NCBI GenBank assembly: GCA_050084515.1
Contig: CM114271.1
Location: forward strand, 16,244,001 to 16,308,000
Origin: Blasia pusilla
Lineage: Eukaryota
Length of the DNA: 64,000 nt
Reading direction: 5' to 3'
The notes beneath the pieces are model-generated. The model was given only the letters and a program-made list of their open reading frames with translations. It was not told the DNA's origin and did no database searches. Positions 1 to 64,000 of this stretch are shown here, one piece after another. The stretch's first letter is position 1. Every line of letters starts with the position of its first letter. Both the position numbers and the translations under genes were made by a program.

Positions 1-1470
1 GCCAAGGAGACTGCGCTTGAGGCTGAGCTTCATGGCCTTAAGGGGCAGCTGAAGGATGCAGAAATCAAACTTAGGGGTTTAAAGGAACTCCAGCAGAAAG
101 TGTTAATAGCTGATGAGAAGCAGCGGGAACAGGTCTTTCTCAACCCACTATTACTTACAAGCCTTTCCTTGCAGAAAACATTAGTAGCACAACTTAATTT
201 TTTTTTTTTTTGGGGGTATGTGATGATATAAACTGGATTTGACAGCACTTTTTTTCTGTTCAAGAAATTAATGGTTATCTGTTCGTTGGAGTGTGCTTTG
301 TAAGCTTTTTCTCCGGTATGGGCATGTTGATTCTTTTGACTTCTTTATGGTAACGAAATAGAATACATAATTTTTGAAGATTGGTGATGGTTGTTAAAGT
401 TCGATATTTCTTCATGTTGAGATGTTCTTCTGAGTTTGAAACACAGAGGTCTGAGTATGAATAAATGTGGAATACAATCGAGAATTAAAACGAGGTGCAC
501 GGTGTGTGGAAAATTGTCTTGTATCTTCTATGTCTTGTTGTACGGCTGCTTTGGTTGGTTAGAGATGAGAATTGGTCGTGGTAATTTTGATGAGCAGACG
601 TCCTTGAAGGTCTGACTACCTTTGATATTCCTAATGGCTGCATCCAGAGTGCCAGTGTTCTGAAGGAGCGTCAGAAATATGCAAGCACTCTAGAGGAGCT
701 CTCAAAGTTGAAGGAAGAGATGGCATCTCTGCAGAAATCTGCATCTGAACAAGGAGCTGTCATTTCTGAGTTAAAAGAACAACTGGAATCTCAGAAGAAG
801 TCTTCAATTGCACAAGAGGAGGTGGTATTAAAACTGAAAAATCAGTTGAAGGAATGTCCCAAGGAGACATCAACCAATTCTCATGAGGAAGTGATACAGC
901 TAAAAGAACAACTGGCTACTCAGGTTTGGCAGTGCAACCTTGTAAATTTCTCTAATCCAACTCCACATGGACGGTGGTGTGTACATGTGGACGAGATCTT
1001 GGGCTAGTTGCAGTAGAATATATTTGCAAGCTGACTTGGTGGTATTGTTTTCATAAGGTAGAGGTTCTCTTACCATACTGTGCTGTTTCGGTTCTGTTTC
1101 TGTGAAGTTCGTGTTAAAGTTGCATCTAAGACCTCTATGCCCGCAGAAATCTGAGCACGAAAAGCAGAAATCCGAATTCGAAAAGCAGAGAACTGAGTAC
1201 GAAAAGCTTCAAGCACAATTCAATTCCACAACTGTCGCGACAAAGGATTTCACCTCAAAAGCCCCTGCACAAGATGGGAAACTAAGGAGGAGGAGGAGCA
1301 AGAAGGGCAATATGCAGGAGGATTATACTGCACCTGAAGATGTAGTGGATGAGAAGGGTACCACTGTGAAATCAAGCTCCATCAGTAGAGGTCTTCTGAG
1401 TATGCTTGTCGCCATTTCTGTAGGATCATCCCTGTTAAGCTTCTACTTCACCAAGAGGATCTATCAATGA
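1..1470 (+). CDS. 3' part of a spliced gene for a coiled-coil protein with a C-terminal transmembrane (tail-anchor) segment; exons <1-132, 648-923, 1147-1470
   Basis: Three exons join in phase 0 via GT..AG sites (cag|gtc at 132/133, ccag|agt at 647/648, cag|gtt at 923/924, gcag|aaa at 1146/1147). The protein is E/K/Q/L-rich and heptad-like and ends ...GLLSMLVAISVGSSLLSFYFTKRIYQ*. Confidence 0.8.
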
Positions 1471-2178
1471 ACATACAGCCCAGAGGAGAAATGCCTATCT
1501 ATTGAATAGACTCATGCCAGAGTTATACCTCAAACGGTAGCGATGACATCAACGTTTAGGGTTGAGGCATTGGCATGGTGAGTTGCCATTGGGCGTAGTA
1601 TCTCTTAAACAAACGGATACCTGTTTCTTGTAGATAGCCTCCTAGTCGATTATGCATATGCACGGCGTCACCGCCCTCGGAAGTGGCTGTAACTGCACTG
1701 ATTCTTCCCCATTTTCTCTCACCAGTTTAACAACAGAAACGAGTACCTTATGATGAAAGTAGTTCATTAGCTGTTGGCTAGTCGCATTAAACAGTTCCTT
1801 ACCTTATTTTTTCCAGTAAGGACTCTGTCATGTTATTTCATGTTTCTTGTCCGCATTGGATACCAATATGACCTTTCCGCACCAGTAAAATTGAGATTAT
1901 TTATCATCCGAGTCATATTGGAACTTTGAAGCGCCTTTTTTGAAGACCCTCAGACCAAACCCTTAAGAAGTGTACGGGCATTTTCTGACTCTTACGGCAG
2001 ATTTCATTCCCGCTGTTCGTGCATCAGAAGCTACCAATTTCCTCCCCATGGAAATTGCACCAACCGCCTTGGGGACCTTCACACCGGGGGCGGATTCGTT
2101 TGTGTCCCGGTGCCCTCTTCACCATTCAGCCTTGGGGAGGCTTCTGGCTCACCGTAAACCTCGAATTGTACCCGACAG

Positions 2179-2407
2179 TGTGGAGATTCGTCCAAGACCT
2201 TAGGCCTGTCAAAAATAATTTGCGAAGGTGGGAACGAGGGAGTAAGTGCGTCTCTCGAAAATCCACTCCATATGGATGCCAATTCGCAAAAGACGATGTG
2301 GAGATTGGTCCCAAGACCTCAGGCCTTTCAAAAATAATTCGCGAAGGTGGAAACGAGGGAGCAAGTGCGTCTCCCGAAAATCCACTATTCGGATGCAAGT
2401 TTGCAAT
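2179..2407. repeat. Two diverged tandem copies of a ~118-bp unit
   Basis: tgtggagatt..ccaagacct..aggcct..caaaaataatt.gcgaaggtgg.aacgaggga..aagtgcgtctc.cgaaaatccact starts at 2179 and again at 2297. Confidence 0.85.
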
Positions 2408-2486
2408 AGAAATACGACGCCTGAATAAGAGCGTATGGAAACGCCCATTGAAAGTTCGGGAAGGTGCGTTCATGGAGTGGACTACC

Positions 2487-2650
2487 CATGAGAAAAGAAA
2501 TCCCATAACTTCTAATTTATACTATTTCCGGAGGAGTGATTTTCAAATGGGGACAGCATAGAGAACCCATTTGAAAAAGACATGAGAAAAGAAATCTCAT
2601 AACTTCTAATTTATATGGGGACATCATAGAGAACCCATTTGAAAAAGACA
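2487..2650. repeat. Tandem duplication, second copy with an internal deletion
   Basis: catgagaaaagaaatc.cataacttctaatttat...atggggaca.catagagaacccatttgaaaaagac occurs at 2487 and 2581. Confidence 0.85.
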
Positions 2651-5600
2651 CCATCACGTGTCATTTGAACCCAGAATTTACGATGCGTTGCATGGGCATT
2701 CAGGTAGTATAACGGTGTGTTTAGGGTAACGGGATGGCGGAGTGGAACATGCATTGCACGGTCCTCTTATGGGTTCTAACTAGTTTGAACTACGGAAGGA
2801 ATGATGGAGTGAACCAACAAGAGTTCAAGAAGCCCAGGGGCTCATGGAGTGGAGTTCCCTTGAAAAGAAATCCCATAAAATCTAACTTGAACATCATAAG
2901 GAATGATTTATAGACATCTAACAACTTTTGGCAACAACCTCTCCCATTATGTAGAGCAATGGAAACCTCTTGTCTCCAATAGTTAAAACAACTCGTTCCT
3001 TGGGTGGAGTAGATGCACACATTTATTAAACCCATGGCTCCATATATTCCAATGGCTAAAGGAACAAATAATGTCCTTCATGAAGGCCATATCTTGGAGC
3101 TTCTACCACCCTAAACTTCTCAAGCAATAGGATCATTCAAAGTCGAATTAAGGGGTCCCAACCGTTCGGGGATCCGCTTGAATACTTGATAATACATTTA
3201 CAATAATGATGTGCATCGCAATTACATCCACTAGTGATTTCATGGGATTCACATATGACGTCCATTCATAGCTCCTCCATGTGAACTACTGCGCATAGTA
3301 CGATTTCGATTTCTACAAGAATTTGCCCGACGCTTAGATGTACATTTTCCCCGCCTTTAACATCGGGTCGTTTCCTCCGAACCGACATGAGTAGTTACGG
3401 CCCTTACAAGTTCTTCCGTTTTTTGTTTCTCCCCATCTAATCTATCCACGTGTCCTACATGATGAGTATTTTCTCCCCATTCCTAGCAAAGGTCCGCACA
3501 CTAGTTTCCACTATCTACCCAACGAACCTAAACCCTAAGCTGTGTTCATTTATCAACAAAGTTGTCTATCTAATAATGATAGCACAATACTTTCGGGGGG
3601 AGGGAGTTCAAATTTTGTAGGCAAGTTTCATTCCACAATCCGAAACGCTAAAACCGGACAGCCTCTGCCGATGGCGGTTCCGTCCGACCCATAGGAGGAT
3701 CGAAAGGAGGCAGAGCGTATTCACGACCGGAGTTGACAGCATTTCCATCCATCCATCTGCGCGTCGGCGTCGGTCCTCGACGCGACGATCCAGTCAGCCT
3801 CCGGACCCGCGACACTTGTGCTCATGCGATGGGTCTGGCTGAAGCTGACTCGCCACTCGCCATGCAAAGCCGTCCGCTCGCGACCGGACGCCGGGACGGC
3901 CGAGATGGGCCGGGTCGTTCATACCCACTGCCGACCGCTCATACGCTGACACGACGACTAGGCCACTGTCTGGATTGCTCTGCTTCTCATGCGAATTCGC
4001 CGCTGAGTCATCAAATGGCATACACGCGCACAGGTGTCAAGCTCTAAATGTGTTTCGGTCCCCTAATGGTCCGCTTTTCTCCGCGGGGAGCTGTTAAGAG
4101 TTCTGCGTTGCAAGTTTATTTGTTCCCACCCTTTGGTGAGTTGAGAGAGGTAGGGAGTGGCCCCTTTTTTTTTCTTTGTGGTTTTCATGTACTCTTTGTT
4201 CCTTTTTTCTTATTTTGTACTCCTATGCTCGGTAAGAACTATGATTTCGGGAAAGAACCGGTGTGCCGAAAAATCCTGGGCGAGCATTGTACTCGATTTT
4301 TAGTTCCCTCGGATGAGTTTTCGATTTTTATTGAGTGCCCTTTCGGTCTTTTGAAAGGGGTGGGAACAAATAATGTAGGGCCACATGACATTGTGTTCCC
4401 ACCCGTCCTATACACATGACGTATCCGTGACTGGATCGTCATCCCTCATTGGTCTGGTGACGAGATCACCGACGGCCAAAAGGAGCTGACCCCTTCAAAC
4501 GAATCGATTTCAAACGGGATCGGCAAACGGGATCGCTTTCAAACGGGATCGGGTTTCAAACCCGATTGATTCGATGCTGCTGCTGATACTGACGTAAGAT
4601 TTTTTAGTGTTCTCACTTGCTCCTCGATCCGGAATTTCATGAAAGCTTCCCTAATTTCTAGCCAGATCCGTCCACGGCGTATAGTGATTTAGAAAGCAAT
4701 GTCGATGTCAATTAACTTCTTGTAGAAGACTTCAATTAGAAGTAGTCGGGAAGGGGGGCAGACGTTCAAGCTCCCACGATGCTCACCATCATCCATATCT
4801 AATGCAAATGCATGCACCAGATTTGACTTTGAAACGACGGTGAAGAGCTTTGAGACTGCATTTTGCAATTTTGATGTGCACAGATGTGAGCACGAATTGC
4901 GTTAATAGCATTCGCCAAACAGATTTTCTCCCAAGTGCATGCTCTTCCCCAACACTGAAAGAAGTAAACTGGGATGGGGCTTAGGTGGTTGAGAGAAACA
5001 CACAAAATAAGAACAAGGCTTGGATTTCCATGCAGTACATGTTCCTTCCCCTTCCTAGCTCCTTCAAATCTTGTGCAAAAACCAGAGTATTTCGAGAACC
5101 CAGAGAGAGAGATTAGTATTTGTCAAGACACTTCCTGCAAAGTGCGCACTGAAAATAATCTAGAAAAGACAAATCTCTCCGGATCCTCAGAGCCCACAAG
5201 TTGCTATTGTGATATCCCTCGCAGTTTTGCTTCCATCAAGACCTTCCCCTCTCTCTCAAAAAATCTACGAAAGGCACTACAATACTCTCTTCCTCTCAAG
5301 AGAGATCTATGGCCAACAACAATACAACGTGAATGCATGCTCAGTATCTCTCTGGTAGCTTCTCGTCGTTCCGCCTTCGCAACGACAGATGTGAAGCTGC
5401 GGCTGATTACGTCAACAGACAGGAGAGTAGAGTACGCACCTGCAGATTCTTCTCGCCATTTTTTGCTCTATCTAGCTTGCTCTCTCTAAATTCTCCACTT
5501 GTTGGATGTTTCCATTCGTGGATTGCGTGCATTTCGCGACCTGAGATTCGCGGCTCCATTCTAAGAATGAAGGCATCAACATGAGCAGCTCCACAATCAG

Positions 5601-8233
5601 GTTCTCAATGACCATCCGTTGATACCAACAAGACGTTACGGTGTTTTGCAAGATACTCTCACTGTTGCTCTGGGAGACATTGATATCAGCGCAAGAAGTC
5701 GATGATTTGTATGAAACCTAGTTACACAGCTTTGTCAGCCAACCCGGGGTGGCAACTAATAGTCGACCTGTCCCTCCTACATAACGAATGCCTAACCTAA
5801 ATGATGCCCTCACGCTTGCACATGCTCGCAAACGGTCCCATCATCCTGCATGTATGTAGCGAGGACTCTAGTGAACCCTTTCTAAACCTCGGTATCAAAA
5901 AATTGTGATTGTGGACAGGATACGATTGTATGCAAGAGCGACAGGAATGCACCAGAATAGAACCAGTTAACCAAGAGGCTGCTGCGACCAAAATTACCCA
6001 CATGCGCAAAATCCTTCTTCTCGCAGAGATTTCAAACCACGCCCTCCTCATCTCCTCCGCTAGTAGTGGTAGCTGCTCCACTCGCTCCACCATTGGAATA
6101 GTAGTTAACTCCCATCTCCACTCCCTTCTTTAAAGTAGAGAGTACATTTATCTGCAATGAGGTTTGACGGGTAACAAGCAGGTAGATTACGACGAACAGG
6201 TGTTACCCCTCCCTCCCACACAAACTCAAATCACAAATCAAAACAAATAAGATTGATCAATCAACCAATCACACCACGGCACAAGCGAAAATAGGTCCCC
6301 TTTTTAGGTCCCTTACGGTCAGAAAATAATGAAGTGAAAACAGGTCCCCTACCTTTATTTTTAGGGTCTCTTACGCGGAATATTTTTAATCCAAGCTTCG
6401 CTTCTCATGGACAAAACTTTTTTTTTCCTTTCCACACATAGTAACCCCATGTTTCAAAAAATAGTTTAGATATTCCCTACACATGTTTAGGGCACCTGGA
6501 TAAATTAGATGAAGGGAAAAAAATACGAAGAATTTGTGAGGGTCGTAATTAAGAAACAGTTTTGACACAAGAGTTTCTAAATTCTAATGGAAGGATGTAT
6601 GTGCCATGCACAAGCACAAGGGGTAGTGACAAGAGTATTTGGTTAGTTGTCTTAGCCCAAAACTTTTGGTGACAGGAATTATCCGGACGTCGCCATGACG
6701 CAATTAGATGGAAAATAGAATTATATGGTGGCTTATGTTGTCCGATGGTAAGAGATGGTCTATGACCGGAGCTCTAAGGCGGCCTTGATAATTCTTTAAC
6801 TGCCTTAAAATTTTAAATTTAAACCTAGATTCATGTGTGGATAAGTATCAAGTTTGTGTTGGTAAAAAATGATAGCCATTTATTTTTAGGGTGTCTCTAA
6901 CAAGTGGGCTCCATCGACTCCATGGCCTCTCAAAAACTTGCACACCTAGTAGCACATGATGAAGATCATAGCACTCGGTCGTTTGCTTTAAACTTACTTG
7001 GATCGTCTCTTCTCAAATCCCCCTCGCATCACAAAATGTTCCACCAACCTAGTCCCACCAATGTCAACCTCTAAGACGAAAGGCGTCAAAAAAAAAAAAA
7101 CAATAAAGTAGCACAATAATAACAATGAAATCCCTAAGAATATTCCTACCACGAATTCTTGCGTGCTCTTAAGAGACTTCTTTCTCTTCACCCGTTTTAA
7201 ACCTAACACAAGTCACAAGTCAATGCGGACACTTTCGTCAATGATCGACTATAGGCCAAGACGAGACTCCCACCATAAAAAAATATAATGAAATAAAGTC
7301 GTCACCAATAGCTCAAGCTCTTCTCCATGTGACTTTGGCATGACATCCTCTTTGATGAGGGAAAATCAGATCTCTAAACTTTTACCCCACAAAAGTGGCA
7401 TATACGAGTTTCATGCCACCTTCTCCTTTCTGCACCTCCTGAGTAACTCGAAGTAAGCTAATCGAGGTTAATTTGATCAGCCTTTCTTTTTCCAATTCGA
7501 ATATACAGTTTGACCTTTGAAAAGGATGGAAATGAGATATTTTAAGCTCAATTCCACTCGAGTCCAATTCTGGAGAGATTAGTAGAGATGTTTATATTTT
7601 CGCCAAATCACCGATCGCATGCTCGTTTCCGATCTGCCTTTGGCATTCAGTCAATGACACTCGTTTACCATCTCCTTTTGACACCGATTAGATGAGATTG
7701 TCATCTACGAGGGAAAAGCACCTCAATGTCACCTCAAGAAAATCTCAAATCGAATCAGCCGAGCGAAAACGCTCTGCAAATGACGCCGTGAAATTGGGGC
7801 GTCCGTGCTCAACAGGAGCTCCCGATGACTTTTCTGCTCGAGGTGCCAAGAAGTGATCGACGGAGTCGGTTATGTAGACAGATACAGACTTGATGAAGGT
7901 CGTGGTGAGAGCTGCAGTGAAAGTGCAGGATAGCGTGAAAAAAAGACGCATCAGCATGGCATCGCACCGCAGTGGTCGCATCGCTTTACATTTAAGGTTT
8001 TTGTTGCGATCATAACGGAGACTGGCTCCGAGTCGCGATGTTAAACAGCGCTGGCCGAAGCAGGAGATGTCGGCCATGTCCGCTGGGGCAGGAGCCACCA
8101 GGATCATGAGCCTCGCGTGTGACATCGAGAGCGAGATTCTCTCGGAATCCGGAGGAACGTCCTCATTTCCCGGAGTTTGCAGCGGCAGCCGCTCAAGTGG
8201 TTGATTGTTTCTCCGGTGCTGAAACGCTGTTCG

Positions 8234-8350
8234 TCAGCCTCAGCTTCCGGTGCGCAATCGCTGCGCATCATCCTCTGCTTTCGGTGCGGAATCGCTGCGA
8301 ATCAGCCTCTGCTTTCGGTGCGTAACCGCTGCGAATCAGCCTCTGCTTCT
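8234..8350. repeat. 34-bp minisatellite, ~3.3 copies
   Basis: The unit gctttcggtgcg.aatcgctgcgaatcagcctct starts at 8243, 8277 and 8311. Confidence 0.9.
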
Positions 8351-8839
8351 GCTCACCACTCTTCTCATACCTACAAGCGATTTCGTGGAGCTGTTGGTGG
8401 TGTTCACCCGCCCGAGGTCGATTGCTGAGTTCTCGAATCAAGAGAAGCGCGAGCATCAATCTCTCAATTGATGAGTAGTCTTATCGGCATTCCTAAATGA
8501 TGAGCAGTTGAAGTTGAGCATCTCCTCTCTTTTGTTGTTGTTGATATTGTTTATGCTGTTGGTGAGTCTCTTTTGTTGTTGATATTGTTTATGCTGTTAG
8601 TGAGTTTCGTTGTTAATGGGAACCTTCTTCCTTTTCTGGTCTTGTTGTGGCCTTCAGGTTTTCACTCTTTGAGTCCCCTTTTTTCTATTTCCCATGGGTT
8701 TTCCATCACTCGTTTTTATCCAAGTGAAGTTATTATTAGAAGAAAAGGGGTTTTAGGGTTTATTTTATTTGAATTGAAAAAAAACTAAAAATTGGGGTCG
8801 ATTGAGGTTGAGATATGGAAGAGGTGGATTAATTTATTT

Positions 8840-9138
8840 TCTAATATATACTATTATTTGCAACTCCACATGCATAACAAGATGATAGAATAAGACAAAA
8901 TAGGGATATAGTTCAATTTTCCCTTCCATTCATAATATGCGGAGAATAAGTTCGAATGTTGCTAGGCGGAAAATATATGCACACCCATGTGAAGTTATGT
9001 TTCTTTGGTGGGGGAGGGATTGCTTTCTTGGATTTTATTTTCGAAGAGGGGCTTACATGTGTTCGGGTCTTAAATAAGTAGTGGGGTTATATATGCACGA
9101 AAAAATATTTTTGTGTGCAGCACGGGCATGCTAACTAG
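8840..9138 (+). mobile_element. Short non-autonomous Helitron-like element
   Basis: The 5' end reads TCtaatatatactatta. The 3' end has a GC hairpin-like gtgtgcagcacgggc followed by CTAG|T at 9135-9139. There is no TSD. Confidence 0.55.
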
Positions 9139-9147
9139 TTTATATTA

Positions 9148-9390
9148 CTAGTTAGTACATGTGAGGGATGCAAGGTCCTCTTCATATATGATTGGAATTT
9201 GAAAATGAAATTGCCACGCGTCATATTCTGAAGGTGTCGCCATTATATGATCGCTCCTCAAATTAAAGGTTAGTGTTGTGAGGGATGCAATGTCCTCTTC
9301 ATATATGATCGGGATTTGAAAAAAAATTGCCACAGGTCATACTCTGAAGGTGTCGCCATTACATAATCGCTCCTCAAATTATAGTATAGA
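9148..9390 (-). mobile_element. Helitron-like element (minus strand) with two ~117-bp internal tandem copies
   Basis: The reverse strand begins TCtatactataat at 9390 and ends CTAG at 9148-9151. The internal unit tgtgagggatgca..gtcctcttcatatatga...cgctcctcaaatta occurs twice. Confidence 0.5.
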
Positions 9391-12027
9391 TTAAAAGAAG
9401 ATGGGATTAGAGAATCCCTATTGACACTTGTGTCTTGTGAGGATTGGATTAAATTTATTTTTTGCTATTGTGAAGCATGTTCTATGCATGGGATTAATAA
9501 TTCAGAATAAAGATTGAAAATAAAATTTCTTGTTGCCCATGTTCTTAAAAAAATTTTGTTTGCTCATGTAAAGTATAAAGGTGTATGCGATGCAATCGAT
9601 TATCTTCCCTTGATAATATACAAGATTTGAAGAGTTTTAGGCTTTCAAAGCTAGAGCATTTAAGCACTTTTTTGCATAACTAAAGTCTTAAAGAGCCAAT
9701 GAGACCAAAGTTTAGGGTTAAGATTCTAAGAAAAGAGGGCCTTCTAATTTTCCAATATATGGTAAGAAATCTAGATGCTCATATCCGTTAATTTTTCAGA
9801 AAAGTGAACTTATTAACTAAATCCCATCAATTGAAGGGAATGAAGTAAAACCTACTAGCAGTGAATGCTTCTTCAATGCTAGTACCTTCAATGAAATCAA
9901 TCCCTTGTCTAGAGCTAATCTTCTTATCATATGGCTCTATTAACCTATTACTCAATGGGGATTGTCCCATTTTCTTTAGATTTGTTTCCTATGCGGTCTT
10001 TATTTTGTTTTTCTTGTGGGATTTTCCCCATTTATCTTTGTCTAATAAAAAGTATATTTAATGCACTCGATGTGAAAGTATGCCCTATTGTCTCTCATAG
10101 TTTCTTGAGAGCCTACTAGTAAAAATACCCTTGCAATGCATTGATATCCATGATATTTTTAGCATGATAAATAATGATCCATTTTTAGAATAATCTACAA
10201 ATTCTATTGTAGAAAGGTATTCTTAACTCTATAAAAAAAGAAATACCTCATCGCTTCCTTTATGAGGCTTGTAGTGCATATACATATTCTTGCATTATAT
10301 TTAGTACTGTCACACATGCATACATACAGTAACATCCGCATCACAACACATTTTAAGAGGCCATACAAAAATTAGTTGAGAAACACGTGACCCTCTCAAT
10401 TGTTGAAAAGTTGAGCCAAGCCCATCCATCTAAGGGAATCCAGGTCTAATGCATTGCCAAAAAAGTTATCCTAACATGTGCTTGGATGACTACGATGTTA
10501 AGAGATGAGCCTCTCCTTGGGGTATACCCTCTCCAATTCCCATGGCTCCAAGAAGAGGACATGTATATATATGTTAGCCCAAACTTTGTAGCTAGTTCTT
10601 GACTAATTAAGAAGTTCAAATTGAAGAAATTTCTGAGAAAGTCCTTAGAAATGTTACGTATGCATAAGTTACCAAAGGGAGATTGACATGTTATTCCTTG
10701 ATAGTTCACTCCTAACCACACATATAACCCCACTACCAAGCCATACTATCTAGTCTCTCACTCGACTACGACTAATGTGATAAGCTTCACTTATTTTCTA
10801 ACATTATTTCTACAAGAAATAAACTCTCTTCTTTGAATTTTAAAATAAATGAAACCACTGAGAGTTCCATTCATACACCACCAAATGTAAGGTAGTGATT
10901 CACCTTATTTTCTTTCCATAGGACGTAATATAACATCTCATATTTCCCTTTTGAAGTGTTATTCATTTCTTATAGAAGAAACCTTCGAATTTGTCATACA
11001 ATCGTACATTGCAATTAACATTATAGATGGTTCTTGGATGAATTTGTAAAGTAGAGAATGAATGTTGTAATCAATATGATATAACAATATTTTCACACAT
11101 AATATTTCCATAGGATTTAAAATTTTATGTAATTTTTAATAATTCATACTATTAAAGATAGAATAATTTGCATGGGATACCTTAGAAATTCCTTGTCCCA
11201 TATCATGAAGATTCTCTCTTTCTAAAAACTTCTATACAATAACAAGTGGAAGGGGGCTCAAGAGTTGAGATCTGTGTTTTAGGAGAGGATCCAGGGGGGA
11301 TTTGGTGCTATAGTTAATCATTTTCAATCTTTATCTCGAATTCTATTGTTAATATTTATTTTCTTTAATTTTAATGGTAAAAATGTTGTGTTGTGGCGTT
11401 TGGCACTACAAATGCTATGTGTTGCATCCAAGGCAAGCATGATAATTCAATGAAGGATATTCATTGCAAGAGAAAGACATGCGAGGGTATCTTTTTTGAC
11501 CAAGATTTTATGTACCCTTTTATAATTGATACAAAGCCTAAATGCTTATTTTATGCATATTTTGAAGCTAATAACTTCTTATGCTCATGACTACGATTGA
11601 TTAGTAATGTATTTTTTCCCTTGTCGTGAGACACTTGATGGAATCTAATATAATATCAAGAAATCATCATACAAAGGATAAAAAAGGATCAAATAATAAT
11701 ACAATTTCCAAAATTATAATTTATTCATCAAATTAGAGAACATTGATGCTTGCAAATTAGAAATGAGCTATGAGGGGGAAGCTTAAATTGAATACAAGGG
11801 TTGGAAATGCCTCATCCAAATAAGGAAGAGGATGGAAAGTAGTGGATAGTGGTAGATTTCCATGGAGAGAAACCAACACTCTACCATATGATCCATTATA
11901 TGTGGGTAAGAGATGACATAAGGATGGCAATATGCACATCTTTACTTTTCATGTAGAGATCTCTTCCAATCATGAGGTGTAGACATATAATATTGAATGC
12001 ATATCAATTATTCATAAAATCCTTCAT

Positions 12028-13900
12028 TTATATAATTAGAAGAGGATGGGGTTAAAGGAAACCCTCTTTAGGTGTTGACACATGTCACTTTAAGAGAGGG
12101 AGTTCAAGCAATAGGAGATAATTAAATTAAACGAGGAAGGTAAAGGAAGACGATAGGTTTTTTTTAAAATCTGAAGATCACTCGTGCATAGCACGGACAA
12201 CACTCTGATAGTATATATATTTTGTACTAATGTTTTCATAAATTCCAAGTTTTGGTGCCATCCTTTTATTAGGTTTTTTTTAACTAATAGGGATAGTCAA
12301 TTCATTCCCTAATCCCTTATGGTAGATCTCGGAAGGCTGAATTATGATGATCTTTTGTCTACAAAAACGGTAGTTTGCCCAAAAGTTGGAATATATGAAA
12401 ACATTAGTGCAAAATCTATATTATTATTGGAGAGTGTCTTCTTGATTTGCAAACACATGTCTGCTTGACATGTGGCAACTGGGTAGCAAGATTTTTTTTT
12501 GAATTTGTGTGCAATTTAATTAATCGCTTCACTTTCGTGCATGACACGGGATACAAACTAGTATATACTATTAGAGTGATCTTCAAGTTTTAAAAAATCT
12601 TTGGTCTTCGTTTTCCTTCCTCATTTAATTTAATTGTCTACTCTTAATTGAACTTCCTCTCTTAAAAGTGACATGTGTTAACGCCAGAAGAACCCTTAGA
12701 GAACATGTGTCAGTATATGAGGAGTGTTTCCTCTAATCCTATCCTCTTTTAATTATATAAATTATCACAGATAATTAAAATAATAAAAAATTTGATAACT
12801 TTTCATTTATGTCCTACCAAGCTTTGATATTTTTCATTCATTCAAATTTCAAACATCCTTAGACGCTTTGGCGTCTCAATTTTCATTTTTTTTCATCCCG
12901 TTTCAACTTTGTCGAATCAAATTTAAAACATCTTTATGTATTTCAATAAACTAGTAAGATATTCGTGCACAGGAAATGAAAAAATGTCTGAAGAGCTAGT
13001 GTAAGCCGGTGAAGGGAAAATATTAATGATGTTGCACATAAATTCAAATTTTCTCTTACTGTCTGATGTTTGCGGATCAAGAATGCCTTCTTGATACGCA
13101 AACATCTCTTTGCTTGACATGTGGCAAGTGGGCAGCAAGAAAATGTTTCACATGCTACGGGCAACAAGAAAAAATTGAATATATGTGCAACTTCATTAAT
13201 CTCTTCCCTTCACGGGATATATTCTAGCTCTACAAACATTTTTTTTATTTTGCGTGCATCGCATATGCACCTTATCTATGTTATTATGGGAGAGTGCCTT
13301 CTTCATTTGCAAACACCTCTCTGCTTGACGCGTGGCAACTGGGCAACAAAAAAAGGTTTCATATACTACAGGCAACGAAAAAGAAAAGAATTTATGTGCA
13401 ACATCATTAATCTCTTCCTTTCACGGCCTATATACTAGCTCTTCAAACATTTTTTTAATTCACGTGCATCGTACGGACATCTCATCTATATTATTATGGG
13501 AGAGTCCTTTTTGATTTGCAAATATCTATCTGCTTGACACGAGGCAATTGGATAACAAGAATTTTTTTGAATTTATGTGTAACATCATTAATCTCTTCCT
13601 TTATAAGTTATACACAAATTCTTCAAACATTTTTTAATTTCGTATGTATGCACAGACACCTTATCTATATTACTACGGGAGAGTGCCTTCTTGATTTGCA
13701 AACACCTCCCTCCGTGACACGTGATAACACGCAACAAGAAAATATTTCACATCTAAGGAAAAAAATTGAATATATATGCACATTATTAATCTCTTCCCTT
13801 CACAACCTATACACTAACTCTTCAATCATTATTTTATATTTGCGTGCATAGCATGAGGACATTGTCTATATTATCAAACAACAATTTGGCTGCAAGAAAA
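12028..13900. repeat. Array of Helitron-end-derived units (~180-210 bp) plus an inverted pair
   Basis: The module cgtgcat.gcac(gg)...atctatattattatgggagagtgccttcttgatttgcaaacac...gaatttatgtgcaacatcattaatctcttcc recurs at ~12420, 13275, 13485 and 13665, with a reverse copy at ~12950-13070. 12028-12220 is an imperfect inverted repeat of 12560-12765. Confidence 0.65.
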
Positions 13901-14084
13901 TATTTATGATAATTTATGAAAGATAATTCAACTTACATTTCATTATTTACGGCCCATTCCGGACAGCCCCGGAAGAAGCATGCAAAGAAGGCAACAGAAA
14001 GAAGTGTTCGAAAATCCAAAGATGTCGTAAATTTGTCCATTGCCTTCTCGTGCTGCGAATGAGAAGTTGGAAGCGCAAAAGAGA

Positions 14085-14239
14085 CAGGTTTTCGTTTGAA
14101 AGTAATGGAATCCGCGAGCACACAGGTTGGCGTTTGAAAGTAATGGAATCCGCGAGCAGACAGGTTGGCGTTTGAAAGTAATGGAATCCGCGAGCAGACA
14201 GGTTTGCGTTTGAAAGTAAGGGAATCCGCGAGCGGACAC
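14085..14239. repeat. 38-bp minisatellite, 4 copies
   Basis: caggttggcgtttgaaagtaatggaatccgcgagcaga starts at 14085, 14123, 14161 and 14199, with no spacers. Confidence 0.95.
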
Positions 14240-16184
14240 GGCTCGGGTGTGAAGCAGATAACGAGTAAGGGAAGCTGCGATGTTGGTTGTCGGAGGGGTG
14301 CGTGACGGCATCAGCGGGACAACCAGAGCATTGCGATCGTTTTGGAACCGATGTTGGTTGGAAAGCTTCACGACTTCGGATTCATTAGTTTGTGACATAC
14401 TCATGTTGACATGAATTCAGTGTGTATACCGACGAGTGGACCGCAGCGCAGCGACAGGCAGCTGGAGGCCAATGTCACTGGTGGTAACTACGACTGACAG
14501 GACGCAGAATTTCTAGGTCTTCTCACATCTGCTCGATCGGGGTGGGAGATTAGAGAGGCGGAGAATCGAGAATTGAGACCTGTGGCGGACATAGATTCGA
14601 TGTGCGCGGAGCCGACGGGAGCAGCGTCGCGCGGTGGGAATGGCGGTTGGAATAGGTTTGCAGAAGCTGTGATGCGTCCTATACAAATTGCAAGGGCTGT
14701 GCGGGTTTAGGGGAATCGGCATCATCTTGTCAGGGGAGAAGAGGGGAGAGACGTTAGTCTGGTAGAGGAGCTCGATGAGTACGAGCAGTAGAAGTTCGTG
14801 GGAATGAGGTTCAAGATGTCCAAGAAAATAATGCCGTGTAGATGAATGACGGTCGATTGCTATGGAATTCGAGAGCGACTTTGGAAAACTGCAAATAATC
14901 CGCGCGCCATGCGCGGTGGTTGGGTGGGCGGATACAGGATACGTCCCGTACTCATCTCAAGGAACGAACACGAAGGGGAACTTGGGATCTATCAAAGCTT
15001 AAGTGTGAATATCGGAGACGACTGAATCGCGTATAGCTCATCGTCCACGCGCTGTTGCAAGGAGCAGGCTCGTAGATAACAGTAGGGGGTGGCTCGTAAT
15101 CCACCAATCCAATCTAGAACATGAGCAGATCCGGCCAGAGATCCAATCAAATGAGGCAGAAGAATGGAATCAAATCGAATCGGTTGTGTGGCGCACCTGT
15201 CCATTTTCCTACGACGGCTCGATTACTCGGGATGAATGTCTTCGAATGCAGATTACAGTGTCAGAGTGCAATGAGAACTCCGAAAGCAGTGACGATGGCT
15301 CTGAGGATGAACTCTCTGGATGAATCCTCCGAAGCAAGACAGATTCCTCTGAATGTCCGAATACAGCATACATCGATCCGTCCCCACCGTCTGTGAACAA
15401 AACTTCACAACCTTCGATCTCTCTGTGGATCCCCAACGCTTCCCTTCGCACGCACACTGGGAGTCTAATGGGACAGAATCGCGTGCAGCAACCGGTGCAG
15501 AGGCTCCGGAAGCCCCTCCTTACGCGCAATTGTTTTGTGCCAATGCCTGGAAACCACAGCCCTAGTCAAGGAAACACTATGCACCGGGTCCATGGCCGTC
15601 CGCCCGACTTTGTTATTGATGATGCTGCTGCTGCCACTTCAGAAGAGGCCACCCCAACGCTCAAAGTCAATGCGGGGCAGGAGAGACCGGTGCTGTTCGG
15701 TGGTGGGGCACAAATGTGGACCCGATGCAAGCTCCTGCTCAGAGGGTGATGCCGCTCAGGAGGGACGCAAAGCTGAGGTGAATTGAGCCATGTCCAAGCG
15801 GATTTCGTGCGTGTGACCTTTCGCTCACAATCAGCCCACCCCACATTCAGTCCCTCTCCTCCCTAGCAGATCCAACAGTGGCACAATAGTTGGCCCGTTC
15901 GCCGAGGGGGCCAGGGCCCGAGGAGTTCTAGGGAGGGCGTTTTCTCTCCACCTCCGGGGCATCATCCCATATCCTTGTTTACAAGCGAAGACCGACGGAG
16001 CGCGATTATATTCCCTCGGCGTCAGCATCGTCCTCTACCCACCTTCGGTTCACCGAGATCCTCCCCTGTTGGATTCAGTCCGCCCGCGTTCGCGCCGGTA
16101 CAGCAGAAGAGCTCGAGCTAGAAACAGCCGGAACCTTCGCGTGTGTACATATGTGTATGACACCACGTCCCACCGCGAAAGCAG

Positions 16185-16212
16185 AAAGAAGAAGAAGAAG
16201 AAGAAGAAGAAG
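16185..16212. repeat. (AAG)n microsatellite
   Basis: Run of aagaagaag... Confidence 0.9.
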
Positions 16213-16943
16213 CGACTGCAGCAGTGGACTGCGTTGCGTCGCTCCTGCTCCACTCCACTGTTCACATTATTTAGCGGAGGGTCGACTCATGAGGAATGAG
16301 AACGGACAGCAGACGGAACAGACAGACTCCGAATTTGGCAGAGGTGCGCGCTGGAGTTCGGGGTGCCGGTGCGTGACAGGAGGAATCCCGTCAGTCGGTG
16401 AGCGAGTCCGTGCGAGCGGTGGCGACGGTGACGGATAAAGAAAGAGGGATCCACACGGAGAGGACATCGGCACCTGGAGATCTCTCTCTCTCTCTCGCTG
16501 AGGGGGTTAGATACGGACAGAAAAAGGGAGAGAGCAGTGGAGCTCAGAGGAGAGGAGAGAAGTCCCAGCAACCCGCCGGTCTCAGTAGCGCACTCGCGGG
16601 CGTCCTTGTTTCTGCCACCACCTGCTGTCAGGACGGAACATCTGTGGTGTCCTCTCCCGCAGACTTCTTGTCCTATGTGCAGAATATACCATCCCAATCT
16701 CCGATTCTGTGGCCGTGTACGGTGCGCTCCATTTTGCAGAGGGTGCAAAGGGGGGGGCCAAGGGAGGGCAGAAGAGAGAGAGGAGGGCGGGGGAGGAGAG
16801 ACAGACTGAGGAGAGAGCTGAGAGAGGTTGTTGTGTCTGATCTGCGTTGTGTGGAGTTTTTTTCCCCCCCCGTTACCCCTTCCGCCCCCGGGGCCCTAGT
16901 CCTTCCCCTCCACTCCAAGTTTGGCGGGCAGGTCGAGTTTCAG

Positions 16944-17398
16944 GTTTGCTCTCTGCGACGCTGGGATCGCTCTGTGCTGTTTGCGTATTCCGCTGTTCCG
17001 TAGCTTTTTGGAATAGATTTCAGAATTGTTGCGTCGCACATCTCTGCGCTCAGATCTTTCGGTTTCCAGACCTTCTCGCTCTGTCTAGCTTTCAGCCTTG
17101 TGGAATTTGGGGCGCCTCGGAGGTAGATGTCATGGAATTGTCTCCTCTGCGTGTGGATGAGTAGGGGAGGGGAGAGAGATGTGTGCGTTTTCGATTTGTA
17201 GGCTATGGTGATTAAGTCGCGAGTAATGTCGGAGTGCGAATGGGATCCGGGAAGGAATTGCTGTTGCAAGATTGCAGGATCTGGGATTGGAGAGGGGGGG
17301 GATCAGTGGATAGACAGTTCGACGTATGAGAGTGTAGGGATTCTTGATTTGAAGGTCGACTAACGCGGATGGAGGCGTGTGGCCTTGTTTGATCGCAG
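16944..17398 (+). other. Putative 5'-UTR intron of the TPT gene
   Basis: Donor cag|gtttgc at 16944 (alternative cag|gtcgag at 16932), branch-point-like gactaac at ~17358, and acceptor ttgtttgatcgcag ending at 17398, two bases before the ATG. Confidence 0.55.
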
Positions 17399-17400
17399 CA

Positions 17401-18735
17401 ATGGCGCTCGGAGCGATGATTGCAGCCACAGCACCGACGACGGCGTATGGGCTGTCGTTCAAGGACGCCTTAGGGCGACGACCGGGAGCCAACACTGGAA
17501 CGCTGAGCTCATTCTGCCTTCCTCCACTGGCCAGATCGCCAATGCCGAAGTCCAGACGAGTTCTTGCAGTCGGAGGAGCGAATTGCGCCAGCGGAATCGG
17601 CGACCTGAGTGCGCACGTCCAGTCCAATTTGAGGAATCAGTCGAAGTTAGAATCGTTGCCTCTGGGCAGCGGATGGGTGAATAGCAGAAGAGGGGACTCG
17701 GCTTCTTCGTCGGTGATCTGCAAGGCCGCAGCCGCTGCCGACGATGGCGAGAGCGTGGAAGTGGTAGCTGCTCCTGCTCCTCAGGGTTTCCTCTCGAAGA
17801 AGTCCCTCACCACTGGCAGCTTCTTCTTCGCGTGGTACTTTTTGAATGTCATCTTCAACATCATGAACAAGAAGATTTACAACTACTTCCCTTACCCTTA
17901 CTTCGTGTCCGTGATCCATCTGGTGGTGGGTGTGGCGTATTGCGCGGTCTGCTGGGCGGTGGGCGCTCCCAAACGTGCCCCCATCGACAAGGATCTCCTC
18001 CTCTTGCTCGTGCCGGTCTCATTCTGCCATGCTTTGGGTCACGTTATGACCAACGTATCATTCGCAGCAGTGGCAGTGTCTTTCACCCACACCATCAAGG
18101 CGCTGGAACCCTTCTTCAATGCTGCAGCCTCGCAATTCATCCTCGGGCAGCACATCCCTTTCACTCTGTGGCTATCTCTGACGCCCATCGTTTTCGGTGT
18201 GTCGATGGCTTCCATGACCGAGCTATCGTTCAATTGGAGGGGTTTCATTAGTGCCATGGCTGCCAACGTCGCTTTCACGTACCGAAACATCTACTCCAAG
18301 AAGGCCATGACAGGGATGGACAGTACCAATGTGTACGCTTACATTTCGATTCTTTCCCTCCTGTTCTGTATTCCCCCGGCCCTCGTCATTGAGGGGCCTA
18401 AGCTGATGCAGTCCGGCTTCGCAGATGCAATCACCAAAGTGGGCTTGACCAAGTTCGTATCCGACCTTTTCTGGGTCGGTATGTTCTATCACTTGTACAA
18501 CCAACTGGCCAACAACACTCTGGAGAGAGTGGCACCACTCACACACGCCGTGGGCAACGTGCTGAAGAGAGTCTTCGTGATTGCGTTCACTATCATCGTG
18601 TTCGGCAACAAGATCACAACTCAAACCGGTATCGGAACTGGTATCGCAATTGCCGGAGTTGCCGTCTACTCCTTGATCAAGGCCAATATCGAAGAATCCA
18701 AGAGGAATGCAAAGAAGGCCGCAGAATCTTCTTGA
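17401..18735 (+). CDS. TPT: Plastid triose-phosphate/phosphate translocator, 444 aa, single coding exon
   Basis: A Ser/Ala/Arg-rich transit peptide is followed by typical TPT motifs: [80 protein letters not shown]. The ORF track starts at an upstream GTG; the first ATG is at 17401. Confidence 0.95.
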
Positions 18736-21700
18736 GTAACCTCCTGCCCTTAGGCGACAGGTGAAGACCGCTTTCGTAGCATGGGTGTTGCTCGGTCCTT
18801 CCCATTGCTTTCCTGTGTAGATGTGTTTTTGTTATCTCTCGGTGCCACTCATCTCTGCACTGCACCCATTAACCGGTATTTTTGTCCTCACCATTTCGAG
18901 CTTGTAGGTGGTCGAATCCAAGGTAAAGTCGCCCAGTGGTGAGGACTTGGTGATTCCCTTGTAACTCTATGCAAAGCAGTAAGTTATTAGTTGAGTACAC
19001 CTTCAAAAGAAATCAGAAGCCTGCACTTCATACTTTGTTTCGCTCTTTCAGAAAGGACTTCCGATGACTTGAGTAGGGATGAACTCTCGAGGCATGTATA
19101 TCAAACATTAGAGTTCCTTGCTCTCAGCAATCTGCAATTAGGAGTTAATTTTTTGATTAGAACATGCCAAGGTTCATATAAAGAAGTGCTATTCGAACTA
19201 CACCTTCTACATGCTGTTGGCTTCGAATGGGTTTTATTGAACTTTGTCGTGTGCTTCCTCTTTCCGAAGTTCTCCTTCCAGCATTTGGGTCGTGTCTGTC
19301 AGTCCAGAGTGAATAAACGCTTCCAGGGTGAATCACATCTCGAACTAGCAGCAAATCTGTCATACCTGCCGATTTCGGGGAGAGCCGCACTGATTGGATA
19401 CCGGGCCTGATTCCGCATTTTTATATGGCTTCTTCCCTCGTACCCAGGAGTTGATCAGTCTCACGAGGGGCTGGAAGACCTCTCTCCTCACCACCAGTAC
19501 TACATCAAGCAAGATGGAGTGGCGTTAAGAGCAGGCGCACGATCATGGAACTCCCTATCTTTTTGACGGACTTCTGCCAAGCCACTCAAGAGCAAAATAA
19601 AAATCCAAGGCCTTGTACTGTGCTGGTCGATGTGATGTGTGAAGGCGTGCAGGGGATGCATGGCAGCTCAAGGCTTGCTGGCAGGAACTGCTGAGGGACC
19701 ATAGCCTGCACCGTGAGTGACATTGTACCCAGTATGTCAACCCTCATGGCTAGCTAGAGGTGTTTGGGTCACTCTGCTTCCCTTAGGCCAGATTTATTGC
19801 CCTCTGTTCATTTTTCCGAGGCATCTATGAAAGTAGTGTGGAGGACTCGCTTCTCAATGGACTTACTATTCAAAGTTTGCAACTGGCTGCGACTACCAAA
19901 TCTCAAGCCTTTGTCTTCAGTTGACAAGCCAACGTCCGGCAGAATTTGAGCTCCAAGTCAGAGGAGCTGAAGTTGACTTGGAGCTAGAGTAAAGAATTAC
20001 TGGTAGATTGTGCAGACGAGAGCCCGCGAACAAGAGAGTCCATCTTCTCTCTCCTCACGTCTCAGATAAGCCATGGCCAGACAGCCAGGACTGGCGTCGG
20101 TGGCGGGAGCGTTGTTAGAGCAGTCAGTGTAATAAAGTTGTGTTTAGGACTTTGCAGGAGTGGTGGTGTCTGTCTTGAAAGATTAGCAGCAGCAATCTTG
20201 TGATGAGAGGGATCCTCAACAGAACTAAACTGGTATCGAGACCCTCGGATTGATTGTCGCTCGCCATCCATCTGCAAAACGGGCTCTTGCATTGTGGGTC
20301 CTAAAGGTGACGAGCTAATCTTATGCAGCCAGCCGGAAGTGCTTAAATCCCACCGACTGTTGCAGGTTGCCCCCAGATGCGGGTTAATTTCTGGTTTCCG
20401 TCGACTTACCGTCCATCGATTGGAGACTTGTAAATCGCAGGTCACTGAACCTCACACTTCCCTGCCATCCTTAAGCGACTCCCTCAATTGGTGCAGGTAA
20501 AGTGCAGCCAGTGCCAGCAGTGTTAAGTCCCCAAGCTCGATCCCGTCCGTGTATATGAGGTCCACACCGCTCTTCAGGTAGCATGGGCTGTCCCAGATAT
20601 CTAGGCTTATCCGCTCAAGAAAATGGATAGGACTCTTTTTCAGCGCAGCGATGACTGAACGAAAAGGCCAGAATTGGTGTCGAATTACGATGGTTCTTAA
20701 TGTTTGAATCCGTGACCTATCTACACACACAATTGAACTCCAAATCGCTAAGAGGAGCCGAGTCCAACGTCAGTGCGATGCAGCTCGTACACGCCGCCAT
20801 GACCGACTGTGCAGTATAACCAGGTTTGAAGTCTTCCCGCTTGACAGCGTTCGAGTTGTGCCAACCGCCCCCACTAGTCCTGATTTCGACAATAAGACGA
20901 CAATATCACGAAAAGTCGTGGAGTGCTGAGGATTTGGTCTTCGTTCTCTACGTCACAATCCAAAAGCCCCGCCTCAGGGACTTGTGGTTCACCATTGAAC
21001 TTCCCCATCTCACTCGGGCTCAATCGAAATCCAGTGACCAGTAACGACGACACTCGCTTGTACTCCACCACATTCAGGTCAGGGAAGTGACGCAGAAGAG
21101 AAAAAATTTCCAACTTCAATTTCCGTATCCAATTGCATTTCTGAGTCAGGAAAGACACGGTCATTGAAACGTTCCATTTCTCCTTTTGGCCGATATCCAT
21201 CTTGTGCAGTGGAGGATTGAAGAAAAAGGACACACCACAAGCAAAAGAGAAACGACGTGACACATTACAGCTATTCCTCGGCCGTTAACGCAAACATTCA
21301 TGATTTGAATCCGACGCAATGACCAGATCACAGAAAATTGGAGGGCGCGGAACGAGCAATTGCAAATTGGACCGTTTCTTCGTCGACCACTCGCTGGAAC
21401 TACCGTTTCTCGTAACCATCGACACCCGAATCATCCGCTCGACTGCACTGGACGCGGATTAACATCCACCCTACAGCATGCAAAAGTATCGACCGGATTA
21501 CACAGGTGCGAGGCGCGTTTAGGGTTTAGGGTAGGGCATGCAAACTGCGAGCCTCCGCGAAGTGGACCGTTTCTTTGTCGCTCACTGGAACTCCATTATT
21601 GGCATTTCTCGGCCGTTTCGTGGTACCCATCGCTGCCCCAATCGTGTGCGCAACTGGAAGAGACGACTGGCCGACGATCGCTCACGAGAATCGATCGATG

Positions 21701-22958
21701 AGAGTGGCCCTTCGGTTCATGGCACGCAAAATAAAATCCGCATATCACTCTCCGAATGGCCCAAACCGATAAATCGGTGTCAATCGACTACGCCGATTTT
21801 TCGGGTTTCGAGGGTGATATGCGGATTTTATTTTTTATCAATCGCTACACAATTTATCTTGTGTTAGTTAGGACCCGGGCTACCTTGGTATCTACCATCT
21901 TTATTTTCTTCTAGCGGTTCCATTGCGCCTATACCCTAGTTCTAAATGAGCAAATTTTGTTGAAGTCCCATGAATCTCATATGTCGGATCAATCCAGACC
22001 CGGAACAGTGGGACTGAAGTCCCATGCACGAGTCTTGACCTCGGTTGCATGGGACCGGGTCTTTAGTACCAGTACGAACCTTGCATTGGTCGCACGCTCC
22101 TCACGGGTACTACATGTATATGCTTGTAATTATTATGGTCCTACATGTATGCTTCATTTTTTTCTCCGTTGGGCATATTACTTTGGTTTGTATGATCAAA
22201 GTTTTGAATTTGTGTCTAGATTCGTGTGATTAATGTTAATGATATTCGTGTGATTTTAATAGCATGTGAACGGACTTTGGAGTCTTAATTCCATCCCAAA
22301 ACTTAGAGTCCTATTCGCTCCTCCCCGTGGTGGTATACACATGCATGTTGGTATATGAACTACAAGTTTGTATGTAATTATACGAACTTCAACTTTTTTC
22401 CTTCCAGTCTGTCCTTTTCTCTCCCCTCTCCGTGGTGCCAAGGTCCGTCATATGCTCTCCCCTATGGTGGTACCCAAACTTTGGGACGGTCCTATTATCT
22501 TCCTCTCCTGGTATACAAACTAGTGGTGATTTGTATATGAACTACAAGTTTTTTCGTTTCTCTCCCACCTCTCAAAGGGTCGCATATTGGTTATACACAC
22601 TAGTTAGTGTCAGTGAGGGAGGTCCGTGCACATACGCGCTCGCGTCCTCAAATGTATACTTGCCCATATACGCACCCCCCTCCTGAATTGCATATGCGTC
22701 AAGTTTAGCGTGACACGTGTCATACTTTGTACGTGTTGCCTTGTCGAAAGCACTCTTCAAATTATAATATATATATTAGTAAGATGCACATGAATGAATC
22801 AAATGCAAATGTGTTTCTTAAAATTAATTTGAATGTTTTATTTTATCTTATGATTTTTTTATATATTATATTTCGTATGTAATCATCTTGTTTATTCGAA
22901 CGTTCTTCACTTCCAATCGTAATATGGATAGATTTTCTCTTCCCTATTTTAGATAATG

Positions 22959-24870
22959 TTACGTATAATTGATAATGAGTGAAAACGGGAGTAGGCAAGT
23001 AAATTCCGAGGTTTTGTAGAGTTTGACGAGGATATCCCCTTCCATCTTTTGAGGAATAGCTTGCCATAAGAAAGGTGGCAAGATCAATTGGAGTCTCCTC
23101 AAGACAAGATCATCCACCAATGGATTCTGATGATGGTTTAGCACAAGTTGTCGAGTTGAGTTAAGGGCATCTCAAACTTCTTGTGGATTCAACCCCTGAG
23201 CAAAGAAGAAGTTTTCTGCCTCTCGATTTTGGAGACCTATGGCAGTTTTGTGAATAAGGTCTCCTCGATCGTACGTGTCAATAAAGCGGACCAGCCACGC
23301 TCGCATAGCCCGATCAATCCTTTTCTAATGTGGGGTTTTTGCATGAATCACCCCATCTATGTTCACTTTGGGGTTGTAATTGGATCGGGGGCTACGATGT
23401 CTCAAATTGCAAGTGAAATTTTCTTGCTCTTGGGGGGTGAGTTCTCCCACGTTACTCCTCGCTCCCCATCGCACCACTTTATCCATTTCTTGATGTCGTC
23501 TTGCCATGATGGATTCATATGCCCTCCTCCACTATTCTGGTCAGCCATTATAGCTCTTTGTCTTCTGTGGAGGTCATCTGTGGCAATTGATTCATTCAAG
23601 ATCCTCTCCATCCCTCTCTTAAGTCTGTCATGCTCCTTAGACAATTGTTGGCGCTTCCCCTTCAAAATCTTGAATTATGCTTCCAAATCAAAAGTGCATT
23701 GGGAATTTATTATTAAAGTATTCAATTGTGATAGACGAGACACAACCTCGGTATTATCGAGAGCACTCTCCTCACAAAAGGTTTTGGGAACAGTGCCGCT
23801 AAGTACATGGCGATCAAGTCTCTCTCCGGGGCCATCAAAGCTCATATTACGACCTACATTGAGGTTATTCAAAACATCTCGTCTATCCTCAAAATCCTCC
23901 ATCCCCATCTCGACTTGCCCTTCATCTTCACTCTCGTCATGTATCTCTTGTTTGATCAGCCGATTGTTTTTGGTGTCCATCCGAGGAATATAGTATGCCT
24001 CAAAGGATTCTTGACAATCCACCTTGTCGGTATTGGCCTGATGACGCTCGTGGTGATGAAGCTCCCACTCTTGGTCATTTTGAATGTGGTGGTGGGGTTA
24101 TACTATAATCAACTCTGGGTCTCTTATCTCTTCTCCAAGACCTGTCTTCCACATCACCATAGTGAACCTCCATGTCCTTCATCAACTCCGCGACTTTGAG
24201 CTTGAAAAATACCCAAGGTTGCATGTGGATAAATTCTGTGTCTATGGACATGTCCATGTTCGTCCTATGGAAGAACTTATCCGTATGGGCTCCACCTTTC
24301 CCTTCTTTCTCATTCCGCTTACTTGCCTTTGTGTTCCATACTCCCCCATTTCTTCCTCCCTCCACCTCTACTCCCTCCTCCCTCATTCCACTCATCCTTT
24401 CCTTGCCTTCCATCATGGACTAAAAGTGTGGGTCCTACTTCTTGGAACCCATGTTAGTGGACATGTCCAGACTTGTCCGTCCATGTCCGTCCTAAGGAAG
24501 GACTTGTCTGTTTTTGTGCAACCATGCAAATACCTTGCTCACTAACTTCCTCTTCTTCTTGGGGAAGTCCTAATAATTTGGAAGGCCATAAATTAAGGCC
24601 CAATCCTTTTTCCACTCTTTTTCTTCTACTTTCCTTGCAAATTCTCCAATCGCACGCTGTGGCCACTAAAGCCGTGACTGCTTCAACTTTGTGCTTCTAG
24701 AACTTGTGGGTAAAGTGCGCCTTCAATTTTTCTTTCGTGATGAATTCTGAGACTGTCTTCTCGTTCACCTTCTCGTGCGTTGGTTGTCTTTGTGTATTAT
24801 GGGGTTCTTCCCCTCTTCCATCACCCTCTTTGTGGTGAAGACTATGGTCTTCATGAAGTGGCAACTCCAT
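22959..24870 (-). pseudogene. Decayed intronless ORF of unknown function, interrupted by a MITE
   Basis: Colinear minus-strand ORF pieces (24697-24951, 24454-24666, 23675-24022, 23402-23665, 23325-23507, 22959-23144) are separated by single stops or frameshifts. They include acidic and coiled-coil stretches. The long stop-free + strand ORF looks like an antisense shadow. Confidence 0.5.
24214..24526. mobile_element. hAT-type MITE, copy 1
   Basis: TIRs CAAGGTTGCA...TGCAACCATG; 8-bp TSD aaaatacc / caaatacc (7/8). Confidence 0.85.
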
Positions 24871-25119
24871 CTTGTCTTTTATCAAAATCCAAAAGGAAAG
24901 GGTGGTTAAGAAAAGATTCCAATAATAGTGACACGATGACACACAATACATCTATGGCATGGATCAACCAAGCTTAATCATTCACAAATATTCAGAGTCA
25001 CACATTCATATTTTTCAATCAAGCCTTCCATTTCTCATGAAAAAATATGCAATCCTCAAATGGATTTATGATCACAATATTGTGGTTACTGGCCTTAATC
25101 CCGAATTTGCATCGTCTAC

Positions 25120-26150
25120 ACCTAGTATTTTGCATTTGCTATAGTATATGCAATAAGATACTCTAAGCTTTTGTGATCAGAGGGATTTGGAGCTAATCAT
25201 GGTTGCACAAAAACGGACAAGTCCTTCCTTAGGACGGACATGGGTTCCAAGAGGTGGGACCTACACTTTTAGTCCATAATGGAAGGCAAGGCAAGGATAA
25301 GAACGGGCAATGAGGGAGGAGGGAGTGGAGGTGGAGGGAGGAAGAAATTGGGGAGTATGGAACACAAAGACAAGTAAGGGGAATCAGAAAGAAGCAAAAG
25401 GTGGGACCCATACGGACAAGTCCTTCAATAGGACGAACATAATTCCACAGACATGGACATGTCCACAAACACGGACTTTGTCCACATGCAACCTTGGAGC
25501 CAATGCCCACTTTCGAATCCTTTCCAAGTAAGTAAATCTCACATTCGCGTGGGCATCCCTGATAGCAAGGTTGTATGTCACATAGTTCAAATTTTTCACA
25601 ATCATTCCTTGGGCATAGATTTCTGTGACTATTCTAAAAGGAAGATTCTTAGGTCCTATTATCAACTCTGGTGCTATGTGCCCAACATGATTTTTTGTTC
25701 ATGCTGCCACCATCTATGAGGTGACTCTAAGCACTCATCAAAGCACAAAGCATTCCCCCAATCTCCAACCCTAATGTATGGGTTTGAGTTGGATCCCAAA
25801 TGGATGAAAAATTTCATAGCATGAAATTTGGTATGAACAACCCCACGCTTGTGGAAAGTCTCCATGGTACCAAGAAGGGCAATCACAAGTTGGACGACAT
25901 TAGATGCCATCGTGAGATATCTGATCTTTTCCAACTCTCCTAAACTAGCCGTTCCATTTTTCAAGGTATGGCATGCTCGCAACTAATATGGAAACCTTCC
26001 GTATCCCTCAAAATGTAGGATCGTCTCTTCTCTGATGTAAGGTGGGAAAACCAATCTAACCATGCCTCTCTTATGGTCATGTTGAATTCATTCCTGGAAT
26101 TTACTGTTTGCCTCTTGGCACTATCATTGGACTTGATTTGATTATTTCCC
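25120..26150 (-). pseudogene. Degenerate intronless protein-kinase-like gene interrupted by a MITE
   Basis: Kinase subdomain-like motifs occur in order across frameshifts: HKRGVVHTKFHAMKFFIH (VIb-like), IRVGDWG (VII-like), HIAPEL (VIII), EIYAQG (IX). After removing the MITE, KWALAPNPSDH (XI-like) follows. Confidence 0.65.
25198..25496. mobile_element. hAT-type MITE, copy 2 (inverted relative to copy 1)
   Basis: TIRs CATGGTTGCA...TGCAACCTTG; TSD gagctaat / gagccaat (7/8). The internal sequence is the reverse complement of copy 1. Confidence 0.85.
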
Positions 26151-27109
26151 ACTCTCGATGGCCCAACCCCACTAGATATTTCGCTCGGATGAACAAGATA
26201 AGAAGATCTCTTAAAAAAACCAACGAAAGAAATATACGAGTTGAGATAAAGAATTACCGATAATGACGGGAGATGCTAAAATATTGGCTCGAGTAATGTA
26301 CACACGTGTGAATGATGGAACATGAGTATGGATTTGGGGTTGGTCACTCAAAGGAAATATATGCGTGTTTAGATAAGTTTCCTTGACCACCTCCACATCC
26401 CTGTGATCCCATCAATGCTAAGGGGAACCAATGAAACAAATCTAAAACTCAAGTTTGTGAATCGAAAATTTGAAAATCACCAAACAAGTTTAGTTACACA
26501 AGAGATTTCCACACTCACAATCTATCACCTAATGTGGAATCAATTAGAATTTGTTTAGGACACAACAAGGAGCGCAGATGACCAAGTTGGTCAGAAACAA
26601 AATCCAACTACACCCAAAAGGCACGCAATGGATTTCCCCAAAATTCCTAGTAGCCTTGAAAGCCCTTAGCTCTCAAGGTACCAATGAAAGTTGGAGCCTA
26701 ATCCAAAAAATCTCTCAAAGAAAAGGAGGAAAACATGTAAAATGAAGATAATTGGAGTTAATTAGCCCCTAATGCCTCTCTTATAAATATTTTGGGGCTC
26801 ACTAGCGGGCCCTTTTCTTATGGGTTTTACAAAACAAGGTTTGGGAAGGGAGAAGAGGGTAGAGGTATGTTCCCACCAATCCCTCACTACCACATGTAGC
26901 CGCGGGGTTTGGGGGACGCGGGCCAAACATGCGTCGGACACGGGTTTGGCAAGTAGGACAGGGGCTTCCACGTGGCAGCCCCCAATTCGTTGGACGGACG
27001 GCGGGCTACGACACATGTTGATGCCCGCCCTAGCCCGTGCGCGGGCCGTGGAGCCGGGGAGCAGGCTACAATTGAGCAGGGGTACGGTGGGTCTGTGCGG
27101 CCGAGGCGA

Positions 27110-27851
27110 AGGTTTGGGCGCGGGCTAGGTGGGGGCCAATGAGCTCGCGTGCGAGCAAGGGCGGGCTGGGCGCGGGCTTTGGCGGGCTAGGGCAGGCTGG
27201 GCGGGGTTCGAATGAATTGCGTATGGCGGGGCTGACGCAATCGACATGAGGAATGGGATGGCCTGACGCAGGCCCAGCTTGTCTGCGACGCGGAATATAA
27301 ATCGATTGTTAAAGAAAACAAGTGTCAGACAAGATGCGGACTAGCCGTGCAAGGGTGGAATCTTCTGATTGATATGGGCAGCGGGTATGCAGGCCCGTGT
27401 AGCCCACACCCAGGCCCGCACGGACATGTTCGTGGACACGAACTTTATCAGCATGCAACCTTGGCGGGTGGGGCGCGGGCTATGTGGGTTGCGCAAGCTG
27501 CGAAAGTTAGGTGTGGGCTTGGGGCCGGTTGGGTCCGGGCTAGGAGCCTAGGGCGGGTTGGGAACTTGGGGCCGACTAGGCGCGGGCTTATAAACACAGG
27601 CCTTTGGCGGGGCCGACGTGATTGACGCAATAAATGGGGACGGCTCGACGCGGGCCCAACTTTTCCGCGACGTTGACTACAAGTCGGGTGTTAAAAATGA
27701 GCGTCGGACAAGATGCGGACTAGCCGAGCAAGGGTGGAATGCTCGGGTGGCACAAGCCCGGGCTTGCACGGACATGTGCATCCTCGAGAGGGACATAAGT
27801 CCGCGGATGCAGACATGTCTTCGGACACGGAATTTGTCCGCTGCAACCTTG
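27110..27851. repeat. GC-rich diverged tandem duplication (~390 bp), each unit ending in a hAT-type terminus
   Basis: gacaagatgcggactagccg.gcaagggtggaat...cacggacatgt...tgcaaccttg ends at 27463 and again at 27851. Confidence 0.6.
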
Positions 27852-28595
27852 GTGATTTATTCATTTTGTGCAGGGACATGGGATTTAGAAGAGGGAAGAG
27901 GGTTTCCTATTTTTAAAAATTAATACAAAAATACTAATCCATGATAAACTTTTTTCCTCGATGTGAGGGATAAGAAAGATTTTCTTTTTAAAATTACTGA
28001 AATAAGGCACTCTTTGGTTTGATTTTCATGGCTGGAAATATTCAAGATGAAATCTATCTATAGTATCATGTATGTTGGCCTCTTGCATGTTAAACTGGAA
28101 ATTGCAACATGAGTCCAAAGGCATTCACATATGGCAGTTCTTCATTGGTTGCAGTTTCCAAAACCATTAGATTGGAAATATTTTCAAGTCAAATATCAAT
28201 GTATGCATATACCAAACCATGAAAATTTTCATATCATCCATCTAATCCAATGCATCACATGGGAATAAAACTTCCAATTTTCAATATGAGAGGAAAGGAG
28301 ACTTAGGCAATTAGGGGAAAGAAGGATAAATTTTCAACAAGGGAGAGGAAGAGATAAAGGTATAAATTTACAACAAGGAATGGTTTTAGGAGGAATTTTT
28401 TTTTCTGTAAGTGAAGTAGATACTTATTGGGAGGAGTTCCCTAGGACCCTCCCTCTATTTTTAGGGATACAAAAATGTGAACTATTAACAAAGGAAGGGG
28501 AGTCAATAAGAATTGAAGCACTCATTCTTATAGAAGTTCATTTCAAAATAGTAGATGTGTTTGTAATTGTTGGATTTAGTTCATAGTCTATAAAT

Positions 28596-28906
28596 CATGG
28601 TTGCAAAAAAATGGACAAGTCCGTCCCTAAGATGGGCAACTTTGGACACGTCCATGCACATGGATTGTAAGAGGTGGGATCCACACTTTATAGTTCATGA
28701 TGGAAGGGCAAGTAGGACCATAAAGGGGAAGGGAGTGGAGGTGGAGGAAGGAAGAAACACGAGAATCTAGAACTTGAAGGCAAGTAGGAGGAATGAGAAA
28801 AGAAGGGGAAGGTGGGGCCCATATAAACAAGTCCTTACATAAGACGACGTAAGTTCATAGACATGGAGATGTTTGCGGACATAGACTTTGTCAATAAGCA
28901 ATTTTG
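28596..28906. mobile_element. hAT-type MITE, copy 3
   Basis: Left TIR CATGGTTGCA, degenerate right TIR agcaattttg, perfect TSD ctataaat / ctataaat. It is homologous to copy 2. Confidence 0.85.
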
Positions 28907-30120
28907 CTATAAATTGAGGGACATTTTCCCCTTTCTGATTGGAGGCTCTCAATATTCCATAAGAATTACATACAATATTTTACTTAGCCTTATTTTCTCT
29001 TACAATGATTTTGAGTTGAGATAAGGTATGCTCTCACTTTGGCGAGTAGTAAGTAGGTAAATATCCACGTGAAAACTCCAAGAATTAGAGTTGATTCGAG
29101 TTGAAGGTCTGAAACTCAATCTGCTATAAACACCAAGGAGGTAAACTGTTGGACGAATCACGTTTGAAGAGGTGCAATTTTGGCTGAGTTTTCCAATTAC
29201 TATCCATTTGATTTTCTGTCGTAGAAATCTATATGATGTAATAGGGCAAGTACAACTAGTTATGGTTCTTTCTGATATTAGTGTGCGGTTGATAATTCCT
29301 AATGGAAATTGTTACCAATTCCAAATATGATAATTAGATATGGAAGGAAGAACAAAGTCTTATAAACATATGCATAACCATTGAAACACACTTGTGCAAT
29401 CTACTACTCATTTTGGAGCATGGAGCGTGGATCGTCGTTCGTCTTGTTGATCTTTGCTTCCACCCAAAAAAATTTGGGGTTGCATGCTACAACCATAGGA
29501 CATATTGCTCTACAATAGAAGCTGACATGCATTCACATCTTGGGTTATGACCAGCCTGCAATCAACATCTTGTGGATATTTGCATACTAAATCTCCACAC
29601 GGCCCATGCACCCTCAAGCAAGAATTTCTACCTTCATGATCACATCTTTGATGGTTGGATCATAGGGCCTCTATACCAGATCGAATGCAACGCAAGCTTG
29701 CATGTACCTATCTAGTTCCAATAGAGCCAATCCCTTGCAACCTAACCTTGACATGTGTGGGATTAGCTTCAAGAGCCCTCTTGGTATCGATCTAGGCCTA
29801 CAACTTCATACACAACAAAGCAACTCAATTCCCCAAAAGCAAAGGACTTCCTCCCAAAGTGCCCTTGCAAACACTTGCTTATCGAATATGTCTGTAATCC
29901 GACATAGAACACGAACGAGAGAGTTTGGTATACCAACACAAGGTGATTTGGTAGGAATGCAAATCATGGAAGAGGAAAGGCTAAAAGTTGGCAAGGTTGG
30001 ACTAAAGTACGAAGTTTATCACAAATCCGTAGAGCCCATGCGATGTTGATCCATCAAATGAACGATCTTACTATTCTTTTGAGATTTAGGTAAAGCCTAT
30101 CAATTTCTATCCATTCAAAA

Positions 30121-30547
30121 AAAGGTTATACTAAAATAGACAAGTCTGGACATGTCCACACACTTGCCCAATGGGTCCCTTGCCCGAGTTTTTTCACATC
30201 TCGATGGTTCACACAGGCTCAAGACGTAAGAATGGATGTAAGGCAAGGATCGAACGGGTGTGCAGGCTATGAGCCCTTGCCTCCCTCGACCACAGCCCGC
30301 ACAAGAACGCCCTAAGCATCTACAGGCTCGCGGCAGGCCTACACTTGGCGAGTGGATGCGGGCTACAAAACGTGCACGAGCTATAAAACACATGCAAGCT
30401 AAGTGAGGCTGGGTTTACTGTACGAGCAAGGCGGAGCTCGAGGGAGAACTCAGAAGCACGCCCTAGGTACCCCCGCCTGCACGAAAAAGTCCATCCTAGG
30501 GACGAACATAAGGTCACGCATACGAACTTTGTCCGTGTGCAACCCTC
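30121..30547. mobile_element. hAT-type MITE, related family (similar ends, different interior)
   Basis: Ends aaaggttata...tgtgcaaccctc; perfect TSD attcaaaa / attcaaaa; shares ggacatgtcc and gaactttgtcc subterminal motifs. Confidence 0.75.
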
Positions 30548-30859
30548 ATTCAAAAGGAGAGAGAAAAGAGTATCTATTTATCTCCCTGTCTTCATCCGTA
30601 CCCTTCTATGAGTAAATACGATATATTATAGGGGAGGATGGGGAGTAGGTAGAGACATACCCTCTCCATTATGTGGTATATAGAAATTTGGGGGATATAG
30701 AATGAGTTTCAAATAGTTCCTTCCCTTTTTCAATCAAAAGTATGAAAATAGATTAAAACATATCCAATGGGTTCAAGAGATTCACACAAGCCCAATAAGA
30801 TTAGTATTCTGTAAAAGTGTTCAACAAATATCAGCTTTTCATCCAATTATCCCAAAACA

Positions 30860-31400
30860 CTTCTCGCACCACTTATCTACACCACAACGATCCGATTCTT
30901 ACTAGGCCTCCCCTGACCATCGACGGTTAGTTCGACACATAAAGAATTTCGACAGAGTCTGGATCCGCTTGTACACATTTGTTACATTGTCAAGTTAGGG
31001 TTGAGCGAATAGCCACTAACGATGAGATATGATGTTCTCTATTCCTCATGAGAGTGATTGTGACACGTAGAGAGAGTGGCACTACTCCATGCAGGATTCC
31101 CTTATTTGTGTAGATTTTAATATGACCTGTTCAGTGGCAATGGTTGACATTGTAGTGAAGAATCCTATGCGGGAGTCTGTGCAAACACATATGCTGGCAC
31201 AAGGAAGATTGCTACATGGAACAATCGCAATGGCGAAGAAGACCCATATTTATAAATGACTTCACAAAGGGCATCGACTCCATAGACATGATTGGCTCTA
31301 AGGGAGAGGCACACATCATCTCCATTCCAAAAATGGATTGTCCTTAACTATAGCCAATTTTTACCGTAGGTGAAGGGCCTCCATAGGTTTGCAACGTGCC
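30860..31400 (+). mobile_element. Old 5'-truncated fragment of CRE-like non-LTR retrotransposon subfamily B (zinc knuckle/REL region)
   Basis: Colinear nucleotide similarity to 58750-59340, e.g. gagtctggatcc, atagccact, ggcactactccatgca.gattcccttat, gcacaagg.agattgctaca, aagaagaccca.atttata. Confidence 0.75.
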
Positions 31401-32219
31401 CATCACGGAACCGATATTGTCTCTCTTTTTTATGAGTTCAGCTTGTAAGGGGAACCCCTTTTTCCGTCACCCCTATTCGATGAAGCCTTGGCTCCCACAT
31501 AGTCCCCCTTTTTGGCGTTCTCCCAAAAGCAGGAAATTCATGAACGCTACTCGTATGGGAATTTGGGTAAAACCGGACCCTCCCCTTCTTGGAAGGTTCT
31601 CGTTGGTGGAGGAGGACTATGGAGGAAGACTATGGCGGACGTTTAGAATTTTATTTGTAACTATTTTCATGGTGATCCAATCTTTTCAATTTAAGGCCCA
31701 ATGTGTTCATCTTCTCAAGCTTGAACTTTGGGTTCTTCTTTTTTCCACTTAAGATTGAGATTTCCAAAGTTCTTGGGATCTTTGGACCTCCTTCTCTCCT
31801 AAGTGTGCTCATAGATTTCTATATGCAATTTCAAACATAGCGCTCTCCTTATAGAGTGATACCATCTTACCATCGGTTTAACGGATTCCTCTTGCTTTTC
31901 TGGATCTTTTGATACGGGCTGGGCCCAACATTACGAACTCATTCCCTCATAGCGGTCATTGGTGGGTGCCTCACTTCCTCCCCCACATCCTCTTTTTTGG
32001 TGTTTCCAATTTCTTTCATAACTTTCTTCTCGAATGTCGGTTTTGGGCGTGTATGGGCTTGTTTTGATCGTCTTGACGAGCTCGTTCTTTTGATATCAAG
32101 TAGGTTTTCTACTTTTTATTCCTTCTTTGTAGGCGCCTATTTTTGTGTACGGGTTTGTTTTAGGTCAATTCCTCCCAAAAGTATTCCTTGCTCTTTCAAC
32201 TCCTTACCTTATTGTTTTG

Positions 32220-35200
32220 CCCCTACATACGTTTAGAACATTAGAAATTCATATTCTTGAGCCACCTCTTCCGATACCATATCCATCACTTTTCCTTTTC
32301 AATTACTTTTTATATTTTTCTTATAGTAACTTTCAATCATAAATTCGGTATTGCCTAATCTTCATCTCTCCACTACTTTTGCTTTGCTCATTATCCTCAT
32401 GCTTTCTCCAAACCACGTTCCGTATGTCTTTTCTTATCTTCGGAGACTTGCCTACTTTTACTTCTATGTCATCAGAGATGGAGTTGGATTCTCCATCTAC
32501 TCGCTTATCTGGTTTTACACGCCCTCCTACAGCCGTAACCTCTCCCCTTGGTTCACCTCTTCATCGTCGATCTCGCCATTTTCCTCCCGATGCTAATACA
32601 CCCATTACACTCGCTACATTTCTTCCGGATTCTCCTCTTCTCCCTTCTTCGCCTTGTCCTATTGAGCCTAATCCTGATCCATTATTACCAAATCCTTCTA
32701 CTTTGCCATCCCCACATATCTCATCTATGCCCTTGCTTCCAACTCCTATCTATTATATCCAAATCTCCCCTCCTCCTCCTTCCCCAACCTATTTACCCCC
32801 TCATCGTCGGCCATCACCACCTCTTGCACCTCCCACCTCCTCTCCTTGTAACCCTTCTACTTCTCCATTTGTACCAAAGGTTCGTTGCATACCTTGTGGT
32901 AAGGACTTTGCTCCTAATGGGATCAAAAGACATCAGCGGTACTGTCGATCCATGCATGGGCCTTCAATCACTCCCCACAACAACTGCTTGGACGTGGTTA
33001 AGCCAAATTGATCTCCTTCGCTCTTTCCATCCAGGTCTTCCTCGTCCTAGACTCTACACTTGCATTCCTATTGCTCTTCGCCCCATCACCCAACAAGCTT
33101 TGCTATTCCCATTAGAAAGGTTAGCGCGTGACCCCTTAGATATAAATGCTTGGTATCTCCTATTACTCTTCCCGCAATGGGTTTTAGTCCTCCCTCCAAG
33201 GGGTGCAATGGGTCATCGTGAAACCTCCACACGTATTCAACGCTTTATGTCGGGATTGGGAGAATCTTTGAGAATGAGCATGTACTTGTGAGGCCTTAGT
33301 GCGGCTCATGCCACTTAACATGCCAATCATGGGAGGCCTTCAATACAACAACGCCGACGAAGTCTACTATTGGGGCAGGTTGGTGAGTTTTCACGCAGCT
33401 CGAGCATTGGGTCATCTTTCTCCGGCGGTTCCAAGTGCGGAAACAGTGGCTCTCTTAGAAGCTCTTCATCCTCCTTCAAGTGGCGATGCTCCATCTTTTG
33501 TGGAAGACTATACAAAGACCTTGACTTGGATCTTGACTTGGAGGTTTTCACTAGGCTTTTCTGCATACTCCTCGCTTATCGGCAAGCGGGCTATCGGGAT
33601 GGTTTTTGAGCATCTCCGCGATTGCTTTATCCCAGCAGATTCAGCAAGTGGCTTTGTCTCTCTATATAAGGTGTGTGCACATATGGCGGCAGGTCGTCTC
33701 CCATTCTCTATCTCTAGGCTCTTAGGGGCTTGTCGTTTGTTGGCTATGGATAAGCCTCCTTTAGGTGTGCGCCCTTTGGCTATTGGAGAGGTTTTATACC
33801 GCTTGGTCAGTCGATCCCTATGCTTGCAATTTCGTCCTCACTTTAGTGCCCACTTATTTCCTCATCAATTTGGAGTGGCAACTCCTGGAGGTTGTGAGGC
33901 TGTGGTGCATGGGATTCGCTCCACTCTTGATATTCATCCAGATTGGGTAGCAATTCAAGTCGATGTGGCTAACGCATTCAATTCAGTTTCTCGTGCGGCC
34001 ATCTTTGAGGAATTACGTTGTGTAGGAGGACAACCTGCGAGCCTCATTCCATTTGTTTGCTCCTTCTATGCCTATGATACGCCCATTATCTATTCCCATC
34101 ATGCTACTTCTCGGGAATATAGTATTCTCAAATCGGCTTGTGGCACACGTCAAGGTGATCCCATAAGAGGCCCACTCTTTGCCATTGCCCATTTTCGTGC
34201 CCTTCGAACATCAGCGCAAGCCTTTCCATCTTGTCTTTTCCCTTCTATTGCTGATGACACTCACATTTTAGGTCCTCCTTCTGAAGTGGTTCCTGCTTAT
34301 ACCCATTTCGTGGAGCAACTCTCTTTCTTATTAAACCTTAAAGTCCAACCTAGTAAATGTGGAGTATGGTCTCCTTCATGCCTTCCCTCAACATTCACCC
34401 CACCTACTCCTGATTTTCCCATTTACATTGAAGGGGTTAGAGTTCTTGGGGTCCCAATTGGCTTCATCGACTATGTCTCAAAGTTCTTGGATGAGGCCCT
34501 TTTGAAAGATGTGGAATGGCTTCATTTATTACCTCATCTTGGGGATCCCCAAGTGGCTTATGGGATTCTCTCCCAATGTTTTCTTCGACGTCCTTCCTAC
34601 CTTCTTCGCACTTGTCCTCCCACTTCAAGCTTCTTACATCGGCTGGCCTCTTTTGATGCTTCTATCTTGGCAACTTTTGGTAAACTTCTTGGCCCGAATA
34701 CCTTTGAGGGAGAGGATGGTGTCTTTGCTTCACGACAAGCTATCTTGCCTATTTCTTTTGGAGGGGTGGGACTATCCTCCACAGTCACATCTGCCCCCGT
34801 AGCCTTTTTGGGGAGTTGGGCGTTGGTAGCACCGATTATGGCTTCAAGGTTTCTCCAAGGAGATACACCTATCTTGATGGATCATATCGCCCATGTCGAG
34901 GAGGGGGACTTGTTATTTCAACAACAACTAAGATCTGCACGAGCTCTTCTTCCTCTTGCTACACAAGCAATTCTACCCCCTTTCAGTCAACTAATTACAG
35001 AAGGGCTTGATCGACTTCAAGAGCATATCTCCGAGAATCTGCATCAAATAAACTTTTCCAAAGATTCTCTCGAGGCATCCTCGACGCTAATCGAGCTCGC
35101 TCTACGTTCATGTCTTTGGTACCGGAGCGGAGGCGTGGCTTACTGCAAATCCTCTTATTCTTCCATTTCGTCTTCCTCGAAGGATATTCTCGATAGCTTT

Positions 35201-36033
35201 TGATTACGTCTTGACTTCCCCATCCTTCTCTCTTAGGTGTGCCAAATTGTGTATGGGGATCCTATTGATGCCAAGGGTATCCATATTCTCCGATGTGCAC
35301 ATGGTGGAAACGAACGGCCACACATGATGTCATTAGAGAGGCGGTAGCATCGGTGGCTCGACGGGGGATATACCGTTGGGCAAGAGCAACTCCACGCCCT
35401 ACCTTCAACCACACAAGCAACCTCTCGTCGGAGAGTGGATCTTGTTATGTCTCGAGGTGGATTCGGACACTAGGTGATGTGGTGGTTCTTTGATCCAACA
35501 CGTTCGACTTGGTGTGTAGAGCCGCACATACCAAAGGTTTGGCGGCCGAAGCTGCAGCAAGAATCAAGGAGTTAAGTTATCTTTGTGAGACATGCGATCG
35601 ACGGATTTATTCCATTTGCAAAGTGGAAGTATTCGGTCATTTACATGTGTCTTTTGATACTTTCCTCGAAAACATGTGCTCACCACTCCCTCGAGAATCA
35701 TCACCTTGCCCCTTCCCGTAGTCCTTCTCTCTCGGTAGTTACTACTTATTTTAGGCAATGCATCTCATTGGCCTTACAACGTGCACAAGCCTTGGCATTA
35801 ATACGTCGTGCAGAGGTGGTGGGAGGTCGCTCGCCTCGTCGTCCATTCACGTCTGACCAACCACTCGTGTTCTTGTCAGATTTGTTTCAAGCAATCAATC
35901 GTGTTGCTCGTTGAACCGGTATTTACTTTTTGCCATTTTCTTTTTGCATTCTTTTTATGCATTTTTTTACTCCTCTTTTGAGTTGTTATTAAGTTTCTTT
36001 GTCCTCTTTGAGGTTTGTTTTATAATAAAGTGG
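32220..36033 (+). mobile_element. CRE-like non-LTR retrotransposon, subfamily A, copy 1 (single ORF ~32424-35914, frameshifted); 5' boundary uncertain, possibly ~31700
   Basis: Pro/Ser-rich N-terminus and zinc finger CIPCGKDFAPNGIKRHQRYC. RT motifs: GVRPLAIGE, QFGVATPGGCE, QVDVANAFNSVSR, GTRQGDP, SIADDTHILG, GVRVLGVPIG. C-terminal zinc knuckle with THD, REL nuclease (RVDL..LGDVV..IKELSY..FIPF..EVFG) and ISLALQRAQA. Confidence 0.9.
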
Positions 36034-37406
36034 TTTCCTCTCGATCTAGCCCTAAATACCCGTAAAGATATCACAGGTGTCAGACAAATAAAGATCCGAT
36101 CTCACCTAACACGTGGCGATGTTGGAGGGTCAAGAAAGGGCTCCGGTCGGAAGTCCGTGGCCCGCACGACAAGAGAAGAACGAAGTGCAGTGCAGGGGAG
36201 AAAGAGGACGGGCCGGGATCGGGCGATCGCGGGCCGAGGCAGAAAACAGAGTGAGAGGCGCTGCATGCGCTCTGTGATCTCTTCTTCCCTCTTCTATGGG
36301 GGATTCCTGCGGAGCAACTCTTTGGCTTTTGCCTAGTGCTTGTGCGCTTTTGTTGCTAAGTTGGGGTTGATGAGGAGCTCTGTAATTTTGCTCTTTTTTT
36401 CTGATGCATGAGCGTTTGTGGTGCTGTGAGCAGAAGTCGTTGCTGCGGATTGCGCAGGAGCTCCGTACTTCTGTCCAATTCGTGTGGAGGTTTGACAGCG
36501 CTGGTCCCGGGAATTCCGGCTAAAACGCGGTGCGGGAATTTCTAGAGGTGCTGGTGGTGTTCTGGCCTTCTTCACTTGTGGTTGTAAGCTTCATCGCTTG
36601 TACGCGAAGAAGGGCTGTCGCACTGGTGCCCGACTTGAAGGTCCTCGGGAGCAGTCATTGGGAACTCGCCTGTGACACGAGTAAATTCTCTATGTCCTCT
36701 ATGGTCTGATTGTCGTGAGACGTCCGGGTGGATCTGAATTGCGCTATGTTTTAGCATTTGAATTCCGGCGCTGACATTCCCTGCCGATTGAGATCCTGAT
36801 ACTGACGGTGTACAGATTCTGAAGCTCTGGAGAGGATTAATTTGGAGACGATCTGAAAGTTCGGTACCTCGTCTAGAGGGGAGGTGCCTTGTCTAGAGGC
36901 TCGTTATGGTTTTGTAAAGATAGTGAGGTCGCCCTCACTATCTGGTTTGGGTTGCTGGATCAGGTGATGAAGTGACGGGAGAATTGCAGACAAAACGAGG
37001 GGACGAGAGATTCCACTCGTTAAGTACTGCCTGTGGTCACAGAGAGATAGAGAGATGGTACAACTGAGTTTGCCACAGGAAATTGAGGTTTGGGGAATAA
37101 GGTGGGGGTCTCTGAGGCTGTTTTTCTGACTCCTATTGCCAGGAAATTGTACAGTTGCTGAAAGGTCCCCGGAGAATCGGGCGAAGAGGTGTGTTTGTGT
37201 GGACTCCAATTTGGTGCTGAATGCACATGTAGAAGGTGGCTCCACTGGTGATTGGGTTCCAGTCTTGAACTGTGTGAAGGCAATCGGCGAAGGTGAAAGG
37301 CGACAAATCGAAGTCGACTGTCCACTTCGATTTGTGGAGTATCCCCCTCAAGGAGGAGGAGAAGGGAATTTTGCAGCGGAGGAGGATTTCAGAGTGGACC
37401 ATCGAG

Positions 37407-40400
37407 ATGGTGGGAAACGACCTCCCAAAATGCGAAGCAAATTATGCCCCACTGACTCCTTTAACTTTCATACAGCGAACGGCGGCCATCTATCCTCAGA
37501 AGGCGTCCGTGGTTTATGGTGAACGGCATTTCACTTGGTCTCAGACGTTAGAGCGATGTCGTCGTCTTGCTTCAGCACTGCGGTCCCATTCTATCTCCGC
37601 AGGGGACACGGTGCGTTCTAATCTCGTGCTCTGCTTTCATGGAAGAGAGAATGTCAAAGTGATGAGCTGATTGATTTATCCTCCCAGATGACCTCCAGAA
37701 GGCCATGGGGCTGCGAGAGAAGAATGAAGTGAGAGACTGTCCATGGGAGCTAGAAATCACACTTGTCGTAGTATTCAGCTAGCTAAATCATGCTAGTGTG
37801 GGACGGTCACGGTATCGTAGGAAGCCAAACATCGTGGGTAGTATGATACTCTGGCGACCACACACTGAGGCAGAAACGTAGGCATTGGGAGATTCGTACT
37901 GCACTGGAAAGCAGTGACAGTAAGGGATAAAATCCTCTCACGGAAGGTGCATTTGAGAAGGGGGTGCTCCCAAGACATCGTCGTGTTCTTCTAGCCAGTG
38001 CCTGACTAGAAGACTAGTAGACGTTGGGTCTTCGAGGTTTGAGGCTTGCTCAATTAATCTCCCAACGCTCATGAAAGTGGGGCAGTTTCCCATACTCCGC
38101 CCCTCTCAGCTGTGTCCTGGTAGGTCCCTCTCTGCCCCATCATCCATGGCATTGTGGAGCTCTTCCAAGTGTTCCTCGGTAATCGACAGGCATGCCCCAC
38201 TCAAGACGCCAACGTTCCAGTTTTTGGAAATAGCCAGAGCAGTTTCGCTAGATACTTCGAAAGCTAGTCAAGACGGGCCCGTAATTATTACAATCTTCGA
38301 TATTTTCTAGCATCTGGAGAAACTTGGTCAATGGATCGAGAGCAGGCATGTCAAGCGAAGCTTTCCCAGACCCTTGTCAAAACCGAATGAAAGCTGGTTG
38401 AGGAATCCTGCCTAGATCTTCCTTTGGTCTCTCATGATTTGAACATGGAATTCATCTCTCACTCAGACGAAAGTCCTTGTTGAACTGCAATGTTGAACAA
38501 CTTAGTGATAACGGGATAGAATAAGTCTTTGGCTCACGGTGCTAGTGCTGAAATCCCTGATTCAACAGTTTCCAGAATGTCAGGTATTTCTCCTTCACTC
38601 ACCTCTTGGATCGGTACAGCAGTGTCAAAATTCTAAAGCTTGTGACCATACGCAATTCACAGACCTGAAAATCTTGTATATATGGGTGTATGGCCCTTAA
38701 TATTCCCGAATGCTCTCCAGCAGTGTGCAATGTTGTACTCCAGATGCTCTGCATAAAATAGGATTATGTCTGCAATGCAAATGCATTCGTAACCTTTCCT
38801 ATGAGCCATTAATCAATCAGATATGTGTAAAGGTTGGGTCTACCGTACCTGCAAGAGATATTGATCTACATCCCAGGCACCTCTTTAAAATGAATCCGGA
38901 AAAATGCAGGTCGCTGTGGTAGCTCCAAATGTCCCTGCAATGTATGAGTGCCACTTTGGGGTACCAATGGCAGGCGCAGTGCTGAACACCTTGAACATTC
39001 GACTGGATGTGCGTATTATGGCTAGGATCCTGGGTCACTCAGAGGCCAAATTGGTGTTTGTGGATACTGATTTTCTCACAACTGTTCAAGAGGCACTGCA
39101 ATTCCTCTCTGATATAAATCCTACAGCTTGCAAGCCTTTGTTGGTTCACATTGAAGATGAAGCATCGGAAAAGGTTGCCGAAGTGAGAGCTGGCAGGATG
39201 GGAAAGCTTCTCGAATTCGAAGATTTTCTGAGAATGGGAGATCCAACATATCCCATGTGTTGGCCAGAGGACGAGTGGAACACCATCTCAGTAAACTATA
39301 CTTCAGGCACGACATCGCACCCGAAAGGTGTAGTTTATCATCACAGAGGAGCTTACATCAATGCACTGGTTACCGCTTTGGAATGGCAGATGCCCACCTG
39401 TCCAGTTTACCTATGGACTTTGCCTATGTTCCATTGCAACGGGTGGTGCTTCCCCTGGACTGTGGCTGCTCAAGCTGGCACTAACATCTGTCTAAGATCT
39501 GTGACACCGAAGGCTGTCTTTGATGCAATAGCAGACTATCGTGTGACACATATGTGTGGAGCTCCAGTCATCCTAAATATGATAGCCTCTGCAATGGAGC
39601 ATGAGCAAAGACCCATTTCGCACAAGGTGGCGATGATCACTGGTGGAGCTCCACCTCCAGCTCAGATCCTTGCCACCATGGAGTCTCTGGGGTTTTCAGT
39701 GACCCATTCTTATGGACTGACTGAGAGCTATGGTCCTGCAACATGGTGTGTATGGAAGGATAAATGGAATTTACTTAATCTTGATGAGAGAGCAAAGCTC
39801 AAAGCACGCCAAGGGGTGGCTCACATGGGACTGTCTGATGCGGATGTGTTGGATCCACTAACAATGACTCCAGTTCCTCGTGATGGCCAAACCATGGGAG
39901 AAGTCATGATGAAGGGGAACACGATAATGAAAGGATACTTGAAGGACTCAAAGCAAACAGAGGAGGCTTTTAGAGGGGGATGGTTCCACACAGGTACTGG
40001 TTTCTTTCTCGTTCACCCAGGGAAATAGCAGACCATAAGATTTATTTGTGCAGATTCTGATAACCATACTATTCGGTCAACATAGGTTTTCCTGCAATAA
40101 GATTCCTCTTTCTTTTTTAGTTGAAGCTATCTGTCATATTTTCTTTTGGTACATACTTTATCATGTTAAGATGCACTTCAATGCATGTAATAGTACATAT
40201 TATAATTAAAGGATACTATTGCAAGATTAGGAGTATACACTTCACATGCATGTTTACTTCACTGCAGGGGATCTTGGAGTAATGCATCCTGATAACTTCA
40301 TAGCTCTCAAGGATCGTTCAAAGGATATCATTATATCCGGCGGGGAGAACATAAGCAGTATTGAGGTGGAGTCGATCCTGTTCCGCCACCCACAAATTCT

Positions 40401-40683
40401 TGATGTGGCTGTTGTGGCTCGACCAGACAAATTCTGGGGTGAAACTCCATGCGCATTTGTCACACTTCGGGATCCCAGCATCTTGAACTTAGGTTCAGGT
40501 GGTGTTACTGAGGAAAGTGTTATCGAGTACTGCAGGACACATATGCCACGCTTCATGATCCCTCGCACGGTAGTGTTTGGAGACCTTCCCAAGACTGTCA
40601 CAGGTAAAGTGCAGAAGAATGTTCTGAGGGAACGAGCCAAGCAACTTGGTGCAAAGGTTGAGCAGACACCAAGTAAGTTGTAG
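37407..40683 (+). CDS. Peroxisomal acyl-activating enzyme (plant AAE clade, short-chain acyl-CoA ligase-like), 567 aa; exons 37407-37610, 38910-39993, 40268-40683
   Basis: Motifs ANYAPLTPLTF, AMP-binding YTSGTTSHPKGV, YLWTLPMFHCNGW, YGLTE, GWFHTGDL, DRSKDIIISGGENISS and LPKTVTGK. The C-terminus is SKL (PTS1). GT-AG junctions keep the frame (phase 0, then phase 1). Confidence 0.93.
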
Positions 40684-42485
40684 TTCATAAGCCTTGTTGG
40701 TCTGGATGTACTTTTTATCCAAATCATGTGCGATGATTCTGGTGTTTGGTGACACTAAAATTAGGAGAGGTCTGATTAGTGTAGAGAAGTTTTCCACCAC
40801 GATTCCATGATAATCATATACTATTATGATACAGTTACCAAATTTCGAAATCATAAGGTGAGTATGCTACATTTTTTAATATCTCCATCCCATTGCGGTG
40901 TCAAAAAATTAAGTATCCTCTCATCTTGAAGATAATCGCCATAACCATGTTATGTCATTGTAATTTCAGCAGTGTCAGCCCTCATATTGATAAAATACCT
41001 GGTAATTTTTACATGTCCACTCAGCTTCCAGCTGCTTGTGTCCATAGCAGGGTGCAATTAAATCTGCAGAGTACTCTCATTAAATATAAACGAAAGACCT
41101 GGTTTGAAAGGGATTTGAAGCTGCAGGAGGGGGAAAAACATCTGTTCAGGTCTAGGATTTTATTTGTAACTCATCAAATTCAGGTTTTGCAGAAGGCAGG
41201 AAACACCCTCCAAAATCTGCTAACTTCAGAGGAAATGTCCCAGTGGATCTTTGAAGCACCTATAACCATTCTAGGCACTCTAAATACTCACAGCGCATAA
41301 TATACGCAGAATGGGATAAATCTGTCCACTTCATCTGCATTTCAATTCCCACCATCTCCTCCCAACTCCTTGGGAAACTCGCCATGTTTTTACCCCTACC
41401 CCACCTATAACATTGTCATGAATAACACTCTGACGGCTCCACCATGTCCTGTTTTTGTCTTAAAATGTCTCTTCTGCTCTTACTGTTTGTCTGCTGACTA
41501 TTAAGTATAACCTTCCACTCAACCCTCTCATAGTCAAGCGCAGAGGGTTGGTGGACAGGCCAGCACCCCATGAGCTTGCAACCATTGCGTGCTATGGTCG
41601 AACTTTTCCACTACAAATCACATTTATAGTAAAAAAGGACTCAGGACAAGCGGTTTCCCACTAGATTATGAGTGCAACTGCAGTCAACTCTACCTGATAT
41701 TTATATAAGGGCAGAATGAAGATGGCCAGCAGAAATTTTCATTCCATTGTGTTATTCCCCCCTATTCTTCGTTTGATTATGCCCACCTGACATGCCAAAG
41801 CAAACATGATCATCGAATTATCATCATAGTACTTGAACTGAGTGCACGCACAAACTGTGATTGACCATACCTTCCAACACATCTTCTAGATACTCTGTAC
41901 AGTCACTAGGACTGTCCCCTGCGCACAGAATCAGGTACTTACATTCCCGCCTTCTCTGAACAGGCACAAACCAAATTCACCTCTAGTCAGCATCTATTCC
42001 CTAGAAAACTGCAAATTATTAAAAATTAGAAATGGTACTCATTAAATAGTACCTGCCTGTCAAAGGCTTGCCAACATAGATCCCCTCTGGGTTACTGGGA
42101 TGGGTGCAGGAGGAAGAAGTGAAGAAACTTTCCATGACAGGAACTACTCTTTCTTAAGTGAGTACTTCCACACAAATTGCTAGTTGGGAGCTTCCTGGTG
42201 TTAGCCAGCAAACTCATTACAACACTATTTACTTTTACTAACTTTTGGCCACACAAAGTAGTACTCAGGAGTGCAGTAGCTTTGGGGAGTGAATCCACAC
42301 TACTAGACCGTAAACCCTAAACAGCTTTGATGAAAACATAGCAAATAGATGGGTATTTACCTGCATGATGTAGCCTCAATACATCCCAGCTGATTTAGCA
42401 AGCAGCTAAGATTTCATTTGCATGTGCTTTTGCTTTCCCTGATCGGAAGCAAGCATTTAGCATGGCAATTTACCACATCTCTTAT

Positions 42486-45400
42486 TCATGAACAAGTGTT
42501 CTCCCTTTCAACAGGCAGCTTCGCCTCAATTATTGAAGCTAACGCATCAATCGACTTGTAGACTCCTGGCTCTTCACGAAGTACTGCTTCAAATGCTGGG
42601 CTTGCACACCTTCAAGAACAGACCAGCAGATGTTAAAGTATCTGCAATGCCACACGCTTCTCACGTGGAAGGGCTGACAACAGACAAATAGGACTTTGTT
42701 TGATAGTTAAAATTTTGAGTATTCACCCATCCATCTGCTCAAATTTCAACAATCAAACAAAGTTCTTAGACTCGATGCTAAAAGATAGAATCCAGGTGAT
42801 GGACGGAGTGGAATAAGAGCTAGAAAGCCTTACATTAGCCTTACCAACCATGTACTTAATGGCTTGCATTTCAATATGAAGGAAACTCTACTTCTAAATC
42901 GATTACAAGATCTTCAATCACACAAGCCATGCATATTTCTAAATAGTACTGAAACGAAGATGCTTACAAGTGTAATAGATTGAAAACGTCTTTCACAGCA
43001 GTATGTACGTCCAAAGCCGACTTCCTGGTGCTCGACTCTTTATAGGTTTCTGCAAGCTCTTCCATTATTCTGAAGATGAAAACCATCAGTAAATTAAGTC
43101 CTCTCCATCTCCCTCCTCTCATATGGTACCTTCTTCACTTGCTTCTCTCTCTACACCCATCCCAGTCTCAAGCACCGTCCAACCAGGGCGCGGGGTCTAT
43201 GGTTGCAAGGCTACAACAGGCACTACTTAATGAGTACAGTCTCTAAACCCTTAACCCTAAATCGTCTGTCTCACGCACCGTCCAACCAGGGCGTGGGGTC
43301 TATGGTCGCAAGGCTACGACAGGCACTACTTAATGAGTACAGTCTCCTCTCTCTACACCCATCCCAGTCTCAAGCACCATCCAACAAGGGCGCGGGGTCT
43401 ATGGTCGCAAGCCTACGACAGGCACTACTTAATGAGTACAGTCTCATTAACTCTTGCGCCTTGTGTGACGATGGGGATGAAACCTGACATTACTTTCTGG
43501 GAAAGAAATCATCGAGACAGTCTGGTTTACTAAAACCAACATATAAGTAACCCCTCACTTATCCACAACGTTGCGAAATACAGTTTCAGAGTGTCACCTT
43601 TTGAGATGGGTAGGAATTCGGGGCCAGGTATGAGTTATCAGAGTCTGAAGTCTCAACAGCGCCTGCATATGTCATGGGCACAGGAGTTCCTTAGTTTACA
43701 CTGGTCTGTAAGAACTTAAGACACAGGCAGCAATCACAGTGTAACTGAGAGAAGGTTATCCTGTTCGGAGACTCCAAAACTTCAATTGAAGAGCATATGA
43801 GCCATTTCTTGGGACAGGCAAATTCAACTGCTGAAATAGAAAATGGCAGCTAAATGAGGAGACTGGCAAGCAGTATAATCAGATGGTGTGTGGCAACATA
43901 CCAAAATGCAGGTCATGTCATCTGGGGCATGGAGCCAGGTGTATAAAAGGGGCAACAGCTTTTTAAAGTGCACCACGAGAATAAGACCCATGGCCTCCAT
44001 TTGTGGCAAGATCTCTTGGAGCCAAGCAATGCGTCGAGACTTATCATCTCTTTGTCTCTCAAGTTCGCAAATCATTTCACTGAAAATTCGTCCATACCTT
44101 CAAATATCAAGGTCATTGAAAGAATTAAGGGCATGCCTATACTTTACTTTAACAGCATACAAGAGGACACCTAAGCTGAAAAGATATAAAGTGGTGTATC
44201 ATTCAGCACTAAATTTCAAAACTCAAGAATCTCACCATGATCCCCGAGGGTTCTTTCCTTCCATGCGAGTAACAGTTTTAACAGCCATCTTCACAGCAGC
44301 TGGCCAGAGATCTCCACAGCCAACTAAACTCCGGCACACACTATCAAGAATGACATCCTTGTACCACCTAAGCTCAGTTGGGTTCATGTTCTGTGCCAAA
44401 TAAATGAAGGCTCTCATGGCTTGTCTCTAAAACACATCAACCACACAAGACGTCAGCTCACAACTATCAACTAGACTGATACAGTCCTTCAAAGAAAGAT
44501 GACACACTTAAGTCATCAACCACCATATGAATATACACGCACCTTAACTTCAGGAGAAAAGTGATCCAAAGCGGTCAGGGCGCAAGGCATCACCACATGG
44601 CAATGTTGTCCCAATTGTGAATGTTCCAACTGCCAAAAAACAATGCCACCGTTCAAAAAACAATCACAGTCTCACATACATATCACCACTACCTGTGGTA
44701 AGTGCTTTCAATCTGATCTCTAACTCGATAGCTGGCGCAAATCAGCAGATTGTGATGTGCAGAAGTCCACAGACGTGTCTAGTGGATCTACCTGTCTCAC
44801 ACACCATTCCATCTGATGGGCAGCGACAATAGCTGAACCCAAGCTCCCATCAGGAGAGACTTTGTAGAGGACTTCATCATTTCTAGTTTCTGAACTCCCC
44901 TTCATCATATCCTTGAGTCTTGGCATCATCGAGGGCAGGTGTTCTGAGATCAGACTAGGAATGGCCTTGGAAAGTGAATTCCCCAAGCCACCACCTACAG
45001 TCACGTCACAGACTTCAGTGGCCTTGGACAGATGAGTCAACAACTTCACAGAATACTCACGGAGCTCTTTAGAAGTCCATGCTACTGCTCCTCCATATTC
45101 TCCATCACCACCGGCAAAGGCTGCACAGCAGAGAATTATATCTTCCACCATTTTCCTTTTCAGTAACTCATCCTGAGGTAACCATCCTCCAGTTTCAATG
45201 ATACATTTGGAGATAGAAAGAAGCAGATGTGCCAACTCAAGAAAATCCTTTGTTTCAGACTTCATCTTGTCATCCACCAAAGTCTTGGTGAGTTCTGGTC
45301 CTACTTGAAGCATCTGCCAGGACATAACTCAACAATTTCAGTACATGATGCCAAGGGTAGTGAAAAAAGAAAGTATGTCACTCCTCAGGCCAGACTACAT

Positions 45401-47415
45401 TCCTTGGGTATTCTCAAGGCAAATCAGCAAGTTGCGTTTTACAGACCTCTACAATCTGTCGCATGGCCATTTCTTGCTCTGGAACATGTTTGTGATCCCT
45501 TGGAACACATCCTGAGATTTTATTCACAGCCAGGGGGGTCACTGATTCGTTACCAGCCAAGGCTTCGAAGGAAATAGACAGAGCCTTCAGAACTGTCACA
45601 ATATTTATGGTCATTAATGCACTGGCAGAGTCTTCATCTATCATCCCTGCACTTCGGTAAGTTCTTGCTAGGTACATTCCTGGTAGAAAATAAGGTGACT
45701 TGGCACTGAGCATGGATGCAAGAGACTGGTAGTAGCTTTGAGCGCCCAGGCACCTGAGACACAGCCATAATCAGTCAGCAGCTAATGTCACTAACTGTAG
45801 CAAACCAGTGCAATGACCTTCAAATGTTAGGAAGACCAATCTTTTCAAATGCATCATGTAAATGGTGCTCACCATCAATGGGTCTACAGTGAAAAACAAA
45901 GCCTCATCACCTCAAGAATAGCACGAGCCTGGTTTCAAGGAGCCGACTTTTTCTCTTATGAGCATCCTCGAGGGCTACAGCCACAACCACCACAAGAAGA
46001 GGGACTACATCAGTTGGTATTTCTCCCTCTTTTTGCAGTTCTCTTGACGTTGGCAATGGTAGAAGCTGCAGAGAGACTGCAGCAGTTATCCCAGCCAAAA
46101 GAACTTCTCCATCAGGCAGATTATCCAGACAGGATGGCTCCTTTAATGAAAAGTTTGTAAGCTTTGATGACACAGCTTCTGCACCAAGAGTTACCGCAAC
46201 AAAACGGTCACAGAGAGCAGAGATTACACCCTGTTGAAGGCCCACAAAGTTACAGAGTCTGACTCAGTTTGGTAAAGCTTAAATGGACGTGACCCATTGA
46301 TTCCAAACAGCTCACACCCACACAGACAGTTTCTGAAGTTCATTGAAGCTGGAGTCCAACTGCAAGGGAAAAGTCTTGTGAGTTGTTCAAGCATTCAGAA
46401 TAAGTAAAATATGAAGCTACTCACATAACGCTTGTTGTAAGATGACAAAAGTCGTTGTAAAATAAATTCTGACGCAACGGTTTGCACTTCTGGTTGGGGA
46501 TCCATGCATGTTGCAAGTACTCCCCACACAATTTCTGCAAACCTGTCGGATCCTATGTCAGTATCCGGACTCAGACTATGGTATACAAACCACAGGATTT
46601 GAAAGACATGGGAGTCACCATGCAGTTTGATCTCGAATTGTATATAAGGTTTTTAACATTGGCTGAATAAGAAGTCCAACTCTGGATAGGAATATGGATC
46701 GTATCAAAGAAATTATCCATACAATGACAGGACACAGAGAATGGTTGACAGGGTTTACGTTGTAGCCGAAAGTAACTCCCGTGTTGCTGACAGGATTCTA
46801 GTTGCAGACTCCACTGCAGCTACTCGAACCTTGTTTCAAGCGAACAATTGAATAATGCAGCCAAGGACACCATTTGTCAATTTCACCGTGCAATATATCC
46901 AAGTGTACCCTTCACAAGTACTTTGTTTCAATACCAGCACGTACACTACGTCACCAATTGTAAGCTAAGTTCTGAAAAGCAGGGAGCATTCAGTGGAGCA
47001 GACATTGCACAAGCACATCTTGCTACCAACACTCGAGAATGTAATTTTTACAAACCACCGACCAAAGATTAATATTTCTACAACGGACTCAGAAGCATGG
47101 ATTTCCAGTCAAGTTCAAAACAACACCAACCTGCCATTGCGAGTCCTTGAGGGAAATATCGTGAACTAGTTGACGCAGCAGCTTCTCGTAAAGCTCAACA
47201 TCCACAGTATGTAACTTAGGAGCTAATTTTGGTCCACCACCAGGGATTTCCATCTCCTCTCCAACAATCAAGGCCTCCGGTCCACCAATATCAATCCCTA
47301 AATCCTCTCCGACGATCAAGCGGGCTGCAAGCTCCGCAGCTGCAGCTCTTTCACGCCAGCGCGGAGCCTTCAGCCCCTCACAACCCAACAGCCCTTGGAG
47401 CTTCAGCTGATCCAT
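42486..47415 (-). CDS. TTI2-like (TTT co-chaperone) HEAT/ARM-repeat protein, roughly 14 exons
   Basis: Exons traced by GT-AG and frame include 47415-47131 (..DSQWQ), 46829-46759 (VRVAAVESATRIL) and later exons encoding MPCALTALDHFSPEVK, ELRWYKDVILD, RRIAWLQEI..MGLILVVHFKKLLPLLYTWLHAPDD and LITHTWPRIPTHL. The final exon ends ..ERENTCS* at 42486. These motifs resemble plant At2g39910/Tti2-family proteins as recalled; internal exon boundaries are approximate. Confidence 0.72.
43145..43446. repeat. Three tandem ~100-bp copies in an intron of the TTI2-like gene
   Basis: gtctca.gcacc.tccaac.agggcg.ggggtctatggt.gcaag.ctac.acaggcactacttaatgagtacagtctc occurs three times. Telomere-like taaacccttaaccctaaa separates copies 1 and 2. 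Confidence 0.9.
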
Positions 47416-47737
47416 CGCTGCCAATACCAGGGCAGCGTCCTCTCCAGCCGACTGAAAGAAACGCTGAGATCGCACCTCTCGTTTGTATTGCACGGTCCAA
47501 TTCCCTGTCTCCGAATTCCTTGTGTCTGACGGTTGAGAAATACGGGGACGACTCAGACGCTTGCTCCTAACGCATGTCCGGCGTTCGAGCGCAGCTATTT
47601 ACCTCGGCCGTGAAATCTCCGGCCAGCGATGTCCGCCCTCTCCTTCTCCTGCACTTTGGAACACATCCTCCGATTCAGACGCCGGGCCTCGCGTGAATGT
47701 TTGAAACGAACCATTCAATTCTCGAATGAGGTGACAG

Positions 47738-49530
47738 ATGCCGAGGGTTTAGAGAGGTGACAAGTTTCATAAAATAAAAATTTACGCATCTATATACCAC
47801 ATATGCATAATACGACAACATAGGCACTCTTGAATTTTCTTATATGGGTAGAAAAAGGAAACGAATAGGATTTGAATGGAACATGTATTAATCAATTAGT
47901 AAGTAATTTAATATTATAATGGCTGATTATAAATATTAATGAAATATGATAAATAACCAAAATTTTAGAATTTTTACTTCAATTCATATTTGATGGAGAA
48001 AAGAATAAATATTTAATGGAAGAGTAAATTTTTTAAAATTTGATGGAAAGATAAAATTACTTAGTGTATTGGGATATCATTTAAATTTGAATGGAGGATT
48101 ATAATTACTAAGAACAGTGGAATACTATTACTCTTCTAAAATTTTAGAAAATAAAATTCATATTTGAAATAAATAGCATGATCATTTTAAGAAATTATTG
48201 TATTAATTCACATGTTATATTTTGGGAAAGGAAAATGAATTTGAATGGAAAAAGAAAAGTTTGAATTTGTGTGCAGCATCATTCATCCCTTCATTAACAA
48301 AAACTCTTCAAACACATTTTTATTTTCCATGCATCGCACGAGTACCTAACTAGTACGTACTAATCCATATCTATACTATTATGACGATAAATTTAACCGG
48401 GAGCAAGAAAATGTCAGAAAAAAAATTTGAATTTGTGTGCAGTATAATTAATCTCTTCACGGGCTATACACTAGTTCTTATTTATTTCCCGTGCATGGCA
48501 TCGGCACCTTATTAGTTATTATTGGAGGGTGCCTTCTTAATTTGCAAACATATTTCTCATTTACATGTGATGAAATGAGATGCCGAGGATTTAGAGAGGT
48601 GACAAGTTTCATAAAATAAAAAGATGAAAGGATTTGAGAAATTTGAGTGATTTTTATGTTTACGCATATGTATTATTCCATATCTATATTATTATGACAA
48701 TAACTTTAACAGGGAGCACGAAAATATCATAAAATTGTTATTTTTGAATTTGTGTGCAGTATAATTAATCTCTTCACATGCTATACACTAGCTCTTAAAC
48801 ACTTTTTTATTTCCCATGCATGGCGTCGGCACCTTACTAGTTATTATTGGAGAGTGTCTTCTTAATTTGCAAACACATTTCTCATTTACATGTGGTAACC
48901 AGGTAGCAAGAAAATCTTTCCTATTCTACAAGTAACAAGAAAATAAATTGTGTGCACTAGGATTAGTCCCTACACTCTCATGCATGGCATGAGCAACATG
49001 GTACTTTAAGAAAAAGAGTTCAATTCATAGGAGACAAGTAAATGGAGAAGAGAAAAGAGGAATGGAGGCTTTTTAAAATTTGAAGATCACCCGTAAATAA
49101 CATGGGTCGACATATGAGGAGGGTTTTCTCAAACCCCATCCCTCTTTCAACTATTTAGATTAGTCAATACTTGTGCCCGGTGGAGGTGAAAAAAGCCTTC
49201 CTTCTCATCTAGTTTAGTTAGATGAAACTAAGGTATTAGAGATGATAGGAGTCGAGACTAGAGACAACCCCAAAGGACAGGTGTTGAGTAGAGAAATGTT
49301 TGTTCTTGAGACCCATGTCGCCAATAATAGTATAGATTATGTAACACTAGTCGATAAAGAAGCTATGAAATTAAGCTACTAGAGGGGACAGGTGTTCATA
49401 CCAAGATAACCAAAAGAAGCCTTCCTTCTCATCTAGTTTAGTTACATGAAATTAAGCCATTAGAGGAGATATGTGTCAAGTAGAGAGATGTTTGTTATTG
49501 AAACCCTGTTGCTCATAATATTATAGACAC
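47738..49530. repeat. AT-rich cluster of Helitron-end-derived duplications
   Basis: Contains tctatactatta-type 5' ends and (c)cgtgcat.gcac..ctagt-type 3' ends. 48370-48570 repeats at 48680-48895, 47738-47780 at 48580-48622, and 49190-49340 at 49415-49530. It shares the module seen in the 12.4-13.9 kb array. Confidence 0.6.
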
Positions 49531-50849
49531 TAAATTATTAAATATTTTATTCATTTGTGGATTGGATTGTTATTCTTATATGAAGAGAAGTTTAGATTGA
49601 TGATTCCTACTTAGACATTAAAGGAAATATGTTGTTAAATATAATATTTAACTATCATTCTTTTGATGTTGAAATTGAAAGAAACCATATGTAGGTGTAT
49701 GATGTAGGTGGTTTATAAATTTTTTTTTATGATGATCAAACCACATATTGTATGAAGGTGCAGGGTTTTTTCTAATCATGAAAAAAAAAGTTTTAAACTA
49801 TAGTTTCCCGAGTAGTCAAGTAATCGAGGAGCCACAATGGTAGCGCATTCTCGTATGTTGAGTAATCTCCATATTTAGGTTCCATCAAAGCTCTACTCTA
49901 AACGCACACACGAACTATGCCACTTTGTATCTTTAAGAATTATAATATATTCATAATTTGGTCATATTTTATACTCTCAAATTGCGTTGCTAGTTTGTTC
50001 TTATATTGCTATTTTGCATATGGGTTTGCCAATAATAATACGGATTTAGGAAGTTGGATGTTTTCCGTTAGGGTGTGTCACTCGATATCCCGTGGAAGAA
50101 TCCGTACATGTCATATGTCCATAGGGGGGTACATGGTACCTTGAGAAATACTTGAAAAGAAAGGTTTTACCCATGGAATGCCCAATGGAAAAGGATCAAA
50201 AATTCCCACGAGACACTGTATGATATACCCTACTCAAAGCCTTGTCGTAACATCTTCAAAGAATCCCCCTTTCTCGAAAGGCAAAACGCCATATGCATAT
50301 GGAAGGGATTACATGTGTATATTGAAAATTATATTTCTACATTGTGATCTATTTAAGTGTGAAAAAAATGTCTCAAAATCATAAAAAGAAACCAATGCAT
50401 AAGATGAGCAAATTGCTAGTAAAGTCTTGAAGAGTGATTCGGGAAAGTGTCATAAAGGTCTAGAACTATGGCTCTTGTTGTCTTCCCCATTGACTCGGGT
50501 CTCTTATGAGGTGATTTCCGATTTTGGAATTGATATTGTTAATGGAGGATAGCTTTTTTGCTTTGCATATGACAATAGACCTCGAAGAAAATGCTTCCAT
50601 CATAGAGGAAGCAAGAAATCATGATTGTTGGTCTCGTGCATAGCTTGAGCTCTACACTAATATGTTTAGAGCCCAATACTCTAGAACTTTGTGACACGAT
50701 GCAATGTCTCCAATTTTAGGTCAAAAAAGAGCTTTCTAGTTATTAGCTTAAAACTTTATGATTCAGATCATTTGATTAGAAGTTAGTAGAAGATCTTGGT
50801 AAGGGATATAAAGTCTATGCCCATTCTATCGAGTGTTGGAAAACCAAGT

Positions 50850-51800
50850 ACACCCTCATCCGATGCTGCTCAGCTTCCTAAGCTAATAATTCATGTCAAA
50901 CAATTCAGGTCCATCGCTTGACCCGAGGCATGACGCATGCATGGGATTTCCTCTGGGAAATCCCAACTCTCGCTCATCAGTGTTAGGCTCCACCAACCGT
51001 TGTGCTTGGTCATCCCAAACTAAGCCAGGACCAACCTCCTTATATACATAGGAAGCGGGAAAACTTACAAACATGGGAAAAGATTCCCATGCCAATCCTG
51101 TTGACCACAGTCATCATGCCTCGTTGCGTGTGATCAACGACCGGAATCCATAATGGAATCCACCAACAAATTGGAGGGTTGCTCCACTCTCACATACATC
51201 CTCCGTAACACCTCACGTGGCACCAAATTGGTCCGCCATAGAACCTACATGATACGCTCGTGAACCTACATTTGCCACATCCAAAAGTAGTGTTGGGCCG
51301 ATCTATGGACTTGCCTAATTAATGTGCAGTTGTCACCACATATGAACTCGCATTGCCCAAAACAGGCACATTCTCCAAGATGTAAGATGGAGAATGGGAG
51401 TGATGTTTCTGCAAGTGTCGTAAGATGCTCATCATCTCCCAAAATGATCTGCACTCAGTGTCAGCTAACTCGCTACCTCATCCAACACTCGATTGGCCCC
51501 AACATGGCCAACCAACAATGACCAAATCAATAGTCTCTACTTGCTCCAAGCCCTACGCCCCCAACAACGAGATATCCCTTGGTAGGGAACTCCGATACCC
51601 CTGTACAACGGACGTAGAGAACAAGTCAGAAAATGGACGCATAATTGTGCCACCCGTCAAAGTGAAATGTATCTTGGAACCTCATCAAGCTCGACATACA
51701 GATACTACTACACATGCACTACTGTTTGCAAAATAAGAGCAAACCTAGTGTTGATCCCTTCAAAGAGATCTAACAATCGAATATCCTTCTCACCATTGCG
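50850..51800 (-). pseudogene. C5-cytosine DNA methyltransferase domain (DNMT3/DRM-type catalytic motifs, unpermuted order) within the retroelement polyprotein
   Basis: Motif I LLDLFEGI (51756-51770), YLYVELD (II), IDLVIVGWPC (IV, 51502-51513), YILENV (VI, 51367-51375), GSRAY..WRTNL (VIII-like), ERELGFP (IX) and GQAMDLNCL (X, ~50900-50925). Several in-frame stops and frameshifts are present. Confidence 0.85.
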
Positions 51801-54800
51801 CCACACAATTGGTGTAGTGTCCAATGGGGTCATAGTAGCACTCCCAGCTATTTCTGGTTCCTCTGACCGATCACGCTCTAGTGCAAACATCTCACTCTAC
51901 GCAATCTACATGTGCTCATTGGCTAAGTGTTAGAGCTCCTCACTCGAGCCCCTCATTGGCACCTCCCTTGCACGGACTAATGCGGCTATCATAACACTCC
52001 TTTCCGTAGAAGTGTTAGGCGTGGGTTTGTCCTTTGCATGGACATGCCCCTCAATCAAATCACTAGACCAAGTTATGGCACTTTTGAATGCTCATAGCGT
52101 TGCCATCTCTTCTGGCCATTGCTCGATCACTCCACCCGTGAATCGAACGATAACGACCTAAATCGCCCATCACCTAACTGTCATCCTAGTCTATAGGAGG
52201 CTTACTCCTCCCGGTAATCCAAGGAAAACCCCATTTGGTATAACACTACTCCTCCAACCAAGACTTCCTAGGACTCGACATCTGTCACTATCGCCTTGGC
52301 TCTCACCACGGACTCATCTGATGGATGTCTTTGTCGAATCCTCACCACGACTTCATGTTGGGTGATGAACTGCGTTCTACTTGCTCCATCCAAGGATTTC
52401 CGTATCCTGAATGGACAACGCTCCATATCAGCCCTCGTTAGGTCCAATCCTCTAAATGCCACTCTCCCCAACATCACGTGTTGCACTCTTGAATCCAATA
52501 AGACGTGGTACGGACAAAACACTCCACCTCTTAGACTCACCAAATGGAACACCTCTCCCCGGTTATCTAGCAATAAATCACCGAGCAAAACCATTGCATG
52601 CTCTATCGTGGGCCTAGCGGGCATCTCCGTCATCCTAGAAGTTGCAACCTACCATGAATTTGAGGTGGATGGCCCTAGCATAGGCTCAAAGGGCAAGTCC
52701 ACCACCTCCTCTATAATCACCTCTAAACATGATGCACGAACACCAACTCCACGGTCGCGTAGCGTAGCATCCAACTGGAAAACCTCGACACGCTTACCTC
52801 CCAACGTCATAACATCGGAAGTGGAGAACCATGGGGCATGGTATATTGCAGTGGCCGCCCCCCAACAATGTACTAGACACGGGCTCCATGCGAGCATCTG
52901 CGATAGGAGTCGTTGCACTCGCTTCTCCCACTGCCCTCCGTGCCTGCACACCAACATCATAAAATCTCAAAGAACTCTGATCAGGACCCATCGATGGGGT
53001 CCTCATCGCTTCGGAAAACATGAAAGACTGAGGAAGTCAGGTTTGTTTCCTGGCTTCCCCTCTCTACGGATCCAACTCTGCAGTTGGTCAACAAGTAGCA
53101 AAAGCGGCCTCCTCAGATGATGTTAATCCTTGCAGCCCGCACATCCAACCAGGATCCTTCATGTCTCTGGCTGCTCCATATGACGTCGATGCCACTCACG
53201 CGGCATTGGGTAACCGCAATGCCATAGCGGCAATCTGCTACTACAACTGCTCTATTTGAGTAGCCATCCCATCCTCACGCCCTACATCTCCCTTGACACG
53301 TCTAGGTGGCGGACCTCTACCTCCTCCATGAGCGTATCCACTAATCCCTCAAGCAAATCTAACTCCTCCTCCCCCAACGCGACCACTAGGTGCACGACCT
53401 CTAGGCCCACCCGGACCGGCAACTCGCTCTGGTGCCTTCTCTGGCCCTCGGTCCGAACATAACTCAAGATGTAAGCTGAAACATCGAACGCGTGTTCGTA
53501 TGATCATACTGCTGACAATGATCACATTGGTAAACTCCTAGTGTGGGTCCATCTCCTCCTCCAAGTTAAGAAACGCGTCCACTACCCTGACGAGTGCAAT
53601 CCTGCTGACTGTGGGCTCCACCACATGCCCAAAAACTAACTCTCGACGGTTTTTGCTACTGTTGCGCTGTATATGATGGTGTATGTTGTAGTGGCACAAC
53701 CTCCCAGCATCCTCCCTGCGCTCGTGGTACCACAATCCTCTCTCAAAATCCACGTTGATGTACTAGTGATACAGGAAATCGTGACTGCTCTTGCATATGA
53801 CCCATGGTTGCTACGCTGTCCTCAACCAATACACTTTGCCATCTCAAACACATCTCTCAACGTAGGTTAGGTGCGCATAAATAGTACCGCATCCCTCACC
53901 CGTATCCATAGGTCTCGTTCCTACATCGCATACCATGCCTGGACAGCCTAAGCGTCCGTCACCATCTGAGTGATGCTAATCAGAAGACCCAGGCGAGTAT
54001 TGCCTCCCGCAAACTCTCTCCCGTGTGCCTATAGAAGTCATGGATGCTCTGAAACTTCTCACTCCATACCCCTTGGTAGTTCCTTCGCAACTTCGCAAAA
54101 ACCTCAACCACAGGGTTGAACCTAAGACGAATATGACTGGATGATGCAACTGCCTCACTCCAACTCACCCCTCCTAGCACATCGCTTGTAGTAGAGGAAG
54201 TTGCCTCTCATATCTCCTCCTCCTCTTATGAAAATGACTCAGTCCATGACATATAATTTGGGTCATAGTAGAGTCTCCATGCTCAATCTCACATGCGTAC
54301 ATGTGGGAAAACTCATGGTTATCGTCCATGGATACGCCCTCTAAATGTTGGAATATGTCGTTCCTTGTGAACGTGTTGAACTCTCTAAAGTTCCTAGCCC
54401 TCTGTTCTCTAAAGTTCCTAGCCCTCTGTGAATCACACCAACTCCTAAACTTCTCAATGAAGTCGTGCAACTCTATGGTACCTAAAGCTCCTAAAATCCT
54501 ACGTGGTCCTCTATCCAAGTTACCCATCTCGTACGCCCAAGGGGTGGGACCACTCAATGTGTACGATGATACACCAACAAACTTCTCTACGCCCTCCCCC
54601 TCATCTGAGGATGACATAGAAGGAGGTCGAGGTGGTCCCTCACATGGAGACCCTCGAAACCTCGCGCCACTACGTGTGAATTCCCTAGAGCTACTCTCAA
54701 ATCCACCCTAGGATCCACCACCTTGCCTCCCAAAGTCCCGAAAGGACGTCGTGATGACCCTCGTACCCCTCTCATACGATCACTCCCAATCTTGTGAATA
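50850..54800 (-). mobile_element. Decayed LTR-type retroelement: gag, zinc knuckle, aspartic protease, C5 DNA methyltransferase; RT, RNase H, integrase and LTRs not found
   Basis: Colinear minus-strand pseudo-ORF: gag-like 54617-53800 (IELHDFIEKFRSWCD, LRRNYQGVWSEK..GESLREA), knuckle CDHCQQYDH..RC at ~53480-53530, protease-like VLLDSRVQHVMLG at ~52470-52510 followed by EVLVGGVVLY, then a DNMT domain. Confidence 0.8.
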
Positions 54801-55859
54801 ATCCCTCAATCACTCATACTAAACATGCGACACTCAATCTACACTCCCTCTCAATGAGACGTGTACTGTCCGGAAATAAGCGGTGTGATGCGGAAAATCA
54901 ACTGCTGTCATGTCATGTCATCGACAGAACATACCCTCAACTCTAGACATCCCACACAAGTCTATATCCCCTAATCTCACACATCAATGATGCTCTCAAC
55001 ATCTTCACTAAACCGAATATCCCCAAATAATTGCCCAATACCTGGAAATTCCCTCACATGTACAAGGAAAAAGACCAAGAGGGGTAACTTGAACAAATAT
55101 TGATGTCGCATCTCAACAACTACAAATCTTGACCCCAACTCGGTGGTGAAGCAACACTCCTCCAACCATCAAGTTGGACTCCCTTGAACCTAACGATGCT
55201 CAAATCTCCTTGATATGCGGTGTGGGTCTAGTGGTACGGTGCGGCACTAGTGGCACGGAACGACTACAAAGGGCATGGCACTCGGTGACGGGATACGGCA
55301 CACATCGGAATTCCCTCTTCTATCAACAATACACATTCTTTTCCTTAGTGATATTGCGACTTCGCGATTGAGACGGTATGGTGCGGCCACGAGCGGCACA
55401 ACGCGACAATCGACAACACATCACGGCTACGGGCATCACGCCACGATACCCAATTGTCACCGATTGGCTACAAATCACAAAGCATAGTAAAATAGAAAGG
55501 AAGCTACGACTCTATCACTCCAGGGGACGGTGCTCGCATACACCCTACGCGCGACGATCGAAGACCAAAATGTATCGGCGGCGGCCAAATCAACCAATCA
55601 ACGGTCATTGCTACGGTCCATCCTCTCGGTAACAACAATGCACGACAACCGACGACGGATAATAGCAACTAACGGCGGCGTCATGGACAGACGGCGTTCA
55701 CATGAACGGACAGGGCGCGGCGGAGCTCTACAGGATGGCGGCGGGGATGGGAAGGAGATTGACGATGGGATGGAGGATGGAGGGGGGTCGTGTGTTATAT
55801 CAAAACGGAGATACCAACTTCCTCTACGTTTTGATCCGTAGCGTCAATCTTCTAGTGAA

Positions 55860-58800
55860 GTATTTTTCAAAATTTTGTTTTTGTAGATTTTTGTTATTTT
55901 AGGGTTTCTCATGTAGGTATTAGGGTCCTCTTTGTTATCTCGTTTTGTTGTAATTGCTTTGAATGTTTCCAAGACAACTCATGTTGTTATTCCACACCAC
56001 CCCCTTTTCTTTTTCTCTATGTCCTTATTCTGTAGCCACACACGTTCCTCCTTCACGTTTGACCCATGTTTTTCTCCCTTATCCCACTCTATTCCCATCT
56101 ATTTTTTCCATCTATTCTTTTTCCATATCACTAGTACCTCCATACTATCTCTACATTATTTTGGGAAGGGGTTGGACCATATGTCCTAGGTGAAGATGGT
56201 AGATGAGAGTTCATACTAGGGAGAGCATTTCCATGGACGGAAAGAGAGTCGATTACCATTAGGGCTAGCTCGAATGGGGGTTGTGGGGCGGATTTTGGTG
56301 GGGTTTGTCTCTCGAGTTTGACGGAGGGGGGCTTGTTCTCTTCTTGGTGAGAGGTGTCCATTCCTCGACCCGCATCGGCCCCTCGCATAGGGGCTCGTGG
56401 GTCGTCTACCCGGGATACGAAATGCCCTTGTTGTCTCGAATTCTTCACTCGTTCAGGAATTCAGAACCATTTAGCGGCTAAAAATCCAGACTTTGATAGA
56501 TTCGGATGGGTGGTTCCTCCAGTCGATCATGGATGCTCACCGGTGCTTCATGCATCATCGCCCCCTCCCGAGGCATGGGAGTGGTTGAGGTCCCACCTTG
56601 GCAGCATCACAGGTCTCTTTGAGACCCGTTTTCCCTCCCCGAGGTTGTTTCATAGGATCCCCCATGCTATTCGGGATGAGCTCCGCCAATCTTTCCTCCT
56701 TCCCTTATCTAGGATCGCACTTGATCCTATGGATGAGCCCTCGTGGTATCTACTACTTCTCCTTCCATGATGGTGTCTTCGCTATACCCAAGAAGGGAAG
56801 GCTGGCCATAGAGAGGTTGTGGCCCAATTGCGGCGCTTCCGAGGAGGTGATTGGGAGTCTCTGCAGAGCGAGTTCGTGGCATATGCCAGAGGTAGCACTC
56901 CACGTGGTTTCCTAGCAGACGATCTTGTAGCTGCCACATTGCGACGATGTAGGAGACTTGGGCGAGCCGGGGAGTACTTGCAAGCGGCTGGTGCGCTCCG
57001 CCCTATGGATACGGCTCCTCCTTCCGCTGTTACCACCGACGCCCTCCGGAGGCTACACCCTCGTCAGTGGTTGACATCCCAGCATTTGTACGTGACTTCC
57101 ATCCTGACACGACCTTATGCCTAGATCCGTCCCTCTTTGCACGGGCACTCGGGCGTTCCCCTAGGATAGCAGCTCGAGGGTTGTTCGGTATGATGTACCA
57201 ACACCTTCGTGATTGCTTTCCCTCCGGGGACTCTGCTATCGGCTTTTTCGAGTTGCTTCAGGTTGCCTCTCACCTAGCTCAGGGGAGAGTGCCAACAACA
57301 GTAGCCCAGGTATTGGGGGCGGGGTGACTTTTGGAATTATCGAAGGAGGGTGGAGGGATCCGTCCAATTGCCATAGGGGAGGTGCTCTTGCGGTTGGTGA
57401 GTCGCACTATCGCTTTGCAGTTCCGTTAGGCTTTCCAGTCACATCTGAGTCCGCACCAGTTCGGAGTTGCCACGCCACCCGGTTGTGAGGCTGTAGCCTT
57501 AGGTTTGAGGGCTTGTTTAGATATACATCCCGAGTGGGTGGTTCTCCAAGTTGATGTGGAGAATGCCTTTAACTCAATGTCTCGGGCAGCTATCTTCATG
57601 GAGCTGAGAGACGCAAGGGATCCCATAGCGAGCTTGATTCCCTTTGTGCATGCTTTTTATGGGGGCCCCTCGGCTCTCTATTTTCACCATGGTAGGTTCG
57701 AGGGGAGGTCACGGTCTTGGAGTCTGCTACCGGGACGCGTCAGGGTGATCCCTTGGGTGGTGCATTGTTTGCTTTGGCTCATTATCGAGCGGTTCTTTCT
57801 ACGGTGGAGGCTTTCCCGGGTTGCATTTTCCCTCGTTGGGAGATGATACTCACATTGTCAGCCCTAGAGGCTTGGTTGTTCCTGCATTTTAGCACTTTTC
57901 AGCACAGTTGGCACACGTCGGCCTCGCGATGAAGGTGGGAAAGTGCAAGGCTTGGTCTTCATTAGGCTTGTCAGTGGATATTCATTTACCGGACAATTTT
58001 TTGACACCTGTTGGAGGGCTTCGCGTCTTGGGAGTCCCACTTGGGAGCCAGGACTTTGTATCGAGCTTTGTGGCGGCGGCTCTTACCGAGTATCTTCTTC
58101 ATGTCGACGATCTCACGAGGATTGGTGACCCTCAAGTAGCTTATGGAATCCTCTCGTCATATTTTTCCCGTAGACTTGGTTGTCTGTGTAGAACCGTGTG
58201 GGCGACTAGCCATATTTCTTCCTTGTATAGATCCTTTGATAGAAAGATTATGCAAGCGTTTGGGGATCTTCTAGGACCCGTCTCATTAGAGTGCCCCGCG
58301 GGGGAGTTAGCTCGTAGACAGGCTTCTTGGCCGATTGCCTTTGGTGGAGTAGGTCTCATAGCGACTCAGTTAGTGGTGTCTTCATCCTTTTTAGGGAGTT
58401 GGGTCATTGTAGCACCCCTCCTTTGCTCCCGATTTTTGGTTAGGGATAGACCGCTACTTTTACAGTATGTTTCCCAGGTTGAGGATGGTCTTTTCCCACT
58501 TCAATCTTCACTCACAGCTTGTAGAGACTCCCTTCTTGTTGAGGCTAGAGCAGTTCTTTCCGCTTTCTCTTCCCTAGTTACCTCCAGACAGCTGGGCTCC
58601 AATCTTCTTTGATGGAAGCCCACTTTGATGCATTGTTTAGAGCTACTATGTCGGATGGGAATATGCCCATGGAGGTTCCGGCCCGCATTCACTCTTGCTC
58701 CGGAAAGGGGGCAGGCTCATGGGTGGGGGCTCGTCCCCTCATCCCAGCTTTCCGCATCGCACCACTTACCTACACTACAACGATGAGGTTCCGACTGGGC

Positions 58801-59605
58801 CTGCCCCAACCAACAATGGTTGGTTCGACACATTGCGAGTGTCGCCGGAGTCTGGATCCACTTGGTGTGCATTTGGCACGATGTCCAATTGGGGGTGAGA
58901 GGATAGCCACTCACGATGCAGTGCGGGATATTATGTTCTCTATTGCTCGGGAGAGTGGATTCCATGTACAAAAAGAGAGGCACTACTCCATGCAAGATTC
59001 CCTTATCCGTGTTGATCTCTACATGACGAAGGAGTCTCAGGTGGTGGTAGCGGATGTTGTAGTGACGGATCCTGCGCGGGAGGCGGTGCGAGCCAAAGTG
59101 GTAGCACAAGGGAGATTGCTACAAGGAGCGGCGGAGGTCAAGAAGACCCACATTTATAGTCAACTTCATGACGGACATCGATTTATCCCCCTAGCCATTG
59201 AGATGTACGGGGCGATGGGAGAGAGGTTTGACTCGTTCCTTACGGATTGCGCCCATCATCTCCAGTCGAAAAATGGGTTGTCCTTAGCCACTGCGATACT
59301 TTATTGTAGGCAACGGGTCTCCATAGCTTTGCAACGCGCCCAGGCAAATGGGCTTCTGCGGCGCGCTCAGGCGGTTGGAGACGCCAACGCTTGAGGCCCA
59401 CTTAGTAGTAGTCATAGTTCTCTAGGTGTTGATGATATTTTCTCTGCTGTTGGTGATTTTGGTCGTTTGGGGGGAAGGCCACTTTCTTTCTAATCGGGAT
59501 CGATTCCGGCCTCTTTTTGGTCTATTTTTTGGGTCTCCATGCCCCCCTCTTTTGTATCCTATGGGTTTCCCATCCTTTTTCTACATATATATTTTATTTC
59601 GAATG
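55860..59605 (+). mobile_element. CRE-like non-LTR retrotransposon, subfamily B (frameshifted ORF ~56354-59394); boundaries approximate
   Basis: Zinc finger CPCCLEFFTRSGIQNH. RT motifs: IRPIAIGE, QFGVATPPGCE, QVDVENAFNSMSR, GTRQGDPLGG, GDDTHI, GLRVLGVPLG. C-terminal CECRRSLDPLGVHLARC..THD, RVDL..VADVV..KKTHIY..RFIPLAIEMYG and RVSIALQRAQA. Confidence 0.9.
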
Positions 59606-60116
59606 GAACTAGAAGTCATCAACGCAACATGATGAACGGACGTTAATGACCCCGGGCCTTCGGATGTAACTGCGTGGCAGACTGACCGGACTGCGTCAGG
59701 GCGCACACATGACCCCGTCGGACTACAGGTGGGCGTTCAGGGCTTGAAGGTCACATTCCGGGCAGCGGGGTAGGCTGGCATGGGCGTTCTCGGAAGTTGA
59801 CGAAAATACGGGCGATGGCAGCAGCATAGCACGCGCGCGCAGACAGTCTGGCGTCGCAAGCGATAGTGCGAGCGGTGACTACGACGACGACAGGGGCTCG
59901 AAATGGCTAGGCGCGGTTGGCGCCGGATCCTACTTCGGCGGCAGCGAAGTTGGGCCGCTGTGGTAGTCCCGTTCAGAGAGGTAGGGATAACCAGGCGGCA
60001 ACAAGTCCGTAGGGCTGGTTCAAGGCGTCACGAGAAGAAAACGGAGCGTTGAACGTGTTTGTTGGACTCGGGTCCCCAAACTGCAAACAAACACGACGAT
60101 TAGATCTTTGATGAAT

Positions 60117-63100
60117 CCACTTTATTATAAAATAAACCTCAAAAGAGGATAAAGAAAGGTAATAACAATTCAAAAGAGGAGTAAAAACATGCATAAAAGA
60201 ATGCAAAAAGAAAATGGCGACAAGCCCACGTAAACATCGGCTCAACGAGCAACGTGATTGATTGCCTGAAACAAATCTAACAAGAACACGAGTGGTTGGT
60301 CAAACGTGAATGGACGACGAGGCGAGCGACCTCCCACCACCTCCGCACGACGTATTAATGCCAAGGCTTGTGCACGTTGTAAGGCCACTCAGATGCATTG
60401 CCTAAAATAAGTAGTAACAACCGAGAGAGAAGGACTACGGGAAGGGGCAAGGTGATGATTCTCGAGGGAGTGGTGAGCACATGTTTTCAAGAAAGTATCA
60501 AAAGACACATGTAAATGACCGAATACTTCCACTGCAAACGGAATAAATCAGTCAGTCGCATGTCTCACAGCATAACTTAACTCCTTGATTCTTGTTGCAG
60601 CTTCGGCCGCCAAACCTTTGGTATGTGCGGCTCTACACACCAAGAGAGAACGTGTTGGATCAGCAACCACCACATCACCTAGTGTCCAGAATCCACCTCG
60701 AGACATAACAAGATCACTCTCCGACGAGAGGTTGCTTGTGTGGTTGAAGGTAGGACATGGAGTTGCTCTTGCCCAACAGTGTATCCTGCCGTACGAGCCA
60801 CTGATGCTACCGCCTCTCTAATGACATCATGTGTGGCCGTTCGTTCTCCACCATGTGCACATCAAAGAATATGGATACCCTTGGCATCAATGGGATCCCC
60901 GCATACACAATTCGGCACACCTAAGAGAGAAGGATGGGGAAGTCCAAGACGTAACCGCAAAGTTGTCGAGAATATACTTCGAGGAAGACGAAATGGAAGA
61001 ATAAGAGGATTTGCAGTAAGCCACGCCCCCACTCTGGAACCCGCACATGAACGTAGACGAGCTCGATTAGCGTCGGAGGATGCCTCTGAGAGAATGCTGG
61101 AAAAGTTGATTTGATGCAGATTCTCGGAGATATGCTCTTGAAGTCGATCAAGCCCTTCTATAATTAGTTGACTGAAAGGGGGTAGAATTGCTTGTGTAGC
61201 AAGAGGAAGAAGAGCTCGTGCAGATCTTAGTTGTTGTTGAAATAACAAGTCCCCCTCCTCGACATGGGCGATATGATCCATCAAGATAGGTGTATCTCCT
61301 TGGAGAAACCTTGAAGCCATAATCGGTGCTACCAACGCCCAGCTCCCCAAAAAGGCTACGGGAGCAAATGTGACTGTGGAGGATAGTCCCACCCCTCCAA
61401 AAGAAATAGGCAAGATAGCTTGTCGTGAAGCAAAGACACCATCCTCTCCCCCAAAGGTATTCGGGCCAAGAAGTTGACCAAAATTTGCCAAGATAGAAGC
61501 ATCAAAAGAGGCCAGCCGATGTAAGAAGCTTGAAGTGGGAGGACAAGTGCGAAGAAGGTAGGAAGGACGTCAAAGAAAATATTGGGAGAAAATCCCATAA
61601 GCCACTTGGGGATCCCCAAGATGATGTAATAAATGAAGCCATTCCACGTCTTTCAAAAGGGCCTCATCCAAGAACTTTGAGACATAGTCGATGAAGCCAA
61701 TTGGGACCCCAAGAACTCTAACCCCTTCAATGTAAATGGGAAAATCAGGAGTAGGTGGGGTGAATGTTGAGGGAAGGCATGAAGGAGACCATACTCCACA
61801 TTTACTAGGTTGGACTTTAAGGTTTAAGAAAGAGAGTTGCTCCACAAAATGGGTATAAGAAGGAACCACTTCAGAAGGAGGACCTAAAATGTGAGTGTCA
61901 TCGACAATAGAAGGGAAAAGACAAGATGGAAATGCTTGCGCTGATGCTCGAAGGGCACGAAAATGGGCAATGGCAAAGAGTGGGCCCCCCATGGGATCAC
62001 CTTGACGTGTGCCACAAGCCGATTGTAGAATACTATATTCCCCAAAAGTAGCATGATGGGAATAGATAATGGGCGTATCATAGGCATAGAAGGAGCAAAC
62101 AAATGGAATGAGGCTCGCGAGTTGTCCTCCTGCACAACGTAATTCCTCAAAGATGGTCGCACGAGAAACTGAATTGAATGTGTTAGCCACATCGACTTGA
62201 ATTGCTACCCAATCTTGATGAATATCAAGAGTGAAGCGAATCCCATGAACCACAACCTCCAGGAGTTGCCACTCCAAATTGATGAGGAAATAAGTGGGCA
62301 CTAAAGTGAGGACGAAATTGCAAGCATAGGGATCGACTGACCAAGCGGTATAAAACCTCTCCAATAGTCAAAGGGCGCACACCTGAAGGAGGCTTGTCCA
62401 TAGCTAACAAACGACAAGCCCCTAAGAGCCTAGAGATAGAGAATGGGAGACGACTTGCCACCATATGTGCACACACCTTATATAGAGAGACAAAGCCACT
62501 TGCTGAATCTACTGGGATAAAGCAATTGCGGAGATGCTCAAAAACCATCCCTGATAGCCCGCTTGCTGATAAGCGAGGAGTATGCAGAAAAGCCCTTGTG
62601 AAAACCTCCAAGTCAAGCTCCAAGTCAAGGTCTGTTGTATAGTCTTCCACAAAAGATGGAGCATCGCCACTTGAAGGAGGATGAAGAGCTTCTAAGAGAG
62701 CCACTGTTTCCGCACTTGGAACCGCCGGAGAAAGAGGACCCAATGCTCGAGCTGCACGTGAAAACTCACCAACCTGCCCCAATAGTAGACTTCGTCGAAG
62801 CCATTGTTGTATTGAAGGCCTGCCATGATTGGCATGTTGAGTGGGATGAGCCGCAGCTAAGGCCTCAGCTCGAAGTACATGCTCATTCTGAAGATTCTCC
62901 CAATCCCCTGACATAAAGCGTTGAATACGTGTGGAGGTTTCACGATGACCCGTTGCATCCCCTTGGAGGGAGGACTAAAACCCATTGTGGGAAGAGTAAT
63001 AGGAGATACCAAGCATTTATATCTGTGGGGTCACGCGCTAACCTTTCTAATGGGAATAGCAAAGTTTGTTGGGTGATGGGATGAAGAGCAATACGAATGC

Positions 63101-64000
63101 AAGTGTAGAGTCTAGGACGAGGAAGACCTGGATGGAAAGAGCGAAGGAGATCAATTTGGCTTAACCAGGTCCAAGCAATTGTTGTGGGGAGTGCAGTAGG
63201 AGTTGGTATCGGGTTAGGGATTGAAGGCCCATGCATGGATTGATAATACCGCTGATGTCTTTTGATCCCATTAGGAGCAAAGTCCTTACTATAAGGTATG
63301 CAACGAACCATCACCTTTGTGACCCATGTGGAGAAACACTTGGCCTCCACCATTTTTGTTTCATCTAAGGAGAGGAGGTGGGAGGTGCAAGAGGTGGTGA
63401 TGGCCGACGATGAGGGGGTAAATAGGTTGGGGAAGGAGGAGGAGGAAGAGGGGAGATTCGGGTAGAATAGATGGGAGTTGGAAGCAAGGGCATAGATGAG
63501 ATATGTGGGGATGGCAAAGTAGAAGGATTCGGTAATAATGGATCAGGATTAGGCTCAATAGGACAAGGCAAAGAAGGGAGAAGAGGAGAATCCGGAAGAA
63601 ACGTAGCGAGTGTAATGGGTGTATTAGCATCTGGAGGAAAATGGCGAGATCGACGATGAGGAGGTGAACCAAGGGGAGAGGTTACGGCTGTAGGAGGGCG
63701 TGTAAAACCAGATAAGCGAGTAGATGGAGAATCCAACTCCATCTCTGATGACATAGAAGTAAAGGTAGGCAAGTCTGCGAAGACAAGAAAAGACATACGA
63801 AACGTGGTTTGGAGAAAGCATGAGGATAACGAACAAAGCAAAAGTAGTGGAGAGATGAAGATTAGGCAATACCGAATTTATGATTGAAAGTTACTATAAG
63901 AAAATATAAAAAGTAAATGAAAAGGAAAAGTGGTGGATATGGTATCGGGAGAGGTGGCTCAAGAATATGAATTTCTAATGTCCTAAACGTATGTAGGGGC
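60117..64000 (-). mobile_element. CRE-like non-LTR retrotransposon, subfamily A, copy 2 (5' end runs off the window)
   Basis: The reverse complement is nearly identical to 32220-36033 over its length. It has the same RT (SIVDDTHILG), the knuckle CVCGDPIDAKGIHIL, the REL motifs and the 3' end tataataaagtgg. Confidence 0.92.

Follow-up and report, generated by a model that had tools for sequence, protein, structure and literature searches.

Analysis of a 64,000-nucleotide stretch of Blasia pusilla DNA (the window) revealed what is, with a probability of about 90%, a dead, 3'-truncated relic, approximately 3.8 kb in length, of a Ty3/Gypsy-type LTR retrotransposon. Members of this family carry in ORF1 the coding sequence for gag, a pair of CCHC zinc knuckles, a protease of the retropepsin type, and a C5-cytosine methyltransferase (DNMT) resembling DNMT3. 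The window copy occupies positions 50,876 to 54,680 of the minus strand as a single decayed reading frame. It is collinear with residues 9 to 1197 of the 1278-residue Marchantia polymorpha protein Mp_4g09160 (P0097). In this protein, gag is followed by two CCHC knuckles, then by the retropepsin-type protease, and finally by an unpermuted DNMT3-like C5-methyltransferase. The parts of the window copy are as follows.

53830..54680, minus strand: gag-like N-terminal region, decayed (tblastn, P0105 residues 22-143 and P0097 residues 9-236; 30-52% identity)
54,382-54,429, minus strand: 24-nt tandem duplication within the gag-like region (TRF)
53485..53634, minus strand: two degenerate CCHC zinc knuckles (tblastn alignment to P0097)
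52151..52855, minus strand: retropepsin-type protease region with the active-site DSG changed to DSR (VLLDSRVQ) (tblastn, P0097 residues 521-753)
51852..52150, minus strand: linker between protease and methyltransferase, of no known family (collinear with P0097 residues 768-870, tblastn)
50876..51851, minus strand: DNMT3-like C5-cytosine methyltransferase domain, decayed (PF00145, phmmer, and tblastn to P0097 residues 870-1197)
50860..50876, no strand: 3' truncation point of the element, where homology is lost; ORF1 of the relatives runs on for about 80 more codons

A tblastn comparison of P0097 with the window yielded eight collinear segments running from 54,512 down to 50,876, with E values down to 5e-61; the best value fell in the protease and linker segments. 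The same stretch was matched by 14 Marchantia, 2 Calypogeia, and 2 Sphagnum proteins. The alignment to P0105 carried the match out to 54,680, and DNA-level homology to 80 related loci fell to zero below 50,860 (blastn), so that the extent of 50,850 to 54,800 given in the first-pass annotation was right to within about 100 bases. The eight segments also show that the gag, knuckle, and protease regions which it had placed upstream of the methyltransferase are real. No intron-sized gap was found in the window copy when aligned to P0097, in agreement with the intronless structure that had been described.

The window copy is a dead fossil without function. The eight P0097 segments contained 0, 11, 7, 4, 7, 2, 4, and 0 stops and lay in frames -3, -2, -3, -1, -3, -2, -1, and -3, which corresponds to approximately 35 in-frame stops and at least seven frame changes. 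The catalytic motifs were damaged as well (FGG to FEG, PCQ to PCW, and DSG to DSR). Reverse transcriptase (RT), RNase H (RH), and integrase (INT) gave no match at an E value of ≤0.01 anywhere in the 64-kb window. The earlier description of a dead copy lacking RT and integrase was thus confirmed. The CpG observed/expected ratio of the element (0.68) is close to that of the window as a whole (0.70), and the element therefore carries no distinct deamination signal. There was no Rfam match between 47,000 and 57,000, and among sequencing runs a single DNA run (share of words 0.05) was listed and none of RNA.

Comparison of the N-terminal parts with those of the relatives revealed recognizable remnants. 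The first knuckle of the window reads FWACGGAHSQQDC and has lost its first Cys, and the second (CDHCQQYDH...) is broken by a frame change; they pair in the tblastn alignment with CWTCGGDHQRRDC and CDHCGRAGHTRDRC of P0097. Zinc-knuckle family PF00098 was matched in the relatives P0061 (Pfam scan) and P0083 (precomputed annotation), and the family profile matched HIV NC and Copia VLP chains at approximately 1e-3 in a PDB profile search. The protease region showed 39% identity to P0097 residues 521-753 (157 bits, 4 stops; tblastn). A D-S/T-G-A protease motif was present in 25 of the 33 tabulated relatives; the window has VLLDSR, with G replaced by R. An aspartyl-protease Pfam family scored above the cut-off in relative P0035, and the modelled protease region of locus L007 resembled the Ddi1 RVP domain and the RSV, HTLV, and HIV proteases (E values of 7e-5 to 7e-3). 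The linker between protease and methyltransferase had low pLDDT in the model of relative P0096.

By sequence and modelled fold, the putative methylase of the element is nearest to DNMT3A/B/C, ahead of DRM and bacterial enzymes. Motifs I (LFEG), IV (GWPCW), VI (ENV), VIII (LWRTN), IX (ERE-LGFP), and X (GQAMDLNCLT) occur in the window in unpermuted order; of the catalytic residues FxGxG, PCQ, and ENV, only ENV is retained. Among the 33 tabulated relatives, GWPCQ was present in 27 and the E-N pattern of motif VI in 32. All motif strings quoted in the first-pass annotation were recovered from the minus-strand translations, unpermuted and split over three frames: VLLDS at approximately 52,487-52,504, DLFEG (motif I) at 51,753-51,767, GWPC (motif IV) at 51,499-51,513, ENV (motif VI) at 51,367-51,375, GFP (motif IX) at 50,955-50,975, and GQAMDLNCL (motif X) at 50,894-50,923.

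The profile check that had been proposed was borne out in part. The window frame with motifs IV to VI, read with X at stops, matched PF00145 with an E value of 1.1e-4 and a score of 22.2 bits, 0.2 bits above the cut-off of 22; the other two minus frames of the DNMT region had no Pfam match. No gag, zinc-knuckle, or protease family was matched at an E value of ≤1 in the three minus frames between 51,700 and 55,500. A CxC2 match in these frames (E value of 0.16) was taken as noise. Searching 1.84 billion proteins with the window DNMT (phmmer) gave 79 matches at an E value of ≤1e-3, the best at 9.3e-25, and PF00145 was found in all 18 scanned relatives. In the PDB profile search, the family profile matched DNMT3A (2.5e-17), DNMT3C (1.3e-15), DNMT3B (5e-15), DRM (2.2e-8), and HaeIII (3e-7); it was collinear with DNMT3A chain residues 8-174 and 238-267. 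A Foldseek search with the P0096 model placed DNMT3A/B/C on top (E value of 1.6e-16, TM score of 0.76 to 0.81 over the target), and the best 50 listed matches were all DNMT3A, 3B, or 3C. The ESM Atlas returned generic PF00145 clusters only, the first described as "commonest Streptophyta," which is a lead only.

No LTR, primer-binding site (PBS), polypurine tract (PPT), or target-site duplication (TSD) was found for the window copy, and a repeat search between 40,000 and 64,000 revealed no LTR pair or flanking direct repeat around it. Its nature as an LTR element therefore rests on its relatives. Comparison of window positions 48,000 to 57,000 with the 80 related loci (blastn) showed no homology in non-coding parts such as LTR or leader. 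P0097 residues 1198-1278 have no counterpart in the window (tblastn), and beyond the truncation point lies unrelated AT-rich DNA with a GC content of 0.33.

In intact relatives, the full element is approximately 9.1 kb long and consists of an LTR, gag-PR-DNMT, an in-frame UAG/UAA, RT-RH-INT-PHD, and a second LTR (PR, protease). The order gag-zinc knuckle-PR-DNMT-RT-RH-INT was found in a single protein, P0061, and in contiguous frames of loci L062, L061, and L007, all of which contain the RT-RNase H-integrase order that is absent from the window. In L062, the protease and DNMT lie in ORF1, and RVT_1, RNase H, integrase, and PHD lie in ORF2. The protease was located upstream of the DNMT in 41/41 of those loci, among the 80, that have 2.5 kb of upstream sequence, and RT-RH was located within 2.5 kb downstream in 32/37 of those with 2.5 kb of downstream sequence. 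These relatives substantiate the earlier proposal that the relic belongs to an LTR-type family whose C5-DNMT sits between protease and RT. A PHD finger is fused to the C terminus of the integrase in 28 of the 80 loci.

The search for intact LTR-flanked copies, also proposed earlier, was successful with respect to the repeats: direct repeats of 307 to 339 nt, 86 to 94% identical and approximately 8.74 kb apart, were found in L002, L036, and L017. The LTRs are about 0.33 kb long, and those of L036 have TG..CA ends; no PBS, PPT, or TSD was recognizable by eye at the L036 LTR edges. The codon before ORF2 was a stop in 50 of 52 loci (TAG in 33, TAA in 17). A TMV-type readthrough context was considered as a family rule and dropped, since the strict form, UAG CAR YYA, occurred at 4 of 55 junctions; the majority had UAG/UAA CAA CCC, so that the feature claimed here is limited to a conserved stop with CAA after it.

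The named relatives come from Marchantia, Calypogeia, and Sphagnum, with a more distant one in the green alga Haematococcus; Klebsormidium was absent from the named matches (8000 word-sharing candidates scored per search). Copies in Marchantia polymorpha have the gag-PR-DNMT frame open over 1278 residues. In a phylogenetic tree, which excluded P0095 and P0105 because they fell below the coverage filter, the window copy was placed within a 20-row clade (SH-aLRT 99) holding 16 of the 18 named bryophyte proteins; its exact position is unsure because of its long branch (0.77). The TPT-like ORF adjoining the element was closest to those of the liverworts Riccia and Calypogeia; this host neighbor gene is liverwort-like, and the host land-plant-like. 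Both the neighbor and the hosts of the relatives agree with the land-plant setting that had been deduced from the sequence.

The marginal PF00145 score (22.2 against 22) might suggest that the motifs arose in non-coding DNA by coincidence, but this is refuted by the phmmer matches and by the tblastn E values of the protease and linker segments, and we consider its probability negligible. It is also very improbable that a host DNMT3-type pseudogene adjoins an unrelated gag-protease fragment by chance. Such an origin would fit a window without RT, integrase, and LTR in which Pfam detects the DNMT only; however, gag, protease, and DNMT are joined in single proteins of other genomes with order and spacing unchanged (for instance, P0097 residues 9-1197), the protease is upstream of the DNMT in every testable related locus (41/41), and the window copy is intronless and groups in a clade of element-borne enzymes.

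Descent of the relic from a domesticated host gene that kept gag-PR-DNMT without RT, and not from a transposon, is somewhat easier to envisage, although still unlikely. Many annotated relatives stop after the DNMT (P0097, P0098, P0015, and P0083 to P0087), and the window copy also has no RT. In the DNA, however, such proteins end at the conserved stop, which is followed by in-frame RT-RH-INT. Furthermore, the family is multicopy in Marchantia, where the copies are mutually 92 to 96% identical (6 of 8 compared), as expected of a transposing family, and P0097 represents 18 member sequences. In the window, homology gives way to unrelated AT-rich DNA about 80 codons ahead of that stop. A truncated Gypsy-type relic remains the preferred reading.

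Two features of this Gypsy-type family would shape any mechanism: the conserved stop between DNMT and RT and the PHD finger behind the integrase. ORF1 of intact relatives ends at the positionally conserved UAG/UAA, with RT-RH-integrase-PHD continuing in the same frame. Because the second frame would be reached by leaky-stop readthrough, the methyltransferase may be produced together with the abundant Gag-protease product. It could methylate the new DNA copy of the element or the DNA around the insertion site. We tentatively suggest, more as a possibility than an expectation, a Gypsy lineage across green plants that combines a writer (the DNMT3-like enzyme made with Gag-protease upstream of a leaky stop) and a reader (the integrase PHD finger) of chromatin marks and that is young, and possibly active, in Marchantia polymorpha. 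If so, a land plant open to genetic manipulation would have a transposon-encoded de novo methyltransferase that adds to its methylation or exploits it.

DNMT-bearing retrotransposons as a kind are already known; what seems to be new here is the Gypsy-type family in liverworts and mosses, where it is common and appears to be undescribed. The literature search yielded no description of DNMT-bearing retrotransposons in land plants, consistent with the earlier remark that they may be poorly described there; copies from bryophytes may nevertheless be included in the supplements of PMC5890265 and PMC12344493. The puzzle of what a transposon gains from encoding its usual silencing enzyme is thereby brought to a land plant for which genetics, methylomes, and transformation are available.

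In the published accounts considered here, retrotransposons with their own cytosine methyltransferase are described from dinoflagellates and one charophyte alga. By its published description, KnitGypsy-Dnmt3 of Klebsormidium nitens, a Gypsy-type element with a DNMT (de Mendoza et al. 2018, PMC5890265), is the same kind of element as the bryophyte family. Both have a DNMT3-related, unpermuted, intronless methyltransferase inside a Gypsy-type coding region, with purifying selection on the DNMT (Ka/Ks of <0.2 in PMC5890265; dN/dS of 0.15 for the DNMT domain of L061 versus L062). The hosts reported here are bryophytes (Marchantia, Calypogeia, and Sphagnum) and a chlorophyte, whereas PMC5890265 describes the element from K. 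nitens and places the DNMT acquisition "in the K. nitens lineage." In the bryophyte family, in contrast to KnitGypsy-Dnmt3, the DNMT shares a frame with gag and protease, ahead of a conserved stop, and a PHD finger forms the end of the integrase; "PHD" is not a word of the main text of PMC5890265. The repeats of KnitGypsy-Dnmt3 are DIRS-like in arrangement according to a legend in that paper, whereas plain direct LTRs were found here at three loci. The Klebsormidium enzyme showed no activity in yeast in its one published test, which was called inconclusive (PMC5890265).

SymbioDIRS-Dnmt3 and SymbioLINE-DNMT (PMC5890265) are likewise retroelements bearing a C5-DNMT but are described as DIRS and LINE classes without a retropepsin-integrase backbone, from dinoflagellate hosts. 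The SymbioDIRS-Dnmt3 enzyme of Symbiodinium carried out de novo CG methylation in yeast (PMC5890265). EpiLTRs of Cymbomonas and Euglena (bioRxiv 10.64898/2026.05.21.726589) are also LTR elements with a C5-DNMT and a chromatin-reader domain. As described in that preprint, their DNMT groups with DNMT4 and lies at the 3' end of pol, accompanied by an adenine methylase and a chromodomain; here, the enzyme is DNMT3-like and is encoded between protease and RT, with a PHD finger as the reader.

Among host enzymes, DNMT3 (DNMT3A/B/C) matches the element's DNMT in its motifs and, as modelled, in its catalytic fold. Compared with the host DNMT3/DRM enzymes of plants, the element's DNMT has no PWWP or ADD module and no introns, and its motifs are unpermuted; DRM chains align by their C-terminal half only (chain residues 228-346 versus profile positions 942-1066). 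Chromoviruses, Gypsy elements whose integrase is followed by a chromodomain, are not known to carry a methyltransferase. They have a similar C-terminal fusion of a histone-reader-type domain to the integrase, a chromodomain there and a PHD finger here.

Six-frame reading of positions 50,700 to 54,900 located the motif strings quoted in the first-pass annotation on the minus strand, scattered across three frames and interrupted by stops. The frame carrying motifs IV to VI (P0001, stops read as X) matched Pfam family PF00145 with an E value of 1.1e-4 and 22.2 bits (cut-off, 22) over profile positions 57 to 117 of 324; the remaining two minus-strand frames of the methyltransferase (DNMT) region gave no Pfam match. 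Because the PF00145 match is marginal and Pfam is blank for gag, zinc knuckle and protease (no match at an E value of ≤1 in 51,700 to 55,500), only the methyltransferase is detectable, and barely, from the window alone. A phmmer search with P0001 against 1.84 billion representative proteins revealed 79 matches with E values of ≤1e-3, nine of them ≤1e-10. The top match was the relative P0004 (51% identity; E value, 9.3e-25), and PF00145 was present in 18 of 18 matches scanned. Another relative, P0061 (2188 aa), has the order zf-CCHC, aspartyl protease, DNA_methylase, RVT_1, RNase H and integrase.

Mp_4g09160 (P0097) from Marchantia polymorpha comprises 1278 aa and represents 18 member sequences. 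Its residues 9 to 1197 were collinear with window positions 54,512 to 50,876 in eight segments of 30 to 53% identity. These segments lie in frames -3, -2, -3, -1, -3, -2, -1 and -3 and contain 0, 11, 7, 4, 7, 2, 4 and 0 stops, respectively. The alignment had no intron-sized gaps, in agreement with the intron-free reading in the first-pass annotation. Both zinc knuckles were visible (FWACGGAHSQQDC and CDHCQQYDH, the second cut by a frame change). Substitutions were found in the protease site VLLDSRVQ (DSG to DSR), in motif I, LLDLFEGI (FGG to FEG), and in motif IV, GWPCWGQS (PCQ to PCW); ILENV was retained, and motif X (GQAMDLNCLT) was identical to that of Marchantia. These comparisons confirm the original observation far beyond chance. 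The gag region also carries a perfect 24-nt tandem duplication (54,382 to 54,429, minus strand), which corresponds to eight extra codons (RARNFREQ repeated) compared to the Marchantia proteins.

Homology to P0097 ends at residue 1197 of 1278, and position 50,860 is the limit of DNA homology to 80 related loci; the DNA below it is unrelated and AT-rich (GC, 0.33). Queries for RT-RH, integrase and PHD gave no match with an E value of ≤0.01 across the whole 64-kb window, so that the copy indeed lacks RT and integrase, as had been noted. No direct repeats flanking the copy were found. Its upstream edge lies between 54,680 and LINE-like sequence beginning near 56,300. Just past the truncation point, AT-rich DNA at 48,260 to 49,488 (GC, about 0.32 to 0.33) holds several pairs of direct repeats, spaced about 320 and 224 bases apart.

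Other features of the window
17,401 to 18,732 (+): intron-free 444-residue ORF, plastid triose-phosphate/phosphate translocator type
32,343 to 35,203 (+) and 60,862 to 63,877 (-): two non-LTR (LINE-type) copies (RVT_1, 2.5e-12 and 1.2e-6)
38,889 to 40,683 (+): host AMP-binding (acyl-activating) enzyme gene, two exon-like ORFs with about 200 bases between them (PF00501, 7e-61; PF13193, 2e-20)
43,142 to 43,445: unit of about 102 nt in three tandem copies, 78 to 94% identical to the reference copy
About 56,300 to 59,400 (+): third related LINE-like stretch, no Pfam family in three pieces scanned

The two LINE-type copies belong to one family, are inverted about 28 kb apart with near-identical N-terminal ORF text, and bracket the DNMT-element region. 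The third stretch, whose ORF text resembles that of the pair, abuts the upstream side of the element. The best named matches of the translocator ORF were from Riccia sorocarpa (77% identity, covering 99% of the query), Riccia fluitans (76%) and Calypogeia fissa (71%), and the named organisms among the 120 matches listed were all land plants. The host is thus best taken to be a liverwort-like land plant. The ORF may have arisen as a retrocopy, or the gene may naturally lack introns.

A pattern scan of metagenome contigs revealed 131 relatives, 80 of which were retained as loci L001 to L080. Frames of at least 700 residues were present in only three of them (L007, L061 and L062). In L062, ORF1 (976 to 5082; 1369 aa), with aspartyl-protease and DNA_methylase matches, is followed by a single TAG and then by the in-frame ORF2 (5086 to 8226; 1047 aa) with RVT_1, RNase H, Integrase_H2C2, rve and PHD domains; L061 and L007 have the same build. 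All 80 loci contain the DNMT. In each of the 41 loci having 2.5 kb of upstream sequence, the protease precedes the DNMT on the same strand, and in 32 of the 37 loci having 2.5 kb of downstream sequence, RT-RH lies within 2.5 kb behind it. Integrase was detected in 34 of the 80 loci and PHD in 28 (by tblastn for PHD), namely, L002, L036, L017, L062 and 24 others. The PHD finger (PF00628) is located at the integrase C terminus (E value of 2.6e-10 in L062). Direct repeats of 307 to 339 nt, 86 to 94% identical and about 8.74 kb apart, enclose the whole coding region in L002, L036 and L017; those of L036 have TG at the start and CA at the end. No PBS, PPT or target duplication was recognised in L036.

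A profile search returned 26 proteins, including 14 from Marchantia polymorpha, 2 from Calypogeia fissa, 2 from Sphagnum and 1 from Haematococcus lacustris. Among eight Marchantia proteins compared with P0097, six showed 92 to 96% and two 82 to 83% identity. This high identity points to a recent multiplication of the family in Marchantia polymorpha. A quick maximum-likelihood tree was calculated from 56 DNMT regions (rows covering at least 200 of 346 reference residues; breaks in the window copy read as X); relatives P0095 and P0105 fell below the coverage filter and are absent. The window copy was placed within a 20-row clade (SH-aLRT, 99) with 12 Marchantia, 2 Calypogeia and 2 Sphagnum rows, L007 and the relatives P0096 and P0101. 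It has a long branch (0.77) and does not belong to the compact cluster of Marchantia polymorpha rows (support, 100; end branches, 0.003 to 0.085). The outer clades include those with L061 and L062 and one with Haematococcus.

Profile A2, built from 22 family members, served as the query for a search of PDB sequences.

PDB matches to profile A2 (E values)
DNMT3A: 2.5e-17
DNMT3C: 1.3e-15
DNMT3B: 5e-15
Tobacco and Arabidopsis DRM: 2.2e-8 to 1.2e-5
HaeIII: 3e-7
HhaI: 1e-4

DNMT3A was collinear with the profile over chain residues 8 to 174 and 238 to 267, whereas DRM chains matched by their C-terminal part only. The AlphaFold model of P0096 (mean pLDDT, 66.8; DNMT part mostly 80 to 95) gave only DNMT3A, 3B or 3C in the best 50 Foldseek ranks (best E value, 1.6e-16; TM, 0.76 to 0.81 over the target). 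When the protease region of L007 was modelled (pLDDT, 79), the structure matched Ddi1 RVP domains and RSV, HTLV, HIV and FIV proteases (E values, 7e-5 to 7e-3). Of 33 relatives, 27 have GWPCQ and 32 show the E-N pattern of motif VI; many of the remaining ones are partial models. Comparison of L061 with L062 gave dN/dS ratios of 0.15 for DNMT and protease and 0.04 for RT-RH and INT-PHD, which are rough because dS is about 1.1 to 1.6, near saturation.

The codon preceding ORF2 was TAG in 33, TAA in 17 and sense in 2 of the 52 loci in which the ORF2 N terminus was matched from residue 1 or 2. TAG CAA CCC (25 loci) and TAA CAA CCC (16 loci) were the most frequent stop contexts. In 40 of 53 loci, ORF2 begins in the frame in which the DNMT ends, and the Marchantia proteins P0097 and P0098 terminate close to this junction, no more than a few residues away. 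The tobacco mosaic virus-type readthrough signal is given as UAG CAR YYA in the part of PMC2754532 available. From the junction sequences we infer programmed readthrough at the conserved stop, with the strict six-base context in only 4 of 55 junctions (L007, L061, L062 and L063). Such readthrough would yield Gag-PR-DNMT as the abundant product and RT-RH-INT-PHD as the rare one.

Taken together, these data support the interpretation in the first-pass annotation. Within the window lies a fossil Gypsy-type element carrying a DNMT3. The suggestion that such elements are poorly described in land plants agrees with our literature search, which found no describing paper, although supplements may list some. 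Transposon-borne DNMTs are unmentioned in the available parts of the bryophyte and land-plant methylation papers PMC5784723, PMC6453930, bioRxiv 10.1101/2021.02.12.428880 and PMC11982613. No paper with a PHD finger behind the integrase of a Gypsy element came up among titles and abstracts; this finger and the conserved stop before RT are features of the family that deserve testing. DNMT-bearing retrotransposons are described from Symbiodinium and, as KnitGypsy-Dnmt3, from Klebsormidium nitens in the accessible text of PMC5890265, where the acquisition is termed one "in the K. nitens lineage" and the enzyme gave no methylation in yeast, a result that its authors call inconclusive. The corresponding wording in the available text of PMC12344493 and bioRxiv 10.64898/2026.05.21.726589, which cite that paper, is "streptophytes" or "streptophytes (Gypsy-DNMT3)". 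The family is a land-plant member of a kind of element already known from a charophyte alga, where it is represented by KnitGypsy-Dnmt3 of K. nitens.
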